A stretch of 64,000 bases of DNA, from the IMG/VR virus record IMGVR_UViG_3300003873_000003, positions 1 to 64,000 of that record; one strand, given 5' to 3'. A program made the position numbers and the translations under genes. Origin of the DNA: a virus. Below, piece by piece: positions 1 to 64,000 of the stretch. Under the pieces are notes generated by a model. It was not told the origin of the DNA. It saw only the letters and a program-made list of their open reading frames with translations, and searched no databases. The stretch's first letter is position 1. Every line of letters begins with the position of its first letter.

Positions 1-668
1 ATATGAAGAAGCTCGAAGACTGTGGGCAGTCTCCAGCCAAACTCAGAGTTCTGTTTGGCTACCGTTTGAGGGTTTGCTACTGTACTTCGCCACTGTAGCT
101 CAAGTATATTGGTGTTACCGACCCCACCTTCGGTATCGTTCACATGGTCTTTACCGCTTGGATGCTCAAAGGAAGATGGTCGTTTGACATCAGCGAACTT
201 TATAGGGGCGTGCCATGCAGGTAAATTCTCCGCACTAAGGTAGGTACGCAGTTCCTTGTAAGACACACCACGCTTATTAGGGGTGGCGTGAGTTCCCCCA
301 CTTACGCTGTTAAGCGTGGATACCAAAACTACCCTGTTACCTTCAAAGTCAGCTCGCTTGGTATCTGTTAGCCACTTACTGCTATTTACTGTAACTCCCC
401 AGAATAGCAGACTGCCGTAGCCGTTCGTCCCTCTAACAAGCGCACCTCTTCCGTTGTAATCCGAGTCGCCGCTTGAGGATATATAAAACTCACCCTTGCG
501 CTTTAGCAACCGACCTTTCGCAAGTTTCATAAGCTCAAAGATTGTAGGCAGTCTCCAACCGCTAGATTCCTTATTAAGGGCTTCTTGGTATGAGTAGTAA
601 GACGGCAGCTCTTTTGTTCTCAACGTGTGCTGATTCTCATACTCATATTGTTCTTCACTGTTGTTCAT
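1..668 (-). CDS. DUF1566/Lcl-like (C-type-lectin-fold) tandem-domain protein, partial (runs off window start)
   Basis: Not in the ORF track; translated by hand. AGGAG RBS, ATG at 668: MNNSEEQYEYENQHTLRTKELPSYYSYQEALNKESSGWRLPTIFELMKL...LRTYLSAENLPAWHAP...FEHPSGKDHVN...GWRLPTVFELLH. Same motifs as neighbouring paralogs. Confidence 0.75.
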   Translation of the reverse strand, partial: MNNSEEQYEYENQHTLRTKELPSYYSYQEALNKESSGWRLPTIFELMKLAKGRLLKRKGEFYISSSGDSDYNGRGALVRGTNGYGSLLFWGVTVNSSKWLTDTKRADFEGNRVVLVSTLNSVSGGTHATPNKRGVSYKELRTYLSAENLPAWHAPIKFADVKRPSSFEHPSGKDHVNDTEGGVGNTNILELQWRSTVANPQTVAKQNSEFGWRLPTVFELLH

Positions 669-699
669 ATAGACACTCCTGTTCTCCTGCTACGCATAA

Positions 700-1668
700 T
701 CAGCGTCTCTTTTTAACTCTCTTTACATTTCGTGCAGGTGAATCACCACTCTCCGCAACATCGAAGGGAGGGTGCCACTTCGGCAACACGCCTAAATTCA
801 TGAATAGGCGAACTTCGGCATTGTGTACGTCCTGCACATGCTTGAACTTGCCACCCTTAACATAGAGGACATCCATAGGGATAATGGGGTCTCGTTTGAT
901 AGGCTTCAACTTATCCGCTTCAACGCACCAACCGAGTACACCGAGTACAGAAGAACTCCAGTATTTGCCATGCTTAGGTGATGCTCTCAAGATACTGATA
1001 AGCTCAAACACGGTAGGAAGCCGCCATCCGTGCGGGGCTTCTTTAAGGGCATCCTCCTGTTCTAAACCGCCTGTGTGGTGCTTAACAACAAGCACATGAG
1101 CATGTTTCGAGTTTGGCGTGTTTATGTGGTCTTGCTTGCTTGGGTGTTCAAACTCGTCAACAGGCTCCACATCCTCTATGACGATAGGGGGGGTAAACGG
1201 AGGTAATTGACCTGAATGCAAGAACGATGCAATAGCGCCCTCATCAAGAATATCATTTCCATCTGTACCGCTGGGATACCCCGATTCCCTGCTTGATTTT
1301 GTGGAAACCAGTGCCACGTGGTAACCCTTAAATTCGGTTCTGCAAGGTACAATCAAAGGCTTCCCATCCTCGATTATAACACCCCAGTTGGCGTACTTAT
1401 CGTGGGATAGTAGGGGTCTGAACTTAGTGTTCATTGATACGTAGGCTTCATCTTGATGTTGCAATAAACCCTTCTTAGCGAGCGTGTACAACTCAAACAC
1501 ATTCGCCAAACGCCACCCACCTCCCCCGAATGCTTTAGCCTCATAGGGGCTATAAAGACCTGTAACCTCTTTGAAAGATAGAGCTACGTCATCACCTTCG
1601 TGGTAAGAACTAGGCGGTATGTTGTTCTGTGGGGGAAAGTACCCATGTCTAGCTGTGTGTCTCCTCAT
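700..1668 (-). CDS. DUF1566/Lcl-like tandem two-domain protein
   Basis: Two copies of GWRL(A/P)xVFEL; YWSSS; C-terminal VRLFMNLGVLPKWHPPF; basic tail. Confidence 0.7.
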   Translation of the reverse strand: MRRHTARHGYFPPQNNIPPSSYHEGDDVALSFKEVTGLYSPYEAKAFGGGGWRLANVFELYTLAKKGLLQHQDEAYVSMNTKFRPLLSHDKYANWGVIIEDGKPLIVPCRTEFKGYHVALVSTKSSRESGYPSGTDGNDILDEGAIASFLHSGQLPPFTPPIVIEDVEPVDEFEHPSKQDHINTPNSKHAHVLVVKHHTGGLEQEDALKEAPHGWRLPTVFELISILRASPKHGKYWSSSVLGVLGWCVEADKLKPIKRDPIIPMDVLYVKGGKFKHVQDVHNAEVRLFMNLGVLPKWHPPFDVAESGDSPARNVKRVKKRR

Positions 1669-1669
1669 A

Positions 1670-2245
1670 TCAACGTCTCCGTTTCACATGTTTCTTCTTC
1701 ACTGACTTAACGGAGTTACGTGGTCGTTCTTCGGGTGCAGTCTCTTCGGGCTCTACATTGCGGTTACGGCGCAAAGAGCGTGTGTTGGGTGTTGGCTTGT
1801 GTACTTCTACCTTGCGTTTCCCTGACGTACGGCGGCTATTGCTCAATGGGATAGAGGGAGTCCGTGTGCTACGGGTTGCACCAAAGCTCGGATGCCAGTC
1901 AGGTAATGTTTTGTGTAGCATGTAGTCCCGTACATCAATAGCTTCCACTTCTGTCTTAGAGTCAAAGTCTGTGTCGTAAAAACCACGATTAACAAGAACC
2001 ACAGCACCTGTTCTCAACTTAGACTGGATACGGGCTTTGCCCATCATGCCAACAACAAGAGCATTGTCATTGTCGTAAGGTGAACCTGACCATATATCAT
2101 AGTCCCCGCCTAGGGCGTTCCTTTTGTATAAGAAAAGAAGCTCGAACACAGTTGGCAACCGCCATTCAGATGTCTCTTTTTTAAGGGCTGCCTTATAGCT
2201 ATAAGACCCCTGTAACTCTTTTGTTGATAAACTCTGCCTTTGCAT
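1670..2245 (-). CDS. DUF1566/Lcl-like protein
   Basis: WRLPTVFEL, IWSGS, VRDYMLHKTLPDWHPSF; Arg/Lys-rich tail; GGAG RBS. Confidence 0.7.
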   Translation of the reverse strand: MQRQSLSTKELQGSYSYKAALKKETSEWRLPTVFELLFLYKRNALGGDYDIWSGSPYDNDNALVVGMMGKARIQSKLRTGAVVLVNRGFYDTDFDSKTEVEAIDVRDYMLHKTLPDWHPSFGATRSTRTPSIPLSNSRRTSGKRKVEVHKPTPNTRSLRRNRNVEPEETAPEERPRNSVKSVKKKHVKRRR

Positions 2246-2299
2246 AGTATGTCTCCTAGATTCGGTTATTGCGTAGTTGTACGCTAAGAATTAACCGAA

Positions 2300-2668
2300 T
2301 CAGCTAACCAAAGTAAACTTTGGATGCCAATCAGGTAGTGTTCCATGCAACTGGAAGTCCCGCACTTCACCGTAAGTTACAGGTGTATCGTGTGGGAAGT
2401 CAGGCTCACCCTTGATGGCAATAGCACATAGCCACATCTCTGCACCCCCACTTCGCACACGGTCTTGCGCAGCGTCAAAAGCGAGTACATTGTTTCGGAA
2501 CAAGTCGTCCACGGAAGCAGACCAAAAAATGCGTCCTCCGTGGTCTATGGAGCCGCAGTTGATGATGTGACGTAACTCGAAGATTGTGGGCAGCCGCCAA
2601 CCTTCTAACCTGCTCGCTTCTGCTAGAGTCAGAGTCCCTGATAAGGGCTTTGCTTTTATAGTATTCAT
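2300..2668 (-). CDS. DUF1566/Lcl-like protein
   Basis: GWRLPTIFEL, FWSAS, VRDFQLHGTLPDWHPKF; start moved to MNTIK (AAGGAG RBS). Confidence 0.7.
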   Translation of the reverse strand: MNTIKAKPLSGTLTLAEASRLEGWRLPTIFELRHIINCGSIDHGGRIFWSASVDDLFRNNVLAFDAAQDRVRSGGAEMWLCAIAIKGEPDFPHDTPVTYGEVRDFQLHGTLPDWHPKFTLVS

Positions 2669-2679
2669 TCTATTCTCCT

Positions 2680-3048
2680 TTACTGCGTCCCATGATGCCA
2701 CTTAGGTAGCTTTCTGCGTAACTGATAGTCTCTGATGTTGGTGTGGCTCACAGCTCTAGGCTCACAGTCACCATCACCCTCAACGAGAACAAGCCACGCA
2801 TCCTCATCCTTTCGGGCTGCGTATGCGTGGTTATCACTAAAGGAAAGCATCCATGCGTGGCTGCACTTGAAGTCTGCAACGGAAGATGACCAGTACCACC
2901 CCACGTCACATAGTAGGCTAGATATAGAGCCTGATGCTCGCAACGCTGCAAGCTCGAAGATGGTGGGGACTCTCCAACCGCTATTGTCGTTGCTTCGTTC
3001 CATAGCGTCAAACCATGATACCTTATCCCTTGTTTCCAAAACGTTCAA
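2680..3048 (-). CDS. DUF1566/Lcl-like protein
   Basis: VSWFDAM, GWRVPTIFEL, WYWSSS, AWMLSF, LPKWH; the closest copy to the DUF1566 pattern. Confidence 0.75.
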   Translation of the reverse strand: MNVLETRDKVSWFDAMERSNDNSGWRVPTIFELAALRASGSISSLLCDVGWYWSSSVADFKCSHAWMLSFSDNHAYAARKDEDAWLVLVEGDGDCEPRAVSHTNIRDYQLRRKLPKWHHGTQ

Positions 3049-3074
3049 TGTAACCCCTCCAACCTAAATATCGT

Positions 3075-3111
3075 AGGTAAAGAAGCACAGGTAAGCTATG
3101 CTTCTTTACCT
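3075..3111. other. Intergenic 13-bp inverted repeat (hairpin)
   Basis: aggtaaagaagca ... tgcttctttacct. Confidence 0.6.
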
Positions 3112-3200
3112 CTATAGATATTAACTTCTAACTCACTTTTATGTTGTTTCAGGAAGAGGGGTCAAACTGGCTAGAGAGAAACTCCGTTGCAAAATTCCTA

Positions 3201-3548
3201 TTACTCATCTTCATCTCGGTATGCGTCAAGTAAATCTTGTCTGCATGGGTAACCCCCACTAACGAGCCGTCCTTGTGAATCCACCTTAGAGAATACATTA
3301 AGCAGGGACTGTCTGTAGCTGAACAAAGCATTTGTGACTTGAAACAATACCAAACGTGCTTCCTTATACCAGTCTTCATCTCGGCAGTCGCTGTACTTCG
3401 TCAAACGTGCTTCCTCTGCCTTCAATAAATCATCAATGTGTGGCTCACCGCCTTCTCGGGACTCAACAGGGCTTGTGTTCAACTGCGACCAACGAACCTC
3501 TTGGATGAATTGGTTGCTTTCTTTTAGTCTTTCTTTCGTATCAGTCAC
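3201..3548 (-). CDS. Hypothetical protein (paralog family with 3710-4302 and 4442-4774)
   Basis: GTG start after AGGAGG; shares W[YH]xxA...AxxxYxxxLxxIF pattern (EDWYKEARLVLFQVTNALFSYRQSLLNVF). Confidence 0.65.
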   Translation of the reverse strand: MTDTKERLKESNQFIQEVRWSQLNTSPVESREGGEPHIDDLLKAEEARLTKYSDCRDEDWYKEARLVLFQVTNALFSYRQSLLNVFSKVDSQGRLVSGGYPCRQDLLDAYRDEDE

Positions 3549-3654
3549 TAGGGACCTCCTTCGTATCGTACTATAATGCTTCATATTTACAGTTCTTAGT
3601 TGCGTTACTGCCTAGCTATATATGAACCCCTAGGGGATGTATATAGTGCAGACC

Positions 3655-3689
3655 AAAAAAAAAAGCCACCGCTTTTACACGGTGGCTTT
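3655..3689 (-). terminator. Rho-independent terminator
   Basis: Stem aaagccaccg/cggtggcttt with A10 run (U-tract on the minus strand) after the gene ending at 3710. Confidence 0.8.
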
Positions 3690-3709
3690 CATTGTATTAC
3701 AGGGTGTGC

Positions 3710-4302
3710 TTAGGCGTAAGCGTAAGGGTATGCACCGAAACGATTGAGGTTAAACACAGGGTAGCTCGGAAACAGGCTTTTATCCTCACCATCACTACTA
3801 GACGGAAAGATTGATTTTAATGCAGTACAGAATGTATCATACGCCAAACCAACACGCTTTAATCGGTCTAGGCTCGTATCAAACTCGGTGCAATCCTCAA
3901 ACTCCAATTCAAAGAACACATCGAAACCCCCATCCACCATATCAATCAGAAACGGATTTTCTCCACTGCATTGTTTGAAAACTAAGTTTTCATAGAAGTC
4001 GTAGGCTTGCAGCTCGACATCATACAAAGGCTTGCGAGCCACAGCATCCTCGGAAACTTCCAGCCAGTCTATTTTGTCGCCAGTACCTACAAGGTTACCG
4101 TTTGCATCACGTTCAGGGAATATGTTTTTCAGGTCACGAACGTAGGCTTCATAAGCAGGGCAAATAAGGCGCATTCGGGCGACTGCATCACGATGCCACT
4201 CCTCGCCAGCTCGGTCATACGGTTCAGCTCTTTGCTGATAGTCTCACGCAGAAAGCTGTCAAGGTTAGCAGCCTCAATTTTTCCATCGGTGTCTTTTGTC
4301 AT
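3710..4302 (-). pseudogene. Frameshifted hypothetical protein (paralog of 3201-3548 and 4442-4774)
   Basis: AAAGGATG RBS and ATG at 4302 give MTKDTDGK...KELNR; the -1 frame continues YDRAGEEWHRDAVARMRLICPAYEAYVRDLKNIF, which aligns with the paralogs. Break near 4220. Confidence 0.6.
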
Positions 4303-4441
4303 GGTATTACATCCTTTTTTCTAGATTTGAAACTTAGCACAAGATACTACACCCCTGGGGGTATTGTTACCTTGTGATAAATAATAATCAAGGTTAGGAA
4401 GTGCCGCAGTACGCCATACCTGTACTGCGGCAACCATGTTT

Positions 4442-4774
4442 TTACAGTGCTTTATACTCTCGGATGGTTTCACCTAGCTGCGAAAACTCGGTATAACCTT
4501 TCGGCTCGACAATTTTTTCCACTGCCAATGAATAAGCATTGAACGCTTGCGCAAGGTGGAAGAGTTGTAGCTCGGCTCGGATATACCATGCTTCGCTTCC
4601 AAATTGTTCTCTCCCTTGCTCAAGCTCTTCCCTTGCTTCTCGGATTATTTCGGCTTGGTCGTTTGTTTGGCTATGCTGCAAAATGAAAATACAGCTTGCA
4701 GTTTCTTGAACCGATTTTTTATAAACCTCACGCACATCATTCTCTTTGGCGGTCAACTCTTTTGTAGTAGCCAT
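4442..4774 (-). CDS. Hypothetical early protein
   Basis: First gene after the promoter at ~4830; AAAGGATG RBS; EAWYIRAELQLFHLAQAFNAY motif. Confidence 0.7.
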   Translation of the reverse strand: MATTKELTAKENDVREVYKKSVQETASCIFILQHSQTNDQAEIIREAREELEQGREQFGSEAWYIRAELQLFHLAQAFNAYSLAVEKIVEPKGYTEFSQLGETIREYKAL

Positions 4775-4796
4775 GTGGTACATCCTTTTGTATCTC

Positions 4797-4872
4797 TGAT
4801 TTCGCTTGCGTCATTCACTTGCGATGGATGAAGTCTAACGTACCACGCCTAAACTGTAAAGGCTCCAAATTC
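4797..4872 (-). promoter_or_regulatory. Sigma70-type promoter with conserved leader, copy 1
   Basis: Minus strand TTTACA(4860-4855)-17 bp-TAGACT(4837-4832), followed by TCATCCATCGCAAGTGAATGACGCAAGCGAAATC. Confidence 0.8.
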
Positions 4873-4996
4873 TCATCAATGTTTTCTTGCTCTCTGAATA
4901 AACACGCACATGCGTGTGTGCGTGCGTATATACATGGACAATCTCTAACTGTAAAGTCCCCTAAAGAGTATATATTTACTGCAAGGTAAGGGGCAG

Positions 4997-5022
4997 AAAA
5001 GCCCACCCAAAGGGCGAGCTTT
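4997..5022 (-). terminator. Probable terminator after the topoisomerase genes
   Basis: aaaagcccacccaaagggcgagcttt: imperfect hairpin with U-tract on the minus strand, 10 nt after the stop. Confidence 0.5.
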
Positions 5023-5031
5023 CCATAGTCA

Positions 5032-6471
5032 CTACTCGATGATGCGTTTCCACTTTAGTTTGGAATCAGGCACTTTACTACCGTACGCATCTAGGTCGGA
5101 AGATAATGCAGCAGCGGTTAAGCGTCCCCTCTTAGCGAGTACAGCTCGTGCAGCCTTTGCAGCTTTCTTATCCGAAGTCACTTTGGCTTTATCCAAGCCT
5201 GCCAGTCTACGTATTTGCAAGTCCAGCACTGTGTTGGCATCTTCCTTAGAGCAAGAAAGAATCTTCATCACCTTGCGAACCACAATGTCCATAGTCTTGC
5301 TGTTGAGTGCCACCATGATTTCTTCACGGTGTTGTATCGCAGCCAGCAACAAGTCGAACCGATGAATCTGTGCGTCTAGCTTGGCTATCTCCGCTCGGCA
5401 CATCTTCTTCTCAATAGAGACACGCCACTTCGCCCAATCCATGATTATCTGGGGTATGGTGGTGTGACGGAACGTGACAGAATCTTTGTTGCGTTCTGTG
5501 ACTTGTGTGCATAGTGTACGGGTAATGCCCGACATAGACAAACAGCTCTTTGCAATGTCCTCTGCATAGGCATCCACTTCTTTCTTGGTCTTCTTCAAAA
5601 GCTGAATCACAAGCCGTACTTCACACACCCCTCTAGGGGACTCGTCATAGACGTAGCGAACAAAGGATTTCTCAACTGCACGCTCTTTAATCTTCTCAAT
5701 GGTTAAGTAGGGAACCAACCCTGTGATAATCATTTGGCTTTCTTTGTAGTCAATATGATAATCACAGGTGAAGCTAAGAGTACCGTTCCCCGTCTTGAAG
5801 TATTGTAGCTTCTCGGTATCACCTGACGTGCATACACCACCGTAAGGCATGTTAAACTTTAGATACTTCAAACAAAGGGCTGGGGTGATGTTACGCTTCT
5901 TATAAGCCATCTTCAATAGAGTCACAACACCACCACGCTCGAACGTAGGGATGTTGGTAGGGCTGATACCCGAACACACGCCAAACGTGCCGTTCAACAA
6001 GAGGTTGGGTAGCTTGAAGGGCAAGATAACAGGCTCAACATCCTTGTCATCGTAGTTTGGCACATAGTCCACAACATCCATGAGGGGCTTATCTAACATC
6101 GCCTTGCCATAGTTGGATAGGCAACATTCCGTGTACCTCATGCCAGCAGGGTTATCACTACCATCAATAGAACCCCAGTTACCACTACCGTGCATAGCAG
6201 GCAACGCACCGTGAACCAATGTTTTAATGGCTTCGACCACAGATGCGTCACCGTGGGGGTGCCATTTACCTAAAACATTACCCACAAGCCTAGCTGTCTT
6301 TACAACAGTGAAGACCTTGCCTCGGTAAGCTTCATAGATGATACGCCGTTGCACAGGTTTCAACCCATCTCGGAAGTCGGGCAATGCTCGCTCCTCAATA
6401 GTAAGTTCACCATACCGCTTGGTGCTTTCTTCAACCGTTTTTTCTAGTGTGATTGTCTCTTGCTTGCTCAT
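5032..6471 (-). CDS. gyrA: Type II DNA topoisomerase subunit A (GyrA/ParC-like)
   Basis: RALPDFRDGLKPVQRR, KWHPHGDAS, GSGNWGS, catalytic MRYTE, LPNLLLNG; lacks the C-terminal pinwheel. Confidence 0.95.
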   Translation of the reverse strand: MSKQETITLEKTVEESTKRYGELTIEERALPDFRDGLKPVQRRIIYEAYRGKVFTVVKTARLVGNVLGKWHPHGDASVVEAIKTLVHGALPAMHGSGNWGSIDGSDNPAGMRYTECCLSNYGKAMLDKPLMDVVDYVPNYDDKDVEPVILPFKLPNLLLNGTFGVCSGISPTNIPTFERGGVVTLLKMAYKKRNITPALCLKYLKFNMPYGGVCTSGDTEKLQYFKTGNGTLSFTCDYHIDYKESQMIITGLVPYLTIEKIKERAVEKSFVRYVYDESPRGVCEVRLVIQLLKKTKKEVDAYAEDIAKSCLSMSGITRTLCTQVTERNKDSVTFRHTTIPQIIMDWAKWRVSIEKKMCRAEIAKLDAQIHRFDLLLAAIQHREEIMVALNSKTMDIVVRKVMKILSCSKEDANTVLDLQIRRLAGLDKAKVTSDKKAAKAARAVLAKRGRLTAAALSSDLDAYGSKVPDSKLKWKRIIE

Positions 6472-8369
6472 AAGTTCAATAGTCTCCTGCGTACCGCTGC
6501 ATCCTTTCCAACTAGGTCAAGGAAGTAAGTTTCATCTTTCTTGGTCTTCGGGGGTAGTACCTTAATCCAGTGTCGTGTATCTTCATCGAACGCAAACGCA
6601 TTCAATGCGGAAGGGTTAACTTCACCCCACCCTTTGATTCGAGTGATGGCTACATTCGACCGTGATTTACACTTTCTTTGAACTTCCTCAATCGTATCAC
6701 CCCAAACCAACGGTTTAGATGTTGTACAGAACAAGGGACCTTTAATGAGGTACACATGACCATTTCGGATAAGGTCAGGGCAGAGCCGCCAAATAGCCGA
6801 CAACACAAGCAACTCGATATGGCAGCCATCCACATCCGCATCCATTAGGAGACCTAACTTACCGATACGCATTTTCTCTAGTGGGTGTTCAGCCTTGCCA
6901 TCAAACCCGATAGACTGGAAGATGTTTTTGACTTCCTCGGACTCCATCAACTTAGCCATTGTGTTCTTGTAAGCTGCTACAATCTTACCCTTCAATGGGA
7001 GTACCTCTTGGTAACGCTTGTCCACTGCGTTCTTCGCTGTACCACCAGCCGAGTCACCTTCCACCAAAATAAGCTCAACTTCGTTCGCAGGTGTCTTGGG
7101 GTTACTTTGATTAAGCTTCGCAGGCAGCTTGCCTTTGCGATTGTTGGTAAGACCTGCCAATGCTTTGCGGTTCGCATTGAAGCTGTCCCTGTTCTTCTTC
7201 AACGCTGATGCCTTATCTAGCATCCGTTTAGCCAGTGCCTTATTCTTCTTGAAATGTGCTATCAGTGCAGCTTGTATGTCATCACAAACGAGCTTACCCT
7301 CTGTGGAGGTAAGACGCTCTTTCGTCTGTGAGGAGAACTGGGGTTGTACCATATTGAAGTTTACGATACCCACCAACCCGAACAAAAGGTCGTCCGCTGT
7401 ATAGGCGTGCTTCTTCAATTTGAATGGGGCTAACGCCGTTGTTAAAGCTTTCTTGAAAGCGGTTAGGTGCGTACCACCTTCCAATGTCACCGAGGCGCAC
7501 ACATAAGTATCAAGCAGTACAGAAGCCCCGTTAGTCACAGCAAAGCTGACATCTGTTCTGCCTGTATTGATGTGAAAGACGCTCCCATCCATCGTAAGCT
7601 CTTCTTCTTCGATGATGTGCTTCACATAGTCCACCGTTCCATTCTTGTGTAGCATGGTCTCGGAGATACCTGTGTTAGTTGTTAGTTTGATTTCCATGCC
7701 TCCGTGTAGGTAGGCTAGAGTATCGAGGTAGGTCATCAAGTGAGATATGTTCAGTTTGCTTCCTTTTTGGAATAAGCTCGCATCACGTACAAACTTAACC
7801 ACCGTACCCCTACGGCTCTTCATCTGCTTGGGTAGCTTAGGTGCTGCGCATTTACGAACACCAGACCCGATGCCTTTCTTGGATGAATATGAGTACCAAG
7901 CACCTTTACGGAAGGTGTAGGCTACAAGCCTATCACACATAGCGGATGTCACCGCAGCCCCTACACCGTTACAGCCTGCGCTCCCTTCGGCATAGGCTTT
8001 GCCACTGAACTTACCACCACTGTGTAGCTCATTGAAGGCAGCCTCTAGGGGAGACTTACCGTCTAGCTTGGCAGACTTCTCAACAGGGATGCCCCCACCA
8101 CCATCTTGAACAAAGTATGTAACACCTTCGATGTGAACATGGATAAACTTGTTCCGCCCCGCAAGAAACTCATCGCTACTATTGTCGATAGGTTCTTTCA
8201 GGATTTGGAATAAGCCATGTGCATCATTCTCACCGATATACATACCACTTCGCCTACGGACGTTATCGGGGTAGTGCAGGGTTTCCCAATCATCTGCTTT
8301 TTGCTCTTTAGGCTTTCGTGTTCGCCTTGTAGACCCACGAAGTGCCACGCTGTTTGTCTTGGTACTCAT
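6468..8369 (-). CDS. gyrB: Type II DNA topoisomerase subunit B (GyrB/ParE-like)
   Basis: VRRRSGMYIG, EPIDNSSDE, DGGGGIP, LHSGGKF, EGDSAGG, PLKGK, DADVDG, RIKGWGE; ATGA overlap with subunit A. Confidence 0.95.
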   Translation of the reverse strand: MSTKTNSVALRGSTRRTRKPKEQKADDWETLHYPDNVRRRSGMYIGENDAHGLFQILKEPIDNSSDEFLAGRNKFIHVHIEGVTYFVQDGGGGIPVEKSAKLDGKSPLEAAFNELHSGGKFSGKAYAEGSAGCNGVGAAVTSAMCDRLVAYTFRKGAWYSYSSKKGIGSGVRKCAAPKLPKQMKSRRGTVVKFVRDASLFQKGSKLNISHLMTYLDTLAYLHGGMEIKLTTNTGISETMLHKNGTVDYVKHIIEEEELTMDGSVFHINTGRTDVSFAVTNGASVLLDTYVCASVTLEGGTHLTAFKKALTTALAPFKLKKHAYTADDLLFGLVGIVNFNMVQPQFSSQTKERLTSTEGKLVCDDIQAALIAHFKKNKALAKRMLDKASALKKNRDSFNANRKALAGLTNNRKGKLPAKLNQSNPKTPANEVELILVEGDSAGGTAKNAVDKRYQEVLPLKGKIVAAYKNTMAKLMESEEVKNIFQSIGFDGKAEHPLEKMRIGKLGLLMDADVDGCHIELLVLSAIWRLCPDLIRNGHVYLIKGPLFCTTSKPLVWGDTIEEVQRKCKSRSNVAITRIKGWGEVNPSALNAFAFDEDTRHWIKVLPPKTKKDETYFLDLVGKDAAVRRRLLNL

Positions 8370-8413
8370 ATCTGTTTAACTCCTATTGTCATAAAGGCTG
8401 TATAAAGCTTTCT

Positions 8414-8797
8414 TTACACTTCTTCTGCTACTTCCTCTGGGACTTGCTCTTCACCCTCGTGTACGATTACGGCTTCCGAGTCATCGGATACAGGGAAAAT
8501 TTCAAGCCGCTTAAATACACATGTTGAGCGGTCATTGTGCTTAGAGCTGATTACATAAATCACATCACCAAAGCTAAACTCATGGTGAGCGAAGTTTGTG
8601 TGAACAACGGACTCTGCAATTTCTTTAGGGCAAAACTTCTCAAACAAGTCTCGTTTATTCTGCTGCCAAAGAACGGTCTCCTCATGCAACAAACAAGTCC
8701 GAAACTGCTTTAACGTAAGCTGCTCTACGTGCAAGAAATAAGCTGGGATTTCTTGGCTTATCATGTTTACACTGAAACAATCAATCGTGATACTCAT
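8414..8797 (-). CDS. Hypothetical protein
   Basis: ORF with AGGAG RBS. Confidence 0.6.
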   Translation of the reverse strand: MSITIDCFSVNMISQEIPAYFLHVEQLTLKQFRTCLLHEETVLWQQNKRDLFEKFCPKEIAESVVHTNFAHHEFSFGDVIYVISSKHNDRSTCVFKRLEIFPVSDDSEAVIVHEGEEQVPEEVAEEV

Positions 8798-8860
8798 GGT
8801 GTAACTCCTATTAGTTTATAGTTGGAACTTTCTCCAATGAAACCAATTAGGTAACCCAAA

Positions 8861-8898
8861 AGAAAAAGGCAACCTATATACGTATATAGGTTGCCTTT
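8861..8898 (-). terminator. Rho-independent terminator
   Basis: aaaggcaacctatatacgtatataggttgccttt near-perfect palindrome, A-run on the left. Confidence 0.75.
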
Positions 8899-8921
8899 AA
8901 GCGTACCGCAAACTGCTGAAT

Positions 8922-9506
8922 TTACTGCTCTACATTATTAGTCGCACTTGCTGCGACATCTTGCGCAACACGCCGCATGAATCCCGCACGGCTGATAGGG
9001 TGACTTTTATCTAGCTTGTTGTTCAAGCTTGTGCAAGTCTCTGTATCCCCTGAAAGCAATGCTTTCGTGTACATAGGAACAAGGCTGAAATCAACTCCCA
9101 ACCCTAGAGTCAACCCACGAGCGGCAGGGCAGGCTGGGTCGTCAATACATTTACCAGTACCGTTGGCAAGTGCGCCGACTAAGTGTGTACACTTCAAGCA
9201 TTCTTTGCGCAACAAAGGGATAAAGTTTGCTTCCGCTTCTTCTTGCGCTTTGGCTTCGGCGGCTTCCTGCTCTGCCTTCGCTTTCGCTGCTTCTCGTGCT
9301 TTCGCTTCTTCTTGCAGTGCGTGCGCTGCTTCCAATCCTGCGCTCAAAGGGTCAGCTTCGGTGGTTACGGTTTGCCCTGCGGCTTCCGCTTCTTCTTGCA
9401 ACATGGCATCATACAAGGCTTGGTCTTCTGGGCTCATAACCTCTTCGGTCTGTACTTCTTCGGCTTCATCGAAGCCCCAAGCATTGTTGTTTTGAGTGTT
9501 TGACAT
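8922..9506 (-). CDS. Hypothetical protein: acidic/Ala-rich coil plus Cys-containing C-domain
   Basis: GGAGG RBS; E/A/K-rich helix; CLKC...C...CP. Confidence 0.7.
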   Translation of the reverse strand: MSNTQNNNAWGFDEAEEVQTEEVMSPEDQALYDAMLQEEAEAAGQTVTTEADPLSAGLEAAHALQEEAKAREAAKAKAEQEAAEAKAQEEAEANFIPLLRKECLKCTHLVGALANGTGKCIDDPACPAARGLTLGLGVDFSLVPMYTKALLSGDTETCTSLNNKLDKSHPISRAGFMRRVAQDVAASATNNVEQ

Positions 9507-9631
9507 AGGTAGTGCCTCCTTCTTTCCGTCTTATGTTTTGTTTGTGGGTGGAAGTTGACACACCTCCACCCACTGTTTTCAAATATGAAGGGCTTTAACC
9601 TTCAACCTGCATCGAGCCGTGAAAGGTAGGC

Positions 9632-10451
9632 TTACATGTCCCACTCATCATCATCTTCATCTTCTTCGTCCCAGTCATCATCATCTTCATCATCACCATC
9701 TTCATCTTCTTCATCTTCTTCTTCGTCCCAGTCATCATCATCGTCATCTTCATCTTCATCTTCGTCCCAATCTTCATCATCTTCATCATCTTCATCGTCA
9801 TCAGCTTCTTCTTCGTCTTCTTCTTCGTCCCACTCTTCTTCCTCTTCTTCCTCTTCTTCAGGTTCGTCCCACTCTTCTTCTTCGTCTTCGGGTTCGGAAG
9901 CAGGTACATCAGGTGCGCCAGAATCATCGCTGACAAGAGTTACACAGTGTTGAGGTAAAGGTGTGACATCTTGAGTATTGCTTCCCACAGTCAAGCGCAA
10001 TGCGCCGCTCGGCAATAGTTCAACACTATCAGCACGCACGGATAGAAGTTGCATTTCAAGGTTGCACACCAATAAGGTCACAGAGCTTCCGTTGGACTCT
10101 TTACCAAGTAAGGACAAGATGTTCGAGCGTTGGAAAGTGTGAACATCAAACAATTTACTGCGGGGGCGTTTAACACGCAATGCGATAAAGTTCGCTGTTG
10201 ATTCAACAATAGTACCAACCAAAGATTCACAGCCTGCGCCAGTCACAGTCACAGTAGTGGCACCCAACATGCCTTCACTTGTTGATTGTTTCACAGGTGC
10301 TTTTTTCACTGGTGCTTTTTTAGCCGCTGTTTTCTTCACAGGTGCTTTTTTCACTGGTGCTTTTTTAGCCGCTGTTTTCTTCACAGGTGCTTTTTTCACT
10401 GGTGCTTTTTTAGCCGCTGTTTTTTTCCCGACGTTTTGTAGCTGTTGCCAT
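9632..10451 (-). CDS. Bipolar protein: histone-H1-like KKAPV repeats, globular core, hyper-acidic D/E/W tail (apparent +1 frameshift near start)
   Basis: AGGAG RBS and ATG at 10451 give MATATKRR; the KKTAAKKAPVKK frame is +1 across a G3A7 run (10420-10429); the C-terminal ~85 aa are almost only D/E with periodic W. Confidence 0.7.
10290..10424. repeat. 45-bp tandem repeat x3 encoding KKTAAKKAPVKKAPV
   Basis: ttcacaggtgcttttttcactggtgcttttttagccgctgtttt repeated three times. Confidence 0.9.
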
Positions 10452-10580
10452 GATATACTCCTAAGATATGAAGCTCGCTTGTGGTTGCGAGTCTTCTTTT
10501 GTTCTGTCACACATTTACAGTTTATAAAACTTAAAACGCTCATCATTTTAAGTTCATCAAATTAACATCAAATGAAAGCT

Positions 10581-10799
10581 TTAATAGTATTTCGCAAGCT
10601 CGCTTTGTACCTTGCGCACAGTATGCACAGTAAGGTGGGGTGAGTTCAACATCACATATAGGTCACGCATGTGGTTTTGGTCACTTGTTGCACTCAAAGT
10701 ATGTTGAAACTTTTGGATGCGCTTGCGTAACAGTCGCACCTGCGCCTTAGCGATGCGGGGCGTGCCTCGCACATTCTTACTATCATATCGTGTAGTCAT
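10581..10799 (-). CDS. Small basic hypothetical protein
   Basis: AAGGAG RBS before MTTRYDS. Confidence 0.6.
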   Translation of the reverse strand: MTTRYDSKNVRGTPRIAKAQVRLLRKRIQKFQHTLSATSDQNHMRDLYVMLNSPHLTVHTVRKVQSELAKYY

Positions 10800-10916
10800 A
10801 ATAACTCTCCTTCGGGTCGTTCTTCTATTTGTTGGTCTCTTACCAACTCTAAACAAGCTTTATCCAAACATGTTTAGAGTTGGTAAGGCGAAGCTAGTAC
10901 CTTCGCCTTACGGGAC

Positions 10917-11648
10917 TTAGTTCAGTGCGTGCGTTCCGTCCGATACACCATTACCGAGTCGGGCTTTCCTGCCATGCTCGATGCCTTGATTTAGCGCATC
11001 TGAGTCCCGAACTGGGACTGTATGATTTCTCACCTTGAGATTCTTCCTTATGTACCGCTCTACTGAATCAGAGATAGGCACTAAGGAACGAGACTCGGCT
11101 GCTCGGGCTGCTTTCACAGATTTTACCTGTTCTTTTATTCCGCTACTGTAACCCATCATATAAGACACAGAGAAGGATACACCACCCGTGGGCGACTCTC
11201 GTCTTGCCTTGCGCATCATTTCTTCCGCCTCTTTAAGCATGAACTCAATGAGGCATTTAGCCGACTTAATAGCCAGTGGGGTACCTATGAGCATAATGAG
11301 TGAACCCTTGCTTCCACGCCGATTCGGGATTCTTCCTGCTTCTACATCGAACAAGGACGCTACCGCTGCGGAAAAAGCACCATGCCATCCCATAGACTTG
11401 CCCTCGCTCTTAAAAATCATAGGCTCTTGAGTTATACCTTCGTTGGGGTCATCTGGGGTGTGTACCTCTGCCGCAACTTCTTCGATTGCTATATTGTACC
11501 GCTTGGCAATCTTCTTCAATGCGGCAGACGCATGATTCCTTTCGGCTTCGGCGGAGCTAGGGTCGATGCTCCGAACGAGGAGTTTAGACATCCTCTCTAA
11601 AACCGCAGCTCGGAAGGCTGGATTCCTTATATCTTTCTCTTTGCTCAT
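10917..11648 (-). CDS. DUF2786-domain (SprT-associated type) protein
   Basis: ERMSKLL...AEAERNHASAALKKIAKRYNI; W..AVASLF; SYMMGY; QGIEHGRKARL. Confidence 0.7.
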   Translation of the reverse strand: MSKEKDIRNPAFRAAVLERMSKLLVRSIDPSSAEAERNHASAALKKIAKRYNIAIEEVAAEVHTPDDPNEGITQEPMIFKSEGKSMGWHGAFSAAVASLFDVEAGRIPNRRGSKGSLIMLIGTPLAIKSAKCLIEFMLKEAEEMMRKARRESPTGGVSFSVSYMMGYSSGIKEQVKSVKAARAAESRSLVPISDSVERYIRKNLKVRNHTVPVRDSDALNQGIEHGRKARLGNGVSDGTHALN

Positions 11649-11667
11649 GTGGTGCATCCTTTCCTCT

Positions 11668-11740
11668 AAGATTTCGCTTGCGTCATTCACTTGCGATGGA
11701 TGAAGTATATCAGGTTGATATTAAACTGTAAAGGTGCCGA
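11668..11740 (-). promoter_or_regulatory. Sigma70-type promoter with conserved leader, copy 2
   Basis: TTTACA(11732-11727)-17 bp-TATACT(11709-11704) with TGn extension; same leader as copy 1. Confidence 0.85.
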
Positions 11741-11799
11741 ATTAGCATTTAACACTTCAATAAAAACTTGTATCGTAAAGCAAAGCTCTTTTCATCTCT

Positions 11800-11878
11800 A
11801 AGCTTGTGCGTTGCGTTCTTCACTTGCGATGGATGAAGTATAGCAGGTCGAGATTGAACTGTAAAGGCTCCAAATTCT
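11800..11878 (-). promoter_or_regulatory. Sigma70-type promoter with conserved leader, copy 3
   Basis: TTTACA(11865-11860)-17 bp-TATACT(11842-11837); leader TCATCCATCGCAAGTGAAGAACGCAAC. Confidence 0.85.
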
Positions 11879-12024
11879 ACCTAAAAAGTTCATCCATCAT
11901 TAAACTATTAAGTAAACGCACGCCTACGTGCGCAAATACATTAAAATGAGCTAACTGTAAAGGCTCCAAATTCTACAGAGCTGCACTATACACAAGCCAG
12001 TTGAAAGCGTAAAGTCCCCTAAAA

Positions 12025-12567
12025 TCAAGTCTTAGGGTGTTGAGGTAGGACGGGTGCGGTGGTTGCGGTGTGTTCTTGAATCATGGCACTAATGTCTTGG
12101 GAAGTCGGGAACATAGCTACGGTTTCCGAAGGTTGGTTCTCGTTGTTCCTACGCTGCACCACACGAAGGTTCTCCCCACTAAGTACCTCACTGATACTTA
12201 TTTCCGCAGCTTCTAGTTTGTAGCTGCCTTGAATTGAGGTATCCACAGGCATACCCCGAAAGACCTTGTTTAAGTTCTGTGGAGTATAGCCTTGTATAAG
12301 CAGAACACGCATCTTGCACTTTGTTCCCCCAAGCTCCTCCTCTCTACTCACGTTAATGACACCTTCTTTGGAGTTGAAGACTGTGTAATAGCAGGGTCGT
12401 TTACCTGCCGTTAGCCAGTAGTTGTTTCCGTCACCGAGATTCAGCGTGGAACTGTTTACAGAGCGTGCCTCTGTTTCTCTGGGTAGTCTCCACTTCGACA
12501 TAGAGCCAACAAGTTGCACTGCCTCTTTATATGTGTATTCACCTTGTAACACGATAGACTTAATCAT
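12025..12567 (-). CDS. Divergent DUF1566/Lcl-like protein
   Basis: YTYKEAV...KWRLPRETE...YW...VLLIQG. Confidence 0.5.
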   Translation of the reverse strand: MIKSIVLQGEYTYKEAVQLVGSMSKWRLPRETEARSVNSSTLNLGDGNNYWLTAGKRPCYYTVFNSKEGVINVSREEELGGTKCKMRVLLIQGYTPQNLNKVFRGMPVDTSIQGSYKLEAAEISISEVLSGENLRVVQRRNNENQPSETVAMFPTSQDISAMIQEHTATTAPVLPQHPKT

Positions 12568-12678
12568 AGTATAAACCCCTAGTCCTTAGACGTTACAGCA
12601 CCAACGCAAAAAGCGACCTCGTTAGAAGCCGCTTCCCTTTGGTACTTCCTGCAATGTATTTACACTTTACGCTTCAAC

Positions 12679-12891
12679 CTAACGCCAAGCAAAATGGCTG
12701 GACTTACCGCTGACACACTTTACATCATAGCCGAAGCCGTTGAAATGTATCGTGACAATGCCACCCACACCCCCACAAAAGGAGGCAGCCACTTGGTTTG
12801 CTCGTTCCTCTTCTACGTCAGACCACCGCTCGCACCCTGAAAGCAAAGCAATAGACAAGCAAGCCAACAACACTCGAACAAAGCATCTCAC
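12679..12891 (-). CDS. Putative small lipoprotein
   Basis: Hydrophobic N-terminus with lipobox LLSG-C. Confidence 0.6.
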   Translation of the reverse strand: MRCFVRVLLACLSIALLSGCERWSDVEEERANQVAASFCGGVGGIVTIHFNGFGYDVKCVSGKSSHFAWR

Positions 12892-13346
12892 AATTCCACC
12901 TCCACCATTCGGGGTTTAGTATTGGAGATGCGGGACATAGCCTCACGGCTGCCTTCGCCTTCCCTGTAAATCCGAGCAACGGCAGTCTCATTCGGGTCAA
13001 TTTTCACATACTTACGCACGATACCTGCACGCAGCAGCTTATTCATATCGGGTACGCTTAAAGGCGTTGAACCCTTTACCAAGAACACATGATGTGTATG
13101 CTTCTCGTATAACTCGTAGCGGGGTTTCGTTAGACCTACACTCATATCCAAGACTAAATCAGAGATAGTCCCATCATCTTCTTGCACCCAATAGGTGCGT
13201 GAATCACACTCGCTCAAGATGTCGTCATCCAAGCAAGCAAGCTCTACCTTGAAGGGGAGTCGCCACCCTTCATGTGCTTCCTGTTCGTCTAGGGCTTCCT
13301 CCTGAAAGCGAGTTGACCATAGAATCATTGCTTCTGCTTTACTCAT
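12888..13346 (-). CDS. Divergent DUF1566/Lcl-like protein
   Basis: FQEEAL...GWRLPFKVEL...YW...VFLVKG; AAGGAG RBS before MSKAEA. Confidence 0.5.
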   Translation of the reverse strand: MSKAEAMILWSTRFQEEALDEQEAHEGWRLPFKVELACLDDDILSECDSRTYWVQEDDGTISDLVLDMSVGLTKPRYELYEKHTHHVFLVKGSTPLSVPDMNKLLRAGIVRKYVKIDPNETAVARIYREGEGSREAMSRISNTKPRMVEVEL

Positions 13347-13406
13347 ACCAGTCTCCTTTGTAATTGGGGGCTTGCATGGGTTGTTTATGCCATGCAAGCC
13401 TTTCTA

Positions 13407-14042
13407 TTATTTACGGACTAAATCATCAATCGCTTCGGCGATGTCAACAATTTTGTTGCGGCGTTCGCCATAGGTCTTGGTTGCCTCATTATCCATGACA
13501 TGAGCATCAAGCACCGCCATGACACCACCAACCAAGTTGGGACGTACAAGCTGTGAGCCGTACATAACAGCTCTGCTTGGGGTTGAAGCCTCACGCAGGC
13601 GAGTACGCTCATCAATCAGGTAGTCGATAGCTTCACCGAGTAGGCTATCAAGAGTCAATGCGTCCACAATGGTAGGTTCGGGACAGCAGTTCTCAATATC
13701 ACCGTTGTAGCGTTCAATCTTCATATCAGGGTTGCTATCTTTCAGCAGTTCCTTGACTTGCGTACACTCATCCGTAGTTATGTCCCGAAGTACAACGGCT
13801 GCAAACGACATCCAGTTTAAGCTGCACATCATACGCCGTACTATGCGGTGGCGTACGTAGTGTGGGGGTTCAGACTGTGCCGTAGGCATTACTCGGATAG
13901 GTGAGACTGGCATGACCTTTATGTCGGGGTTTAACTTGGCAGTAAAAGTCTTGATAGCGTCAACTTGTTCCTTGATACTAGGTTTGGAAGTCCCGATTCC
14001 GCCGACTTCTAAACCCTTGATAATATATGTAGGTTTGCCCAT
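13407..14042 (-). CDS. Hypothetical protein
   Basis: AAGGA RBS before MGKPTY; long ORF. Confidence 0.65.
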   Translation of the reverse strand: MGKPTYIIKGLEVGGIGTSKPSIKEQVDAIKTFTAKLNPDIKVMPVSPIRVMPTAQSEPPHYVRHRIVRRMMCSLNWMSFAAVVLRDITTDECTQVKELLKDSNPDMKIERYNGDIENCCPEPTIVDALTLDSLLGEAIDYLIDERTRLREASTPSRAVMYGSQLVRPNLVGGVMAVLDAHVMDNEATKTYGERRNKIVDIAEAIDDLVRK

Positions 14043-14188
14043 AAAAACATCCTTTCTTCTCTTATTATTGGCTCCATATTCAGTTACTGGGGTCAATGCA
14101 AAACAGCCTACTCGAAGTTGCTTTGCATTGACCGAAGTTAGGTGGATGCTTTCACACCCACCCGTCCAATCGTTAGGCAGTCAATCCG

Positions 14189-14507
14189 TCACACGTCATT
14201 GGAAAATAAATCAGCATCCTCAACGTCATCATAAAAATCGACCGTAGTCGCAGCACCGATAAGGTCGGCGACACCAAGGTACTCTTTCGGCGTGGCGTTA
14301 CTCGGTAGCGTTTTTTCTTCATGCTCGACAGCATCATCAAGGGTCAGCAGTGCTGCATAATATGCGAGGGTGATAGCCGCTCTCGCTACCGTTCGCCTCT
14401 AAAATACCATCCAGCATAGTAGTTAGGTCATGAATCTGTCTTGGTGTTTCAACGTACAAAACCATGCAATCTATGCGCTTGTCCTTCTTTGCGTTACCCA
14501 TACCCAT
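14189..14507 (-). pseudogene. Apparently frameshifted early gene
   Basis: AAAGGA RBS and ATG at 14507 give MGMGNAKK...LEAN; a start-less +1 frame continues VARAAITLAYYAALLTLDDAVEHEEKTLP...LFSNDV* to 14189. Confidence 0.5.
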
Positions 14508-14527
14508 ATAAAAACGTCCTTTTGTGT

Positions 14528-14604
14528 AAGATTTAGCTTGCGTCATTCACTTGCGATGGATGAAGTATAGCAGGTCGAGACTAAACTGTAAAGGCTCCAA
14601 ATTC
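14528..14604 (-). promoter_or_regulatory. Sigma70-type promoter with conserved leader, copy 4
   Basis: TTTACA(14592-14587)-17 bp-TATACT(14569-14564) with TGn extension; same leader. Confidence 0.85.
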
Positions 14605-14624
14605 TCTTTACTTCCTTACAGCGT

Positions 14625-14657
14625 AAAAAGAAAAAGCCCCTCGGTTAAAAGGGGCTT
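14625..14657 (-). terminator. Rho-independent terminator after queE
   Basis: aagcccct...aggggctt stem with adjacent A-rich run. Confidence 0.75.
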
Positions 14658-14661
14658 AAAG

Positions 14662-15696
14662 TTATGTTCCAATGTGATTGGCGTATAGTGTATGTAGGCG
14701 AGGTGTGTATCTGAAATCCTTGAATAACCCCCAAGGGGTGCCTTCATAAACAAGCTCATTAACTCGGGACTGCATCGCAAGTGCTGTATCCATAGCGAGC
14801 ATGTTAGACGCATTATGCAGGTTATCACCCTCACCCATGAATAGGATAGGAGTACCAACAACCAACTTATGTTTTAGTTCAACTTCATTAAGGCTGCTCA
14901 ACGTCTGTAGGGGAGTGCTACTGTAACGTGCATGACACCACACTGATTCAACGTAGTTAAGCAGGATGTCATCGACCCAGTTTACGTTAAATGGAGGTTC
15001 GACATAGGAAGCATCCACCACAAACTTGATTTGCGCTTTACATCCTACAATGCACGCAGCGAATTGTGTAAGGATACCAACAGATAGTGGAGGTGTGTAC
15101 TCACCGCTTGTTGGCAGCTTAGGTGAAATGCTGAACAGGAATAGAGTATCAGAATCTGTGCAGCCCTTTGAGTCACAGATTTGTTTAATGATGTTACCTA
15201 GTTGGGTTGACAACACAATAGAGCCGTTAGTCTCTATTGTAACACGGCTGGGGTTCGCTACGGCAAAGATGGCAGTCAGAATACGTCCTAAGCCGTCTTG
15301 AGATAGCATAGGCTCACCTCCAGTTATAACAATGGGGGTTGTAGGCTTACCAATTCGGGAAGAGCTATCGAGTAACTTAGAGTACATATCAGCAAGCATT
15401 GTTGATATAGTCCCTACGGTAGTCAGGTGTCGGTAACGCTTATCCCACGAGTAGGGTGTATCGCAACCTGATTTAGTTGGTGGTACGTCAGCTAACGACT
15501 TGAGTGTAGCGGGGTCGTAGTCTAGCTCTTTAGACAGACCACACCCACCAAATTCAGGGCAGGTGAAGTTACACCCCCATAGCCGTAAGAACAAGGAAGG
15601 CTCACCTGCATAGATACCCTCACCCTGTATGGAGTAAAAGGTCTCCACATACCTAACTCGTGATTCACCTAGTTCGCCTAGCACTTCTATATCCAT
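14662..15696 (-). CDS. queE: 7-carboxy-7-deazaguanine synthase (radical SAM)
   Basis: ETFYSIQGEG, LFLRLWGCNFTC...CDTPYS, VITGGEP, IETNG, SISPKL, KFVV, PRLH. Confidence 0.9.
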   Translation of the reverse strand: MDIEVLGELGESRVRYVETFYSIQGEGIYAGEPSLFLRLWGCNFTCPEFGGCGLSKELDYDPATLKSLADVPPTKSGCDTPYSWDKRYRHLTTVGTISTMLADMYSKLLDSSSRIGKPTTPIVITGGEPMLSQDGLGRILTAIFAVANPSRVTIETNGSIVLSTQLGNIIKQICDSKGCTDSDTLFLFSISPKLPTSGEYTPPLSVGILTQFAACIVGCKAQIKFVVDASYVEPPFNVNWVDDILLNYVESVWCHARYSSTPLQTLSSLNEVELKHKLVVGTPILFMGEGDNLHNASNMLAMDTALAMQSRVNELVYEGTPWGLFKDFRYTPRLHTLYANHIGT

Positions 15697-15778
15697 ATCA
15701 ACTCCTATTGTATCAAGCTTAAAACGAGAATAAGCCCACTGGGTCGTAACACAGCAGGCTTATCTCATAGTTTACATA

Positions 15779-16297
15779 TTATGCGTATTGGCGGAATAGC
15801 TTAGAAAATACAAGCTTCCAGTTCAGGGACTTGCTGTTACGTGAACTACCCTTAATGACTTCGGGCAGTGTTTGAACAACAACGTCAGCAGGTACATCGT
15901 GGCGTAGCAACTCTTTAGCACACTCCCAAACACGTTTAACGAAAGAACCGTGAACTGCATCTAAGTTTTTACAACCTAAGAACAGAACCCCACCTGATTG
16001 GTGGTCAAACAGGATGGCATCGTCAAAGGTAGTCTTAGCCATATCGCAGTCAATAAAGGTGCATCCGCAAATCTGCGCTACAGAGAAATCAACACCCACT
16101 AAGGTGCAATGCTCGAACGTAGCTCCCGCTAGGTTAGAGTGTGTGAAGTTTGAGTCGGTCAAATCCAAGTCTTTGAATCGAGTTTGACGCATACTCGAAC
16201 CTGAAAAGGATGTGTTAGGGACACCCATTTCAGTGGTGATGGTTTGATGGTTAAGGCTCAAACCTCCGTAATCGTGCATAGCTGCATTATCATTCAT
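15779..16297 (-). CDS. Pentapeptide repeat protein
   Basis: DLDLTDSNFTHSNLAGATFEHCTLVGVDFSVAQICGCTFIDCDM repeats. Confidence 0.85.
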   Translation of the reverse strand: MNDNAAMHDYGGLSLNHQTITTEMGVPNTSFSGSSMRQTRFKDLDLTDSNFTHSNLAGATFEHCTLVGVDFSVAQICGCTFIDCDMAKTTFDDAILFDHQSGGVLFLGCKNLDAVHGSFVKRVWECAKELLRHDVPADVVVQTLPEVIKGSSRNSKSLNWKLVFSKLFRQYA

Positions 16298-16316
16298 AGT
16301 CGTTCTCCTATTATCT

Positions 16317-16511
16317 TTAATATGCTTCTTGGCAAGGAACACATCGTACAGCGTTCGGCAAGATGCGCTTACGTTCAGCAGGGATTTCTACCCCACAATC
16401 GACACACTCGTCTGTGCCTACGCCTTCTGTGTTCTTTCGGCGAATCTCATCCAACTTAGCTTGTATTTGCAAGCTCATTGCGTCATTTGCTCTATCTACA
16501 TCATCAGCCAT
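16317..16511 (-). CDS. traR: TraR/DksA C4-type zinc finger protein
   Basis: MADDVDRAND; CVDCGVEIPAERKRILPNAVRCVPCQ. Confidence 0.9.
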   Translation of the reverse strand: MADDVDRANDAMSLQIQAKLDEIRRKNTEGVGTDECVDCGVEIPAERKRILPNAVRCVPCQEAY

Positions 16512-16528
16512 TGTGAAACTCCAAGTTG

Positions 16529-18457
16529 TTATTTATTCTTTTCAATCAAATCTTTAATGTAGCTCATAGACTTATCGCTGGGTATAACTGTTATACTCAA
16601 GGTGCTTGCTTTAGTTAGCTTACTGCTACCAACACCCGAACAAAACAAAGCGGTAGTCTTCTTGGTCACGCTACTTCCAATGCGTCCACCCTCTGATTTA
16701 ATCAGAGATTCTAGTTCGGGACTTCTAAAATTAGTAAAGACAAAAGATGTTCCCTCAAGTGCAGTACCTACAGTGGGAAGCTCAACTCTCTTAGCCTTTA
16801 GCTTATGCTTCTCAAGGAACGGAACAAACTCCCTAGCCCCGTTAGACAAGGCTCTTGCGGTCAAATGTCCAATGCGTTCAACGCTACGCAAGTCCTCGAC
16901 TGACACCTTAGTGAAAGGGAAATCAGGGAAAGCCCGAATTACAGGTTCAAGGGTAGTGCGTCCACAGTTAAGAAACAAGTTAGAGGCTAACATTAAATCA
17001 ATTAAATCATGCTCACGCACACGGAACTGGCGAAGGATAGAAGGCAAGTTATTGGGTCCGAACCCTTCCACCTTAGACAGAACTTCCATAAGGCGTTTAG
17101 TGGGACGTAAGATTCTATCCAAAGGTGCATTATCAAGCATAGCCTTACACGTTGAGTAGCCTACATCGGTGAACCCTAGCTTTTGTACGTAGTTGAACAA
17201 CCAACTAACACGGCGTTCGGGGCAGTTATAAAGACCAGCCATACAGACTAAGTGACGGTCAACGCTGACAAGCTCACGTCCGCATGAGCAGTGGGTAGGG
17301 AGCTTAAAGTTCTTGCAAGGTTTTGACTTGGCGATGTTTGGTATAACGTCACCGCTTTGAACAACCAGCAACGGGCTTCCTTTCCCTATCTTACGTTCTC
17401 GCAACCATTCCGAGTTATTACCAGTTGCGTGGTCGTTATCCTTACCATTGAAGTTCAAGGTAGGGTAATAGATTATGGGGATTAGCTTACCATCCTTAGA
17501 AACCTGCCACTCAACACGGTCACACTTTGTTTTCTGCGTGTCTTGGTCTGCGGCAGGGAGCTTAACTGCAATAGCTGCCAATGGTTTATAGTCAACGAAA
17601 CCTGCCTTCAAGTATGCTTTAGAATCGTTAGACATCAACACAATGCCATCATAGTTGTAGTCACTGGGGTACTTAGAAAGCATCCTTTCGAGTAACGCCT
17701 TGTTGATTTTCTTCGTGTTGGCGTACACCTTATGGCGAACTGGAGTAAACCCTAAACGCTTTAAGGTGGCAAGTTCTTCGGGATATGTTGCATCGAACCC
17801 TAGAATCTTGAACGCTCGGAAGTCTAACTTAGACGCTGGGTTTACTTCACTTAGCTTCTGATTGCGTAACGCACCATTGACAAATCCCCGATGGAACTTG
17901 TAGTCCTTGTAAGCCTTGTCCTTCTGTATTGCTGCAAAGACATCTCTGCGCACCACAGCCTCGCCACGAATGAAAGTAGGTTTTCTAAGCTTGATACGTT
18001 GGGGGATAGAGCTTAGGGCTGATACAGCTAGTGTAACATTTAATGTTGTTTCTGTGTCCCCACCAGTGTAAGCGGCTACCAGCCTACCTGCACGGTACTC
18101 AAGCAACAAGGTTAATCCATCGTACTTCCAAGAGATAGTAGTACCCCCTTTCAGTACTTGGCGAGGGATGTCATCTGTAGGGCGTGTCTTATTCAAACTG
18201 CCTATAGGTTCGGGTGTTATCGGTGTTGGTACAGATTGACCGTTAACGGTATCCTTTATAGGGGCTCGTAGCTGCGAGTACGGTGGTATCCCTTTCTTCT
18301 TTGCCATCAAGTTGTAACGCTCAACTGCCCTGTCAAACTTAGCATCAGAAACAATGGGGTTCTCACTGTCGTTGTAGTACGCATCTGCCCATGCACGTAG
18401 CACATTCAAGCGTTCTTCCATAGTCATACCTTTCTTCATCACGATAGGTTTAGTCAT
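16529..18457 (-). CDS. ligA: NAD+-dependent DNA ligase
   Basis: YYN...VSDAKFD, GSLNK, KYDG, IRGE, DGIV, GDVIP, Zn finger CSC..C..C, C-terminal BRCT. Confidence 0.93.
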   Translation of the reverse strand: MTKPIVMKKGMTMEERLNVLRAWADAYYNDSENPIVSDAKFDRAVERYNLMAKKKGIPPYSQLRAPIKDTVNGQSVPTPITPEPIGSLNKTRPTDDIPRQVLKGGTTISWKYDGLTLLLEYRAGRLVAAYTGGDTETTLNVTLAVSALSSIPQRIKLRKPTFIRGEAVVRRDVFAAIQKDKAYKDYKFHRGFVNGALRNQKLSEVNPASKLDFRAFKILGFDATYPEELATLKRLGFTPVRHKVYANTKKINKALLERMLSKYPSDYNYDGIVLMSNDSKAYLKAGFVDYKPLAAIAVKLPAADQDTQKTKCDRVEWQVSKDGKLIPIIYYPTLNFNGKDNDHATGNNSEWLRERKIGKGSPLLVVQSGDVIPNIAKSKPCKNFKLPTHCSCGRELVSVDRHLVCMAGLYNCPERRVSWLFNYVQKLGFTDVGYSTCKAMLDNAPLDRILRPTKRLMEVLSKVEGFGPNNLPSILRQFRVREHDLIDLMLASNLFLNCGRTTLEPVIRAFPDFPFTKVSVEDLRSVERIGHLTARALSNGAREFVPFLEKHKLKAKRVELPTVGTALEGTSFVFTNFRSPELESLIKSEGGRIGSSVTKKTTALFCSGVGSSKLTKASTLSITVIPSDKSMSYIKDLIEKNK

Positions 18458-18509
18458 TGAGGTCTCCCAAATAGGTTATATGTTCTTTGCTAGTTCGTAC
18501 CATTTACAC

Positions 18510-18574
18510 AAAAAGGCGTGGCTAGTTTACTCGAAAGGGAATACGCAACCCTCTCACAGCAAACTAACCACGCC
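18510..18574 (-). terminator. Long hairpin/terminator after terminase
   Basis: ggcgtggctagttt ... aaactaaccacgcc with A5 run. Confidence 0.55.
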
Positions 18575-18581
18575 AGTATGT

Positions 18582-20846
18582 CTATCTCCGTCTTCCACCT
18601 AAACTACCCACAGCACACACAGCACGAGAAGATGAACCGCCTATGTTTGCGCTACTAGACGAAATCCGAGAAGATACGCCCAAAACTCCAGTACGCCCCG
18701 TTGTCGCTGTGCGAGTCATACCCATAGAATCAAACAACGCCCAGTTTTCGGGGTCGTGCAGGATAGTATGTGCAAGTACCGTTGCACGGAATAGGTCATC
18801 CGTAGTACCATCCCCCTTATCCACAGTCTTCTTCAAGTCAACTACAGTGATGCACTGAAACGCAAAGTGTGAAACAGGGTCGCCATCGAAGAAACTAGGA
18901 TAACGCTCTAAGGTATAACTCTCAATGTCTTTACGTTTCATCTCAATGAGGGGTATACTACACTTGCCATCATTGAGCTTAGTACGGAAGTCAAGAAAGT
19001 CATTATACTTTACAGAATAAGTCAGGGTAGCGATTGAAAACTTAACGTCAATGTCCTGTAAGAACTTGATGGACTGCCACCTATCGGCTGCCACCATAAC
19101 GATGTTAAGCTTTTCTATTGCGGCATAGATAATCTCCTCCACAATCAAAGAGTGGTTAAGGGGCTGTTCAGGTAACGGTATGATTTCAATGAAAGCTTCT
19201 ACACGGGTCTCTCCTCCCTCCAGTGAGGCAATCGTTATTGCAAAGCTGTTATCACAGTAACCTGCATCAATCGCAAGAATCTTAGGTACGGCAGTATCAC
19301 ACCCCGTAAAGTCAACCGTGCCATAACAGGTCTCTGCCCCGCTCTTAGAGCGGTAAACCCTGCGAGTTAGCTTGGCAGGGTTGTGTTGCTTGCGAACATT
19401 AACCCTCAATACGTCTAAGCTAAAGATGAACGGAGAGGTCGCCTGCGGTGGTATAGCAAGGTAATCTCGCCTTGCTGCAATAGGGTCAGCATCAAACTCT
19501 TCCTGTAAGTCCTCTTGACTGATTGTGGGGTTCAGCTCAAAGGTGGTGTACCAAAATCCGTACACTCGACTGGATGGTTTCTGTGACTGCTTATACAATG
19601 AAACAATCTTGTCACGGGCGTTTGAGGGACTTGATACGTTATACATGATACCGTTTGGCACATCATAGCCTTCTGCTAAACGATTGCGGCAAGCACTACG
19701 CACAGTCAACAGAGAACGTCCCACAGCATGGTGAACTTCGTTTGCATTAGCTTTTACAATGCTTGACTTCACGCTATCGAACCAACCGATTTCATCAATA
19801 GCCGCTTTACAACGTGTGTAACCACGCAACGTCTTCATGTTAGGTCCCGAAGGAGACAACACCAAGCTACGGTGTCTATAGTGAACAAAAGTATCTTTCA
19901 GCTTAACCAACTCAACTCCCTCACGTAACCCCACCTCTTGAAGCATTTTATTGTAAGCTATGAACCACGGTGTTTCAGTGAGATACCCATAGATAGGGTC
20001 CCATAGAGATGCTTTAGCTTGCGCAAAGGTCAAGGCTATCACCGTACCATGCAGCACACTATTAGGGAGTAGGTTGTACATACGTTGGGGGTTCTGACTC
20101 TTCAACAACAGGTGCGTGTGGTATGCGTCAGCCATAGCAATAAAGGCACTCTTACCACCACGCTGCCCTGCAAGTCCCGCAAGCTCATTGTAGGCTTTAA
20201 GCTTCCCTTCCTTGATGAAGGCATGACGGGGTTTCTTACACAGAGGACAAACGTTATCCTCAAAGATAATGACCTTCGACCTAACTTCCTCGGCAGGTGC
20301 ATCGTAAGGGATGTTGTGTATATAGTCGTCATTACAGTCGGGGCACCATTCAGAAAATAGCTTTATGCCACTCTCTAACTGCTTGGCAAAAGGCACAACG
20401 TTCAAAAATGTTTGAGAAAGACAGAACTCGACAAAGTTTTTGGCTTTAGGGAAGTCACCATCTGGGACACGAAGGTCAGGAGGGACTAACGCATCTGATT
20501 GTGTTGCAGACTGCACCAGCTTCTGTAGGTCAAACTCTTCTTCGTTGTCAAAGTCCTTCTCGTCAACTAACTCTTCGGGCTTTGGCTTCGGTGCATTATT
20601 GTACTTCTTAGAGGAATCACGCTTGTACTCTGTGCAAACGTAGGTTTCCGCTTTATTTGGGTTAGGGCAAAGCAGGTAAAGCAAGCATCGGTCGCAGGAT
20701 GCCCCGGGAGCTTTCCAGTCAGCACACTTCTTACCCTGTGTTGGACAAGAGCCTTTTAAGGCAATAGCGCAAGTGGCACACGACTTCACTCTGTTTTTAA
20801 TAAGCTCCTCTAAGTCAGCCCCCACTTTATCAGATGTATCAGTCAT
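18582..20846 (-). CDS. terL: Terminase large subunit with Cys-rich N-terminal extension
   Basis: Walker A GQRGGKS, LRG, Walker B IDEIG, VSSP motif III, RNase H-type nuclease AIDAG...ADRWQS...DDLF. Confidence 0.85.
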   Translation of the reverse strand: MTDTSDKVGADLEELIKNRVKSCATCAIALKGSCPTQGKKCADWKAPGASCDRCLLYLLCPNPNKAETYVCTEYKRDSSKKYNNAPKPKPEELVDEKDFDNEEEFDLQKLVQSATQSDALVPPDLRVPDGDFPKAKNFVEFCLSQTFLNVVPFAKQLESGIKLFSEWCPDCNDDYIHNIPYDAPAEEVRSKVIIFEDNVCPLCKKPRHAFIKEGKLKAYNELAGLAGQRGGKSAFIAMADAYHTHLLLKSQNPQRMYNLLPNSVLHGTVIALTFAQAKASLWDPIYGYLTETPWFIAYNKMLQEVGLREGVELVKLKDTFVHYRHRSLVLSPSGPNMKTLRGYTRCKAAIDEIGWFDSVKSSIVKANANEVHHAVGRSLLTVRSACRNRLAEGYDVPNGIMYNVSSPSNARDKIVSLYKQSQKPSSRVYGFWYTTFELNPTISQEDLQEEFDADPIAARRDYLAIPPQATSPFIFSLDVLRVNVRKQHNPAKLTRRVYRSKSGAETCYGTVDFTGCDTAVPKILAIDAGYCDNSFAITIASLEGGETRVEAFIEIIPLPEQPLNHSLIVEEIIYAAIEKLNIVMVAADRWQSIKFLQDIDVKFSIATLTYSVKYNDFLDFRTKLNDGKCSIPLIEMKRKDIESYTLERYPSFFDGDPVSHFAFQCITVVDLKKTVDKGDGTTDDLFRATVLAHTILHDPENWALFDSMGMTRTATTGRTGVLGVSSRISSSSANIGGSSSRAVCAVGSLGGRRR

Positions 20847-20870
20847 ACCTGCTTACCCCTTGAATCAAGT

Positions 20871-21398
20871 TTATTTGCGTCTTGGCGGTTGGCTCCCTTT
20901 GGGAACGCCCCTCGTTGGTTGGGATACACCGCCTGCCTGTGGACGGTCGGCAGCCGATGCCCTGCGTAGTTCCCTGTTAGGTGCGGTCTTTGGTTGTGCA
21001 ATAGCAAACCGTTGTGCTATAAGAGCTTCACGATAAATATCATCATCTATATCAGGATTGAGTGCCTTACACACCGCAACATCATGCTCAATTTTCAAGA
21101 TGCGTGTAACGTTTATTGTGTTGTCTGCGCTACCTTTGATACCGTAGCCCCATTGAAGCTCGTCTCTGATATTGTTCACAGCGTTATCAAGTGCGAGCAT
21201 CGTAATGGAAAAGTCCCTCACTAGAGGTTCGAGGATAGCGAGCTTGCGCTTCCAATCAGAAAACACTGCCTCACGCTCGCTATCGGAAATCTCGTTATCT
21301 GCCAACCATTCATCCCTCAGACGGGCTTCTTCCTCAAGACGCTTTACAGTTCGTTTTGCAATCTCTTCCATACTCTCGTCAGGCGTACTGTTCGGCAT
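20871..21398 (-). CDS. Hypothetical protein
   Basis: GGAG RBS; directly upstream of terL. Confidence 0.65.
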   Translation of the reverse strand: MPNSTPDESMEEIAKRTVKRLEEEARLRDEWLADNEISDSEREAVFSDWKRKLAILEPLVRDFSITMLALDNAVNNIRDELQWGYGIKGSADNTINVTRILKIEHDVAVCKALNPDIDDDIYREALIAQRFAIAQPKTAPNRELRRASAADRPQAGGVSQPTRGVPKGSQPPRRK

Positions 21399-21407
21399 TT
21401 TATACTC

Positions 21408-21929
21408 CTAGTATCTTAGTTCGATGTTAGTCACATCTGCCATGTTCAATAGGATAGCAGGCTTCCCTGTTTCTTTGTCGGTCACAGTGAACGCATCCGA
21501 CAAGCCTTTAACATTGATGATATTGTACCCCATACTGGATATACGTGCAGCAATCTCGTCACATGCAGCCGCAAGCATCGAAGGGTTCAACATAACCTTA
21601 ACAATGGACTCTCCATCCTCATCGACATAGCCTGTCACAGTACCAGTTTTAACAGCAGGGGCTATATTAAACATAGGGTGACCTGTACCTGACACACTGC
21701 TATCAAGGAACACATCAGGTAAACACCCTTCCACTGGAAAGGACAGCGAGATGGTGTGCTTCAATAAATCATCTGTACTTTCTAAGTGAGCCGAAGGGGT
21801 AGGTACTACAATACCCTCAAGCTTGTGACGCTTTAGCCGTAAGACGGTAGTCATAGACACAGAGGCAGTACCTGAATATGGTGACCCCTTGCTAGTTAAT
21901 ATCCTCGGCTTTATATCTCGTTCAGTCAT
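21408..21929 (-). CDS. Hypothetical protein
   Basis: ATGA-coupled to dnaB. Confidence 0.65.
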   Translation of the reverse strand: MTERDIKPRILTSKGSPYSGTASVSMTTVLRLKRHKLEGIVVPTPSAHLESTDDLLKHTISLSFPVEGCLPDVFLDSSVSGTGHPMFNIAPAVKTGTVTGYVDEDGESIVKVMLNPSMLAAACDEIAARISSMGYNIINVKGLSDAFTVTDKETGKPAILLNMADVTNIELRY

Positions 21930-23272
21930 AGTAGTTCTTCTCCTGCATCATACCCATCAAGCTCATCATCCAAGTCAGAATAGGAATCAGGGGTTCCCCC
22001 TTCCGATTCTTCATCAACGTAATGCTCGACTCGCATATACTTGTAGTTCTCCCTCAACTTAAAGGGGGACATATCTTGGTTACGTGCTTTCTGCGGTATG
22101 ATGTTGATTATTTGGTCTTCACGTTCTTCGGGTTCATAGCTCCAAGTCCACATAACACCACTATGCTCACGAACAGCACGAGCATAACGGATTTTCCCTG
22201 TGTCTTCGGACAACTGTGCTAGGAGAACAATTACACAATTATTAGCTTCGGCGTAACGCTTCCCATAACGTGCGATACTTCCGAGAGCTTTCCACTGGTC
22301 ATCCCCATCTGTACCTTTAAGTAGCGTAAGGTAGTCAAGAAAGATAACATCGAAGTTTGAAGGCTGCATCATCATAAGCAGCTCTTCGCCTGTCATGTCT
22401 TCCTGTGGAACATAGAGGGAATACTGGGCTTCTTTGGCTTGCAAATCTTTGACGTACTTCTTGTATGCAGCCTGTGCTTGCTTCTTGTCTGCCGCACTCA
22501 AGTTACCCATCACAAAGTTGGATAAGGGGACATCGCTTATGTTGGAAAGCGTACGCATATACATCTCTTCTTCGGACATTTCCAAAGATACATACCCCAC
22601 CCGACATCCTGCTCTCGCCATTTGAATAGCAACATGGTTTGCAATAGCCGACTTACCTGCGCCTGACGTTGCAGCCATAGTGAACACTGTGCCACGGAAG
22701 ATACCTCGGTTACGAGAGTCCCATGCCTCAATCCCTGTTGGAATAGCAGGCAGAGTTTCTCCCTTCAAGATAGTCTTCACGAGCTGCGCAGAATTGTTAC
22801 CTGTCCCCATAACATACTTCGGTACAACGTCTTTCTTCATCGAAGCTGCAACGAGTTCAGACATTAAATCTTTATACAGGGACTCGATGTTCACAGCATC
22901 GCTCTCAAGCGACTCGGCTGCATGGTTTATCACATCGGTTAATACCCTAGCACGGTAGTATTCAATTATGATGTCAACACCCTGCATTGCAGCCTTGCGG
23001 TTAGGGTGTTTAGATGCTTTGCGGAAGTGACGCACAACTTTCCGTACTTCCTTGTTGTTTTGCATATCGGAACATACGTTGTCCCATGTAGGTATTGATT
23101 GTGTTTCTAAATAGTAATCCTTGATGTAACGGAAAACATAGGCTGCGGCAGGGTACCCAAAATGGTCTGATTTTAGGCGGCTTACCATAAGCAAGCTTGT
23201 TTCGTCCGCCTCACAGATTGTCTTTAGTACACTCACCTCAGCCCTAGGTTCGACTAATCTGATTTGTCCCAT
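21926..23272 (-). CDS. dnaB: DnaB-like replicative helicase
   Basis: IPTG, GAGKS, YVSLEMS, FLDYL, LAQL, KARN. Confidence 0.92.
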   Translation of the reverse strand: MGQIRLVEPRAEVSVLKTICEADETSLLMVSRLKSDHFGYPAAAYVFRYIKDYYLETQSIPTWDNVCSDMQNNKEVRKVVRHFRKASKHPNRKAAMQGVDIIIEYYRARVLTDVINHAAESLESDAVNIESLYKDLMSELVAASMKKDVVPKYVMGTGNNSAQLVKTILKGETLPAIPTGIEAWDSRNRGIFRGTVFTMAATSGAGKSAIANHVAIQMARAGCRVGYVSLEMSEEEMYMRTLSNISDVPLSNFVMGNLSAADKKQAQAAYKKYVKDLQAKEAQYSLYVPQEDMTGEELLMMMQPSNFDVIFLDYLTLLKGTDGDDQWKALGSIARYGKRYAEANNCVIVLLAQLSEDTGKIRYARAVREHSGVMWTWSYEPEEREDQIINIIPQKARNQDMSPFKLRENYKYMRVEHYVDEESEGGTPDSYSDLDDELDGYDAGEELL

Positions 23273-23278
23273 GTTCCC

Positions 23279-23806
23279 TCATTTACCTGTAGATAAGTAC
23301 AGACTACAGGTTAGTTTATAGTTTATTTTTTCACCAAAGAACTTCAAGGGGTCAATACCACCAACACAGACAATACGAGGGATGGTATCGTATGTATCAA
23401 GCAAGTCACGCACCTTCTCAAGTTTATGGGGTGTACTAGACTCGATGATGTTGGATAGTATCAGCATCGGTATGTGAGGCTTCTTCGCCAGTAAATCATC
23501 ATGGAAACCACTCACTACACGATGCCATTTGGAACTAGATGGGGCTAAGTGTGTTGCCACCTGCATGGCTCGCATATCGCTGTACTGACCTGAAATGCAA
23601 AGTACGCTATTGTTCCCCTTCTTCATAGAACCACGCATGAACCGCTCTAGTTGGGTAAGCTGCGCCTTGACTGCCATACGGCGGGGTTGCCCATGAACCT
23701 CTGTCTTGATTGGTTCAACGTAATCAAGTAAATCAAACGAACGAAACCTTTTAGTATCATGCGGTGCTCCTGTAATCTTCTTCGGCTTTATTATCATGTC
23801 ACGCAA
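23279..23806 (-). CDS. Hypothetical protein, possibly a degenerate DnaC/AAA-like helicase loader
   Basis: Sits between the helicase genes; MLILSNI...VRDLLDTYDTIPRIV loosely resembles a loader C-half; no intact Walker A. Confidence 0.4.
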   Translation of the reverse strand: MRDMIIKPKKITGAPHDTKRFRSFDLLDYVEPIKTEVHGQPRRMAVKAQLTQLERFMRGSMKKGNNSVLCISGQYSDMRAMQVATHLAPSSSKWHRVVSGFHDDLLAKKPHIPMLILSNIIESSTPHKLEKVRDLLDTYDTIPRIVCVGGIDPLKFFGEKINYKLTCSLYLSTGK

Positions 23807-23812
23807 CCTTTG

Positions 23813-25342
23813 TTAGAATTGCCTAAAGATTCCCTCTTTCTTTGATAAGGATTTCTTCTTGGCAGTACCACTGGACGAGTTGCCCCTGCCTGTGGCGGCT
23901 AGGCACTCTGCTTTGACCCTTTCACTTAAAATGAACTTCAAAGGGAAAACACTCTTGAACAATGTTGTTCTGAAACAACCCGTTGACTGCGGGGACTGCA
24001 TGTCAACAATGAAATGTATTGTAGGTGTTTTCTTACCCTTCATAGGGGTGCAGATACGCATACTTTCTTGGTAAAACTTCGGTGGGTTTGAGATAGGAAC
24101 GCACTCAACCATGTATGACCAACAAGGTACATCAATACCCTCTTGAACCATCTGACGAATAGCAACCACACAACGAACCTTGCGCTCTCGGGCTGCATTC
24201 AGCACTTCTTCCTTATTCACACTGGCATGAAACTCTGCGGCAATAGGTCGCTTGCATCGTGTATTTATCTCTTCCACCAAGTCAATGATGTGCTGCTTCC
24301 TAGCGCAAGGGATGATAACACTGTGTCCCTTCTTCATCGCTGCGATAGCAATATCACAAATCAACTTGTTTCGCTTTTTATTGGAAGATAGGTTGTTGAT
24401 AAAGCCCACCCACGTCTTCAAGTCCTTAAACTTGATGTCGGTAGTTGTTATCTCAACCGTAGGCTTCAAGCTCTTCACTTTGGCTCTTGCAGTAACAGGA
24501 CCCAAGATGTCCGTAGTGATGAACTCTAAACCGTCTTTCCGTTCAACTGTACCCGTAACCCCGAATCGAATACGGCTGTCCATCTTGTTCACAACAGAGG
24601 AGAAACAAGCCGCTGCTACACGGTGACATTCGTCCACCGCAACGAACCCGAACTCCCCTTGGATGTACTTAGTGACCTTAGCTTCACCCGAACCTTCACG
24701 AATAAAGGATTGGTAGGTTGATAAGCATATATCAAAATCAGCTAACTGCTCTGGGGTCTTAGCCAAACCTGCAATGCGGATACCGTGATACTTAGCCACA
24801 TCTTCCATGTCGGTGAACTTGATTAAGGTGTTGATGAACTGGGTAAGCAAATCGTCCTGATGCGCAAGTATAAGAGCCTTGTACCCATACTTGCAAATCA
24901 GGTAAACCATCATCACCGTTTTACCCGAACGAGGCGGTGCTTCCAGTATCCCCCTACCACGAGACAAGAACTGTGCAATACATTTCTTTTGGTGGGGTAG
25001 TAACTTGCCTGTGAAAGTAATCTTATGACGCATCTTCTTCGTACAGCGTTTTTCTACGATTTCGGCACGAGGGAAAACACGCATGAACTTCTTAACATTC
25101 CCCGAAGGGAACCCCACATAACTCTGCTTCTTGCGTTTCAAGAACGTATGAAGTTTTACATTGCCGTAGTTTGAAGGGCATCCGTCACAGAGGTAAGAGC
25201 CTTGCTCATCATCCTCTACATTAACTGGGCATCTACTACACGAGGATTCATCAAACACCTCTCTTTCATACTTGGCTAGGTGTTCCTCCGAAACATGCTC
25301 CGCTGGGACGTAGAACATCTCTTTTTGGATAACCTTTGTCAT
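23813..25342 (-). CDS. Superfamily 2 DNA helicase (UvsW-like)
   Basis: LLPHQ, APPRSGKT, DECH, TGT, EGIDVP; N-terminal CxxC..CxxC; start ATGA-coupled at 25342. Confidence 0.88.
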   Translation of the reverse strand: MTKVIQKEMFYVPAEHVSEEHLAKYEREVFDESSCSRCPVNVEDDEQGSYLCDGCPSNYGNVKLHTFLKRKKQSYVGFPSGNVKKFMRVFPRAEIVEKRCTKKMRHKITFTGKLLPHQKKCIAQFLSRGRGILEAPPRSGKTVMMVYLICKYGYKALILAHQDDLLTQFINTLIKFTDMEDVAKYHGIRIAGLAKTPEQLADFDICLSTYQSFIREGSGEAKVTKYIQGEFGFVAVDECHRVAAACFSSVVNKMDSRIRFGVTGTVERKDGLEFITTDILGPVTARAKVKSLKPTVEITTTDIKFKDLKTWVGFINNLSSNKKRNKLICDIAIAAMKKGHSVIIPCARKQHIIDLVEEINTRCKRPIAAEFHASVNKEEVLNAARERKVRCVVAIRQMVQEGIDVPCWSYMVECVPISNPPKFYQESMRICTPMKGKKTPTIHFIVDMQSPQSTGCFRTTLFKSVFPLKFILSERVKAECLAATGRGNSSSGTAKKKSLSKKEGIFRQF

Positions 25343-25629
25343 GCGTGCTGAACCATCAACTGTGCAAGTTCTTCTGGGGTGCGGAACACAGCCGTCTGTG
25401 CAGGTATGCACGTACCGTAGTTGGTGTTCAAGTATTCGATAGCCATGTTAGAACGGTCACCGTCCCGACAGTCGGCAAATGCTTCCAATGCTTCGGTGGC
25501 ACGTTCGATTAGGCGAGCCATGTAGGGAGACGGCTTCGTTGGATGCTCCGATACTCCACCTACCATCTCAATAGGTGCATGTGGTGTGGATTCTGTCACT
25601 GTACCATGTACGATAAAGCGTTCTGTCAT
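25339..25629 (-). CDS. Hypothetical protein
   Basis: AGGAG RBS. Confidence 0.6.
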   Translation of the reverse strand: MTERFIVHGTVTESTPHAPIEMVGGVSEHPTKPSPYMARLIERATEALEAFADCRDGDRSNMAIEYLNTNYGTCIPAQTAVFRTPEELAQLMVQHA

Positions 25630-25673
25630 TTCAATCTCCTGTGTCGTAATAAATAGTTCTGAAAATTAACGGT

Positions 25674-26195
25674 TTATAATCTGCGCTCTACCTTAGCATT
25701 AAGCTCCAAGATAGAGACAAGACGTGTCAGCGTCCATGAGGCTGCGTCAATGTCTGCAACTAGAAGCTCGGCTATTTCCTTAACAGACTCGCCCTCCCGC
25801 TGCTTCTTAACAAACACGGCTAACATAGAGTTGACAGCTTGCTGACGTTCCCCCTTAGTCCTGTACTCACTAAGTAGCAAGGGTGAGTAAGTTGAGGATA
25901 AATAATCATTCATGGCTTCCATGAATATATCAAGCTGTGAATTTACCCTCTGTATCTGCATCAGTATCTCTACAGCCCGAGAGCGGTTAGCGCAATTCTG
26001 CTCGGCAGCTTCCACCAACATCGTCTGGGCATCATGCGTTGAGGCGAGGTTCAAGAACCTAACCTTGCGTACTGCGTGCATTGATTCCAATTCATCTCGA
26101 AAAGCCCGAAGGTCTAACGAGTAAACACCATCGGTTAGCATCTTACGGTGTCGCCTGTACTTCTTGTCAGCAAGAACGTTAGCCTTGAATGTCAT
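25674..26195 (-). CDS. Helical hypothetical protein, possibly UvsY-like recombination mediator
   Basis: All-helical, ~170 aa, near the UvsW-like helicase; function by context only. Confidence 0.4.
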   Translation of the reverse strand: MTFKANVLADKKYRRHRKMLTDGVYSLDLRAFRDELESMHAVRKVRFLNLASTHDAQTMLVEAAEQNCANRSRAVEILMQIQRVNSQLDIFMEAMNDYLSSTYSPLLLSEYRTKGERQQAVNSMLAVFVKKQREGESVKEIAELLVADIDAASWTLTRLVSILELNAKVERRL

Positions 26196-26207
26196 AAGTC
26201 TCCTCCT

Positions 26208-26864
26208 TTAAGATAAGGGCTTCCTGTCAAGTCGGTCTAGCATCCCATAGTATTCAGCTTTGCAGGATGCGTTATCTAAGAAGATACCCCTAACCTCGGT
26301 CGTGGCAGTATAGCTTGGTGACTCAACTCCTCGACATTCCATGCAGGAGTGACGTGCTACGATAGACACTGCGCTACCTTGAGAAGGTATTTGGGGGAAC
26401 CAGTTAGAGGAACCGTCACGATAGAACACATCAGCAATATCTTTACACAACTGCTCTTGCAATACAGGTCGCTTCGACAATGATTTAACGATGCGTGCAA
26501 TCTTGGATAGACCCAGAACCACACCGTCCTTAGAAGGCATGTAGGCAACAGACACGTCAAGGAACACAGGTAGCAAGTGGTGAGGGCATAGACCCGAAGC
26601 TCGTATAGGGCTTTGCAGAACAATACCGTTAGTGGTGGTGTTGGCTGCGAACTCCGTGGGGAACGCCGTTGAGCATATCGTAAGCAATTCGTTACGGATT
26701 GTTTCTTTGGTTAGGCACATCTCAGACATAGCCCGAGCGCATCTCATAGGCGTATCTTCGAGGTTGTCCATCTCCGCCCTAGATAAATCACCATCACGGT
26801 TGAAGTAATCAACAATAGTTTTGTAGGCAGTAACCAGCTTGGGGTCAACGTTTTTGTTTTTCAT
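26208..26864 (-). CDS. folE: GTP cyclohydrolase I
   Basis: DTPMR, CPHHLLP, LGLSKIAR, RPVLQE, HSCMECRG. Confidence 0.93.
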   Translation of the reverse strand: MKNKNVDPKLVTAYKTIVDYFNRDGDLSRAEMDNLEDTPMRCARAMSEMCLTKETIRNELLTICSTAFPTEFAANTTTNGIVLQSPIRASGLCPHHLLPVFLDVSVAYMPSKDGVVLGLSKIARIVKSLSKRPVLQEQLCKDIADVFYRDGSSNWFPQIPSQGSAVSIVARHSCMECRGVESPSYTATTEVRGIFLDNASCKAEYYGMLDRLDRKPLS

Positions 26865-26879
26865 GTGAGTTCCTTTGAA

Positions 26880-27326
26880 TCAAATTTCATACAAATCAGC
26901 AATGTCTAAAATAGGTGTCCGACAATAAACTACCGACCACGCTATACCATCGCCTTCGCAAAGCCATATACAGGATAACCCTCCAACTACAGCCGTCTGC
27001 ACGCCTGCGTTATGGAGACCCCCACCGAGATAAAAGTTCGTGACGGGCAACAGAAGCCGCTCATAGGCGGAACTATTGGCATGACAGCTATCCACTAGGA
27101 CACCGTTAGAGATTAGGTACCCCATAACATCGTCTGTACGCTTATCATGTAGCGTAGCCAAGAAAGGAATCTTAGCAGCACAAACATGACCTTTGCGGAT
27201 AACATAGGTTGTTTCGCCAGCCTTCCAGTTGTCATCAGGGTTAGGGTGTGCATCCAACACAGCGATGCCACCCCCTTCTGTAGGGAACAACCCTTGCCCT
27301 TTATGGTAGTTAGGTAGCGTAATCAT
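26880..27326 (-). CDS. Hypothetical protein, triplicated family copy 3
   Basis: HKGQGL...FLATLH...VMGYLISNG...WSVVY. Confidence 0.6.
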   Translation of the reverse strand: MITLPNYHKGQGLFPTEGGGIAVLDAHPNPDDNWKAGETTYVIRKGHVCAAKIPFLATLHDKRTDDVMGYLISNGVLVDSCHANSSAYERLLLPVTNFYLGGGLHNAGVQTAVVGGLSCIWLCEGDGIAWSVVYCRTPILDIADLYEI

Positions 27327-27814
27327 GCTACTCCACCTGTACCTACAGTAGAGTCCCAGTGCGCCACCCACGCATGTGGTGTAGCCAAAGATGAAACATA
27401 AGAAAAACCGCCATCTCTGAATGTATGAACGTCTTTTGGTGAAACGCTGTTAGATAGTGAGTACGCATGGATTAGGGACTCAAGTATTGTGTCATGGTCT
27501 GAACTACAGGCACATGTGTTACTCACGTCACCGTCAGAGCGTGCTAGAACGTACCCACCATTAAGCAGGTAGCCAGCAACAACAGCAGTATCGGGACAAA
27601 ATTCTGTTCCTTTGGAAGAACAAGTGTGCAAAGAGCAGAGCAGACTATCGTCACTATCACCCGAAAGCTGCACAGGTTTAACGAGGTAGTTATTAGCCCT
27701 CCAAGCTGGTTCATCCCATTCACGTCCATGCAACTGAATACAGACACACGAGCGTCCCATGTATGTAACAGGCACTAAGCCATGCCCTTTATGTACTGCA
27801 CGAAGTTTTATCAT
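27323..27814 (-). CDS. Hypothetical protein, triplicated family copy 2
   Basis: HKGHGL...LCSLH...VAGYLLNGG...WVAHW. Confidence 0.6.
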   Translation of the reverse strand: MIKLRAVHKGHGLVPVTYMGRSCVCIQLHGREWDEPAWRANNYLVKPVQLSGDSDDSLLCSLHTCSSKGTEFCPDTAVVAGYLLNGGYVLARSDGDVSNTCACSSDHDTILESLIHAYSLSNSVSPKDVHTFRDGGFSYVSSLATPHAWVAHWDSTVGTGGVA

Positions 27815-27824
27815 GTGTTACCCC

Positions 27825-28313
27825 CTAAGATGGTATTACTTGCTGCGTTACAGTACCGTTATACTGCGCAATCCATTCAATGCCTGATTCAGTGGACACC
27901 CAATAACAAGCAAACTCCCTATCCATAAGAGAGTTGACATGGGGTGCATGTTCATCACTATCAAAGTGATTGTATAAGAGGTTCTGTACCGTACCCCTGA
28001 CAGGTGTCGAAGCCTCCCATGATGATAGGGCAAAGCCACCCTCTACGATATACCCTGCAACACTATCAGTTTCGGGGGAGTATAGAGCCTTCAAGAAAGG
28101 GAGTTCCACACCATCAACGTCAACAACAGCCTGTATTCTATACTCACGCACCCCGAACGGAGAGGGCTTGTCTGCATCCGACTTGAACAAAATCCCTACC
28201 GCAGGTGAATTGAGGGAACTTCCTGTACTAAGAAAGAACCCCCAACCCTTGCGAGCATCCAATAAAAAGACAGTATCACTTGCACGTTCGCTACCTACAG
28301 CCGAGTACATCAA
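27825..28313 (-). CDS. Hypothetical protein, triplicated family copy 1
   Basis: RKGWGF...FLKALY...VAGYIVEGG...WIAQY. Confidence 0.6.
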   Translation of the reverse strand: MMYSAVGSERASDTVFLLDARKGWGFFLSTGSSLNSPAVGILFKSDADKPSPFGVREYRIQAVVDVDGVELPFLKALYSPETDSVAGYIVEGGFALSSWEASTPVRGTVQNLLYNHFDSDEHAPHVNSLMDREFACYWVSTESGIEWIAQYNGTVTQQVIPS

Positions 28314-29392
28314 AATGTACTCCCTAAGTAGGTGGTGTTAGTTTCTGCGTCCTCAATAACGAACACACGCTCCATAATCTTAAACACGATTGTGGGACTA
28401 CATAAAGGCAGCATGTCGAGTAGCTGTGGCACTTGGAACAAGATTTTAGTTTCACCTTTTGTGGTTACCTTAATACCCTCACGGATGTTGCCGTAAGAGG
28501 ATTTTGTTTCAACGGTAATACCCGACTTACCGACATGCAGAACCGTTGATGTGCTAGATTCATAGACAGCGGTTTGACCTTTCAACGCTACCACTAAGGC
28601 ATCACGGCTACATTCAAATGAGGCTTTCTCGTCCCCCATGATACTAAGCAACTGTTCCAACTCGTCCAAAGAGCGGGCTTCTGTCTGAACCAACGGAAGG
28701 CGAAGCTCGTACTCACGGCAAAACACGGTAACACTACTGCTATCAATCGACAACTTTAGGTTGTCCGAAGGCAGACCCCGAAGAATCTCAACATAGTGTA
28801 GCGGAAGTTTGAACTCAAACGCAGAATCAACAGCCGAGCCTTCCGTGTTAACGCTCAAAGCACCGTGATAGTGGTCAAAACACCCCACTGTGATACCTTT
28901 CTTGTCCATACGGATGTGAGCAAGCATATCACCCTCAACAAACTGTGAAGTCAAGCTCACACGGGGTAACATTTCAAACAAGGTTTTCTTCAACTCGCCG
29001 CCCAAGGTTCGTGAGTCAGCAATAGAAATCTCAACCTTAGTTGGAGGGAGCAAGGTCAATGCACCACTGTACCGACCTTTAAGGGACTTAACCTTCAATG
29101 TGTTACTTGCGTTCTTAGATGAAGGGTTAGAAATCAACGATACCACGCCCTTACCAGTCAATGCTGTGGATAAGACAACGGGGTCAACAGTAACAGAGCC
29201 TCGCTTCTTAACCTCACAGTCGGATAGGTACAAGGCGAACTTGCGTGCGCCTTCGATAGTCTCCCCACTTAGCCTGATACCTCGCTTCGCAGTTGCTTCG
29301 ATAACACACTGTGAAGCACTGGATTTACCAATGATGCGCTGTACACAACTCAGCCCCTTGATTAAGGCTGCACTCTCTATTTCAAAGTTCAT
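28310..29392 (-). CDS. dnaN: DNA sliding clamp (Pol III beta-like)
   Basis: 360 aa, three-domain alpha/beta pattern; MNFEIESAALIKGL..VQRII, GCFDHYH (cf. ATDGHR), FQVPQLLDML (cf. FNxxYLLDxL); directly follows the polymerase. Confidence 0.75.
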   Translation of the reverse strand: MNFEIESAALIKGLSCVQRIIGKSSASQCVIEATAKRGIRLSGETIEGARKFALYLSDCEVKKRGSVTVDPVVLSTALTGKGVVSLISNPSSKNASNTLKVKSLKGRYSGALTLLPPTKVEISIADSRTLGGELKKTLFEMLPRVSLTSQFVEGDMLAHIRMDKKGITVGCFDHYHGALSVNTEGSAVDSAFEFKLPLHYVEILRGLPSDNLKLSIDSSSVTVFCREYELRLPLVQTEARSLDELEQLLSIMGDEKASFECSRDALVVALKGQTAVYESSTSTVLHVGKSGITVETKSSYGNIREGIKVTTKGETKILFQVPQLLDMLPLCSPTIVFKIMERVFVIEDAETNTTYLGSTF

Positions 29393-29411
29393 ACATATCT
29401 CCTAGTCCTAG

Positions 29412-32339
29412 TTAATCTACGTCAACGAAATTAGCTTCAACAATCCGTACTCGTGCTACCATCTTCGACAAAAGCGTATCCATCTTCATGTGGTAGTTTA
29501 CACTTTCGTCAGCCTCAAGCTGCTGGGCTACTTCCTGTAAACGCACTTTCCCAAAGATGCGGCTGTTATGTTGCACAGCGTTCAGCACAGCCTTCTTATT
29601 CGTGCAGCGAATCCCCATGCGTGTCTCTTGTTCTATCAGCGAAGAGCTAACCAGTGTAACAAGGGATTCAGGTACGAAGTCCCAACCTTTAACGTCACGT
29701 AGATTGTCACCAAACTCAAAGTCCATTTCCAAACCCACTGGCAACGGCGCATTGAACTCATCACGGCAAACACGATGCACTCCCGTCGTGTACGAGTGTT
29801 CCATTATGTATGCCATCACAGGGATAGCCCAGAACGGGCATTGTGAATAGACACTATCATGCACACTGTTACTGATTTGAATCTTCAAGTCGCACCCACT
29901 GGATGTCCACTTAAACACGTTAGTCTGGAACTCCCTCCCACCGATAAACCCTTGGTCAGAGGCAGTGCCTTGAATAGGTGAGTTCATCGACATACGGGCA
30001 TTAGCCGCTTGGATGCCTGTATCAGGGTGCAGGAAGCCGAACAAGTGACGCTTACGACCCAGAGGAGAACGTGCGTAAAGGTTCTTCTTAGCGAAAGCCT
30101 GTACTGCATCGAGCCATTTCTTAGAAGCGAAGAACTTACCAAAGAACTGCTTTAGGAGCTTCTTCGTTGCGGAAAGCGGCTGCCCGATATTGTCAGAAAG
30201 AGACTGAACACCCATACCATATAGAGTACCGAACGTAGTCACCTTAACGGCGTTCCTAGCCTCCTTGGTACAATCGTCAGGGTGGGTATTGTGGAAGAAC
30301 TGCACGTTTAGTTTATGCACGTCCCCGTACAACTCAATGGCTCGCTCGTTTTCGGGTGTCGGATTCAAGCGGTAGTTGAGCCTTGCAAACAAGCCTTTGG
30401 CAAACTGTTCCGCAAACACCTTGTCTTTAGCGATTAACGTGAAACCCCGAATCTCATGAGCAGAGTAATCGGCAGCACAAAACATATTCCCTTTCTCTGC
30501 TACGAACATCCGCTTAATCACCTTACCGAGTTCAGAGCGAGAAGGGATTTGGTGTAGAGAGGGGTCTTTAGCAGAAGCTCGTCCTGTCACCACATCGGTG
30601 AAGGAGAACTGTGGTCTGATACGGCTATCCAACCTAGCATCTGGGTCATCACGCAGTACATCGTAAAACTTGTTCACATAGCTACTACGAAGCTTCTCCG
30701 CCTTACCTAGTTCCTCAAGCCACCGCACCTCTTCCACCTTACTGCTGTAGTGAGACTTGAAAGCCTTATCAAGCTTACCACCACCCTTGGCATTACGACC
30801 CAGAGGCTCAAGTTTAAGTACACCAAAGAACAAGACTTGTTTGTGCGCATCCTTCCCGATGTCAAACACATGAGGAACAGAAGCACCAAACAGCCCATTG
30901 GAAGGAGCCCCCGACTTCTTAACGAGAAGAGCGTTAGCCTTTTTCACGTTATCAGATTTACGGAAGGAGTCCTTCATTTCCTTAATAATCTTGTTCACAG
31001 GTGATTCGGGTGTCTTCAAATAATGAACCCACTCTTTATCAACAGGCAATCCAAAGTATTCCATCACAGCAAAGCAATGGATAAGAGAGCCGATAACACG
31101 GGTCACAACAGGTATGTGGTCTTCGTCTGCCTGCTTCAACTGCTCATCATGGATAAGGCGGGGTGCGATAACATCCACACAAGCGTACTCGATTAAAGCA
31201 TCGTTAAGGTCGGTGGTTGCGATAGTCACACGGTCAGCCTTGCTGAATTGCAGGGTACTATAAATGTCACTGCCGTACTGGTTACACAAGGCGGCTAAAC
31301 TGTAAGCACTGTAACCAAAGGAAGTCAGGGCAGTCCTGTTCTCGTCCAAGGCGTACTCACCTGCGGTAGTACAGTAAACAGGGGCTTTATAATAACGAAC
31401 ACCTAGGTTCAGCACTTGCCCTGTATCGAACTTTGCATTGTGCATGATATGGTATTTATTATCATTGGTCTCCAAATAGTGGCAAATAGCTTTTCTAACC
31501 TTCTCTAGTTGCGTAGGAGTAAACGGCGTATCCTTGTGGTATAACGGAACGAAGTACGCAGTAGAGCCCAACCCAAACTGGATAGAGAATAGCGTGGAAG
31601 CTCGCCGATATAGACCCGAACCCTCTGTATCAATACAGACAATATCAGCCTTGCGTAACTTGGCAAGGAGTAACTTCACCTTGCGCATTGTATCAATGTA
31701 GATGTACTTATAGTCCCCTTTATCCAGCTTGATTTTAGGTGTCGTCCCGTTTATGCACCATGATACATGGCGTATCCACATACCGATAAGCTCACTGACC
31801 TTAACAGTCTCCTTGAACTTAGCTTCGACATCACCGTAAAGCGTACTGATGGATAGGGTACTCATCACATTATATTCTGTACGACCAATCTTCACAGGGC
31901 GTACTTGACCTAGGAACTTACGAGCTTCTTGGGGTGAACCACTAAGGGCAACGTTAGGTTCTAAGCCACAGGTGATGACCATATCAGGTTTAAGTTTTGA
32001 TACAATACGCTTCACACGACCCTGACACAGAGTATCAGCAATTTCTTTTAAGTCACCACTCAAGTCGTATGTCTTACACACATTGTAGGGGACAACATAG
32101 ACTGTGCAATCTTTCTTTATGTTATCTTTGACACGGTTCATCATGTTGAAGAACAGCTTACCTACAGAACCACTAAACAACTCTTTACGTCCCATATCCT
32201 CAGTTGGGATATGGTCAACGATAAACAGCACCTTGTAGTTTCCTTCACCTAAGTAAAAAGGTCGCACGGAAAAAGGGCTGCGGTTAAGCAGCCCCTTCAC
32301 CTGACCTTCCGCTTTATCGGGAAGGTTGAAATACCTCAA
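29412..32339 (-). CDS. polA: Family A DNA polymerase with N-terminal UDG-like domain and 3'-5' exonuclease
   Basis: Exo DTE, HNAKFD, YACVD; TGRASAKDPSLHQIP; motif A DYSAHEIR; motif B RNAVKVTTFGTLYG; motif C VHDS. Confidence 0.93.
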   Translation of the reverse strand: MRYFNLPDKAEGQVKGLLNRSPFSVRPFYLGEGNYKVLFIVDHIPTEDMGRKELFSGSVGKLFFNMMNRVKDNIKKDCTVYVVPYNVCKTYDLSGDLKEIADTLCQGRVKRIVSKLKPDMVITCGLEPNVALSGSPQEARKFLGQVRPVKIGRTEYNVMSTLSISTLYGDVEAKFKETVKVSELIGMWIRHVSWCINGTTPKIKLDKGDYKYIYIDTMRKVKLLLAKLRKADIVCIDTEGSGLYRRASTLFSIQFGLGSTAYFVPLYHKDTPFTPTQLEKVRKAICHYLETNDNKYHIMHNAKFDTGQVLNLGVRYYKAPVYCTTAGEYALDENRTALTSFGYSAYSLAALCNQYGSDIYSTLQFSKADRVTIATTDLNDALIEYACVDVIAPRLIHDEQLKQADEDHIPVVTRVIGSLIHCFAVMEYFGLPVDKEWVHYLKTPESPVNKIIKEMKDSFRKSDNVKKANALLVKKSGAPSNGLFGASVPHVFDIGKDAHKQVLFFGVLKLEPLGRNAKGGGKLDKAFKSHYSSKVEEVRWLEELGKAEKLRSSYVNKFYDVLRDDPDARLDSRIRPQFSFTDVVTGRASAKDPSLHQIPSRSELGKVIKRMFVAEKGNMFCAADYSAHEIRGFTLIAKDKVFAEQFAKGLFARLNYRLNPTPENERAIELYGDVHKLNVQFFHNTHPDDCTKEARNAVKVTTFGTLYGMGVQSLSDNIGQPLSATKKLLKQFFGKFFASKKWLDAVQAFAKKNLYARSPLGRKRHLFGFLHPDTGIQAANARMSMNSPIQGTASDQGFIGGREFQTNVFKWTSSGCDLKIQISNSVHDSVYSQCPFWAIPVMAYIMEHSYTTGVHRVCRDEFNAPLPVGLEMDFEFGDNLRDVKGWDFVPESLVTLVSSSLIEQETRMGIRCTNKKAVLNAVQHNSRIFGKVRLQEVAQQLEADESVNYHMKMDTLLSKMVARVRIVEANFVDVD

Positions 32340-32340
32340 C

Positions 32341-32907
32341 TTATAGTACCTTTTCTAAGCGGCGCATACACAGACGAAGCCCCTTACGTAGGTAATCGCT
32401 ATCTTCACCGAACACAAGGATATTTGCATCTGCGATGGTTTGCAGCAAAGGGCTGTGGGTTGCGATGATGAACTGCAAGTTAGGTTTACTCTCAATCAGG
32501 CGAGCCAACTCAGCGATAGCAGAATAATCCAACCCAATTTCAGGTTCATCCATAACCACGGTTGTAGGGTCTGTAATGTTGTCCAACGCTCGCATATAAC
32601 GCATAAGAGCTTCACCGTGAGATTCAGAATCGTTGGTAATCTTCTTGGATGCCTCACCATCAATGTTAGGCTTAGAGGTGATTGTTCCACTGGCGTGGTA
32701 CAGAACAGGAACTTCGCTATCACGGATAAGTTGTGCAACAGGTACAGAATCAGCACCATTGACCACACGCATGATAGCTTCAATGGAACTGCTTTTTCCG
32801 CTACCGTTGGGACCAACTAGAATGTTCACGCCTTCCATGAAGGTGACACTCGTGCAGCCACAGCGGCTAATGTAGTTATTGGCGACAAACTTTGCTCGTA
32901 AAATCAT
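32341..32907 (-). CDS. ABC/AAA-type ATPase
   Basis: GPNGSGKS, SHGE, VMDEPE, IIATHSP. Confidence 0.85.
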   Translation of the reverse strand: MILRAKFVANNYISRCGCTSVTFMEGVNILVGPNGSGKSSSIEAIMRVVNGADSVPVAQLIRDSEVPVLYHASGTITSKPNIDGEASKKITNDSESHGEALMRYMRALDNITDPTTVVMDEPEIGLDYSAIAELARLIESKPNLQFIIATHSPLLQTIADANILVFGEDSDYLRKGLRLCMRRLEKVL

Positions 32908-32963
32908 AGGTAAAATCTCCTTAAAATATAATGTGTTTCCGTCGGTCATTTACAGTTTTCAGT

Positions 32964-33179
32964 TCAAAATAAATTCCGTGCATAAGGTGGTAACTTGTCT
33001 TCGGGCTTCAATTCAGCTAGTGCCTGTACCCGAAGCTCCAGTATCCGAATAGAGTTGCTTACGTGCAACGGTACACTACTACCAAGTGCATCCAACCGAG
33101 CCTTGGTGTACAAAAGCGAATCAAGCTCTTTTTTAGTGGTCTCTATCACCGAAGCTAAATCACCCATCTGTAGCACCAT
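32964..33179 (-). CDS. Small coiled-coil hypothetical protein
   Basis: Short helical ORF at the end of the cluster. Confidence 0.5.
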   Translation of the reverse strand: MVLQMGDLASVIETTKKELDSLLYTKARLDALGSSVPLHVSNSIRILELRVQALAELKPEDKLPPYARNLF

Positions 33180-33636
33180 CGGTATCCGCACGGGAGTGAC
33201 CCGATGAGTCCATAGCGGTAAATACGTTTAATTCACCACGCCGCACCCCCAGCGTGGCACTTAGGGAAGTTAATGTTGGTAGCCCCTGATACGTGGTAGC
33301 CCCTGATACAGTATCCACATGCAGACTTTCTTTTTCGTCTTCATTACCATGCGTGTCATGTTTAGGAATAGGTGTGCCGCATGAACGGAGGCGGTACACT
33401 TCATCAATACAGTTCAGCAATGAATCTTGGTATATCCGCAAAGACCTCCGCAACGACTCAAAGCTATGAATCAGAGCAGCGTCAGGGGCAAAGCCTGACT
33501 CGGATAGACTCTCGACATACCCATCTAAGTGAGCTAGGTAGTCCCAAGCCTCCGCCTGTTTCTCATACAGACTAGCCTTCATCTCTCCCCAGAATGCTCC
33601 ATCTATGGTTTCATTTGCGTGTGCATCATCAGTCAT
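33160..33636 (-). CDS. Hypothetical protein
   Basis: AAGGAG RBS, ATGA-coupled to the GNAT gene. Confidence 0.6.
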   Translation of the reverse strand: MTDDAHANETIDGAFWGEMKASLYEKQAEAWDYLAHLDGYVESLSESGFAPDAALIHSFESLRRSLRIYQDSLLNCIDEVYRLRSCGTPIPKHDTHGNEDEKESLHVDTVSGATTYQGLPTLTSLSATLGVRRGELNVFTAMDSSGHSRADTDGATDG

Positions 33637-34646
33637 AGTAACTCCTTATTGTTGGTAGGTGATGGTACTGAAAGTTGGGTTGTGAGCCCTGCACCTTTAT
33701 AGAAAGAGAAGCAAGGCTTGCTATAGAAACCCCAACTCTTCTTCCACCCATTATCGTAAGACAACGGCTCTATGCGTCTTCCTTCCGCTACAGCAAAGCA
33801 AGATTGTGTTATGTAACCATTAACAGATTTATGACGCTTATGTCGAGTCCCTGACATGAACATCGTAAGCGAGTGCTTATTGCCAATCAAGATAACAACG
33901 GCAGCAAGCTCGTTTGTGTGCCTATCTGTAACACACAAAGCGGAAACCTCGTAGGAGCAACCCTTATCAAGCAGAGCCGACACTAAAGCATCAACATCAG
34001 GGACTGCATACTGCTCGAACCTGTAAGCGTTATCACCAAAACGCTCTTTCTGCATTTCTTTAACTGCCTCAATGTGGTACAAGCTGATAGGGGAAACTTC
34101 ATAGTAATACTTCTTGTTTAACCGCTTCAAACTATTTCGGATACGCCCACGTTGTTTGTGGTTACACGCATACTGCAAGTGGGACTCCCAATCCATTTCC
34201 GAGTAGAAATGGTCAGACGAGTATTTCACAGTAACTGGTCCCGTATCCGTGTGTAGCACCATAGTGTCACCGACATTTGGCAGATTGAAGTTCGTATTCA
34301 AGAACGGTTGGTTATCAATCACCGAGCCGCTAGGAAGACTATCAGCAATAACACTCATCCAGTCCTTACTTGAGAAAGGGTGTGCAGCACTTGGGGTCAT
34401 AGAGGACAACGAAAAGTCGCTGTCAATCTCAACGTAGTTAGAATACTCACCATTGTAGCACCCATACCTGCAAAGAGGCAAGTAAACAACATCACTCACC
34501 ACTGCACATGGAGGTTCCGCAAGATGCTTATGCCAATGCTCCGTCCACTCTAGGGTGGCTTGCACAGACGGCTTCTCGATACAAGATACCCTCCTCTCCC
34601 TATCACGGATAAACTCGCTTCCAGTAATCATATCAGGCTGGGACAT
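33633..34646 (-). CDS. GNAT-fold (CelD/BcsL/FemAB-like) acyltransferase
   Basis: WESHL..KQRGRIRNSLKRL, ELAAVVIL, SYDNGWKKSWG pattern; AGGAG RBS before MSQPD. Confidence 0.6.
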   Translation of the reverse strand: MSQPDMITGSEFIRDRERRVSCIEKPSVQATLEWTEHWHKHLAEPPCAVVSDVVYLPLCRYGCYNGEYSNYVEIDSDFSLSSMTPSAAHPFSSKDWMSVIADSLPSGSVIDNQPFLNTNFNLPNVGDTMVLHTDTGPVTVKYSSDHFYSEMDWESHLQYACNHKQRGRIRNSLKRLNKKYYYEVSPISLYHIEAVKEMQKERFGDNAYRFEQYAVPDVDALVSALLDKGCSYEVSALCVTDRHTNELAAVVILIGNKHSLTMFMSGTRHKRHKSVNGYITQSCFAVAEGRRIEPLSYDNGWKKSWGFYSKPCFSFYKGAGLTTQLSVPSPTNNKELL

Positions 34647-35715
34647 GTCTGACCTCTCCTTCATAGTTAATAAGCGTATTAGTATCACCATCGGTTATAA
34701 TCACCCTAGCAGGCTCTAGGGGTATCTTGCCAATGCCACCTTCACCATCCACAACAAACGTAGGCATGGCAACACCGCTGATATACCCCCTAAGTTGGCA
34801 TACGAGTGTTTGTGCATCTTGCAGACTGACTTCAAACTGTGCGTTACCTAACTCACGGTCACAGGTGTACACGTAGTAAGGTCGAATACCGATAGACACA
34901 AGGTGCATAAACAGGGTCTCAAGGGTATGGGCGTTATCGTTGATGCCTTTCAACAGCACAGTCTGACTTCCTAGTGTTACCCCTGCGTCACGCAGATTGT
35001 TTACACCATCAACAAATATCGGTGTAATCTCTTTCGGATGGTTCACATGGATATTCAAAAGCACGTTATAATCACGCAGCAACTTACAGAATGCTGGGGT
35101 TAGTCGGTAAGGATTCTGTACAGGCATCCGTGAGCTGATACGAAGAATCTTGATGTGAGGTAGTGCCCGTATCTCTTTGAAGAGGTGTTCAAGAACGGTG
35201 TCGCTCATCAACAAGGGGTCTCCGCCTGACAGAAGCACATCATTTATTTCTGTATGCTTTTGCAGGTACTCAAGTGAAGCCATGAGTTGACCTTTCGATA
35301 TGTAATCATCCTCCCCAGATACCATACGTTTGCGAGTACAGAATCGGCAGTACGCAGCGCAAGTGTTCTGAACAAGGAAAAGGACACGCTTAGGGTAACG
35401 GTGGATAATGCTCGTACCTGCGATTCGATGACGTTCCTCATTGAGAGGGTCTTCCTGCTCAACATCAGACACATCTAGCTCTTTCTTCGAGTAGAGGTAC
35501 TGCTTACGGATAGGACAGTCGGGGTCATCAGGCGACATTAAACTTAGCAGATAAGGTGTTACACCTACCTTGAGTAACCCATGTGGGGGTACATCATCAG
35601 GCACATTCGATAAGTATATGCGCAATCCATCCATACTTCGCACACTACGCTTTATCTGACTGCGCCAACTAACGTCATCAAAGCACATAGGGTCTGTAGC
35701 CATCGTTTTACTCAT
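34633..35715 (-). CDS. kamA: Lysine 2,3-aminomutase (radical SAM, PLP)
   Basis: TPYLLSLM..DDP.CPIRKQ, HRYPKRVL, CAAYCRFCTRKR, LSGGDPL, HVNHPKE, QTVLLKGIND, PYYVYTCD, PTFVVD..GG.GK. Confidence 0.92.
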   Translation of the reverse strand: MSKTMATDPMCFDDVSWRSQIKRSVRSMDGLRIYLSNVPDDVPPHGLLKVGVTPYLLSLMSPDDPDCPIRKQYLYSKKELDVSDVEQEDPLNEERHRIAGTSIIHRYPKRVLFLVQNTCAAYCRFCTRKRMVSGEDDYISKGQLMASLEYLQKHTEINDVLLSGGDPLLMSDTVLEHLFKEIRALPHIKILRISSRMPVQNPYRLTPAFCKLLRDYNVLLNIHVNHPKEITPIFVDGVNNLRDAGVTLGSQTVLLKGINDNAHTLETLFMHLVSIGIRPYYVYTCDRELGNAQFEVSLQDAQTLVCQLRGYISGVAMPTFVVDGEGGIGKIPLEPARVIITDGDTNTLINYEGEVRHVPA

Positions 35716-36817
35716 GGGATGAACCTTGGATGAACAGCACCAGCTCATGTGGTTCGAGAACACCACCCCAAGCTTTAGAGAAAGAAGGTGAGATAGCTTC
35801 GGTCAAGTCCTCACCCACCATAGGTACGAACTCGGGGCGAGGTAAGCCTAGGTGAGCAGAGCGACCATCTTCGTGTGCATCATTATTCGTATCAGCGGCG
35901 AACCCCATGTGAACCATAGGAAACCCATCGTACAGAGCTTCGTGGTCACGCAAAGCACGTTGCATGGAAGATACGAGTTCCCCTGTAGTCCACGGTCGAA
36001 TCTTGACAGCCTCATCCAACTTAATGTCAGCTACAACACGAGTTTCACCGTCAGACTTAGAGTGGGACTCTTCCACAACGACATTCTTATGATAAAGCTC
36101 GATGCTGTTATTGAATAGGTTACGATGTGTGACAACTGTGTACGAAACATTCAGAGTAGAACTGGAGCGTACAATGCCATCAGCGATTAAATCCTTACCG
36201 ATGTCAGTATCTGTACTCAAAGGTGTCCAGCAGTCAGACTCGTACTTATCGTGGAAGGGTGTGTACACACCGAAAGGAACGATGTTAAACTGGGCATAAT
36301 AGTCATCACCGTGCTTAACAGCATTATTAAGCAGGTTGAGGAAAAAGTCATCCATTTCAGATTCGGTCTGCAAGGCATTCAAGCTGTAATAGTACCCCAA
36401 CACTAAGTTTGTGCCTTCGGGTATAGTACAGTGAGTGGCATCGGCTGTTTCTAACCCTGCACCGTTGTCATTCAGTTCGGTTATCGTATAAGAGCTTACA
36501 TCGACTGTGGGGGAGAAGTATCCAGTGAGTTTGGAATAGTAATCCTTCCCACCAAACAACTCAACAACGTTCGCAGAGGACAGGGACTCAATGAAGGGTT
36601 TGCCAAGCTCATAAGCAGTAGTTCGCTCAAAGTCAGCACTATGGGGGAACGTTATGCCTTCAAACTCACCGTTCAACACAGTACGCAATGTTTCTCGAAG
36701 AAGGAGAGTGTCGTACAAACGAGCATGTGGGTCAGGGGCAGTAACAGCCTCGTACACGGCGGCATGGTGGTAAAGAGATTTTGCATAGTAACATAACTTG
36801 CGGTCTTTTGATTTCAT
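35708..36817 (-). CDS. Class I SAM-dependent methyltransferase-like protein
   Basis: AAVYEAV, VVELFGG (motif I-like), DAT, LVLGYYYSLNALQTESEMDDFFLNL, KIRPWTTGEL. Confidence 0.55.
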   Translation of the reverse strand: MKSKDRKLCYYAKSLYHHAAVYEAVTAPDPHARLYDTLLLRETLRTVLNGEFEGITFPHSADFERTTAYELGKPFIESLSSANVVELFGGKDYYSKLTGYFSPTVDVSSYTITELNDNGAGLETADATHCTIPEGTNLVLGYYYSLNALQTESEMDDFFLNLLNNAVKHGDDYYAQFNIVPFGVYTPFHDKYESDCWTPLSTDTDIGKDLIADGIVRSSSTLNVSYTVVTHRNLFNNSIELYHKNVVVEESHSKSDGETRVVADIKLDEAVKIRPWTTGELVSSMQRALRDHEALYDGFPMVHMGFAADTNNDAHEDGRSAHLGLPRPEFVPMVGEDLTEAISPSFSKAWGGVLEPHELVLFIQGSSHE

Positions 36818-36900
36818 TATTTTGTAACTCCCAATATAGGATAAACAGTGGATGTAACGTAGGTCAATCGGCTACACCCACCATTTACAGTTTTGCACTC

Positions 36901-38568
36901 TTATGGCTTAGGGTTATGACCTGTAGCCCTATCCATAATACGCTCTAACATCTCACTATAGAACCCCTCAAATAAAGTACCGTTGTAAACACAGTCAGAA
37001 CAAGCAGGCTCGATGTATTCTTGGATGCGTGGGGAATTAGGTCGCATTTCAAACACTGTACTAAGAACGGCAACACGCCCACCATGCGAAAAGAACCCAT
37101 CTGATACAACATCATAGTACACGTCAATATACCGCATATCAACAGTGCCTTGCTGTAAGAACGCTCCAGTCGGTGTTCCTCTGCGTGTATCAGGGTAGTG
37201 AACTGCCTTGGGTGTGCGGAAACGGTCGGCAGCAAACGAAAGGTCGATAAGCGATAACCCAAAACTTTCAGGGTATAGCAGCGGTACTATCGTGTTGCGG
37301 GGGTCTGACCAAGAGTAAGTGTTCGGTGCGTTGTATGAATAGAAGTAGTCTAGGAACTCAAAAGGGCTTGGGTGTAAGATAAGACTGTCTTCTGTATCAG
37401 CACACTCCGAAGGCGCAGGCTCCATCTCACCAGCTTGCATTGCAATCGTTGCGAAGTTGCTATTCGCAAGTCGAGTCATCCACTCGATACCATAAGTAAT
37501 AGAATCATCGTGACCCATAATAAACGTCAAGTCTATGACCCCAGTGTATTCAGGTGCATTGTCAGCCAACCACGCACCTAACCGACCTGCAATTACCTCG
37601 GGGTACATGAACCGCTTGAGGCGTTCAGATGTAAGAGACACATGGTAAGTAGCAACATCACCAAACTTGGGACCGCAGCCGCCATACTGATTGTCATGGA
37701 ACAAACGATTATCCTCAATCACCAACACGCCATTCCCCACGTGACCTTGAGCAACAAAATAGGAAAGGCTGAACTCAATACCTTCGATAAAGTCTTGGAT
37801 GATGATGGGGTAAGGTAGACCCTTGCCGTTTTCGGGACGCAAAGTCAAAGCACCAATAGACTGACCACGAAGTTCCTTTACGTACACCTTTTTCGAGGTG
37901 TCATCAACGGCGGAGCATACACCGCACCAATCTTCCTCATCTTGAACCGTGACCGTTTTAGGTGTAGCGATACCGAGAGAACGGAACGCCGCATCGCCAA
38001 CACTACGAACTAACTCTAAGTCCCGTGCGGCTTTCGGTGTTCTGGGGAACAGGTTGTACGGCAAGGGTTTACCCTTCGCAACCTTGGAATTGGCTACGCC
38101 TTTATAGATGATGTCATCCAACCATTGATAGAACGGTTTAGTCTGCGCCTGCTGTGCAACTTGTTTGGAACGGGGCTTAGTACGACCACCTTTCGTTGCA
38201 CGGATGTCATCCATAGTTCTTGCGTGCTGGATACCACAGGCAGCAGGGTACACCACAGTCCCACTACCATTCTTCTCGGTAACAAAGTGATGTACGATAC
38301 GCAGCGTAGCTTCCAACGAAAAGGCGTACTCCGACCCACCAATGGAGTGAGGAATCAAGCAGGCAGTTGGATGGTCTGCAAAATAATCAGAGGCAGCGTC
38401 CCTGTTACCGATAACCAGTGTGTTAAACAAAGAAGGTTCAAAGGCTGTACTATCCCTCACCTGCTCCATAGACAAAGAAAAACGAGGTACAAGCAGATTG
38501 AAAGATTTGGTCTTGGGGTCACCGACCGTAATAACACGGTAGTCGTCAATAGAAAATTCGTCACTCAT
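36901..38568 (-). CDS. ATP-grasp amine ligase, PurD (GAR synthetase)-like
   Basis: LFPRTPKAARDLELVR..FRSLGIATP, VYVK, IIIQDFIEGIEFS, EDNRLF..GPKFGD, YTGVIDL, IEWMTRL, GGRV. Confidence 0.7.
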   Translation of the reverse strand: MSDEFSIDDYRVITVGDPKTKSFNLLVPRFSLSMEQVRDSTAFEPSLFNTLVIGNRDAASDYFADHPTACLIPHSIGGSEYAFSLEATLRIVHHFVTEKNGSGTVVYPAACGIQHARTMDDIRATKGGRTKPRSKQVAQQAQTKPFYQWLDDIIYKGVANSKVAKGKPLPYNLFPRTPKAARDLELVRSVGDAAFRSLGIATPKTVTVQDEEDWCGVCSAVDDTSKKVYVKELRGQSIGALTLRPENGKGLPYPIIIQDFIEGIEFSLSYFVAQGHVGNGVLVIEDNRLFHDNQYGGCGPKFGDVATYHVSLTSERLKRFMYPEVIAGRLGAWLADNAPEYTGVIDLTFIMGHDDSITYGIEWMTRLANSNFATIAMQAGEMEPAPSECADTEDSLILHPSPFEFLDYFYSYNAPNTYSWSDPRNTIVPLLYPESFGLSLIDLSFAADRFRTPKAVHYPDTRRGTPTGAFLQQGTVDMRYIDVYYDVVSDGFFSHGGRVAVLSTVFEMRPNSPRIQEYIEPACSDCVYNGTLFEGFYSEMLERIMDRATGHNPKP

Positions 38569-39278
38569 AGCTCAACTCCTAGTTCTTTGAAAAGTTCATC
38601 CACTTCGATACAAATGGGGCATTCATGGCAAGGTTCAGCATACTCGCAGCTTTGAGTACGCGCAAAGTCAATACCCATTGAAATGCCAAACTGAATAACC
38701 TCACGCTTCGTTAGGGACTCAAGCGGTGCTGTGACCAAGAAAGGCTCTGCGAAGGATGAAAAGATAGTGTCGTTCACCTGTGTATGGATTTGGCGGCAAG
38801 CATCCCGACCACGCATTAGGTTCAAGTCTGTGTTCATACCCAATTCAGATTGGTTGGATTGGAACCCCGTAGCTAAGCGGTTACAGCCGTTATAAGAGGC
38901 AACCGTGGCTGCCATGAGCATGAACAAAGGGTTGCGCCCATTAAGGAATCCCATCTCGGTGTCGGTCAGTACACAACAGTCATCACGATGGACACCTTTC
39001 TTTTGCAACTCGTAGTCTTCTTGGAAAGTAGGAACAGAGGTCAACTTACTGTAGTCCCAATCAATAACGTGCGTCTTAACTGTGCAACCGCAGTAATTTG
39101 ACAGGAAGTTTGCGTGCCAGTTCATATTGCGTTTCATGGTTTCAAAGTTCGCATTGCCTCCATTCACTAGGATTAACATGCCTAGTGAGCCAGCCTCTGC
39201 CAACATGTACGCAGCTACAGTGCTGTCGATACCTCCACTGTAAAGTACGGCTTGTTTCTTCTCAATCGGTTTTGTCAT
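38565..39278 (-). CDS. QueC-family PP-loop ATPase, divergent second copy
   Basis: LYSGGIDST, GRNPLF, DACR in place of YPDCR, TKREVI, SC...CHECPIC. Confidence 0.8.
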   Translation of the reverse strand: MTKPIEKKQAVLYSGGIDSTVAAYMLAEAGSLGMLILVNGGNANFETMKRNMNWHANFLSNYCGCTVKTHVIDWDYSKLTSVPTFQEDYELQKKGVHRDDCCVLTDTEMGFLNGRNPLFMLMAATVASYNGCNRLATGFQSNQSELGMNTDLNLMRGRDACRQIHTQVNDTIFSSFAEPFLVTAPLESLTKREVIQFGISMGIDFARTQSCEYAEPCHECPICIEVDELFKELGVEL

Positions 39279-39312
39279 AACATCTCCTTGTTTTGTAGTC
39301 ACAATTTACACT

Positions 39313-39993
39313 TTACCCATCTTCATACAGCGTAGGGTCAACAATGCCTGCCAACGAAAAGGCTAAACGGCGTTCCGTACAAGTACCGCACTTACCACAG
39401 TGGGTCACCCCACCTTTATAGCAACTGTATGTTTCTGCGAACGGTACACCCAAGCTTGCACCGATAGATACAATTTCGTTCTTAGTCAACCCACCGAAGG
39501 GGCTTACAACTTCAACACCACCGTATGTGCCTAATGAAGCAGCCTTACTCATAGCAGTTGTGAACTCGGTACGGCAATCGGGGTAGATGGCGTTGTCTCC
39601 TTTATGCGAGGCTAGGTAAACATGGTTAAGCTTACGGGCTTCTGCGATAGCTACAGCCACAGACAACATCACACCGTTACGGAAAGGAACCACAGTGCTA
39701 CGCATCGTAGCATCCTCGTAGTGACCTTCAGGGACGTCACCTGCACCCGAAATCAAGGAACTCAGCTCACCTAAGCTGCATTGGTTGAAGACGTTATGCA
39801 AAGGTATGACGAGGTGCTCCGTGTTAGTGATAGAGCAGTTACGAGAGGCACATTCGAGTTCTCGCTCATTGTGATTTGAACCGTAGTCGAACGACACCGC
39901 TAGAGCAGGCTTCATTTGGTACAACAGAGTGGTACTATCTAGACCCCCACTGTAGATTAAGATACCAGTATTTTCGAGAATGTTAGGTTTCAT
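39313..39993 (-). CDS. queC: 7-cyano-7-deazaguanine (preQ0) synthase
   Basis: YSGGLDSTT, FDYGS, STVVPFRN, YPDCR, TYSCY, HCGKCGTCTER. Confidence 0.95.
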   Translation of the reverse strand: MKPNILENTGILIYSGGLDSTTLLYQMKPALAVSFDYGSNHNERELECASRNCSITNTEHLVIPLHNVFNQCSLGELSSLISGAGDVPEGHYEDATMRSTVVPFRNGVMLSVAVAIAEARKLNHVYLASHKGDNAIYPDCRTEFTTAMSKAASLGTYGGVEVVSPFGGLTKNEIVSIGASLGVPFAETYSCYKGGVTHCGKCGTCTERRLAFSLAGIVDPTLYEDG

Positions 39994-41138
39994 TTTGAAT
40001 CTCCATTTGAATCATTTACTTTCAGAATACACCGCTTTAAGGAGTACAAACGGTCAGGGTCAAGCAGGTCAAGATAGTCAGGATAAAACTTCACAGGATT
40101 TACATATTGTACTTCGGGCTTATACCCATCAGGCAAGTCACGTAAGGCGGCTTCAATAGCTTGATTGTAATAGTCACAGTAAGAAACAATATGCACAGGT
40201 TTATGTTTGATGATATACTTCCTAACCTGCTGCATAGCACGCCAGTCATTAGGCACGCCACTATCGTACATAGGTGCTACACCCCAGAGGTCTTGAGGTA
40301 CGATACCTAGAACACCAGTAACGATAGCAATAGTCCAAGTATCAATCCAGTCCTCATCAGGGGCTTCACAAGAAGCGAGTGTATCCATGACGGCTTTGTG
40401 CATAGGGGAAGGGTACGGCTTATCCGCAGCACATGGAACGAGTAGCAGATTCGAGGTTGGATTTGAAGGGCTATAATCATCTAAGTCCTCCAAGTAGTCC
40501 AGTACAGTTGGTCGGTGGAACCCTCCGTTGTTAGTCACCACGAAAGACTTATCATGCAACCCTACACACCAATGAGGCTGAAAGCCTTGCACATCAAGCT
40601 TCCACAAGAAATCCGTAAGCTCTGGGCGCATAGAGGCAGACCACTCGACAGCCGAGCGTGTAACCTCCAAATCAGTGAAAGTCAACGCCACGTCCTCCTC
40701 AAATTCTACAGTAGGTAACTGCACTTCAACCCCCATGTAACGCAAAAGCATACACCAAGAAGAGGGAGGATACTTCGCAATGACTTTAGGTGCATCTTTT
40801 AAGTCGCCCGTACATTGGGTCGGTAAGAGAGGAGCGAGCGTAGAAACGTACCCATCCTCATCCATGTTAAAGTCCCGCCATGTAAAGTTTGGGTTGGCAA
40901 GCTGGAACAGCTTTTTGAACAACGTCATGTAGCCTTGATAGGTGTCCTCATACGACTCGCCTTTATTAGGCGCACTCAAGTAAATGGTGTAAGTCTCTTG
41001 TGGGTCTTCGTCAGACAGACCTAGTGTGTGGTTACAAGGGTAACCAAACAGCTCACCGTGGATACAGGGGACTCCACTGACCTTTACGTGTGAGCTAAGG
41101 TCTTCGGGTGTAGGTGACGGTAGTTCTTGTTCATCCAT
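39990..41138 (-). CDS. arcS: DUF5591 / archaeosine synthase (ArcS)-like protein
   Basis: LLVPCAADKPYPSPMH, IVTGVLGIVPQDL..PMYDSG match the ArcS core pattern PCxxxKPY...S.H...GxVPxE...YD; ATGA-coupled to queC. Confidence 0.75.
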   Translation of the reverse strand: MDEQELPSPTPEDLSSHVKVSGVPCIHGELFGYPCNHTLGLSDEDPQETYTIYLSAPNKGESYEDTYQGYMTLFKKLFQLANPNFTWRDFNMDEDGYVSTLAPLLPTQCTGDLKDAPKVIAKYPPSSWCMLLRYMGVEVQLPTVEFEEDVALTFTDLEVTRSAVEWSASMRPELTDFLWKLDVQGFQPHWCVGLHDKSFVVTNNGGFHRPTVLDYLEDLDDYSPSNPTSNLLLVPCAADKPYPSPMHKAVMDTLASCEAPDEDWIDTWTIAIVTGVLGIVPQDLWGVAPMYDSGVPNDWRAMQQVRKYIIKHKPVHIVSYCDYYNQAIEAALRDLPDGYKPEVQYVNPVKFYPDYLDLLDPDRLYSLKRCILKVNDSNGDSK

Positions 41139-41226
41139 TGGTTTCTCTCCTCTTAATCATGCGGGTCTAATAACAATTCACTGCACTTGCGGTACATTTA
41201 CAGTTTATACGTTGAAAAAAATTAAC

Positions 41227-41267
41227 AAAAAAAAGCCGCCCTACCCTCACTTGGGTAAGACGGCTTT
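41227..41267 (-). terminator. Rho-independent terminator
   Basis: aaagccgccctaccc...gggtaagacggcttt with A-run. Confidence 0.7.
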
Positions 41268-41283
41268 CTAAGAGGTAAGCTAC

Positions 41284-41715
41284 TTAGCGAAGCTTACGGG
41301 ACTTCGGTTGCTTAGAAGCGTGACCTTGCTTCTTAGGTGCATCGGGTGCATCAGGTGCATCGGGTGCATCAGGTGCATCGGGTACATCAGAATTTACCCC
41401 TTCTTGACCGTCAACACCAGTATCCTGTGTTGAACCCTCGGTAGTAGACTCGGATTGGGCTTCCTTCCGAGACTTAACCAACGCAGTCAAAGCGTCCAAC
41501 GCATCTTGAGTAAGATGTGCAACACGAGGTAAGACAAACCGAATAGATGCAGCTAAGTAAGAATCCTGCGATACCTTACCCCACACGCCATCTAACTTGC
41601 CTAATGGGTACTCACCCAAGCTCTTGAGAGCCTTCTGACCTTCAAGGAACATGGTGTTTACTTCATGTTCCGAATTGCCTTCGTTATCAATAATACCTTT
41701 TCCTTCTTCACTCAT
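41284..41715 (-). CDS. Hypothetical protein with (PDA)n repeat
   Basis: AGGAGG RBS; 9-bp tandem repeat around 41336-41390. Confidence 0.7.
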   Translation of the reverse strand: MSEEGKGIIDNEGNSEHEVNTMFLEGQKALKSLGEYPLGKLDGVWGKVSQDSYLAASIRFVLPRVAHLTQDALDALTALVKSRKEAQSESTTEGSTQDTGVDGQEGVNSDVPDAPDAPDAPDAPDAPKKQGHASKQPKSRKLR

Positions 41716-41739
41716 AATAGCCTCCTTTTAGCTACTTCG

Positions 41740-44700
41740 TTATTTGCTACGAACATGGATTGCCCGTAGTTCGTCCAACACGCCCTCTTTGTTGATGATA
41801 CCAACGTCACGAGAGATTGACTCCAGAACCTGTTTAGCTTCCGCAGGTGTCTTCAAGAACAAGAACTTGCGTGATGGCTCTAAACGGAACTTAACGCCGT
41901 TCACATGCAATGAAGGCAAGTGAACCGCACTAGGGGCACGATTAGATACAACAATATACAGCTCACCATCTTGAACCATTGGGTATGGCAACAACGTACC
42001 TTTAGGGATAGGTTTCTTCTTCAAGTTCCAGAAGTTCACAATATCCTTCCAGTTAGACCGTGAGATGTCACTGATACGCTTGTTACGTGGCAGCATCTCC
42101 AAGAAGTCCTCAAGCTTGTCCATGCGAGATTGAGGTATGTTGAACGTGATACCTTTACGCTTGCCATTGGATTTCTTAGACTTCTTAACTGTAGGTGCCA
42201 CAGTGCTATCAGCAGGAATACCTGCTAAGAAAGCATCCAACAATTCATCAAGCTGCTTACGCTTAGTAATGTGAGCAGCCCAATAAGCACCAACATCCTT
42301 GAAGCCATGCTTGGATAGAACGCCTGCATCAGGGTCATCACTAAGAACAGACAACACTAGATGCTCATTGAAGCTTCCTGCATACAACTCGACACCTTCG
42401 TCCTCTTCGTCAATCTCCTCCCCGAATGGTGAGGCAGAAGACTTAGCCTTGCCTTTAGCCTTAACCTTAGCTTTAGGCTTGCGAGTCTTACGTGGCTCGG
42501 CAGGCTCATCAGCAGATTCATCCTCGCCGTCAGCCCAGCTATCAATGTCCTCATCAGTAAACCCATCGGACTCGTCATCGTCTTCTTCGATTTCAAACTC
42601 GTCATCGTCTTCTTCGATTTCAAACTCGCCGTCATCGTCTTCTTCAAGTTCTTCTTCAAAGCCATCGAACATGGATTTGCCTGATACACTCAACATGTCG
42701 TCCCACAAGCTTTCGCCTTCCTCACTAACTTCATCCTCGAAGCGGAAGAATACGCTAGTAATAGGGAACGATACTTTGCGTTTGCCACCAGCAAGCATAA
42801 CTTGTAGGCGGGTCTTACCAACCTTAGTTACCATGCCAGCACCAAGCTCTGTAAGCACAGTCTCACCATACAGTGAGTTCTCATCACCTTCATGGCGTGT
42901 AAGAAACTCGCCTACAGTAACCAACCCTAGGGCTTCGGCGTTCGGCAGGCTTTCAGGTGACATGCCGGGGATAAACGGCTGGTCATCGAGTTCCTTGTAG
43001 TCCTTCGGTGCAGGAAGAGCCACCACAGGAATCATCTCGGGGAACTCTTTGCGTTTAGCTTCAAACTCCCTATCCTCAAACTCCTTGATGCCTTGGTAAC
43101 CATCGAGGTACTTAGCTAAGGATTCTTGAGTCCTAAATTGGTCAAAACTCTGGGTATTCATGGTGATAGTACCAAGAGACTCAAACGCATTGCTGTCATA
43201 GTAAGGGTTGTCAGCTTCCGTAAAGTTCAGGTTACTGATAGTCTTACTAATCAAGCGGGCTGTCTTAGCCATCTCCATACTACCTTCGATAACGAGCCAG
43301 TCAAAGTAGATAACCTTGCCTGCATCGAAGTTATTAACATCAGGGCGGAAGATACGAGACAATGCTTGGTCGTGGTCTCCTGGAGCCCATACAGACTGCA
43401 CACGAATCAACCGAGTACAGAACTGGAAGTTGAAGCCAGTGTTAAGGGTCTTCTCCGTTGCAAACAAAACAACCTTGTTAGGGTCAGTGTAAAAAGAAGA
43501 CAAATCAGTTTTGTGCTTACCATGGTAAAGGATAGCTTTATCGCCATGACGGGATGCTTCCATCAAGTGTTCCACAGCAGATACGTTTGTTGTGAACACA
43601 AGAATCTTACCTTTTGAAGCTTCTGGGTCTGCCAAATGAGCATCAATCAGGTCATCCACCATCTTCACTTTAGGGCTGATTAAGTCTTCGCCTTCCAACA
43701 ACTCACGACCACCATCGGAAGTGCTTGGGTCCACTACAAACTGCTCTAGGTCAGTCAATGAGTTCATCAACTTGGATTCAAGCATCTTCATAGAGGCAGC
43801 ATCTTTCTTGCGGAGTAACGCCTTGTAAGCGGGGTCAGATTTAACCTTCTCCAACGCTTCTTGCAACATCAAGTCATGCGTTGTTTGTTGGTTAGGGCTG
43901 AACTTACCAAAGTGCATCTTCTCAACCAACGTAGGTAACATAAACGCCCAGTCACTACGTTTCGCACTCAAAGAGGCAGCGTATGGTGCTAAGGTATCCT
44001 GAATAGCTTTAGCCGACTGAGGGGTCAACGCACCATTCTCATTCATAAACTTAGCTTTGAAGTTATTGACGTTATAGAAGATAGAGCCGTCAATAAGGTT
44101 CCCAAGACCTACCAAGTCAGCAACAGTGTTAGACACCAAAGTACCTGATGCGAACCGCTTGTACTTAGCCCCCATGATAATACGGTTAGCCGCAATACTA
44201 CGTTGGCTAGTAGGGTTCTTCAAGTTGTGGCTTTCATCCATAACAACTAAATCACACCCCAACTCTGCTATCTTGATAGCATTCAAGTAAAGGTCAACAT
44301 GCTCACCGCCGAACGCAACGGAGGACTTGTTAGACATACTCAAGAAGTTGTACGACACAAGGAAGATAGTGTTACGAGGTGCAGCCTTCGCCATCTCGAA
44401 TAGGTCACGACCTTCACGCTCCCAAAGGTTCACTGTATCAGAGTGGAAAGGGAAGAAGTTGATATTACCATGTGTGAATTTGCGAATCTCGCCTGCCCAT
44501 TGCGACAATAACTGCCCTGGAGCTAACAAGATAGGACGTTTCACACGACCTTCACTCATCATAGTCAAGATGTCCAAAATAGACATACATGTTTTACCAC
44601 CCCCAGGCTGTACAGACATCATAGCCGCAGGTGAGATACCGTCATCGTCAAGCTTGTGCAAAATCTTGGCTTGGTGAGGGAACACTTTAGTCCCAGGAGC

Positions 44701-46572
44701 CACACCAGCGATTTCCAAAGGTACTTTAGCTTCCTCTGCACTAACTACAGCCTTGTTCTTCTTACACAATTCAGCGTAGTCAGATTTCAGCTTGTTGATA
44801 GAATCAATATCGCCATATTTACGAATCCACACAAAGAAAGGATGGTTACGCAAAGCAGTGGTGTACGTGTGGGTCTTAGACAACACAGCAACATCATCGA
44901 AGGGATGACGAAGATACTCGACCACAGTAGCGCAAACAGCACGCTGAACGAAAGCATCGGGCAAGTATGTATCAGGGTCTAGTTCATCTGTAGAGAACAA
45001 GTCCTTAGAAGCCAGTGGAAGACGACCGTTACTATCAACAGAAAGGAAGTCAGCACCAGTTAAGGTATCACGTGGACCACGACCTGCATATTGGCTCAAG
45101 AATAAATCAGCAGCTTTAGCTAAGCGAGCAGCATCCTTCCCACCATACTTCAACTTGCCTACATCTTCCATTGCTTTCGCAAACATGGTTTCCCACAAGT
45201 CATGCAGTTCAGGGGTTGCGCCCATATAACCAAGAATAAGCAAATACGTGTCTAGGTTCTTAGACAACAAGTAACGGATAACGTAGGCATGAGGCGGCTT
45301 AACACACCCACGAAGGTTAGTGGTGACAGGAGTCAAACTCGAATGGTCTATAGTCAAGTAAAGCTCTGATACCCAATCCTCATAAATAGGTAATGCTTTA
45401 ACTGCACCCAAGATAGCCCGATACTTATCCTTATGTTCTGAATCAACATCGGAAACACCATAGATAACTTTACCCGTCTCGGGGTTATACAAGCTATCCA
45501 TCAGGTCGTAGTATGCAGCAACAGCACCTTTACTCACAGGTGGTAAGTACATGCACTGACCCGAACTCAAGATAACGATGCGCTCGTCCTCATCGTAACG
45601 ACCTTTCAGGTGAGGTGAGTTTGGAACACTAGACTCCAAGTTCTCCAATGTAACGTTGCGAGCCATAGGCTTAGGCTTATCACGTTGCTTTCCGCTAGGG
45701 ATAAAGCGGCTTGCCCACTCGTAAGCAGGTGCAATGCGGAAGTTGTCCTCGGTAGTACCCGTACCCCATTCAAGTAATGCCTTTGGTACATTGATTGTCA
45801 TGTGTCCCCTGACAGTACCTTCAATAACATAGGCTTGTCTTCCAGTGCGCAGAAACACGGAAGTAGAGTTCTTCTCAATGCTATACTCGGAGTTACCATC
45901 CTCGTCTTCTTCCAAAGCAACCTTAGAATCAAGTTCCATGGTCAGCTTGATTGTTGGAGACAGTAGCTCCATCATAGACTCGGCAGCAGCACCTCGGAAG
46001 CTGTTAGGCGCACCGACAGTATCACCGATGTCATCATCGCTATCAAGTGTAGGAAGCAATACGGACTCTTCTGATAACGCATCCATCCAAGCGTCAATAG
46101 GCAACTCGATAGAAGCAGTACCGCCTTGCTTGACGGCAGAACGCCATAAGTCAGCCAGTTCTTCGACAGCAGGTGCAGGAGCATCAGCGATGCGAGCCAC
46201 ACGGATGAAACCTAGACTGTAGGTAATATCATACGATGTGCCATCGTCATTCTCCAACATGACAATGCGTTCTTTCTTAGAAGCCTCCATGACACGACTT
46301 AGAATACTACCGTCATTGACGCTAGGAAACAAAGAGTCATTCTTAATCAAGAACTTAGAGTCCCGTTGCAAGTCCTTCATAGGGCGAGGGTCTTGCAGGT
46401 GTTGGTAGGCACACACGGCAGTGCGTTTTGCACTGTAATAAAACGGCTCGAAGTTGGATGCCAAGGTCTCACCTAGGCTATCAACGCCAAGGGCATATCT
46501 GCTATTTCGGGATTTCTTTGCGGACGTTACAGGTGTAACATCACGATGGGAGCTTTGGCTTCCACTAAACAT
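41740..46572 (-). CDS. Giant SNF2-family helicase/ATPase with acidic region
   Basis: FPHQ, QPGGGKT, LLSQW, MDESH, ASGT, SPKV, TGFN, QALSRIFR; AAGGAGG RBS before MFSGS. Confidence 0.88.
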   Translation of the reverse strand: MFSGSQSSHRDVTPVTSAKKSRNSRYALGVDSLGETLASNFEPFYYSAKRTAVCAYQHLQDPRPMKDLQRDSKFLIKNDSLFPSVNDGSILSRVMEASKKERIVMLENDDGTSYDITYSLGFIRVARIADAPAPAVEELADLWRSAVKQGGTASIELPIDAWMDALSEESVLLPTLDSDDDIGDTVGAPNSFRGAAAESMMELLSPTIKLTMELDSKVALEEDEDGNSEYSIEKNSTSVFLRTGRQAYVIEGTVRGHMTINVPKALLEWGTGTTEDNFRIAPAYEWASRFIPSGKQRDKPKPMARNVTLENLESSVPNSPHLKGRYDEDERIVILSSGQCMYLPPVSKGAVAAYYDLMDSLYNPETGKVIYGVSDVDSEHKDKYRAILGAVKALPIYEDWVSELYLTIDHSSLTPVTTNLRGCVKPPHAYVIRYLLSKNLDTYLLILGYMGATPELHDLWETMFAKAMEDVGKLKYGGKDAARLAKAADLFLSQYAGRGPRDTLTGADFLSVDSNGRLPLASKDLFSTDELDPDTYLPDAFVQRAVCATVVEYLRHPFDDVAVLSKTHTYTTALRNHPFFVWIRKYGDIDSINKLKSDYAELCKKNKAVVSAEEAKVPLEIAGVAPGTKVFPHQAKILHKLDDDGISPAAMMSVQPGGGKTCMSILDILTMMSEGRVKRPILLAPGQLLSQWAGEIRKFTHGNINFFPFHSDTVNLWEREGRDLFEMAKAAPRNTIFLVSYNFLSMSNKSSVAFGGEHVDLYLNAIKIAELGCDLVVMDESHNLKNPTSQRSIAANRIIMGAKYKRFASGTLVSNTVADLVGLGNLIDGSIFYNVNNFKAKFMNENGALTPQSAKAIQDTLAPYAASLSAKRSDWAFMLPTLVEKMHFGKFSPNQQTTHDLMLQEALEKVKSDPAYKALLRKKDAASMKMLESKLMNSLTDLEQFVVDPSTSDGGRELLEGEDLISPKVKMVDDLIDAHLADPEASKGKILVFTTNVSAVEHLMEASRHGDKAILYHGKHKTDLSSFYTDPNKVVLFATEKTLNTGFNFQFCTRLIRVQSVWAPGDHDQALSRIFRPDVNNFDAGKVIYFDWLVIEGSMEMAKTARLISKTISNLNFTEADNPYYDSNAFESLGTITMNTQSFDQFRTQESLAKYLDGYQGIKEFEDREFEAKRKEFPEMIPVVALPAPKDYKELDDQPFIPGMSPESLPNAEALGLVTVGEFLTRHEGDENSLYGETVLTELGAGMVTKVGKTRLQVMLAGGKRKVSFPITSVFFRFEDEVSEEGESLWDDMLSVSGKSMFDGFEEELEEDDDGEFEIEEDDDEFEIEEDDDESDGFTDEDIDSWADGEDESADEPAEPRKTRKPKAKVKAKGKAKSSASPFGEEIDEEDEGVELYAGSFNEHLVLSVLSDDPDAGVLSKHGFKDVGAYWAAHITKRKQLDELLDAFLAGIPADSTVAPTVKKSKKSNGKRKGITFNIPQSRMDKLEDFLEMLPRNKRISDISRSNWKDIVNFWNLKKKPIPKGTLLPYPMVQDGELYIVVSNRAPSAVHLPSLHVNGVKFRLEPSRKFLFLKTPAEAKQVLESISRDVGIINKEGVLDELRAIHVRSK

Positions 46573-46945
46573 TATCACTTCCTCCTTCGTATAAAGAGAA
46601 CTCATAAGCACCCTGCGAAACACTGTCCCACAAAGGGCTATTAGGGGTGTACTCGCCTAACTCGGATAGTAGGGTATCTGCAAGCTCTTTGGCGGCATCT
46701 TCGCCAAAGAGTAACGCAGCTCTATCAAAATAGGCACTATCATAGAAGCTGTAATCACCGATAGACGACAACATCTCGTCCCGCATAGCTTCTAACGCAG
46801 GCGCAAGGGCATCGAGCTTACGCTGGGCAACTAAACCAGCTCGCTTACTACGAGCTAAATCCAACGTAAGCCTATCCAGTTCGGCTACGAGTTCTTCTTT
46901 CGTACTATCATGGGTATAAGCCATAACAGGTATGTATGCTTTCAT
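46565..46945 (-). CDS. Hypothetical protein
   Basis: AAGGAG RBS before MKAYIP. Confidence 0.6.
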   Translation of the reverse strand: MKAYIPVMAYTHDSTKEELVAELDRLTLDLARSKRAGLVAQRKLDALAPALEAMRDEMLSSIGDYSFYDSAYFDRAALLFGEDAAKELADTLLSELGEYTPNSPLWDSVSQGAYEFSLYEGGSDNV

Positions 46946-46978
46946 ATAATACTCTCCTTTACTGCGCACCAAAATAAA

Positions 46979-47611
46979 TTAAGGCAACAGTCTTTCTTTT
47001 ATCTCATCCTGCATGGCTTTCACTGACGTGTTTACCATACCAGCATGTCTCTCAATCATATTGTTTATGAGGGCTTTAATCTCCTTCCGATGCTTCGGTG
47101 GAACGATAGCCTTCAAGTCATCTTGTAAGTTGCAGGACTCTTCAAGAAGATTCTGCATCTGCTTTGTAGCGTTAGGCATGATGATGTCTTTGGTAATAAC
47201 TTCGGCTTGGGCTTCTAAGTCTGCTACAGCTCGTATTTCAGAAGCCAAATCCCTCGCCGTGCCAGTCAAAGCTATGAATAGGTAACCCATCGTAGTGTTC
47301 GTTGGGTCGTCATCAATCTCGGCTTTGGTCTTAGGTATTAAGTCAAGAACATCGTCAAGGATAACCGAGTACATACTAACACAGGTATCTGACTTCTCCT
47401 GACCCCCAAGGGACTTACGAAGCTTTTTATACTCACGCTCTGCGGCTTCTAGCTTCGCCGCAACACGCTTCTGCCGCTTCTCACGAGCAGACTCTTTTGC
47501 TGCTTCCGCATCAGAACCCCCACGATTACCATCACGACCTCCGCCTACATCACGCAAGCTACGAACCTTGGTCGGGGCTCGGTCTCTCTTTGAACTAACA
47601 GGTGCTGCCAT
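46979..47611 (-). CDS. Helical hypothetical protein
   Basis: GAGGAGG RBS before MAAPV. Confidence 0.65.
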   Translation of the reverse strand: MAAPVSSKRDRAPTKVRSLRDVGGGRDGNRGGSDAEAAKESAREKRQKRVAAKLEAAEREYKKLRKSLGGQEKSDTCVSMYSVILDDVLDLIPKTKAEIDDDPTNTTMGYLFIALTGTARDLASEIRAVADLEAQAEVITKDIIMPNATKQMQNLLEESCNLQDDLKAIVPPKHRKEIKALINNMIERHAGMVNTSVKAMQDEIKERLLP

Positions 47612-47668
47612 TACTATACACCTCCTCTTGTATTGAACTCTTACGAAAGAATTAGAGTCCATAACCTA

Positions 47669-47710
47669 GAAAAGCAACCACACGCAATAGTCGCTTGTGG
47701 TTGCTTTTCT
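47669..47710 (-). terminator. Hairpin/terminator
   Basis: gaaaagcaaccaca ... tgtggttgcttttc. Confidence 0.7.
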
Positions 47711-47712
47711 GA

Positions 47713-48327
47713 TTAAAGTATGTTCGTTGAACCCAAAAAAGAGTCCACGTTTTTGACCAACGTAGCCATAGTAGCAACCGAAGTAGAGTCAGGGTCTCCT
47801 ATCGGGTTGGTTACCTGCCAATCAGACAAACTACGAAGCTCCTGCTGCTCGGCATCTAGTGCTATGCCTACAGATGCGGCGGAAGGTAGAAACGGTGCGT
47901 CAACATGCAAGTGATAGATGCGGTTACCTGATGCAGTAATGCGACCGTAGTCACTAACCGTCCTAAGCCCAGACAGCGCAACGATAACACTCTTAGAGGC
48001 TGCAACGTCCTCAAGTGATTTCTCCAAAACACACTTGTTGTACAGAAAACGGGAACGAAAGTACACCTCAATCTCGTGGTACAAGGCGGTTGCCGATAGC
48101 TGCTTTCCATTAAAGTCACCAACTACAGTAGAAGAACAAGACTGATGCAGGGACTCCAATTCAGCAATTGGTTTGTTTGAAATAGCTGATGCCAACTCTT
48201 TCATCACACGGTAAATCTCGACATGTGCCACAGGGAAGAAGGGCGACCGCAGCTTAGAGCTAATGAGGTTACCTACAGTCGATTTGCCCGAACAAGCGTT
48301 CCCCGAGATTAAGACTATCGTAGTCAT
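47713..48327 (-). CDS. P-loop kinase (dNMP-kinase-like)
   Basis: IVLISGNACSGKST, MKELAS, SGLR; SE-type tail then D..V.N. Confidence 0.65.
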   Translation of the reverse strand: MTTIVLISGNACSGKSTVGNLISSKLRSPFFPVAHVEIYRVMKELASAISNKPIAELESLHQSCSSTVVGDFNGKQLSATALYHEIEVYFRSRFLYNKCVLEKSLEDVAASKSVIVALSGLRTVSDYGRITASGNRIYHLHVDAPFLPSAASVGIALDAEQQELRSLSDWQVTNPIGDPDSTSVATMATLVKNVDSFLGSTNIL

Positions 48328-48638
48328 TGTAGCGTGCCAAACACAGAATCTTTGGGATGGTAAGGCGCAGTCAACTTCACATACTTACCCATCAAATGAT
48401 AGTCTTGGAAAGTAATAAGTCCCGACTTCCAAGCTGCATCTCTATGAGAGGCACGCACTTCCCAAAGACCTAAAGGGCAAGATACAACAGTGTACCCTTG
48501 GGACTCCGTTACAATGGCATGGCGAAGGAAGTCTGCCAGTATAGACAGGCTTATACTACGCCGCTCTTTCAACAGCGCATTGCGAATATCATAATCATCA
48601 TCGGTTTGAGGGGAGTCACAGAACATACGACACCACAT
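48324..48638 (-). CDS. Hypothetical protein
   Basis: ATGA-coupled to the kinase gene. Confidence 0.5.
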   Translation of the reverse strand: MWCRMFCDSPQTDDDYDIRNALLKERRSISLSILADFLRHAIVTESQGYTVVSCPLGLWEVRASHRDAAWKSGLITFQDYHLMGKYVKLTAPYHPKDSVFGTLQ

Positions 48639-48756
48639 AGTTGCACAGAAAGTAGTACCCTAAACAAACGGTTGCTGTAACCGCTATAGACCCCAAGTTG
48701 ATAGCAGGCTTTCTTGAAAGTGCAGTAAAACACAACTCATATCCAGTAATCTTCAT
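48616..48756 (-). CDS. Small putative membrane protein (46 aa, not in ORF track)
   Basis: GGGAGG RBS; MKITGYELCFTALSRKPAINLGSIAVTATVCLGYYFLCNYVVSYVL. Confidence 0.5.
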   Translation of the reverse strand: MKITGYELCFTALSRKPAINLGSIAVTATVCLGYYFLCNYVVSYVL

Positions 48757-48819
48757 ATAAGATACCTCCCCAGTTTCGTATAGCACCTATTGACTATACA
48801 GAGTTTTTCTAAAAGTTAT

Positions 48820-49206
48820 TTACACTTTGTTGCAGATATTGCACGCAGCTTTAACAATCGCCACCTTGTAGTCGTTTGACCTAGAGGCTACACCCCCGTC
48901 ATGTTTTCCTGCTAAGTAAAAGCGACTATCAGCAGGGTCAACCTTAACCCAAAGGTTAAAGGCGAGCATGACGTGCATAGAGTCATAGTCAGAGCGAAGT
49001 GGGTTAAACTGCCGAGTACCTTGAATAAGTACAGCAAGGTCGCCTGTAGCTTTTGCATGGTCGGAAGATGAAGCCCGTCTGTGCAAATGAGGTGTAGATA
49101 AAGTACCCACACTGACAGACTCATCAGGATAGGTGATAGATGCCAGCTTCACCAGTAGTTCGAGCGAGTGTACACATACATCATCGCACGCTTTTTTCGT
49201 AGTCAT
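48820..49206 (-). CDS. Hypothetical protein
   Basis: GGAG RBS before MTTKK; FNPL..D..M motif. Confidence 0.55.
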   Translation of the reverse strand: MTTKKACDDVCVHSLELLVKLASITYPDESVSVGTLSTPHLHRRASSSDHAKATGDLAVLIQGTRQFNPLRSDYDSMHVMLAFNLWVKVDPADSRFYLAGKHDGGVASRSNDYKVAIVKAACNICNKV

Positions 49207-49280
49207 GTTACGTTTCTCCAATAAAAAATGCAGCCGTGTTTGGTTTAGGAACACGGCTGCATCAAATTAACCAACAAAGT

Positions 49281-49583
49281 TTAATGTCGGATGATAGGGC
49301 TGCTAAAATCAGGTCGTACAACCTTACTGAATTGGGCATCATACAGGTCAACAATGTTAGTATCTGTAACAGGCTCAATAAACAGGACTTTATCACGACC
49401 AACTGTAATACTTTCCAACATAGGCATGTAAGGAGCGAACCCCAGTTGGTCACGCACTGGAACCATCTGCAAACTGTTCTTCAAAATAACGGACGATGAC
49501 GTTTCCGTTACAGTAGAAAGAACCTTCTCACCACTTATGAATGCTACGACACGTAGCCCTGCGCTGTCTTCTTCTCTTAACAT
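49281..49583 (-). CDS. Sm-like fold phage protein
   Basis: VVAFISGEKVL...LKN...FAPYMP..ITV..DKVLFI...LYD; pattern of small myovirus Sm-like proteins. Confidence 0.5.
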   Translation of the reverse strand: MLREEDSAGLRVVAFISGEKVLSTVTETSSSVILKNSLQMVPVRDQLGFAPYMPMLESITVGRDKVLFIEPVTDTNIVDLYDAQFSKVVRPDFSSPIIRH

Positions 49584-49587
49584 ATTG

Positions 49588-50139
49588 CTATTCTCCTTTA
49601 GGGGATTTACTACCGATAGTAGCAAGCTTCTCTTCTAACCATTTGGACAATACAACCTTCCCATCGGCTGTGATAGTCTTCTTGTGGCTATTCTGTTTCC
49701 ACTCTTCTGTAGAGCGGATGTTCTTTTTGTTGTCAAAACACCACTTAGCAAGTAAAAGCGCACCTCTCACTCCCCACACGACACAAGAAAAACTTGCGGT
49801 GTACTGCTCATCACCATCCCACCAAGAGGTAACATAACGGTCGGAGTTCTTAGCATCCTGTGGTCGGAATGCTACACCTCGAAGACCAGTGTGGTTTGCC
49901 TTCGTAGGTAGCCCCTTAGACTTCAAGGAGACGGGTTTCCATCCTTCATCTTTGATACGTTGTAACTCTGCATCTCGGAATGCAATAGCCTCATCTAGGG
50001 TACGAAACGAGCCATGCACCAAAGGTTTCCGATACTGATATTTAAGTCGCACAATATAGGCACAGTCCGATGCTGTGATGTAACGTGTATTTGGAGGGAT
50101 TGGAAGAAGGGGTTTTGGGGTCGCACGCTTTGCTTCCAC
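49588..50139 (-). CDS. AP2-like DNA-binding domain protein
   Basis: GSFRTLDEAIAFRDAEL; NHTGLRGV..YVTSW..SFS...WG...A. Confidence 0.65.
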   Translation of the reverse strand: MEAKRATPKPLLPIPPNTRYITASDCAYIVRLKYQYRKPLVHGSFRTLDEAIAFRDAELQRIKDEGWKPVSLKSKGLPTKANHTGLRGVAFRPQDAKNSDRYVTSWWDGDEQYTASFSCVVWGVRGALLLAKWCFDNKKNIRSTEEWKQNSHKKTITADGKVVLSKWLEEKLATIGSKSPKGE

Positions 50140-50278
50140 TAAAGTGTGCCTCGAAAACGCTCTTGAAAGTCAAGCCCTTCATCTTTTCTTGAACGTGGTT
50201 TTGCTTGTACCGTAATGGTTTCATTCGTCATGGGGACAATCCTTTTGTAATCATCTGATTTAGCGAGTGCGTGCAGCT

Positions 50279-51826
50279 TTATAGAACGTAAGCCTTTTTG
50301 GAAGCCCGAGTTAAAGCAACATACGCACACTGCATAGATTCCTTATTGCTTCTGTTACGGAGTATGTTAGCCTCATCAATAAAAACGTTCTCATAGGTGC
50401 TACCTTGCGCCATGTGAGCTGTCATAGCGTAACTATGCCGCACACTGGACAATGCCTTCAACTGCCAAAAGCATTGCCAAGGTAGCCACGCTGCGGAACC
50501 CTTAGAGTTACGAGCGAGGTTAGCATACTTCTGTATCTCGTTGTACCCTGGGGCACCTACGAGGATACGATGCTTTTCACCATTTACAGATTCAGTATTC
50601 AGAATGTAGGCAGGCGCAGTGTATTCATCGAAAGCAACCACTTTACACGCAGAGCTATAGTTGGGCTTACGACCCGTGTTCGCATCCACCATTATGTTAG
50701 GCGTATATGCTATACGTTCGTAGCTCAATACACGAAACTCATCTGCCGTTGTATAAACAGGCGAAGCGCACCGAATAGACTTATGCTTAAAGGACACAGC
50801 AACTAGACCACTATGGAAATCATTAAACGAATACAAGGGACCACGAGAATAAACCCACTCGCCTTCTGTGAAAGGTATCGCATCACACTCATCACCATAG
50901 ATAGAACGGCGGATTAGCTTATTGAGTTCCAGAACCCTTGCGTTAGTCCAAGCAACGCATCGGATATAGTCAGGATTGTCAACAAAGGCTTTGAACAACG
51001 GGAGCATCATTGCTTCGGTTCCATTGTACACACCTTCTGTACCATCATGGTTAGCAGCTCTGGGGATAAGAGTCTTCTCGTTACGGTTCACCGCCTTGCG
51101 CAGCTTTTGGCTACAAGCAAATAATGGGTTATCCCCAGAGGTACGGATAGGTAGCTTGAGCAGGGCGGATGAAGAAGACTTACGAAAGGTAGGTGACATC
51201 TGCTCTTCGCCAACAGGTCGTAGTTGGGCGGGGTCACCAACAAAGAGGACTTTTAATGTTGGAGGTACAAGCACACACAACATCTCAAAAAGCTCGGTGG
51301 ACACCTGCGAACACTCATCAACGATAAGAAGCTTAGTTGGAAGGTTAGGTTCCCTATCACGTATCAGGTGCATCTCACCATCCTCACCTGCTCGCATAGT
51401 AAGCCCCAACATAGACTGTATTGTAGTACAGTTTGCGTTGTTGCCTTTCTCTTTAAGCATAGAGTGGATAACCTTGGTAGCCTTGTTTGTTGGTGCGGCG
51501 AAAGCGGTCAACGCATCACCAACACTACTAACAATAGTCGTAACCAAATGGGTCTTACCTGTACCTGCAAACCCTTTGATACACATGAACCCATGGCTAC
51601 CGTCCGTAGGAGCAGGGGAGTCCAACCACTCCATGACCGCTTTGTAGGCGGCAGGTTGGTCTCCCTTCAAAGGTGTATCCAACACTTCCTCAACATCAGG
51701 CGTTGGTACAACAGCACCCTCTTTAACAGCAGGAGGGGCATCCGTAGTGTTCGGTGGTGTGGCAGAGGTTGAGTCAGACACATAACCACCAGTGTTTTCT
51801 TTTTTATCGAAGTCTAAATTAGACAT
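50279..51826 (-). CDS. Dda/RecD-like SF1 DNA helicase
   Basis: GFAGTGKT, APTNKA, TTIQSML, IVDECSQ, VGDPAQL, AWTN, YAMTAHMAQGSTY, YVALTRA. Confidence 0.92.
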   Translation of the reverse strand: MSNLDFDKKENTGGYVSDSTSATPPNTTDAPPAVKEGAVVPTPDVEEVLDTPLKGDQPAAYKAVMEWLDSPAPTDGSHGFMCIKGFAGTGKTHLVTTIVSSVGDALTAFAAPTNKATKVIHSMLKEKGNNANCTTIQSMLGLTMRAGEDGEMHLIRDREPNLPTKLLIVDECSQVSTELFEMLCVLVPPTLKVLFVGDPAQLRPVGEEQMSPTFRKSSSSALLKLPIRTSGDNPLFACSQKLRKAVNRNEKTLIPRAANHDGTEGVYNGTEAMMLPLFKAFVDNPDYIRCVAWTNARVLELNKLIRRSIYGDECDAIPFTEGEWVYSRGPLYSFNDFHSGLVAVSFKHKSIRCASPVYTTADEFRVLSYERIAYTPNIMVDANTGRKPNYSSACKVVAFDEYTAPAYILNTESVNGEKHRILVGAPGYNEIQKYANLARNSKGSAAWLPWQCFWQLKALSSVRHSYAMTAHMAQGSTYENVFIDEANILRNRSNKESMQCAYVALTRASKKAYVL

Positions 51827-51849
51827 AAACTCTCCAGTTTTACGGGGCG

Positions 51850-52425
51850 TTACTTACCTGTACTACCAAATCCACCGTCACCTCGAACCTGACCATCCTT
51901 TGATTCTCCCCAAACTTCCAATGTTACGCCTGCAATAGTTGCTTGGGGTGCAGGTGCTAAGACACATTGAGCAATGCGCATACCTTGGGTGATATTAAAA
52001 GCCTGTGAGCCTTGGTTGAACAGCAAAACAATGATTTCACCACGGTAGTCAGAGTCGATAGTCCCAGGGGCGTTCAACACTGTAATGTTGTGTTTGGCTG
52101 CCAATCCTGAACGTGGTCGCACTTGCAGTTCGTAACCATCAGGAATGTGAGACACCAAAAGCCCAGTAGCTACTTTAAGCATCTCCCCAGGATATAAGGA
52201 TGCAGCGGTTTCACTATCAAACACGCCATCGTTGATAACATCTGCATGTAGGTCGAACCCCGCAGAGCCGCTGGTTTGATACTTAGGTAGGATGTTGTAT
52301 TCATGCTTCAAGCAGAACTCAACACGCAATTCGTTTCCCTGTACATGCTCGGTTATTTTATCCCCCACCTTAGTGGGTGGGATAGGTTGTTTCTTTTGTT
52401 GTTTCTTTTGTTGTGTGTGTTGCAT
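51850..52425 (-). CDS. dut: Trimeric dUTPase
   Basis: SAGFDL, RPRSG, GTIDSDYRGE, RIAQ, RGDGGFGSTG. Confidence 0.96.
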   Translation of the reverse strand: MQHTQQKKQQKKQPIPPTKVGDKITEHVQGNELRVEFCLKHEYNILPKYQTSGSAGFDLHADVINDGVFDSETAASLYPGEMLKVATGLLVSHIPDGYELQVRPRSGLAAKHNITVLNAPGTIDSDYRGEIIVLLFNQGSQAFNITQGMRIAQCVLAPAPQATIAGVTLEVWGESKDGQVRGDGGFGSTGK

Positions 52426-52492
52426 ATAAAACTCCTTTTAATAAGTCGTACTATTTTCATGTAAAACGCCAACACGCAGGGGTGCGTGTAAG

Positions 52493-52816
52493 TTACATAA
52501 GGATTACCCATGCTACGTAAACATCAGATGCGCCAGTAAATAACCCTGCAAGAAAAACTAAAGTCCCCACCAAAGGGAAATCCCTATCCGTAATACGGGG
52601 ATACACTATCTCTAGTTCAGCCTCCATGCAGTTTTCACATCCGTTGCCACATTCTTTTGAAACCGTGCTATCCGAAGGTGTGCAACCAGAGTGTTGCCGT
52701 ACATGTATGTCACAAGAGTCCACAAATATGGCTATTCCTAACAAGCATACAGTTAAACTCATCACAAAAGCGATAGACAGAATAGCGCAAGTTACGCCCC
52801 ACGTAATAGTAAGCAT
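52493..52816 (-). CDS. Membrane protein
   Basis: Two hydrophobic segments around a Cys-rich loop. Confidence 0.55.
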   Translation of the reverse strand: MLTITWGVTCAILSIAFVMSLTVCLLGIAIFVDSCDIHVRQHSGCTPSDSTVSKECGNGCENCMEAELEIVYPRITDRDFPLVGTLVFLAGLFTGASDVYVAWVILM

Positions 52817-52817
52817 A

Positions 52818-53030
52818 TCAATGGCTAGTGAGCAGGATAGGAAGACCTACACCAACACCTGCCATAAACAAGACACCGCCAGCCAAGACAAACACAACAC
52901 CCCCAATGAAACTCATAACAGAACCATGAAGGGTTGAAGCTTCATAAAAGAAAAGGTAGAGGGCGGCATATATGAGTACACCACCCCCACCGAGTAAACC
53001 TATCAAGATTAAAGTAGTTGAAAAGACCAT
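52818..53030 (-). CDS. Small two-TM membrane protein
   Basis: GGAGG RBS; two hydrophobic helices. Confidence 0.6.
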   Translation of the reverse strand: MVFSTTLILIGLLGGGGVLIYAALYLFFYEASTLHGSVMSFIGGVVFVLAGGVLFMAGVGVGLPILLTSH

Positions 53031-53094
53031 AAGTACCTCCGAGACTGCGTTTAGCAGTTTATTGTTTTATTGTGTTGCATAATACAGATTTACA

Positions 53095-53547
53095 TTAAAC
53101 GAACGCTCTTTTTATATTCTGACGAAAAATAGTTTCGTTACGACTACTAGAGTACACAGACGTTATCAGGGACGTAGGGTGACACATAGTGAAACTAAAC
53201 CCTGCGAGGGCAAGCCAACTATCCACATCGGAAATATGAACCTCACCCTTCACAGTGGCTGAAACAGTAGTGTACACAACCACAGGTATCGGGCTACAGA
53301 CACACACGCTACCGTCTGCCCCTATACCTATACCCGAACCACACCGCACGTTAGCTCGAACAGTATCAACCAAGCATGACGGAACAGGAAGACCCGATGA
53401 TAGCAAACATTCAGGCTCTTTGCGTACCAAAATATCGCAACCAAGCAGAAGAGGCTTATCTCCTCGACCGAAAACGTCAACCTTAATAACAGGGGATTCG
53501 GATTGTATAAGCTCGGATGAAACTAAGCGTGGGTGTGATGGTGTCAT
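53095..53547 (-). CDS. Hypothetical protein
   Basis: AGGAG RBS. Confidence 0.55.
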   Translation of the reverse strand: MTPSHPRLVSSELIQSESPVIKVDVFGRGDKPLLLGCDILVRKEPECLLSSGLPVPSCLVDTVRANVRCGSGIGIGADGSVCVCSPIPVVVYTTVSATVKGEVHISDVDSWLALAGFSFTMCHPTSLITSVYSSSRNETIFRQNIKRAFV

Positions 53548-53569
53548 ATGGGTCTCCTAAGTGAGTCAT

Positions 53570-54235
53570 TTATGGAACATACGCAGGTGGTGTTAGAGAC
53601 ACCCCAGGGAAGTTAGGCAAAGCAGCCTTGTATCCGAGTTCAGTGGAAGTGGCAGAACCATAGATGTAATTACCAAGTTGGGGCTTTGTGTAAGATGTCG
53701 GTACAACTACATCCTCGAACAAGGCTTTATTTACAAACCCTTGAACGAAAGCCGACATAGAGGATATAAGACCCCTAAAGTGCGCCTCTTCGTCTGTGAT
53801 GGCTTGAGTTATAGAAGCCTCAAGAGCAACAAGATTCGCAGGTACAGGAGGCTTAGCAGGTGGGACAACAGGCGCAGCAGGGTACGGTAAGTCATTGTAG
53901 TAACTAACGGTAGTGGCAGACACCGCAGCACGCACAGCACCGAGCCCCATAGCCGCAGCACCGTGGGTACTAGGTGGTGGTGTAATGCCCGAAGTAACAA
54001 CATAGGAATACAAGGCAGGAACAAAGTCACCAATCCAAGGTCGAGGTGCTGCAAAGTGAGCTTGTATAGCAGCATCAACAGAAGACCAGTAAGAGCTATA
54101 ATCGGCGAACCCCGTTGTGGAAGCAACTCCTGTAGAGGTCAGAGTGTAGCAGTTGTTTTCCCTGTCTGTGAGAAGTGTGTAGAGCGCAGGGTCGCTCGGA
54201 ATGGGGGATAAAACGGATTTAGCATGTACTGGCAT
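53570..54235 (-). CDS. Pro/Ala-rich hypothetical protein, possibly virion-associated
   Basis: AGGAGG RBS; immediately downstream of the PAAR gene. Confidence 0.6.
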   Translation of the reverse strand: MPVHAKSVLSPIPSDPALYTLLTDRENNCYTLTSTGVASTTGFADYSSYWSSVDAAIQAHFAAPRPWIGDFVPALYSYVVTSGITPPPSTHGAAAMGLGAVRAAVSATTVSYYNDLPYPAAPVVPPAKPPVPANLVALEASITQAITDEEAHFRGLISSMSAFVQGFVNKALFEDVVVPTSYTKPQLGNYIYGSATSTELGYKAALPNFPGVSLTPPAYVP

Positions 54236-54254
54236 GGAGCCTCCTATTGAAAAG

Positions 54255-54548
54255 TCACTTGACCATGATTTTCGGGTTACCTGTCATAGATACGCAAGGT
54301 CCCGGGTTCGTTCCGACATCACCTACACGGTGAGCAGGTTTTCCCGTAAGGTTTGTGATAGCAGAGCCACTAAGTGCAACTACAGGATGACCACAAGTAG
54401 CGACAGCCACGTCACCTACGGCGATGCCTGGGGTAGCACCTTTAACAATAGGGTTACCTGTGACGAACGTACCAGTGTAACCTTGGGGGTTTGTATGGGC
54501 AGGGCAAACACCTACACAGATGTCACCAACACACACTAAGGGAGGCAT
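54255..54548 (-). CDS. PAAR-domain spike-tip protein
   Basis: VCVGD..C.AH, AVGD..CGH, GKPAHRVGD, TGNPKIMV. Confidence 0.85.
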   Translation of the reverse strand: MPPLVCVGDICVGVCPAHTNPQGYTGTFVTGNPIVKGATPGIAVGDVAVATCGHPVVALSGSAITNLTGKPAHRVGDVGTNPGPCVSMTGNPKIMVK

Positions 54549-54549
54549 A

Positions 54550-55320
54550 TCACTCTCCCTCAACCACGGCTAACATCTTATGGTAGAATAAGTAGCCATG
54601 CGCCCCAAGACCTCTTGTATCCTCGCTCGCCTCCTCCATAACAGCGTCTATCTCCGCCTTAACAACCTCCAAGTCAACATGGGGATGGTTAGCGTCAGAA
54701 GCCACAATGTTGTGAGTATCACAATACGAGGCATACACCTTACGCAGGTACGACAGATTGAAGTCATCACGGTCTAAGATACGACCCAAGAGAGGCGTAT
54801 CCATGTGTTGCTCTAAGGCATAGCGGACGACTGCAAGAGATGCAATACGTTGTTTAACTGGAAGCACAGCATCGAATCGGGAACCGCACATCTTAGAGAG
54901 TCGTAGCTCTTCCGTGTTCACCTTAGCGTCAACCAACGGAATAGCGAGGTTCTTTAATAGGACGGGGTTAAGTGTGAGCAGAAACAGCTCTAACAGGTTG
55001 CCACACTGTATGACAATGTTTTCAACAGCCTCTGTATGAGCAGGAAGAGTGGAGTTCATCTCCGAACGTACTTGAGATGCGATGCTTTGTAGGACGTTAC
55101 GAGGAACCCTGTCCCCTAAGCCAGTGTAGTCTAAGTGTGAAATATCATCACTACCGAACAGGTCAATGTAGTCATCAACGTCTTCGGACGCTACAACATA
55201 ATCCATAACGTCAAGTAAGTCGAGGTAAACAATCAATAGATTCCTAAACTTATCAGGGGTAAGCATTGAGGTAAGACCTTTATGCAGGTCGAACAGGTCA
55301 TCGGGGATACGTTCTCCCAT
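54550..55320 (-). CDS. Helical hypothetical protein
   Basis: AAGGAG RBS before MGERIP. Confidence 0.6.
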   Translation of the reverse strand: MGERIPDDLFDLHKGLTSMLTPDKFRNLLIVYLDLLDVMDYVVASEDVDDYIDLFGSDDISHLDYTGLGDRVPRNVLQSIASQVRSEMNSTLPAHTEAVENIVIQCGNLLELFLLTLNPVLLKNLAIPLVDAKVNTEELRLSKMCGSRFDAVLPVKQRIASLAVVRYALEQHMDTPLLGRILDRDDFNLSYLRKVYASYCDTHNIVASDANHPHVDLEVVKAEIDAVMEEASEDTRGLGAHGYLFYHKMLAVVEGE

Positions 55321-55345
55321 AATGGTATTCTCCTTTGTACGAATG

Positions 55346-56125
55346 TTATACGCCGTTATACGAAAGGTGGAGGGCAAACGCTACTCTTTGTTGGGAGTGG
55401 TAGGAATCGTCAGACATAGCGTCACGAGCCTCTTTCTTTATAAGGGCTAGTGCTGATTTACACTTATCATAAACACGCACGTTCAGTCCATCAACCTCGT
55501 GGTCGGGGAGCAAGTGGATGAGGCGCATGACAGTGTACTGTTTGTCTATGTACGAAGAAACATCAGTATCGAACTTCCAGTGAGGTATCTTGGTAGAACG
55601 TAATGCCTTGAGAGCCAACTGGCACACTGAGGACGAATAGGACACACGCTGCAAATGAGACTCATGCAAGCTTGCATCCTCGGTATGACCCCTATGAAGT
55701 TTCAAGAAATGGGATTCATCCGCTAACAACGCAGCTCGCTTCTTCAAAGAAGGGATAACCATCCTATGCAGCAATGTACGGATACGCAGAACACCGAACG
55801 TTCGCACCAAGTCATCCACTTGCTTCTCAAGCGACACGAGCGTCATCCACAAGGAGCCCATACGAACGACATCTTTGGCGGAATTTATATCAGCGGTATC
55901 AGCAAATGACCGCATGGTAGTATCGAAGTCTATGAGTTGAGCCCAAAGCTCATCTAAAGCAGACCGTGCAGCTACCCAGTGGTCGTGGGGGATAAGTGTA
56001 ACATCGCTGTATGCCGAGCCACAACCTTCCAAGGTGAGAAAGTCCATTAACGGTCGGAGCTTACTCAAACACGCTTGGAATCGAGTATCGTAGTCTTTAT
56101 CATCTATATTGGTGCATTCGCTCAT
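55346..56125 (-). CDS. Helical hypothetical protein
   Basis: AAGGAG RBS. Confidence 0.6.
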   Translation of the reverse strand: MSECTNIDDKDYDTRFQACLSKLRPLMDFLTLEGCGSAYSDVTLIPHDHWVAARSALDELWAQLIDFDTTMRSFADTADINSAKDVVRMGSLWMTLVSLEKQVDDLVRTFGVLRIRTLLHRMVIPSLKKRAALLADESHFLKLHRGHTEDASLHESHLQRVSYSSSVCQLALKALRSTKIPHWKFDTDVSSYIDKQYTVMRLIHLLPDHEVDGLNVRVYDKCKSALALIKKEARDAMSDDSYHSQQRVAFALHLSYNGV

Positions 56126-56154
56126 CGGGAGCTCCTTTGTTTAAGTAATCGTAT

Positions 56155-56799
56155 CTAGTCAGAAGTGCATCTGTATATGTAGTCCAAGTAGTTCGCCAGA
56201 TGATAGGCAAAGTCAGCTCGCACCTCGACATCACGGTACAGGTCAACATCACTAACAACATCAACCACATGAGCAATCGCTTCATCCGCTAGGGACGCAA
56301 CACGATAGTCAGACCGTGAGATTTCACCTGAACCTGCCAAATAGATAAGGAAGGTAACACTATTTATGGAGCCCAAATCAAAGTATTCTGTAGGAGGTAT
56401 CCACATCACCACACGCAACGCCAAGTCCAAGGCATTAACCTTTCGGCGAGCAGCACGGATACTACGCACACGCATTTCAGGGGTTTCTCCGATGAAACAA
56501 TGGGCGTGGTAAGAGTATTCGGTGTACGCCGACCTACGCAAAGCCCTAAGAGTCTCTAGGTAAAGACGCTTCATAAAACGGTTTTCAGCTATGGTTACCT
56601 CGGTTAAGAGATTACCGAGCGCATCAGACTCTAGGGGTTCATCAATCACAGATTGAACTATGTCAGCCACACCCGACAAAGGGTTGTATTGACGAAGGGT
56701 ATCACGGATGACTTCTGCCCGACGTGTATTTAACTTTGCTATTGATACAGTCGTGGACGAAGGTAAGTCACAGTTAGAATGCTCTGTTACAGTAGGCAT
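56155..56799 (-). CDS. Helical hypothetical protein
   Basis: GGAG RBS. Confidence 0.6.
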   Translation of the reverse strand: MPTVTEHSNCDLPSSTTVSIAKLNTRRAEVIRDTLRQYNPLSGVADIVQSVIDEPLESDALGNLLTEVTIAENRFMKRLYLETLRALRRSAYTEYSYHAHCFIGETPEMRVRSIRAARRKVNALDLALRVVMWIPPTEYFDLGSINSVTFLIYLAGSGEISRSDYRVASLADEAIAHVVDVVSDVDLYRDVEVRADFAYHLANYLDYIYRCTSD

Positions 56800-56945
56800 T
56801 ATTTAAGCTCCAAGGGATAAGGTTATCCAATATACGAAATAAGAGGGCAAGTGTGCAGGTGTAGGGGAAACCACCGACCACCTCACTAGGAACTACTGGC
56901 ACAACTAAAAAACTACATGCCTAGCAATTAGCAAAGGTAGCCGTC

Positions 56946-59030
56946 TCACACTTTGTTTAAGTGTGCCTCCCCTCCACTACGAGTAACACGGTACACGTCA
57001 CCTAAGCCCATATCAAAAGGCGATACGACCACTACATTCACCAACTTAGACAAGCTAGGTAAGAACTCGGAGATGAACAGCGACTTGCTGCTATCATCCA
57101 TACCGCTCTCAATCTCATCGAAGATGACGGTATCGACTCTGCTTGTCTGGGGCATGATGCTTATAAGGGAGATGTAAAGCAAGCAAATAAACTGCCTGCG
57201 CTCTGCGCCACTAAGCATACGGACATCTGACACTAGACCCGAAGGTCGTGTAACAACAATCTGCAAAGAGGAAGGGTTGACGATAATCTCAAACTTAAAG
57301 GATTCTGCGAATAGCAGGCTTCTGTAGGTATTAAGCTTCTTAGTACAGACAGCAGCCAAAGCCCGAAGCGTATGTATCTTGATACCTGTGTTTGAGTAAG
57401 CATCTGCTAAGGCAGAGTAACACACTAAGTCATCAAGCTCCTCTTCAAGTTCATCAAGCTCTAACTTCAATTCCGCCTGCTCTTCCAAGTCTTTCTCATA
57501 GAGAGCCCGACTGACCTCATACCCGTGCAGCTCGTTTGACAACGATTTTATACGTTTGCCTAGCTTACCAAGCCTCACCGTATCAGGGTTAGTCTCAGGC
57601 AGGGCAACCCCATAAGCGTCTCGGTAGTCCTCGATGTTAAAATCGAGTGGTGTTGGCTTGGTTGGTTTCGGTACGGGCTTGACTATAGCTCTACGCAACC
57701 AAGAGCGGTGTTCGTCTATCTCATCCTCGATGTCGTTTAATCGTGATAACATAGGCTTAATATCAACCTTCCCTAGAGTCTTCTCCAGCCTAGCCCTCTC
57801 CTGCACGGATTTCAAGGAATCGTTGAACTCGGTGCGCTTCAACAGCTCGGCTTTATACTTGGCGACCCTAGACTTGGACTTATCGTACAAGGCTTGGATG
57901 GAATCAGCATCTAGCTCCGAAGAGCAGGTAGGGCATACGCAAACACCGACAATACCCTCCAGAGAAGCTACAAGCTCAAGTGCTTGGGATAGCCTACCTT
58001 CAATCTCTGATACAGGTTTCGGTGACGCATCTGCACTTACCTTAACAGTTACCGTAGGGAGGCGAGCTATCTCTGCCTTCACAGACTTGTTACTGGCACT
58101 AATACGGCGTGCAGCACGAACCTCAACCTTCAAGTCAGCAAGCTCCGAGGTCAAGGCATCCAAAAGGTCTTGGCGTTCTTCTCGTGACATGGGGTCAGGC
58201 TTGTATGCCTTAAACTTCCTGTATGCCGCTGCATCTGCCTTATATGACTTTACAGCGGTGGCGTATGCAGAATAAGCGTCTAAAGCGGCTGTGTAGTCTG
58301 CCTTACTCAATGGTACTAGGGCTTTAGCCGAGGACGTTAACCTATCGTAGTTCTGTTGCTGAAAGGTTGTTTCAGCGCACAGCTTCTGCAAACGTTCGTA
58401 CTGCTTCCGATACTTACGGAGCTTCTCCACATCCGCTGACCTATCAGGGACTACCTCCACTTCCTTAATGCGGTCGTTAAGAGTCTCGAACCTGACTTTC
58501 TTTTTCTTCAACTCACGCACTTTAGCCAACATGGGTTTCTGCAAGTCAGCGTACTGCTCTAGGGGAAAAATCTCCTCGAACGCTACCAGTCGGTTAGCAT
58601 CAGTTCCGTTTAGAAACGGCGAGAAAAGCAAACTATTGATATAGAAGGTTGAGTAGAACATAGCAGGGGTTAATGGAAATATCTCTCTCACCATCTCCTT
58701 AGCATGTGACTTAGTGCGAACAGCTAAGTCCTTACCATCACGGTAAATCTTATAGCCCCCATCATAGATTATCTTATAACGGTGTTCATTCGTGAACTCG
58801 ACAGTAATAGTCCCTGTCTTCAACTTCGCTCTCGACACAGCAAGAGGGTGGTCTTGAAGCACGGTACAGAGTGCATAGAACATAGCAGACTTGCCTGCCC
58901 CATTACTGCTGTGTGGTTTCCTGTCTTTATTGAGACCTATCACGGAAGTTAAAGGGGCGTTACCGAACTGAAAGGTGGTATCGACATGGTGCGCACAACC
59001 CTCTAGTCGAATACTGTGCATCTCAATCAT
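56946..59030 (-). CDS. sbcC: SbcC/Rad50/gp46-like recombination ATPase
   Basis: SNGAGKS, long coiled coils with CPTC zinc hook, LSGAERR, IFDEIESGMD. Confidence 0.88.
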   Translation of the reverse strand: MIEMHSIRLEGCAHHVDTTFQFGNAPLTSVIGLNKDRKPHSSNGAGKSAMFYALCTVLQDHPLAVSRAKLKTGTITVEFTNEHRYKIIYDGGYKIYRDGKDLAVRTKSHAKEMVREIFPLTPAMFYSTFYINSLLFSPFLNGTDANRLVAFEEIFPLEQYADLQKPMLAKVRELKKKKVRFETLNDRIKEVEVVPDRSADVEKLRKYRKQYERLQKLCAETTFQQQNYDRLTSSAKALVPLSKADYTAALDAYSAYATAVKSYKADAAAYRKFKAYKPDPMSREERQDLLDALTSELADLKVEVRAARRISASNKSVKAEIARLPTVTVKVSADASPKPVSEIEGRLSQALELVASLEGIVGVCVCPTCSSELDADSIQALYDKSKSRVAKYKAELLKRTEFNDSLKSVQERARLEKTLGKVDIKPMLSRLNDIEDEIDEHRSWLRRAIVKPVPKPTKPTPLDFNIEDYRDAYGVALPETNPDTVRLGKLGKRIKSLSNELHGYEVSRALYEKDLEEQAELKLELDELEEELDDLVCYSALADAYSNTGIKIHTLRALAAVCTKKLNTYRSLLFAESFKFEIIVNPSSLQIVVTRPSGLVSDVRMLSGAERRQFICLLYISLISIMPQTSRVDTVIFDEIESGMDDSSKSLFISEFLPSLSKLVNVVVVSPFDMGLGDVYRVTRSGGEAHLNKV

Positions 59031-60273
59031 GGGTACTGACTCCTTTGAACGAAGAACCAAAGTTAAATGAGGTATCTAGACGAAGCGCAAAGACGCACTC
59101 GGGGCATACATGGATGTGGTTATTCTGCTTACCGTCAAGAATACCACTAGCATGGTAAGCTGTAGTATAGTCACCCTCGGGGAACTCGAACCCACAGATG
59201 TCACAAGATAGGCGTACAGAGGCATCAGCTTGAGAGTCATCCAAAGGCGTAGCGACAAGAGTACGCCTAGGAGAGTCGGGGGCAATAAAAGAAATCTTAC
59301 CTTCACTATCAGCAGTAATATCAAGAACATCAACATCAAACACCCTACAGGCAGTCTCACATACCGCACAATAAAGGATAGACTCAACTAAGTGGGAAAT
59401 ATAGCTGTCATCTGTTTCGTTCGACCCCCGTTCGCCACTCAAGGTTTCCATCAGTTCGGAGGAATACTCGGAGTACGGAAAGTCATCACGAGAGAATACA
59501 GTGCTATGATGAACTGATACACCGTCCACACCAATAGAGTAGCGTAGGGCACCTAAAAGCGGTGGAGGCGTACCAGCCTTCGGATGTAGAGACCCAACCA
59601 CAAGGATATAATAAAACTGCTCGTGTTCAAAAGGTAAGTGCAACCCTCTTGAATAGTGGGTAATTAGGGCGTTGTCCGCAGGGCTAAGGCAGGTGGCAGG
59701 GTCTGTAGTGTACACAGGTTTCAGTATCGAAGTACCGTTGTGGTAGATATTCATCATAGTGGGGTCTCCTTGTTTTTGAGCATATTGTAGAGTGTAGCGT
59801 AGAGCATAGCTATCAGGTTTGCGGTGGGTGGTTATAACAGTACATCCATTAGCACGAGCGGCGGCATCAAGTTCGTTAGACAGACACTTGCGCACGATGT
59901 ATGAAACGTAAGATGCCGAGACAGAAGAAAACGAACTATCGGAGCCTACACTAAAGTACGTATCAGGTTCGACACATAAGGACTCTTGAAGATTCACGGC
60001 ATAAGAATCATAAGGAAACGGACTGCAATCAAATACACGTTCAGATAAGACATCCAAACATACATCAGATACACAGTACCGTACGATGCCCAAGACACGC
60101 ATATAACCTGCTGAACCTTGAGCTAGTACACTGATATATTTAGTACGCCCACGAACACCAAACCTTATGAAGGTGTCTAGCTCGGATAAGTCGTAAGAAC
60201 CTCTAAGCTCCACTATGTTTTCATCAGTGCAGACAATGAGTAAACTACCAATCGCTTTCAAAATATCCATCAC
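59023..60273 (-). CDS. Hypothetical protein with internal duplication and C-terminal zinc ribbon
   Basis: Two LGxxRY..VF..FPY..Y..L.E.L..SY.S..V units; CDIC...CPEC. Confidence 0.65.
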   Translation of the reverse strand: MMDILKAIGSLLIVCTDENIVELRGSYDLSELDTFIRFGVRGRTKYISVLAQGSAGYMRVLGIVRYCVSDVCLDVLSERVFDCSPFPYDSYAVNLQESLCVEPDTYFSVGSDSSFSSVSASYVSYIVRKCLSNELDAAARANGCTVITTHRKPDSYALRYTLQYAQKQGDPTMMNIYHNGTSILKPVYTTDPATCLSPADNALITHYSRGLHLPFEHEQFYYILVVGSLHPKAGTPPPLLGALRYSIGVDGVSVHHSTVFSRDDFPYSEYSSELMETLSGERGSNETDDSYISHLVESILYCAVCETACRVFDVDVLDITADSEGKISFIAPDSPRRTLVATPLDDSQADASVRLSCDICGFEFPEGDYTTAYHASGILDGKQNNHIHVCPECVFALRLDTSFNFGSSFKGVSTHD

Positions 60274-60280
60274 GCCTCCA

Positions 60281-60319
60281 AAGAAAAAACGCCACCCCGT
60301 GTGTGCGGTAGTGGCGTTT
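60281..60319 (-). terminator. Terminator-like hairpin
   Basis: aaacgccac...gtggcgttt with A6 run. Confidence 0.55.
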
Positions 60320-60359
60320 CGGTTATGCAGTATTTACAGTTTTGAGATTAAGCAGCTAC

Positions 60360-60518
60360 CTAAAAACTAGGATGCCATTCAGGTAGAACACCATCATGTA
60401 AGTACCCCTTAACAGCTTCAATAGAGGCGCACACAAGCACACCACCAGTAACGTTAAGCCCTGCGAGGGACGCTTTTAGCGATGCCTTAGCGTCAAGATT
60501 CATCATGTCATCATACAT
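60360..60518 (-). CDS. 52-aa microprotein ending in the LPxWHPxF motif (not in ORF track)
   Basis: AGGAG RBS; MYDDMMNLDAKASLKASLAGLNVTGGVLVCASIEAVKGYLHDGVLPEWHPSF*. Confidence 0.7.
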   Translation of the reverse strand: MYDDMMNLDAKASLKASLAGLNVTGGVLVCASIEAVKGYLHDGVLPEWHPSF

Positions 60519-60530
60519 AGAATAAACTCC

Positions 60531-60725
60531 TTATGGTTTTGGTTCTTCATAACCATGTAAGACCTGCGAAAGAAACGAGCGGATGCAACGCACAGATAAA
60601 GCAACCGCAACCGTCAGGTAAAATACCACCACAACACCACAGAAGATGGCAATTATACCCCCAGCACCTACGAGACCGACACATAGCTGAAAAAAGCGTT
60701 CGAGGAAATCAGATATTGCCGTCAT
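60531..60725 (-). CDS. Small membrane protein
   Basis: AAGGAGG RBS before MTAISD; long hydrophobic stretch. Confidence 0.6.
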   Translation of the reverse strand: MTAISDFLERFFQLCVGLVGAGGIIAIFCGVVVVFYLTVAVALSVRCIRSFLSQVLHGYEEPKP

Positions 60726-60960
60726 AGGTAGCCTCCTTAGGGGATTCTTCGCACAAGTAATCACGGAGTTTAGGGTAGCCGAACGCCTTGAGTACCCCAC
60801 CAGCTAGTACCAAAGCAATCACTACCACAAGTATAGGTAGGAGTAGGACAACTATAACAACACCTACCGTAATGAAGTAGGCTAGGAGATTAAGACCATC
60901 TACAACGATGGTACGTAAAAACGTCCAACTGTTAGCAAGAAATTTTGTTACTTGTTCCAT
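60709..60960 (-). CDS. Small membrane protein
   Basis: GGAGG RBS; long hydrophobic stretch. Confidence 0.6.
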   Translation of the reverse strand: MEQVTKFLANSWTFLRTIVVDGLNLLAYFITVGVVIVVLLLPILVVVIALVLAGGVLKAFGYPKLRDYLCEESPKEATYDGNI

Positions 60961-61012
60961 CAGTATAGCCTCCGAGCTAGTTTAAGTTTTAAGTTCACAT
61001 AGCATGTGTACA

Positions 61013-61387
61013 TCACCACCTACCCCAGTATCTAAACAAGTCCTTGATTCTAACACCTACCCGAACCGAGAAAGAAGTGAACCGTGACTCAATATAGTCT
61101 AAAGCAGCAACAAGCAACTTAGTGGACTCTCTACCTACAGCTTCCACCAAGTACGCAAGAAGCCACACGAAAGAAAGAGCTAGAGTGATGAGTAGCATAG
61201 GGACCAACAACGTAAGCCACAGCAAACAGTATCCCACAACAACACACAAAGGGAGAAGGAACACTGCAACCTTCGAGCATATTGACTGCGCATGATGCAG
61301 CAAGTCCCACTTTACGAGAAGGTGCGCCACATAGCTTTGCGCACTTAACCACATAATGTTTAGGTTACGGATAACAGAGTTAATCAT
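61013..61387 (-). CDS. Membrane protein
   Basis: ATGA-coupled to dnaX; long hydrophobic stretch. Confidence 0.6.
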   Translation of the reverse strand: MINSVIRNLNIMWLSAQSYVAHLLVKWDLLHHAQSICSKVAVFLLPLCVVVGYCLLWLTLLVPMLLITLALSFVWLLAYLVEAVGRESTKLLVAALDYIESRFTSFSVRVGVRIKDLFRYWGRW

Positions 61388-62457
61388 AGCGCCAGCAACC
61401 GAGCAATCAATAGTTGCTTATCATCAATGGTGAAGGTCGTGAACTCTTTTTTCAAGTCAACCAACCCATTCATAATCGCAGTCATGTCTTCCAAATCAGG
61501 AGCTTCTTTTAGCTTGCGGAACTTGGCTAAGAACGTGCGTCTATCATACGAAACATAGTCCAGCTTCACCTTAGACATGTAGTACAAGGCACAAGTATGA
61601 AACTCAAGCATCTTACCTAGAGCCCCAATACTGCAATAGCGAACAATGCTTGTTGGGTTGTTCGTATAAACACCCATCAGAACTTCAATGGCAGCAACCC
61701 CACTTGTCACGTCAAACTGCTCACCGAATGTTTTAAGGACATCAACGTTCTCGCCTGACGCAATGATGTTAGCCACACCTTCGAGAAGCTGCAAAGAGTC
61801 CCTAGGTTGACCGCCTGTAGCATCAAGGATTTGACTCAAGATTTTATCCCGTTCTTCTTGGCTCTTGAATCGGATACGCTCTGCCTTAGCAGTAGCCTTC
61901 AAGAAAGGCATCATATCCTTAGGGGTCAACCTACGTAGGTTCAGCTTAACACATCGACCGATGATGGTGTTCATCATCTTATCAGGGTCAGTTGTAGCCA
62001 AGAGGAACACTGTATGTTCAGGGGGTTCTTCCAGTAACTTCAACAAACACGATGCACCTGCTTTTGTCATTTGGTGACATTCATCGAGCAAAAAGACCCG
62101 CATGTTGTAATGAGGCATAAATTGAGATTGTTGCTTCAATGCACGGATGTCGTCAATACCACGGCTATCACCCATGTTCATCTCGATGAAATCGGGGTGC
62201 ATGGTGGATTTGCAAGAGGAACACTCGCCGCAGGGGTCGGCTCCTTTTAGGTTTTGGCAGTTCACAATCGAAGCTAAGATTCGAGATATGGTTGTCTTTC
62301 CACTTCCAGTGTCTCCAGATATTAAGATAGCGTTAGGTACGTTACGGCGCTTAACCATACCTTTTATCATATCACACACAGGCTTTTGACCAACAACCTC
62401 GCCGAGCGTTCGAGGGCGCAGTTTCACCGCCAAACTTTCTGATACCATTGAACTCAT
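61384..62457 (-). CDS. dnaX: Clamp loader ATPase (Pol III gamma/tau-like)
   Basis: KLRPRTLGEVVGQ, GSGKTT, C..PCGECSSC, RGIDDIR, LDECHQM, LLKLLEEPP, LATTDP, TIIGRC, RDSL. Confidence 0.93.
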   Translation of the reverse strand: MSSMVSESLAVKLRPRTLGEVVGQKPVCDMIKGMVKRRNVPNAILISGDTGSGKTTISRILASIVNCQNLKGADPCGECSSCKSTMHPDFIEMNMGDSRGIDDIRALKQQSQFMPHYNMRVFLLDECHQMTKAGASCLLKLLEEPPEHTVFLLATTDPDKMMNTIIGRCVKLNLRRLTPKDMMPFLKATAKAERIRFKSQEERDKILSQILDATGGQPRDSLQLLEGVANIIASGENVDVLKTFGEQFDVTSGVAAIEVLMGVYTNNPTSIVRYCSIGALGKMLEFHTCALYYMSKVKLDYVSYDRRTFLAKFRKLKEAPDLEDMTAIMNGLVDLKKEFTTFTIDDKQLLIARLLAL

Positions 62458-62518
62458 AATGAAACTCCTATTAAACTATAATAAAACTCTTTCACGTCAT
62501 TTACAGAAACCTACAACG

Positions 62519-62556
62519 AAAAAGGCAACGTAACTGATATAGTGTTACGTTGCCTT
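62519..62556 (-). terminator. Rho-independent terminator
   Basis: aaggcaacgtaac ... gttacgttgcctt with A-run. Confidence 0.75.
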
Positions 62557-62565
62557 AACATAAAG

Positions 62566-63222
62566 CTAGTCCCCTACAGTATCGTCACTAGGTACGAGAC
62601 TTTCAGTTTCATCGGTTGATTCATCGGGATTGCGGACATAGCCGTCACCCTCGGTAGTTGAGCTGTCAACATCCATAGACAAAGGAGCCGCAGAATAACA
62701 GGTGGACGGCACATACCAACCTTCGAGCAGCAAGTCTTCGAGCGATGGGTTCCAACCTCCGCAGAAAAGTCGGTCAGGTTCAACGGTCAAGGCTTCACCT
62801 ACATCGTCATAGGTGTTCTTATCGAACAAGTACACACCCAACATCATAGAGGAGGGGTCATAGTCTTTCAAGGCGAAAGGTTTTAGTGGGTCAGGTGCTA
62901 CAGAATCCACCAAAGCAACCACCATAACAGTCTCCTTCTGCGCAGGCGTAAGAACAACAGGGATAGAGGCAGGTAATGCCCCATCGAAGTTCTTATGTGC
63001 AACTAGCTTACCACGATGCAGAACATCAAGCAAGCAAGTGCGCTCTACAGGTTCAGAGACAGTAGCAGCTACTGCGGAGTGTAAGCTATCAATAGCCTCA
63101 CCTACGGTATCACCCGATGCTATATCTTGTGTTACATCAGCCCCCGTTGCAGTGACTTTAGTGGTTGTAGTACCATTTGAGGTTTTACCTCGCTTGTTCT
63201 TGTTCTTTCTCATTTTCATCAT
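62566..63222 (-). CDS. Hypothetical protein
   Basis: AAGGAG RBS; basic N-terminus, acidic C-terminus. Confidence 0.65.
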   Translation of the reverse strand: MMKMRKNKNKRGKTSNGTTTTKVTATGADVTQDIASGDTVGEAIDSLHSAVAATVSEPVERTCLLDVLHRGKLVAHKNFDGALPASIPVVLTPAQKETVMVVALVDSVAPDPLKPFALKDYDPSSMMLGVYLFDKNTYDDVGEALTVEPDRLFCGGWNPSLEDLLLEGWYVPSTCYSAAPLSMDVDSSTTEGDGYVRNPDESTDETESLVPSDDTVGD

Positions 63223-63299
63223 TCTCCTTTTAGTTTAACTTAGTAGGGGTTCAACTAGACATGCGTAACTGCACTCTAGGACTTACACTGTTTAAGTGA

Positions 63300-63677
63300 C
63301 TAACTTGTAGTATCACCTTCGCCGTTAGCAGTCTCCCGCATAGCTTGTTTATATTGGCGCAAGCGAAGAATATCCTTATTCAGTTTGTACTCTTGCCGAC
63401 ATGCTTTACGGACTCGTTTCTGATAGGAAGCCTCCAGACCATCATTTAGGTTAGCGACTAAACCCTTGACGGTATCAGACTGACCAGCAACACTAAGTGA
63501 CTCATCAAGAAGAAGTTTAGCCTCGTGTATCGCCAACGAACACCTAAGAAGCTTTTTGCTGCGGCGAGCTACTTTACGTTCCAAACGGATTAGGGTTCGC
63601 AAGCCCGAGTTGGATTCAGTTAAGTACGCTGATTTTCCTCCCCCTGTATCCGACTGCTTGTCTTTCTCGTTACTCAT
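63300..63677 (-). CDS. Basic coiled-coil hypothetical protein
   Basis: AGGAGG RBS. Confidence 0.65.
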   Translation of the reverse strand: MSNEKDKQSDTGGGKSAYLTESNSGLRTLIRLERKVARRSKKLLRCSLAIHEAKLLLDESLSVAGQSDTVKGLVANLNDGLEASYQKRVRKACRQEYKLNKDILRLRQYKQAMRETANGEGDTTS

Positions 63678-63728
63678 TGTTTGTACCTCCTTTCGTACTT
63701 CGTGCGGTGGCTTTACACTTTCTAGCCA

Positions 63729-64000
63729 TCACTTCTTAGGTATAGATTTCATCTTGAAGCATTTACCCCCGTTAGCGAATGGGCAGGGGTACACAGACTT
63801 ACCGCTCGCATCCTTCTTCATGTAACCATTAAAGAACTCTGATTTGTATTCGGCTAGGCTCTTGCACGGTTTAGCTTTCAAAAGAAACTTCTCCGCAGAA
63901 GCATGTTTCGGGTCTTTAAGTAGGGCTGTGCCTGCACGCCTTTGTTTGTATTCCATATCCATCTTGCGTACCTCATCTGCCCTCACAGATTCATCCGTTG
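63729..64000 (-). CDS. C-terminal part of a gene entering from beyond the window (Cys motif C...CP....C)
   Basis: Open frame ending KPC...YPCPFANGGKCF; start not visible. Confidence 0.5.
   Translation of the reverse strand, partial: TDESVRADEVRKMDMEYKQRRAGTALLKDPKHASAEKFLLKAKPCKSLAEYKSEFFNGYMKKDASGKSVYPCPFANGGKCFKMKSIPKK

Follow-up and report, generated by a model that had tools for sequence, protein, structure and literature searches.

A phage gene cluster for the probable attachment of an amino acid to 7-deazaguanine, with a KamA aminomutase, a PurD-like ligase, and two QueC paralogs

Gene cluster and its surroundings

The window analyzed here is a stretch of 64,000 nucleotides, positions 1 to 64,000 of the 118-kb viral record IMGVR_UViG_3300003873_000003. 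According to its ORF listing, eight co-oriented and tightly packed genes occupy the minus strand between 33160 and 41138 (Table 1). The first-pass annotation had described seven co-oriented, mostly overlapping genes, and this description holds for the ORFs from 33633 to 41138, followed by an eighth gene that encodes an orphan with no family match in Pfam, PHROGs, NCBIfam, or other profile searches. Neighboring genes share 4 nt in ATGA-type overlaps at three junctions (39990-39993, 38565-38568, and 33633-33636). A further two would also overlap with translation starting at internal ATGs (ca. 35715 for KamA and ca. 34646 for the gene at 33633..34691), and the genes are separated by 10 and 83 nt at the remaining junctions. 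The transcription unit is likely bounded upstream by a terminator-like hairpin ahead of the ArcS2-like gene. The neighboring DNA polymerase was confirmed as DNA polymerase A. Since nearly all genes of the window lie on the minus strand, co-orientation by itself is unremarkable; it is the reappearance of these genes as a set in other phages that goes beyond chance.

Table 1. Features of the cluster and of related genes in the same record
Feature	Coordinates	Strand	Length	Basis or remark
QueE-like radical SAM protein, long form	14662..15696	-	344 aa	phrog_2076, E 5.8e-35; expected CDG synthase
FolE (GTP cyclohydrolase I)	26208..26864	-		Pfam, 120.6 bits; phrog_2197; first step of the deazaguanine pathway
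DNA polymerase A	29412..32339			Pfam scan
Acidic orphan ORF	33160..33636	-	158 aa	Start overlaps the preceding gene (33633..34691) by 4 nt
Tentative FemAB/Acetyltransf_6-like double-GNAT	33633..34691	-	352 aa (probably 337 from ATG 34646)	ESM Atlas only
KamA-family radical SAM/PLP aminomutase	34633..35766	-		TIGR00238, 279.9 vs 199.2 bits; probable true start at ATG near 35715
Tentative class-I SAM methyltransferase fold	35708..36817	-	369 aa	ESM Atlas look-alikes only
PurD-like ATP-grasp ligase	36901..38568	-	555 aa	Four-sequence family profile vs PDB
Divergent QueC paralog	38565..39302	-	245 aa	Pfam QueC, 64 bits; TIGR00364, only 42.3 bits
Canonical QueC	39313..39993	-	226 aa	Pfam QueC, 176 bits; TIGR00364, 162.1 vs cut-off of 150.3; expected preQ0 synthase
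ArcS2-like protein	39990..41138	-	382 aa	Pfam DUF5591, 34.2 bits vs cut-off of 26; first gene of the unit
Intrinsic-terminator-like hairpin	41230..41269	-		17-bp stem and T run; separates the ArcS2-like start from the gene upstream
DpdA candidate, TGT superfamily	75566..77215 of the record, outside the window		549 aa	Pfam TGT, 29.6 vs cut-off of 26.3

Two deazaguanine genes that had been reported elsewhere in the window were corroborated, folE by Pfam and PHROGs and queE by phrog_2076. NCBIfam QueE models cover mainly the N-terminal ca. 30 residues of the QueE-like protein (best stretches, 15 to 47; E values of 3.7e-12 to 2.3e-8), and no Pfam match was obtained at 0.001. For the dpdA/TGT gene, which the first-pass annotation suggested seeking in the rest of the genome, there is a candidate of the TGT superfamily that retains DSGGFQ and the zinc motif CxCxxC...H and has homologues with 33 to 35% identity in Vibrio phage GR11A and in the P. 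putida vB_PpuM phages (Lauda). Relatives of this protein were found at most 10 kb from FolE in 14 of 25 IMG/VR loci. Profile scans of the whole record, which is 45% complete according to CheckV, found no QueD.

Proteins encoded by the cluster

The canonical QueC aligns with PDB entry 3bl5 over the PP-loop and the Cys cluster (E value of 1.9e-14). Its divergent paralog retains the PP-loop SGGxDST and the C-terminal Cys cluster as well (3bl5, E value of 7e-4) and shares 37% identity with a 233-aa QueC of GR11A, besides which a word-based search found no relative. Of archaeosine synthase, the ArcS2-like protein has the DUF5591 core alone, and it is 36.6% identical to its GR11A homologue; it scores 45.3 bits with the NCBIfam ArcS model, far under the cut-off of 440. 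The motif PCAADKPYPSPMH at residues 235 to 247 keeps PC-X3-KPY, whereas the Ser/His part of the ArcS motif PC-X3-KPY-X2-S-X2-H is one residue nearer in the phage protein. The cluster resembles the archaeal ArcS-RaSEA system in its DUF5591 core, in having a radical SAM gene in the same unit, and in the likely input of lysine. However, the TGT-like N domain and the PUA domain were searched for in the phage protein and neither was found, the radical SAM gene encodes a PLP-dependent KamA and not RaSEA, and the target would be DNA instead of tRNA.

The assignment of KamA was confirmed at the family level by TIGR00238 and by PDB entry 2a5h (E value of 9.6e-83), with which C125/C129/C132, R134, D293, D330, and K337 all match; none of them varies in the homologues of GR11A and Lauda. 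In this alignment, R134, D293, and D330 are those that we take to hold the carboxylate and the epsilon-amine of lysine, so that the residues binding free L-lysine are kept. The best equivalog model, AblA, gave 332 bits, under its cut-off of 525, EpmB gave 229 versus 369, and the NCBIfam models for arginine and glutamate aminomutases scored the protein nearly as high. Most likely, it is a lysine 2,3-aminomutase yielding beta-lysine. Like the aminomutases of the pairs AblA/AblB and EpmB/EpmA (the latter for EF-P), it is a KamA-family enzyme, with all lysine-binding residues present, but no AblB- or EpmA-type partner was seen here, and its genomic partners are que genes.

When searched alone, the PurD-like ligase matched nothing in Pfam, PHROGs, or NCBIfam. 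Conservation is confined to residues ca. 179 to 380, which include E285-x-N287 and a GxKxG stretch. Its family profile, built from four sequences, retrieved eight PurD entries from the PDB (E values from 4.4e-13 for 5vev to 0.002), and two of its relatives match GARS_A (31.5 bits versus a cut-off of 27) or purD TIGR00877 (E values of 4.2e-11 and 2.4e-7), which bears out the earlier ATP-grasp call. PurD, the glycinamide ribonucleotide synthetase, links an amino-acid carboxylate to an amine. The A and B ATP-grasp domains match those of PurD, including the E-x-N metal motif, but the relatives reach only 42 and 30 bits versus the purD cut-off of 288, no GARS_N or GARS_C was found in the ligase, and the unrelated N- and C-terminal regions of 180 to 350 aa match no known family. 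Judged by its sequence, the ligase is not the PurD of the purine pathway. It is also rare: a search of 1.84 billion representatives found just 3 relatives besides itself.

The two remaining proteins had been called SAM-MTase-like and GNAT, and ESM Atlas look-alikes favor both calls in part. The 369-aa protein tentatively has a class-I SAM methyltransferase fold (feature score of 0.90; TM values of 0.50 to 0.54 by query and 0.67 to 0.77 by target; model pLDDT of 0.54), with no match in Pfam, NCBIfam, PHROGs, or the PDB and no phage relative found. The product of 33633..34691 resembles Acetyltransf_6 and FemAB clusters (feature score of 0.95; TM values of 0.63 to 0.70 by query) and is tentatively a FemAB/Acetyltransf_6 double-GNAT and not a small acetyltransferase; this modeled resemblance suggests amino-acid transfer rather than acetylation. 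Pfam and the PDB gave no match for it, and its one relative, 77% identical, lies on a 2.6-kb contig. Because neither protein has a detectable relative in the other lineages with KamA, methylation and acylation, put forward at first pass as steps of the pathway, do not belong to what is conserved in the system.

Recurrence in other phages

All four lineages examined, namely, this record, GR11A, the Lauda-type phages, and a 210-kb IMG/VR contig (G001), have KamA, the PurD-like ligase, and two QueC paralogs side by side, despite protein identities of only 25 to 50% and a rearranged gene order. All four also have a DpdA-like transglycosylase, and in G001 an uninterrupted run of genes within 11 kb encodes, in this order, FolE, the DpdA-like protein, the two QueCs, the ligase, and KamA. 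The linkage to que genes anticipated by the first-pass annotation was therefore found in three other lineages for kamA and the ATP-grasp gene, with dpdA contiguous in one, but not for the MTase and GNAT genes. This linkage and the DpdA candidate in the record, the two points on which the first-pass reading could have failed, both favor it.

The distribution of ArcS2 is different. GR11A has the same arrangement as this record (ArcS2, QueC, QueC, ..., KamA), while DUF5591 is absent from Lauda and G001 (the latter 93% complete), though both have KamA, the ligase, and two QueCs. Conversely, ArcS2-like genes adjoin que genes in 16 metagenome loci, none of which has KamA or the ligase (only 9 of them span at least 10 kb). 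With ArcS2 in two of four lineages and never beside KamA or the ligase in these loci, the beta-lysine module appears to be a rare extension of an ordinary DpdA pathway. In the KamA-free loci, the QueC beside ArcS2 is of the canonical type, one per locus in 12 of 16, and therefore the second QueC goes with the KamA module. Two QueCs without KamA are also found in L030/L031. In a 13-row tree, poorly resolved owing to long branches, the divergent QueCs from all four lineages do not group as one clade.

Proposed pathway and alternatives

Hutinet et al. (2019) and Cui et al. (2023) described phage 7-deazaguanine systems (DpdA1-4, FolE/QueD/QueE/QueC, ArcS2, Gat-QueC, QueF, and DpdL/M/N), which the record resembles in its FolE, QueE, QueC, DUF5591 core, and TGT-superfamily transglycosylase. 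The accessible text of Cui et al. (2023) gives eight phage bases (dPreQ0, dADG, dG+, dPreQ1, mdPreQ1, fdPreQ1, dDG, and dCDG), none of them amino-acid-bearing, and the described pathways have no KamA, PurD-like ligase, or FemAB-like protein. A closer parallel comes from Streptomyces clusters for peptidyl-7-deazapurines such as roseomycin A. According to the accessible part of a preprint (bioRxiv 10.64898/2026.04.15.718813), divergent QueC homologues (RoyL, a CDG amide synthetase) couple adenylated CDG with lysine, ornithine, or diaminobutyrate in clusters that also include ATP-grasp enzymes and SAM methyltransferases. Here, too, a divergent QueC paralog has an ATP-grasp ligase and a methyltransferase-type protein as neighbors, and a basic amino acid is the likely amine partner, the likeness to RoyL being one of description. 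As described there, however, the Streptomyces clusters make free metabolites, have the lack of DpdA as a defining feature, and use L-lysine, ornithine, or diaminobutyrate instead of a KamA product.

Against this background of gene content, family membership, active-site residues, and synteny, we propose that the rare conserved set (KamA, PurD-like ligase, and second QueC) probably attaches an amino acid to the phage 7-deazaguanine. In its specific form, by analogy with RoyL and lysine, an ordinary deazaguanine module would be extended by an add-on in which the second QueC couples beta-lysine, a version that we believe about as readily as we doubt it. FolE, QueE, the canonical QueC, and ArcS2 would provide preQ0 and archaeosine-type bases, and the base would be put into DNA by the long transglycosylase of DpdA type encoded at 75.6 kb of the record. 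In the second module, KamA would turn L-lysine into beta-lysine, and the divergent QueC, a proposed amide synthetase using an amine other than ammonia, would adenylate 7-carboxy-7-deazaguanine and couple the beta-lysine amine in place of ammonia. The ligase might then add a further amide bond to the beta-lysine side chain, and lineage-specific enzymes, here the methyltransferase-fold and FemAB-like proteins, might decorate it, either on the free base or in DNA. Virion DNA would in the end carry a 7-deazaguanine made bulky and charged by its beta-lysyl or peptidyl group, which would block host nucleases. Literature joining deazaguanine and phage with aminomutase or beta-lysine was searched, and nothing relevant and no description of such a base were found; if the proposal is true, an amino-acid-bearing deazaguanine would be a DNA base with no prior description.

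The least improbable alternative, although an unlikely one, is that the KamA-ligase module is separate from DNA deazaguanine and serves a beta-lysine small molecule or osmolyte, or the modification of a protein or another base, amid early nucleotide-metabolism genes. KamA homologues are indeed found in phages L013/L014, L015, and L016 with no que genes within 10 to 12 kb, the small GNAT directly after KamA in GR11A is reminiscent of AblA/AblB, the pair for N-acetyl-beta-lysine, and phage genes are densely packed and co-oriented in any case. Nevertheless, the adjacency in all four lineages at such low identity and the presence of dpdA and folE in the G001 cluster argue against it, and Pfam scans of the record showed no partner genes of the thymidine-hypermodification or EF-P type. 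We consider it quite unlikely that ArcS2 moves beta-lysine (or lysine) onto the preQ0 nitrile in DNA, where, without RaSEA, it would stay an N-substituted archaeosine and then be tailored. Archaeal ArcS transfers lysine to preQ0 on tRNA, and the phage gene, first in the unit and with PC-X3-KPY intact, keeps its place in GR11A. According to the accessible text of Cui et al. (2023), ArcS2 of nt-1 with DpdA2 gave 4 to 7 dG+ versus 926 to 1607 dPreQ0 per million nucleotides, so that another native product or co-substrate is conceivable. Yet the lack of DUF5591 in Lauda and G001, as well as that of KamA and the ligase in the ArcS2-like loci, makes ArcS unlikely as the beta-lysine-using step, for which it was one of the enzymes suggested at first pass.

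More doubtful still is a route in which beta-lysine is transient, giving its amino group to preQ0 or CDG before its skeleton is eliminated, with the ligase activating the carboxylate for this step and an already known base (dG+ or dADG) as the product. Lysine is the sacrificial nitrogen donor of archaeal ArcS, and on chemical grounds, elimination from an adduct with a beta-amino acid might need no RaSEA-type enzyme. Dedicated donors, e.g., Gat-QueC, are used in phage dG+ routes according to the accessible text of Cui et al. (2023). Such a route, however, leaves no role for the FemAB-like, MTase-like, and other 300- to 390-aa lineage-specific proteins, the 16 ArcS2-like loci, having no KamA, need no such donor system, and the literature searched gave no enzyme precedent. 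Finally, we find it very improbable that the cluster makes a free, roseomycin-like peptidyl-deazapurine that, instead of being a DNA base, would act as an inhibitor or signal once released inside the infected cell. The logic of a QueC homologue with an ATP-grasp enzyme and a methyltransferase matches the Streptomyces clusters as described in the accessible part of the preprint, but those are without DpdA, which Cui et al. (2023), in the text accessible, take as the signature of DNA deazaguanine, whereas all four phage lineages have kept a DpdA-like transglycosylase, contiguous with the module in G001.

The cluster and its surroundings

The record measures 118,360 bp at an estimated completeness of 45% (CheckV), and the window is its first 64 kb. 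Its family-A DNA polymerase is ca. 35% identical to the enzymes of PaBG-like jumbo phages, which have genomes of 250 to 270 kb. GC content is uniform across the window (0.45 to 0.48), nearly all of its genes lie on the minus strand, and no tRNA genes were found in the record. The cluster comprises eight genes, with a strong terminator-like hairpin upstream (41269-41230) and a 75-aa ORF, an AAA/SMC-type ATPase and the DNA polymerase on the 3' side. The first-pass annotation had described overlapping stop and start codons for most of the genes; 4-nt overlaps are present at three junctions. FolE and QueE, which it had also placed in the window, were both confirmed. When the complete cluster was compared with phage records by megablast, nothing matched.

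Genes of the cluster and associated pathway genes in the window, with the basis of each assignment
Feature	Position	Strand	Basis
ArcS2-like, DUF5591 / ArcS core	39990-41138	-	family profile
Canonical QueC	39313-39993	-	equivalog cut-off passed
Divergent QueC paralog	38565-39302	-	broad Pfam family cut-off only
PurD-like ATP-grasp ligase, 555 aa	36901-38568	-	family profile
369-aa protein	35708-36817	-	ESM Atlas resemblance only
KamA family	34633-35766	-	family profile
352-aa protein	33633-34691	-	ESM Atlas resemblance only
158-aa orphan ORF	33160-33636	-	without family match
FolE	26208-26864	-	confirmed
QueE-like protein, long	14662-15696	-	confirmed

Immediately upstream of the cluster lies the gene for a giant SNF2/helicase protein of 1627 aa (41740-46623), with a 143-aa ORF and the strong terminator intervening. 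A pentapeptide-repeat protein (15779-16342), which recalls gyrase-protecting pentapeptide proteins, has its gene flanked by those for the QueE-like protein and an NAD-dependent DNA ligase; the phage further encodes topoisomerase II subunits (5032-8369). Two lysine-rich proteins (9632-10546 in the window and L002:7612-8442) gave weak histone-H1-like (HC2) matches and may have a role in DNA coating.

Assignment of the enzymes

The presence of KamA was borne out by a score of 279.9 bits against TIGR00238 (cut-off, 199.2) and by an alignment of 342 residues with the Clostridium lysine 2,3-aminomutase 2a5h (E = 9.6e-83). The cysteines of the Fe-S motif CxxxCxxC (C136, C140 and C143) align with C125, C129 and C132 of 2a5h, and K347 aligns with K337, the PLP-binding lysine. 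Similarly, R145, D303 and D340 align with R134, D293 and D330, which in the aminomutase structure we take to hold the lysine carboxylate (R134) and the epsilon-ammonium group (D293 and D330). The Fe-S cysteines, the PLP lysine, the arginine and the two aspartates were invariant in all three phage sequences aligned. The protein falls below the lysine 2,3-aminomutase equivalog cut-off (TIGR03820, 332.4 bits against 525.4), and its scores with the models for arginine (300) and glutamate (291) aminomutases are only slightly lower. The most likely reaction would be the conversion of free L-lysine into beta-lysine. A role for KamA as a substitute for RaSEA can be set aside because the protein retains both the PLP lysine and the pocket for free lysine and because KamA is also found without ArcS2.

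The distinction between a canonical and a divergent QueC also held. The former passes the TIGR00364 cut-off (162.1 bits against 150.3), and its alignment with 3bl5 spans the SGGxDS PP-loop and the C-terminal Cys cluster; the latter fails this equivalog model (42.3 bits) and is assigned by the Pfam QueC family (64 against a cut-off of 22), with PP-loop and Cys cluster retained. A word-based homologue search with the divergent paralog recovered only itself, and the tree of QueC paralogs resolved no orthologous clade of "second QueC" proteins. In the ArcS2-like protein, PF17884 (34.2 bits; cut-off, 26) was the sole domain found, in agreement with the genome-wide scan and with the DUF5591/ArcS-like gene first reported, and TGT-N and PUA domains were not found. 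The C1 motif of ArcS2 reads PC-X3-KPY-X2-S-X2-H in the available part of Cui et al. (2023). Within the stretch PCAADKPYPSPMH of the window protein, PC-X3-KPY is exact, and the Ser and His are each shifted forward by one residue relative to the C1 motif; Ala replaces the Ser in the ArcS2-like protein of Vibrio phage GR11A.

A full HMMER scan of 1.84 billion representatives retrieved three non-self relatives of the 555-aa protein, and the four sequences have in common a core of ca. 200 residues that includes an E-x-N motif. The profile of this family matched eight PurD structures in the PDB (best, 5vev, E = 4.4e-13; weakest, E = 0.002), the homologue in the IMG/VR contig G001 passes Pfam GARS_A (31.5 bits; cut-off, 27), and two relatives match the purD model at 42.3 and 29.9 bits, far under its equivalog cut-off of 288. 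Because of these matches, the original description as a PurD-like ATP-grasp enzyme is retained, for a ligase with foreign N- and C-terminal regions. The scores far below the cut-off, together with the failure to find GARS_N or GARS_C domains in the ligase, exclude a true PurD acting as an auxiliary metabolic gene of the purine pathway. Taken alone, the window ligase matched neither Pfam nor the NCBIfam purD model. A word-based homologue search found nothing, a single-sequence scan of IMG/VR gave no match, and the ligase profile had none in IMG/VR or in metagenome contigs. The AlphaFold2 model, built from a four-row alignment, had a pLDDT of 30.9.

The methyltransferase-like and FemAB-like names of the two remaining larger proteins are tentative, since neither found support in the profile libraries or in sequence searches of the PDB. 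For the 369-aa protein, which matched no methyltransferase profile and nothing in a PDB sequence search, the ESM Atlas returned a class-I methyltransferase likeness with a feature score of 0.90, a value reached by 4 to 10% of shuffled proteins. Its low-confidence model compared with methyltransferase look-alikes at TM 0.67 to 0.77 by target, and ELFGGKD and ADATHC..P are candidate SAM motifs by eye; together these tentatively suggest a class-I SAM methyltransferase fold. The 352-aa protein had no match to PF13480, PF02388 or PF04339 and none in a PDB sequence search, and its ESM Atlas resemblance to Acetyltransf_6 / FemAB-like double-GNAT proteins (feature score, 0.95; TM, 0.63 to 0.70 by query) tentatively points to a transferase of that kind. 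A word-based search recovered the protein itself and one 77%-identical relative, and its AlphaFold2 model (two-row alignment) had a pLDDT of 36.6.

Distribution among phages and the DpdA candidate

Among 50,697 phage records searched by tblastn, KamA matched 20 and the ligase 8, all of them within the KamA set; a single-sequence scan of IMG/VR with KamA gave no match. In Vibrio phage vB_VcorM_GR11A, the gene order is ArcS2-like, QueC, QueC, a 351-aa protein, a 365-aa protein, the ligase (686 aa), KamA and a small GNAT. In Pseudomonas putida phage vB_PpuM-Lauda, two QueC-like genes are followed by proteins of 329, 333 and 350 aa, the ligase (694 aa), proteins of 387, 315 and 305 aa, and KamA. 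The order in G001 (209,566 bp, 93% complete) is FolE, a homing-endonuclease-like gene, DpdA-like, QueC, a 318-aa protein, QueC, a 336-aa protein, the ligase (469 aa), proteins of 303 and 392 aa, and KamA. From these gene orders and that of this record, KamA, the ligase and two QueC paralogs occur together in four of four lineages, contiguous with dpdA and folE in one (G001). The linkage to que genes proposed at the outset thus extended to three further lineages for kamA and the ligase, but not for the methyltransferase-like and GNAT proteins, the accessory proteins of 300 to 390 aa differing by lineage. For the latter (A3, A4 and A5), profile-profile comparisons gave no significant relation, searches of the PDB gave spurious prion matches or none, and searches of Pfam (E up to 10) and NCBIfam yielded no family name. 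The 351-aa protein of GR11A had a weak C-terminal match to Acetyltransf_6 (PF13480; E = 0.019).

DUF5591 was present in only two of the four KamA lineages. Conversely, 16 metagenome loci with ArcS2-like genes, which also carry FolE, QueE and DpdA-like genes, had one canonical-type QueC in 12 cases and neither KamA nor the ligase in any, only 9 of the 16 loci being at least 10 kb long. Nine other whole viral records with a DpdA-like gene (four of them at least 90% complete) were also without KamA. In the available part of Cui et al. (2023), ArcS2 of nt-1 expressed with DpdA2 in Escherichia coli gave dG+. ArcS2 with one QueC is a common module, presumably of the dG+ type, and KamA, the ligase and the second QueC form a rare add-on with good support as a set of genes and a putative chemistry.

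KamA homologues without que neighbors were found in L013/L014 and in two records of huge uncultured phages (462 and 735 kb). In the latter, the homologues (L015:11980-13128 and L016:11974-13014) are 36 to 42% identical and have no que genes within 12 kb; therefore, phages also use KamA otherwise. The 210-kb phage (G001) encodes three paralogs of a 300- to 336-aa protein of no known family (L012:3664-4620, 5473-6483 and 7905-8816), whose genes alternate with those for QueC and the ligase; one copy occurs in Lauda (L005:1590-2579), and FGEKS and C-terminal NYKD motifs are common to the family. In the same phage, the homing-endonuclease-like gene (L012:439-1545) separates FolE from DpdA, and KamA is followed by an ORF with an intein (L012:11120-12535); its modification cluster has been invaded by mobile elements.

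The search for dpdA/TGT elsewhere in the record, suggested by the first-pass annotation, led to a 549-aa TGT-superfamily protein at 75566-77215 (L001:12566-14215), outside the window. It was detected by an ORF-by-ORF Pfam scan (PF01702, 29.6 bits; cut-off, 26.3) after being missed by a quick genome-wide PF01702 search. The catalytic Asp motif DSGGFQ and the CxCxxC...H zinc site were invariant in three of three sequences, the best solved relative was the archaeal TGT (arcTGT 1iq8, E = 7.6e-8), and proteins 33 to 35% identical are encoded by GR11A and Lauda; no match was found in PHROGs. Relatives in 25 IMG/VR loci (430 to 580 aa) frequently lie directly 3' of FolE, with FolE within 10 kb in 14 loci and FolE, QueE or QueC in 18. 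By these features, the protein is a credible DpdA. It is unusually long, with a C-terminal extension of ca. 180 aa. The Lauda match (W02:80610-82238) crosses one TAA stop; a split or shorter gene, or an overextended match, may account for this. Three tandem DpdA-like genes (398, 378 and 385 aa) lie beside FolE and QueC in each of two related viral contigs (L039:9401-12900 and L040:9752-13250), and L043 has two in tandem.

The corresponding search for queD found none in the 118,360-bp record (45% complete), nor a homologue of the QueD-like protein of GR11A; QueD may be encoded in the half of the genome that the record does not cover, or the host may provide it. The only QueD-like gene of GR11A (L006:1492-2550; 177.8 kb) encodes 352 aa in two PTPS-like halves and is distant from the que cluster.

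A putative amino-acid-bearing deazaguanine

The closest mechanistic precedent is that of the Streptomyces RoyL clusters, which combine a QueC homologue with an ATP-grasp enzyme and a methyltransferase. The available part of the 2026 preprint (bioRxiv 10.64898/2026.04.15.718813) describes RoyL-type QueC homologues that attach lysine, ornithine or diaminobutyrate to adenylated CDG, clusters of this type that also carry ATP-grasp enzymes and methyltransferases, and an amine pocket with Tyr41, His45 and Glu48 in RoyL. Because RoyL couples amino acids to adenylated CDG, the second QueC is, by analogy, the best candidate for attaching beta-lysine. It would join beta-lysine to a deazaguanine that we infer as its substrate, and the PurD-like ligase would then make a further amide, on a presumed substrate and toward a presumed final structure. 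We put forward tentatively, at somewhat less than an even chance, that a set of jumbo phages (this record, Vibrio phages GR11A and GR7B, the P. putida vB_PpuM group and the uncultured 210-kb phage) replaces guanine in DNA with a beta-lysine-bearing 7-deazaguanine. Its side chain, possibly lengthened into a short peptide, would be built by a QueC-paralog amide synthetase together with the PurD-like ligase; Fem-like transferases that depend on aminoacyl-tRNA would contribute in some lineages.

Of the eight 7-deazaguanine bases known from natural DNA, none bears an amino acid, according to the available part of Cui et al. (2023). Literature searches on phage deazaguanine with aminomutase, beta-lysine or ATP-grasp, on DpdA with lysine and radical SAM, and on the related cultured phages, with the part of the Cui 2023 supplements covered, brought up no account of such a base or module, and DNA modification goes unmentioned in the available part of the P. 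putida phage paper. If the proposal is true, no purine conjugated to an amino acid or peptide would have been known before from any natural DNA, and the lineages would each produce a distinct variant with the tailoring enzymes that they encode. Placing a lysine-type side chain on guanine, on its major-groove face, would amount to a novel DNA chemistry, and such a cationic, bulky and reactive base would probably make many restriction and CRISPR nucleases ineffective. A connection would also emerge between DNA modification in phages and the peptidyl-deazapurine natural products of Streptomyces, and new enzymes would become available for site-specific DNA derivatization (an amide synthetase of the QueC type, a PurD-like ligase and possibly transferases that depend on tRNA and act on DNA). 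The question can be put to a direct test, since relatives with the same core module grow on laboratory hosts, namely, Vibrio coralliilyticus RE98 and P. putida KT2440.
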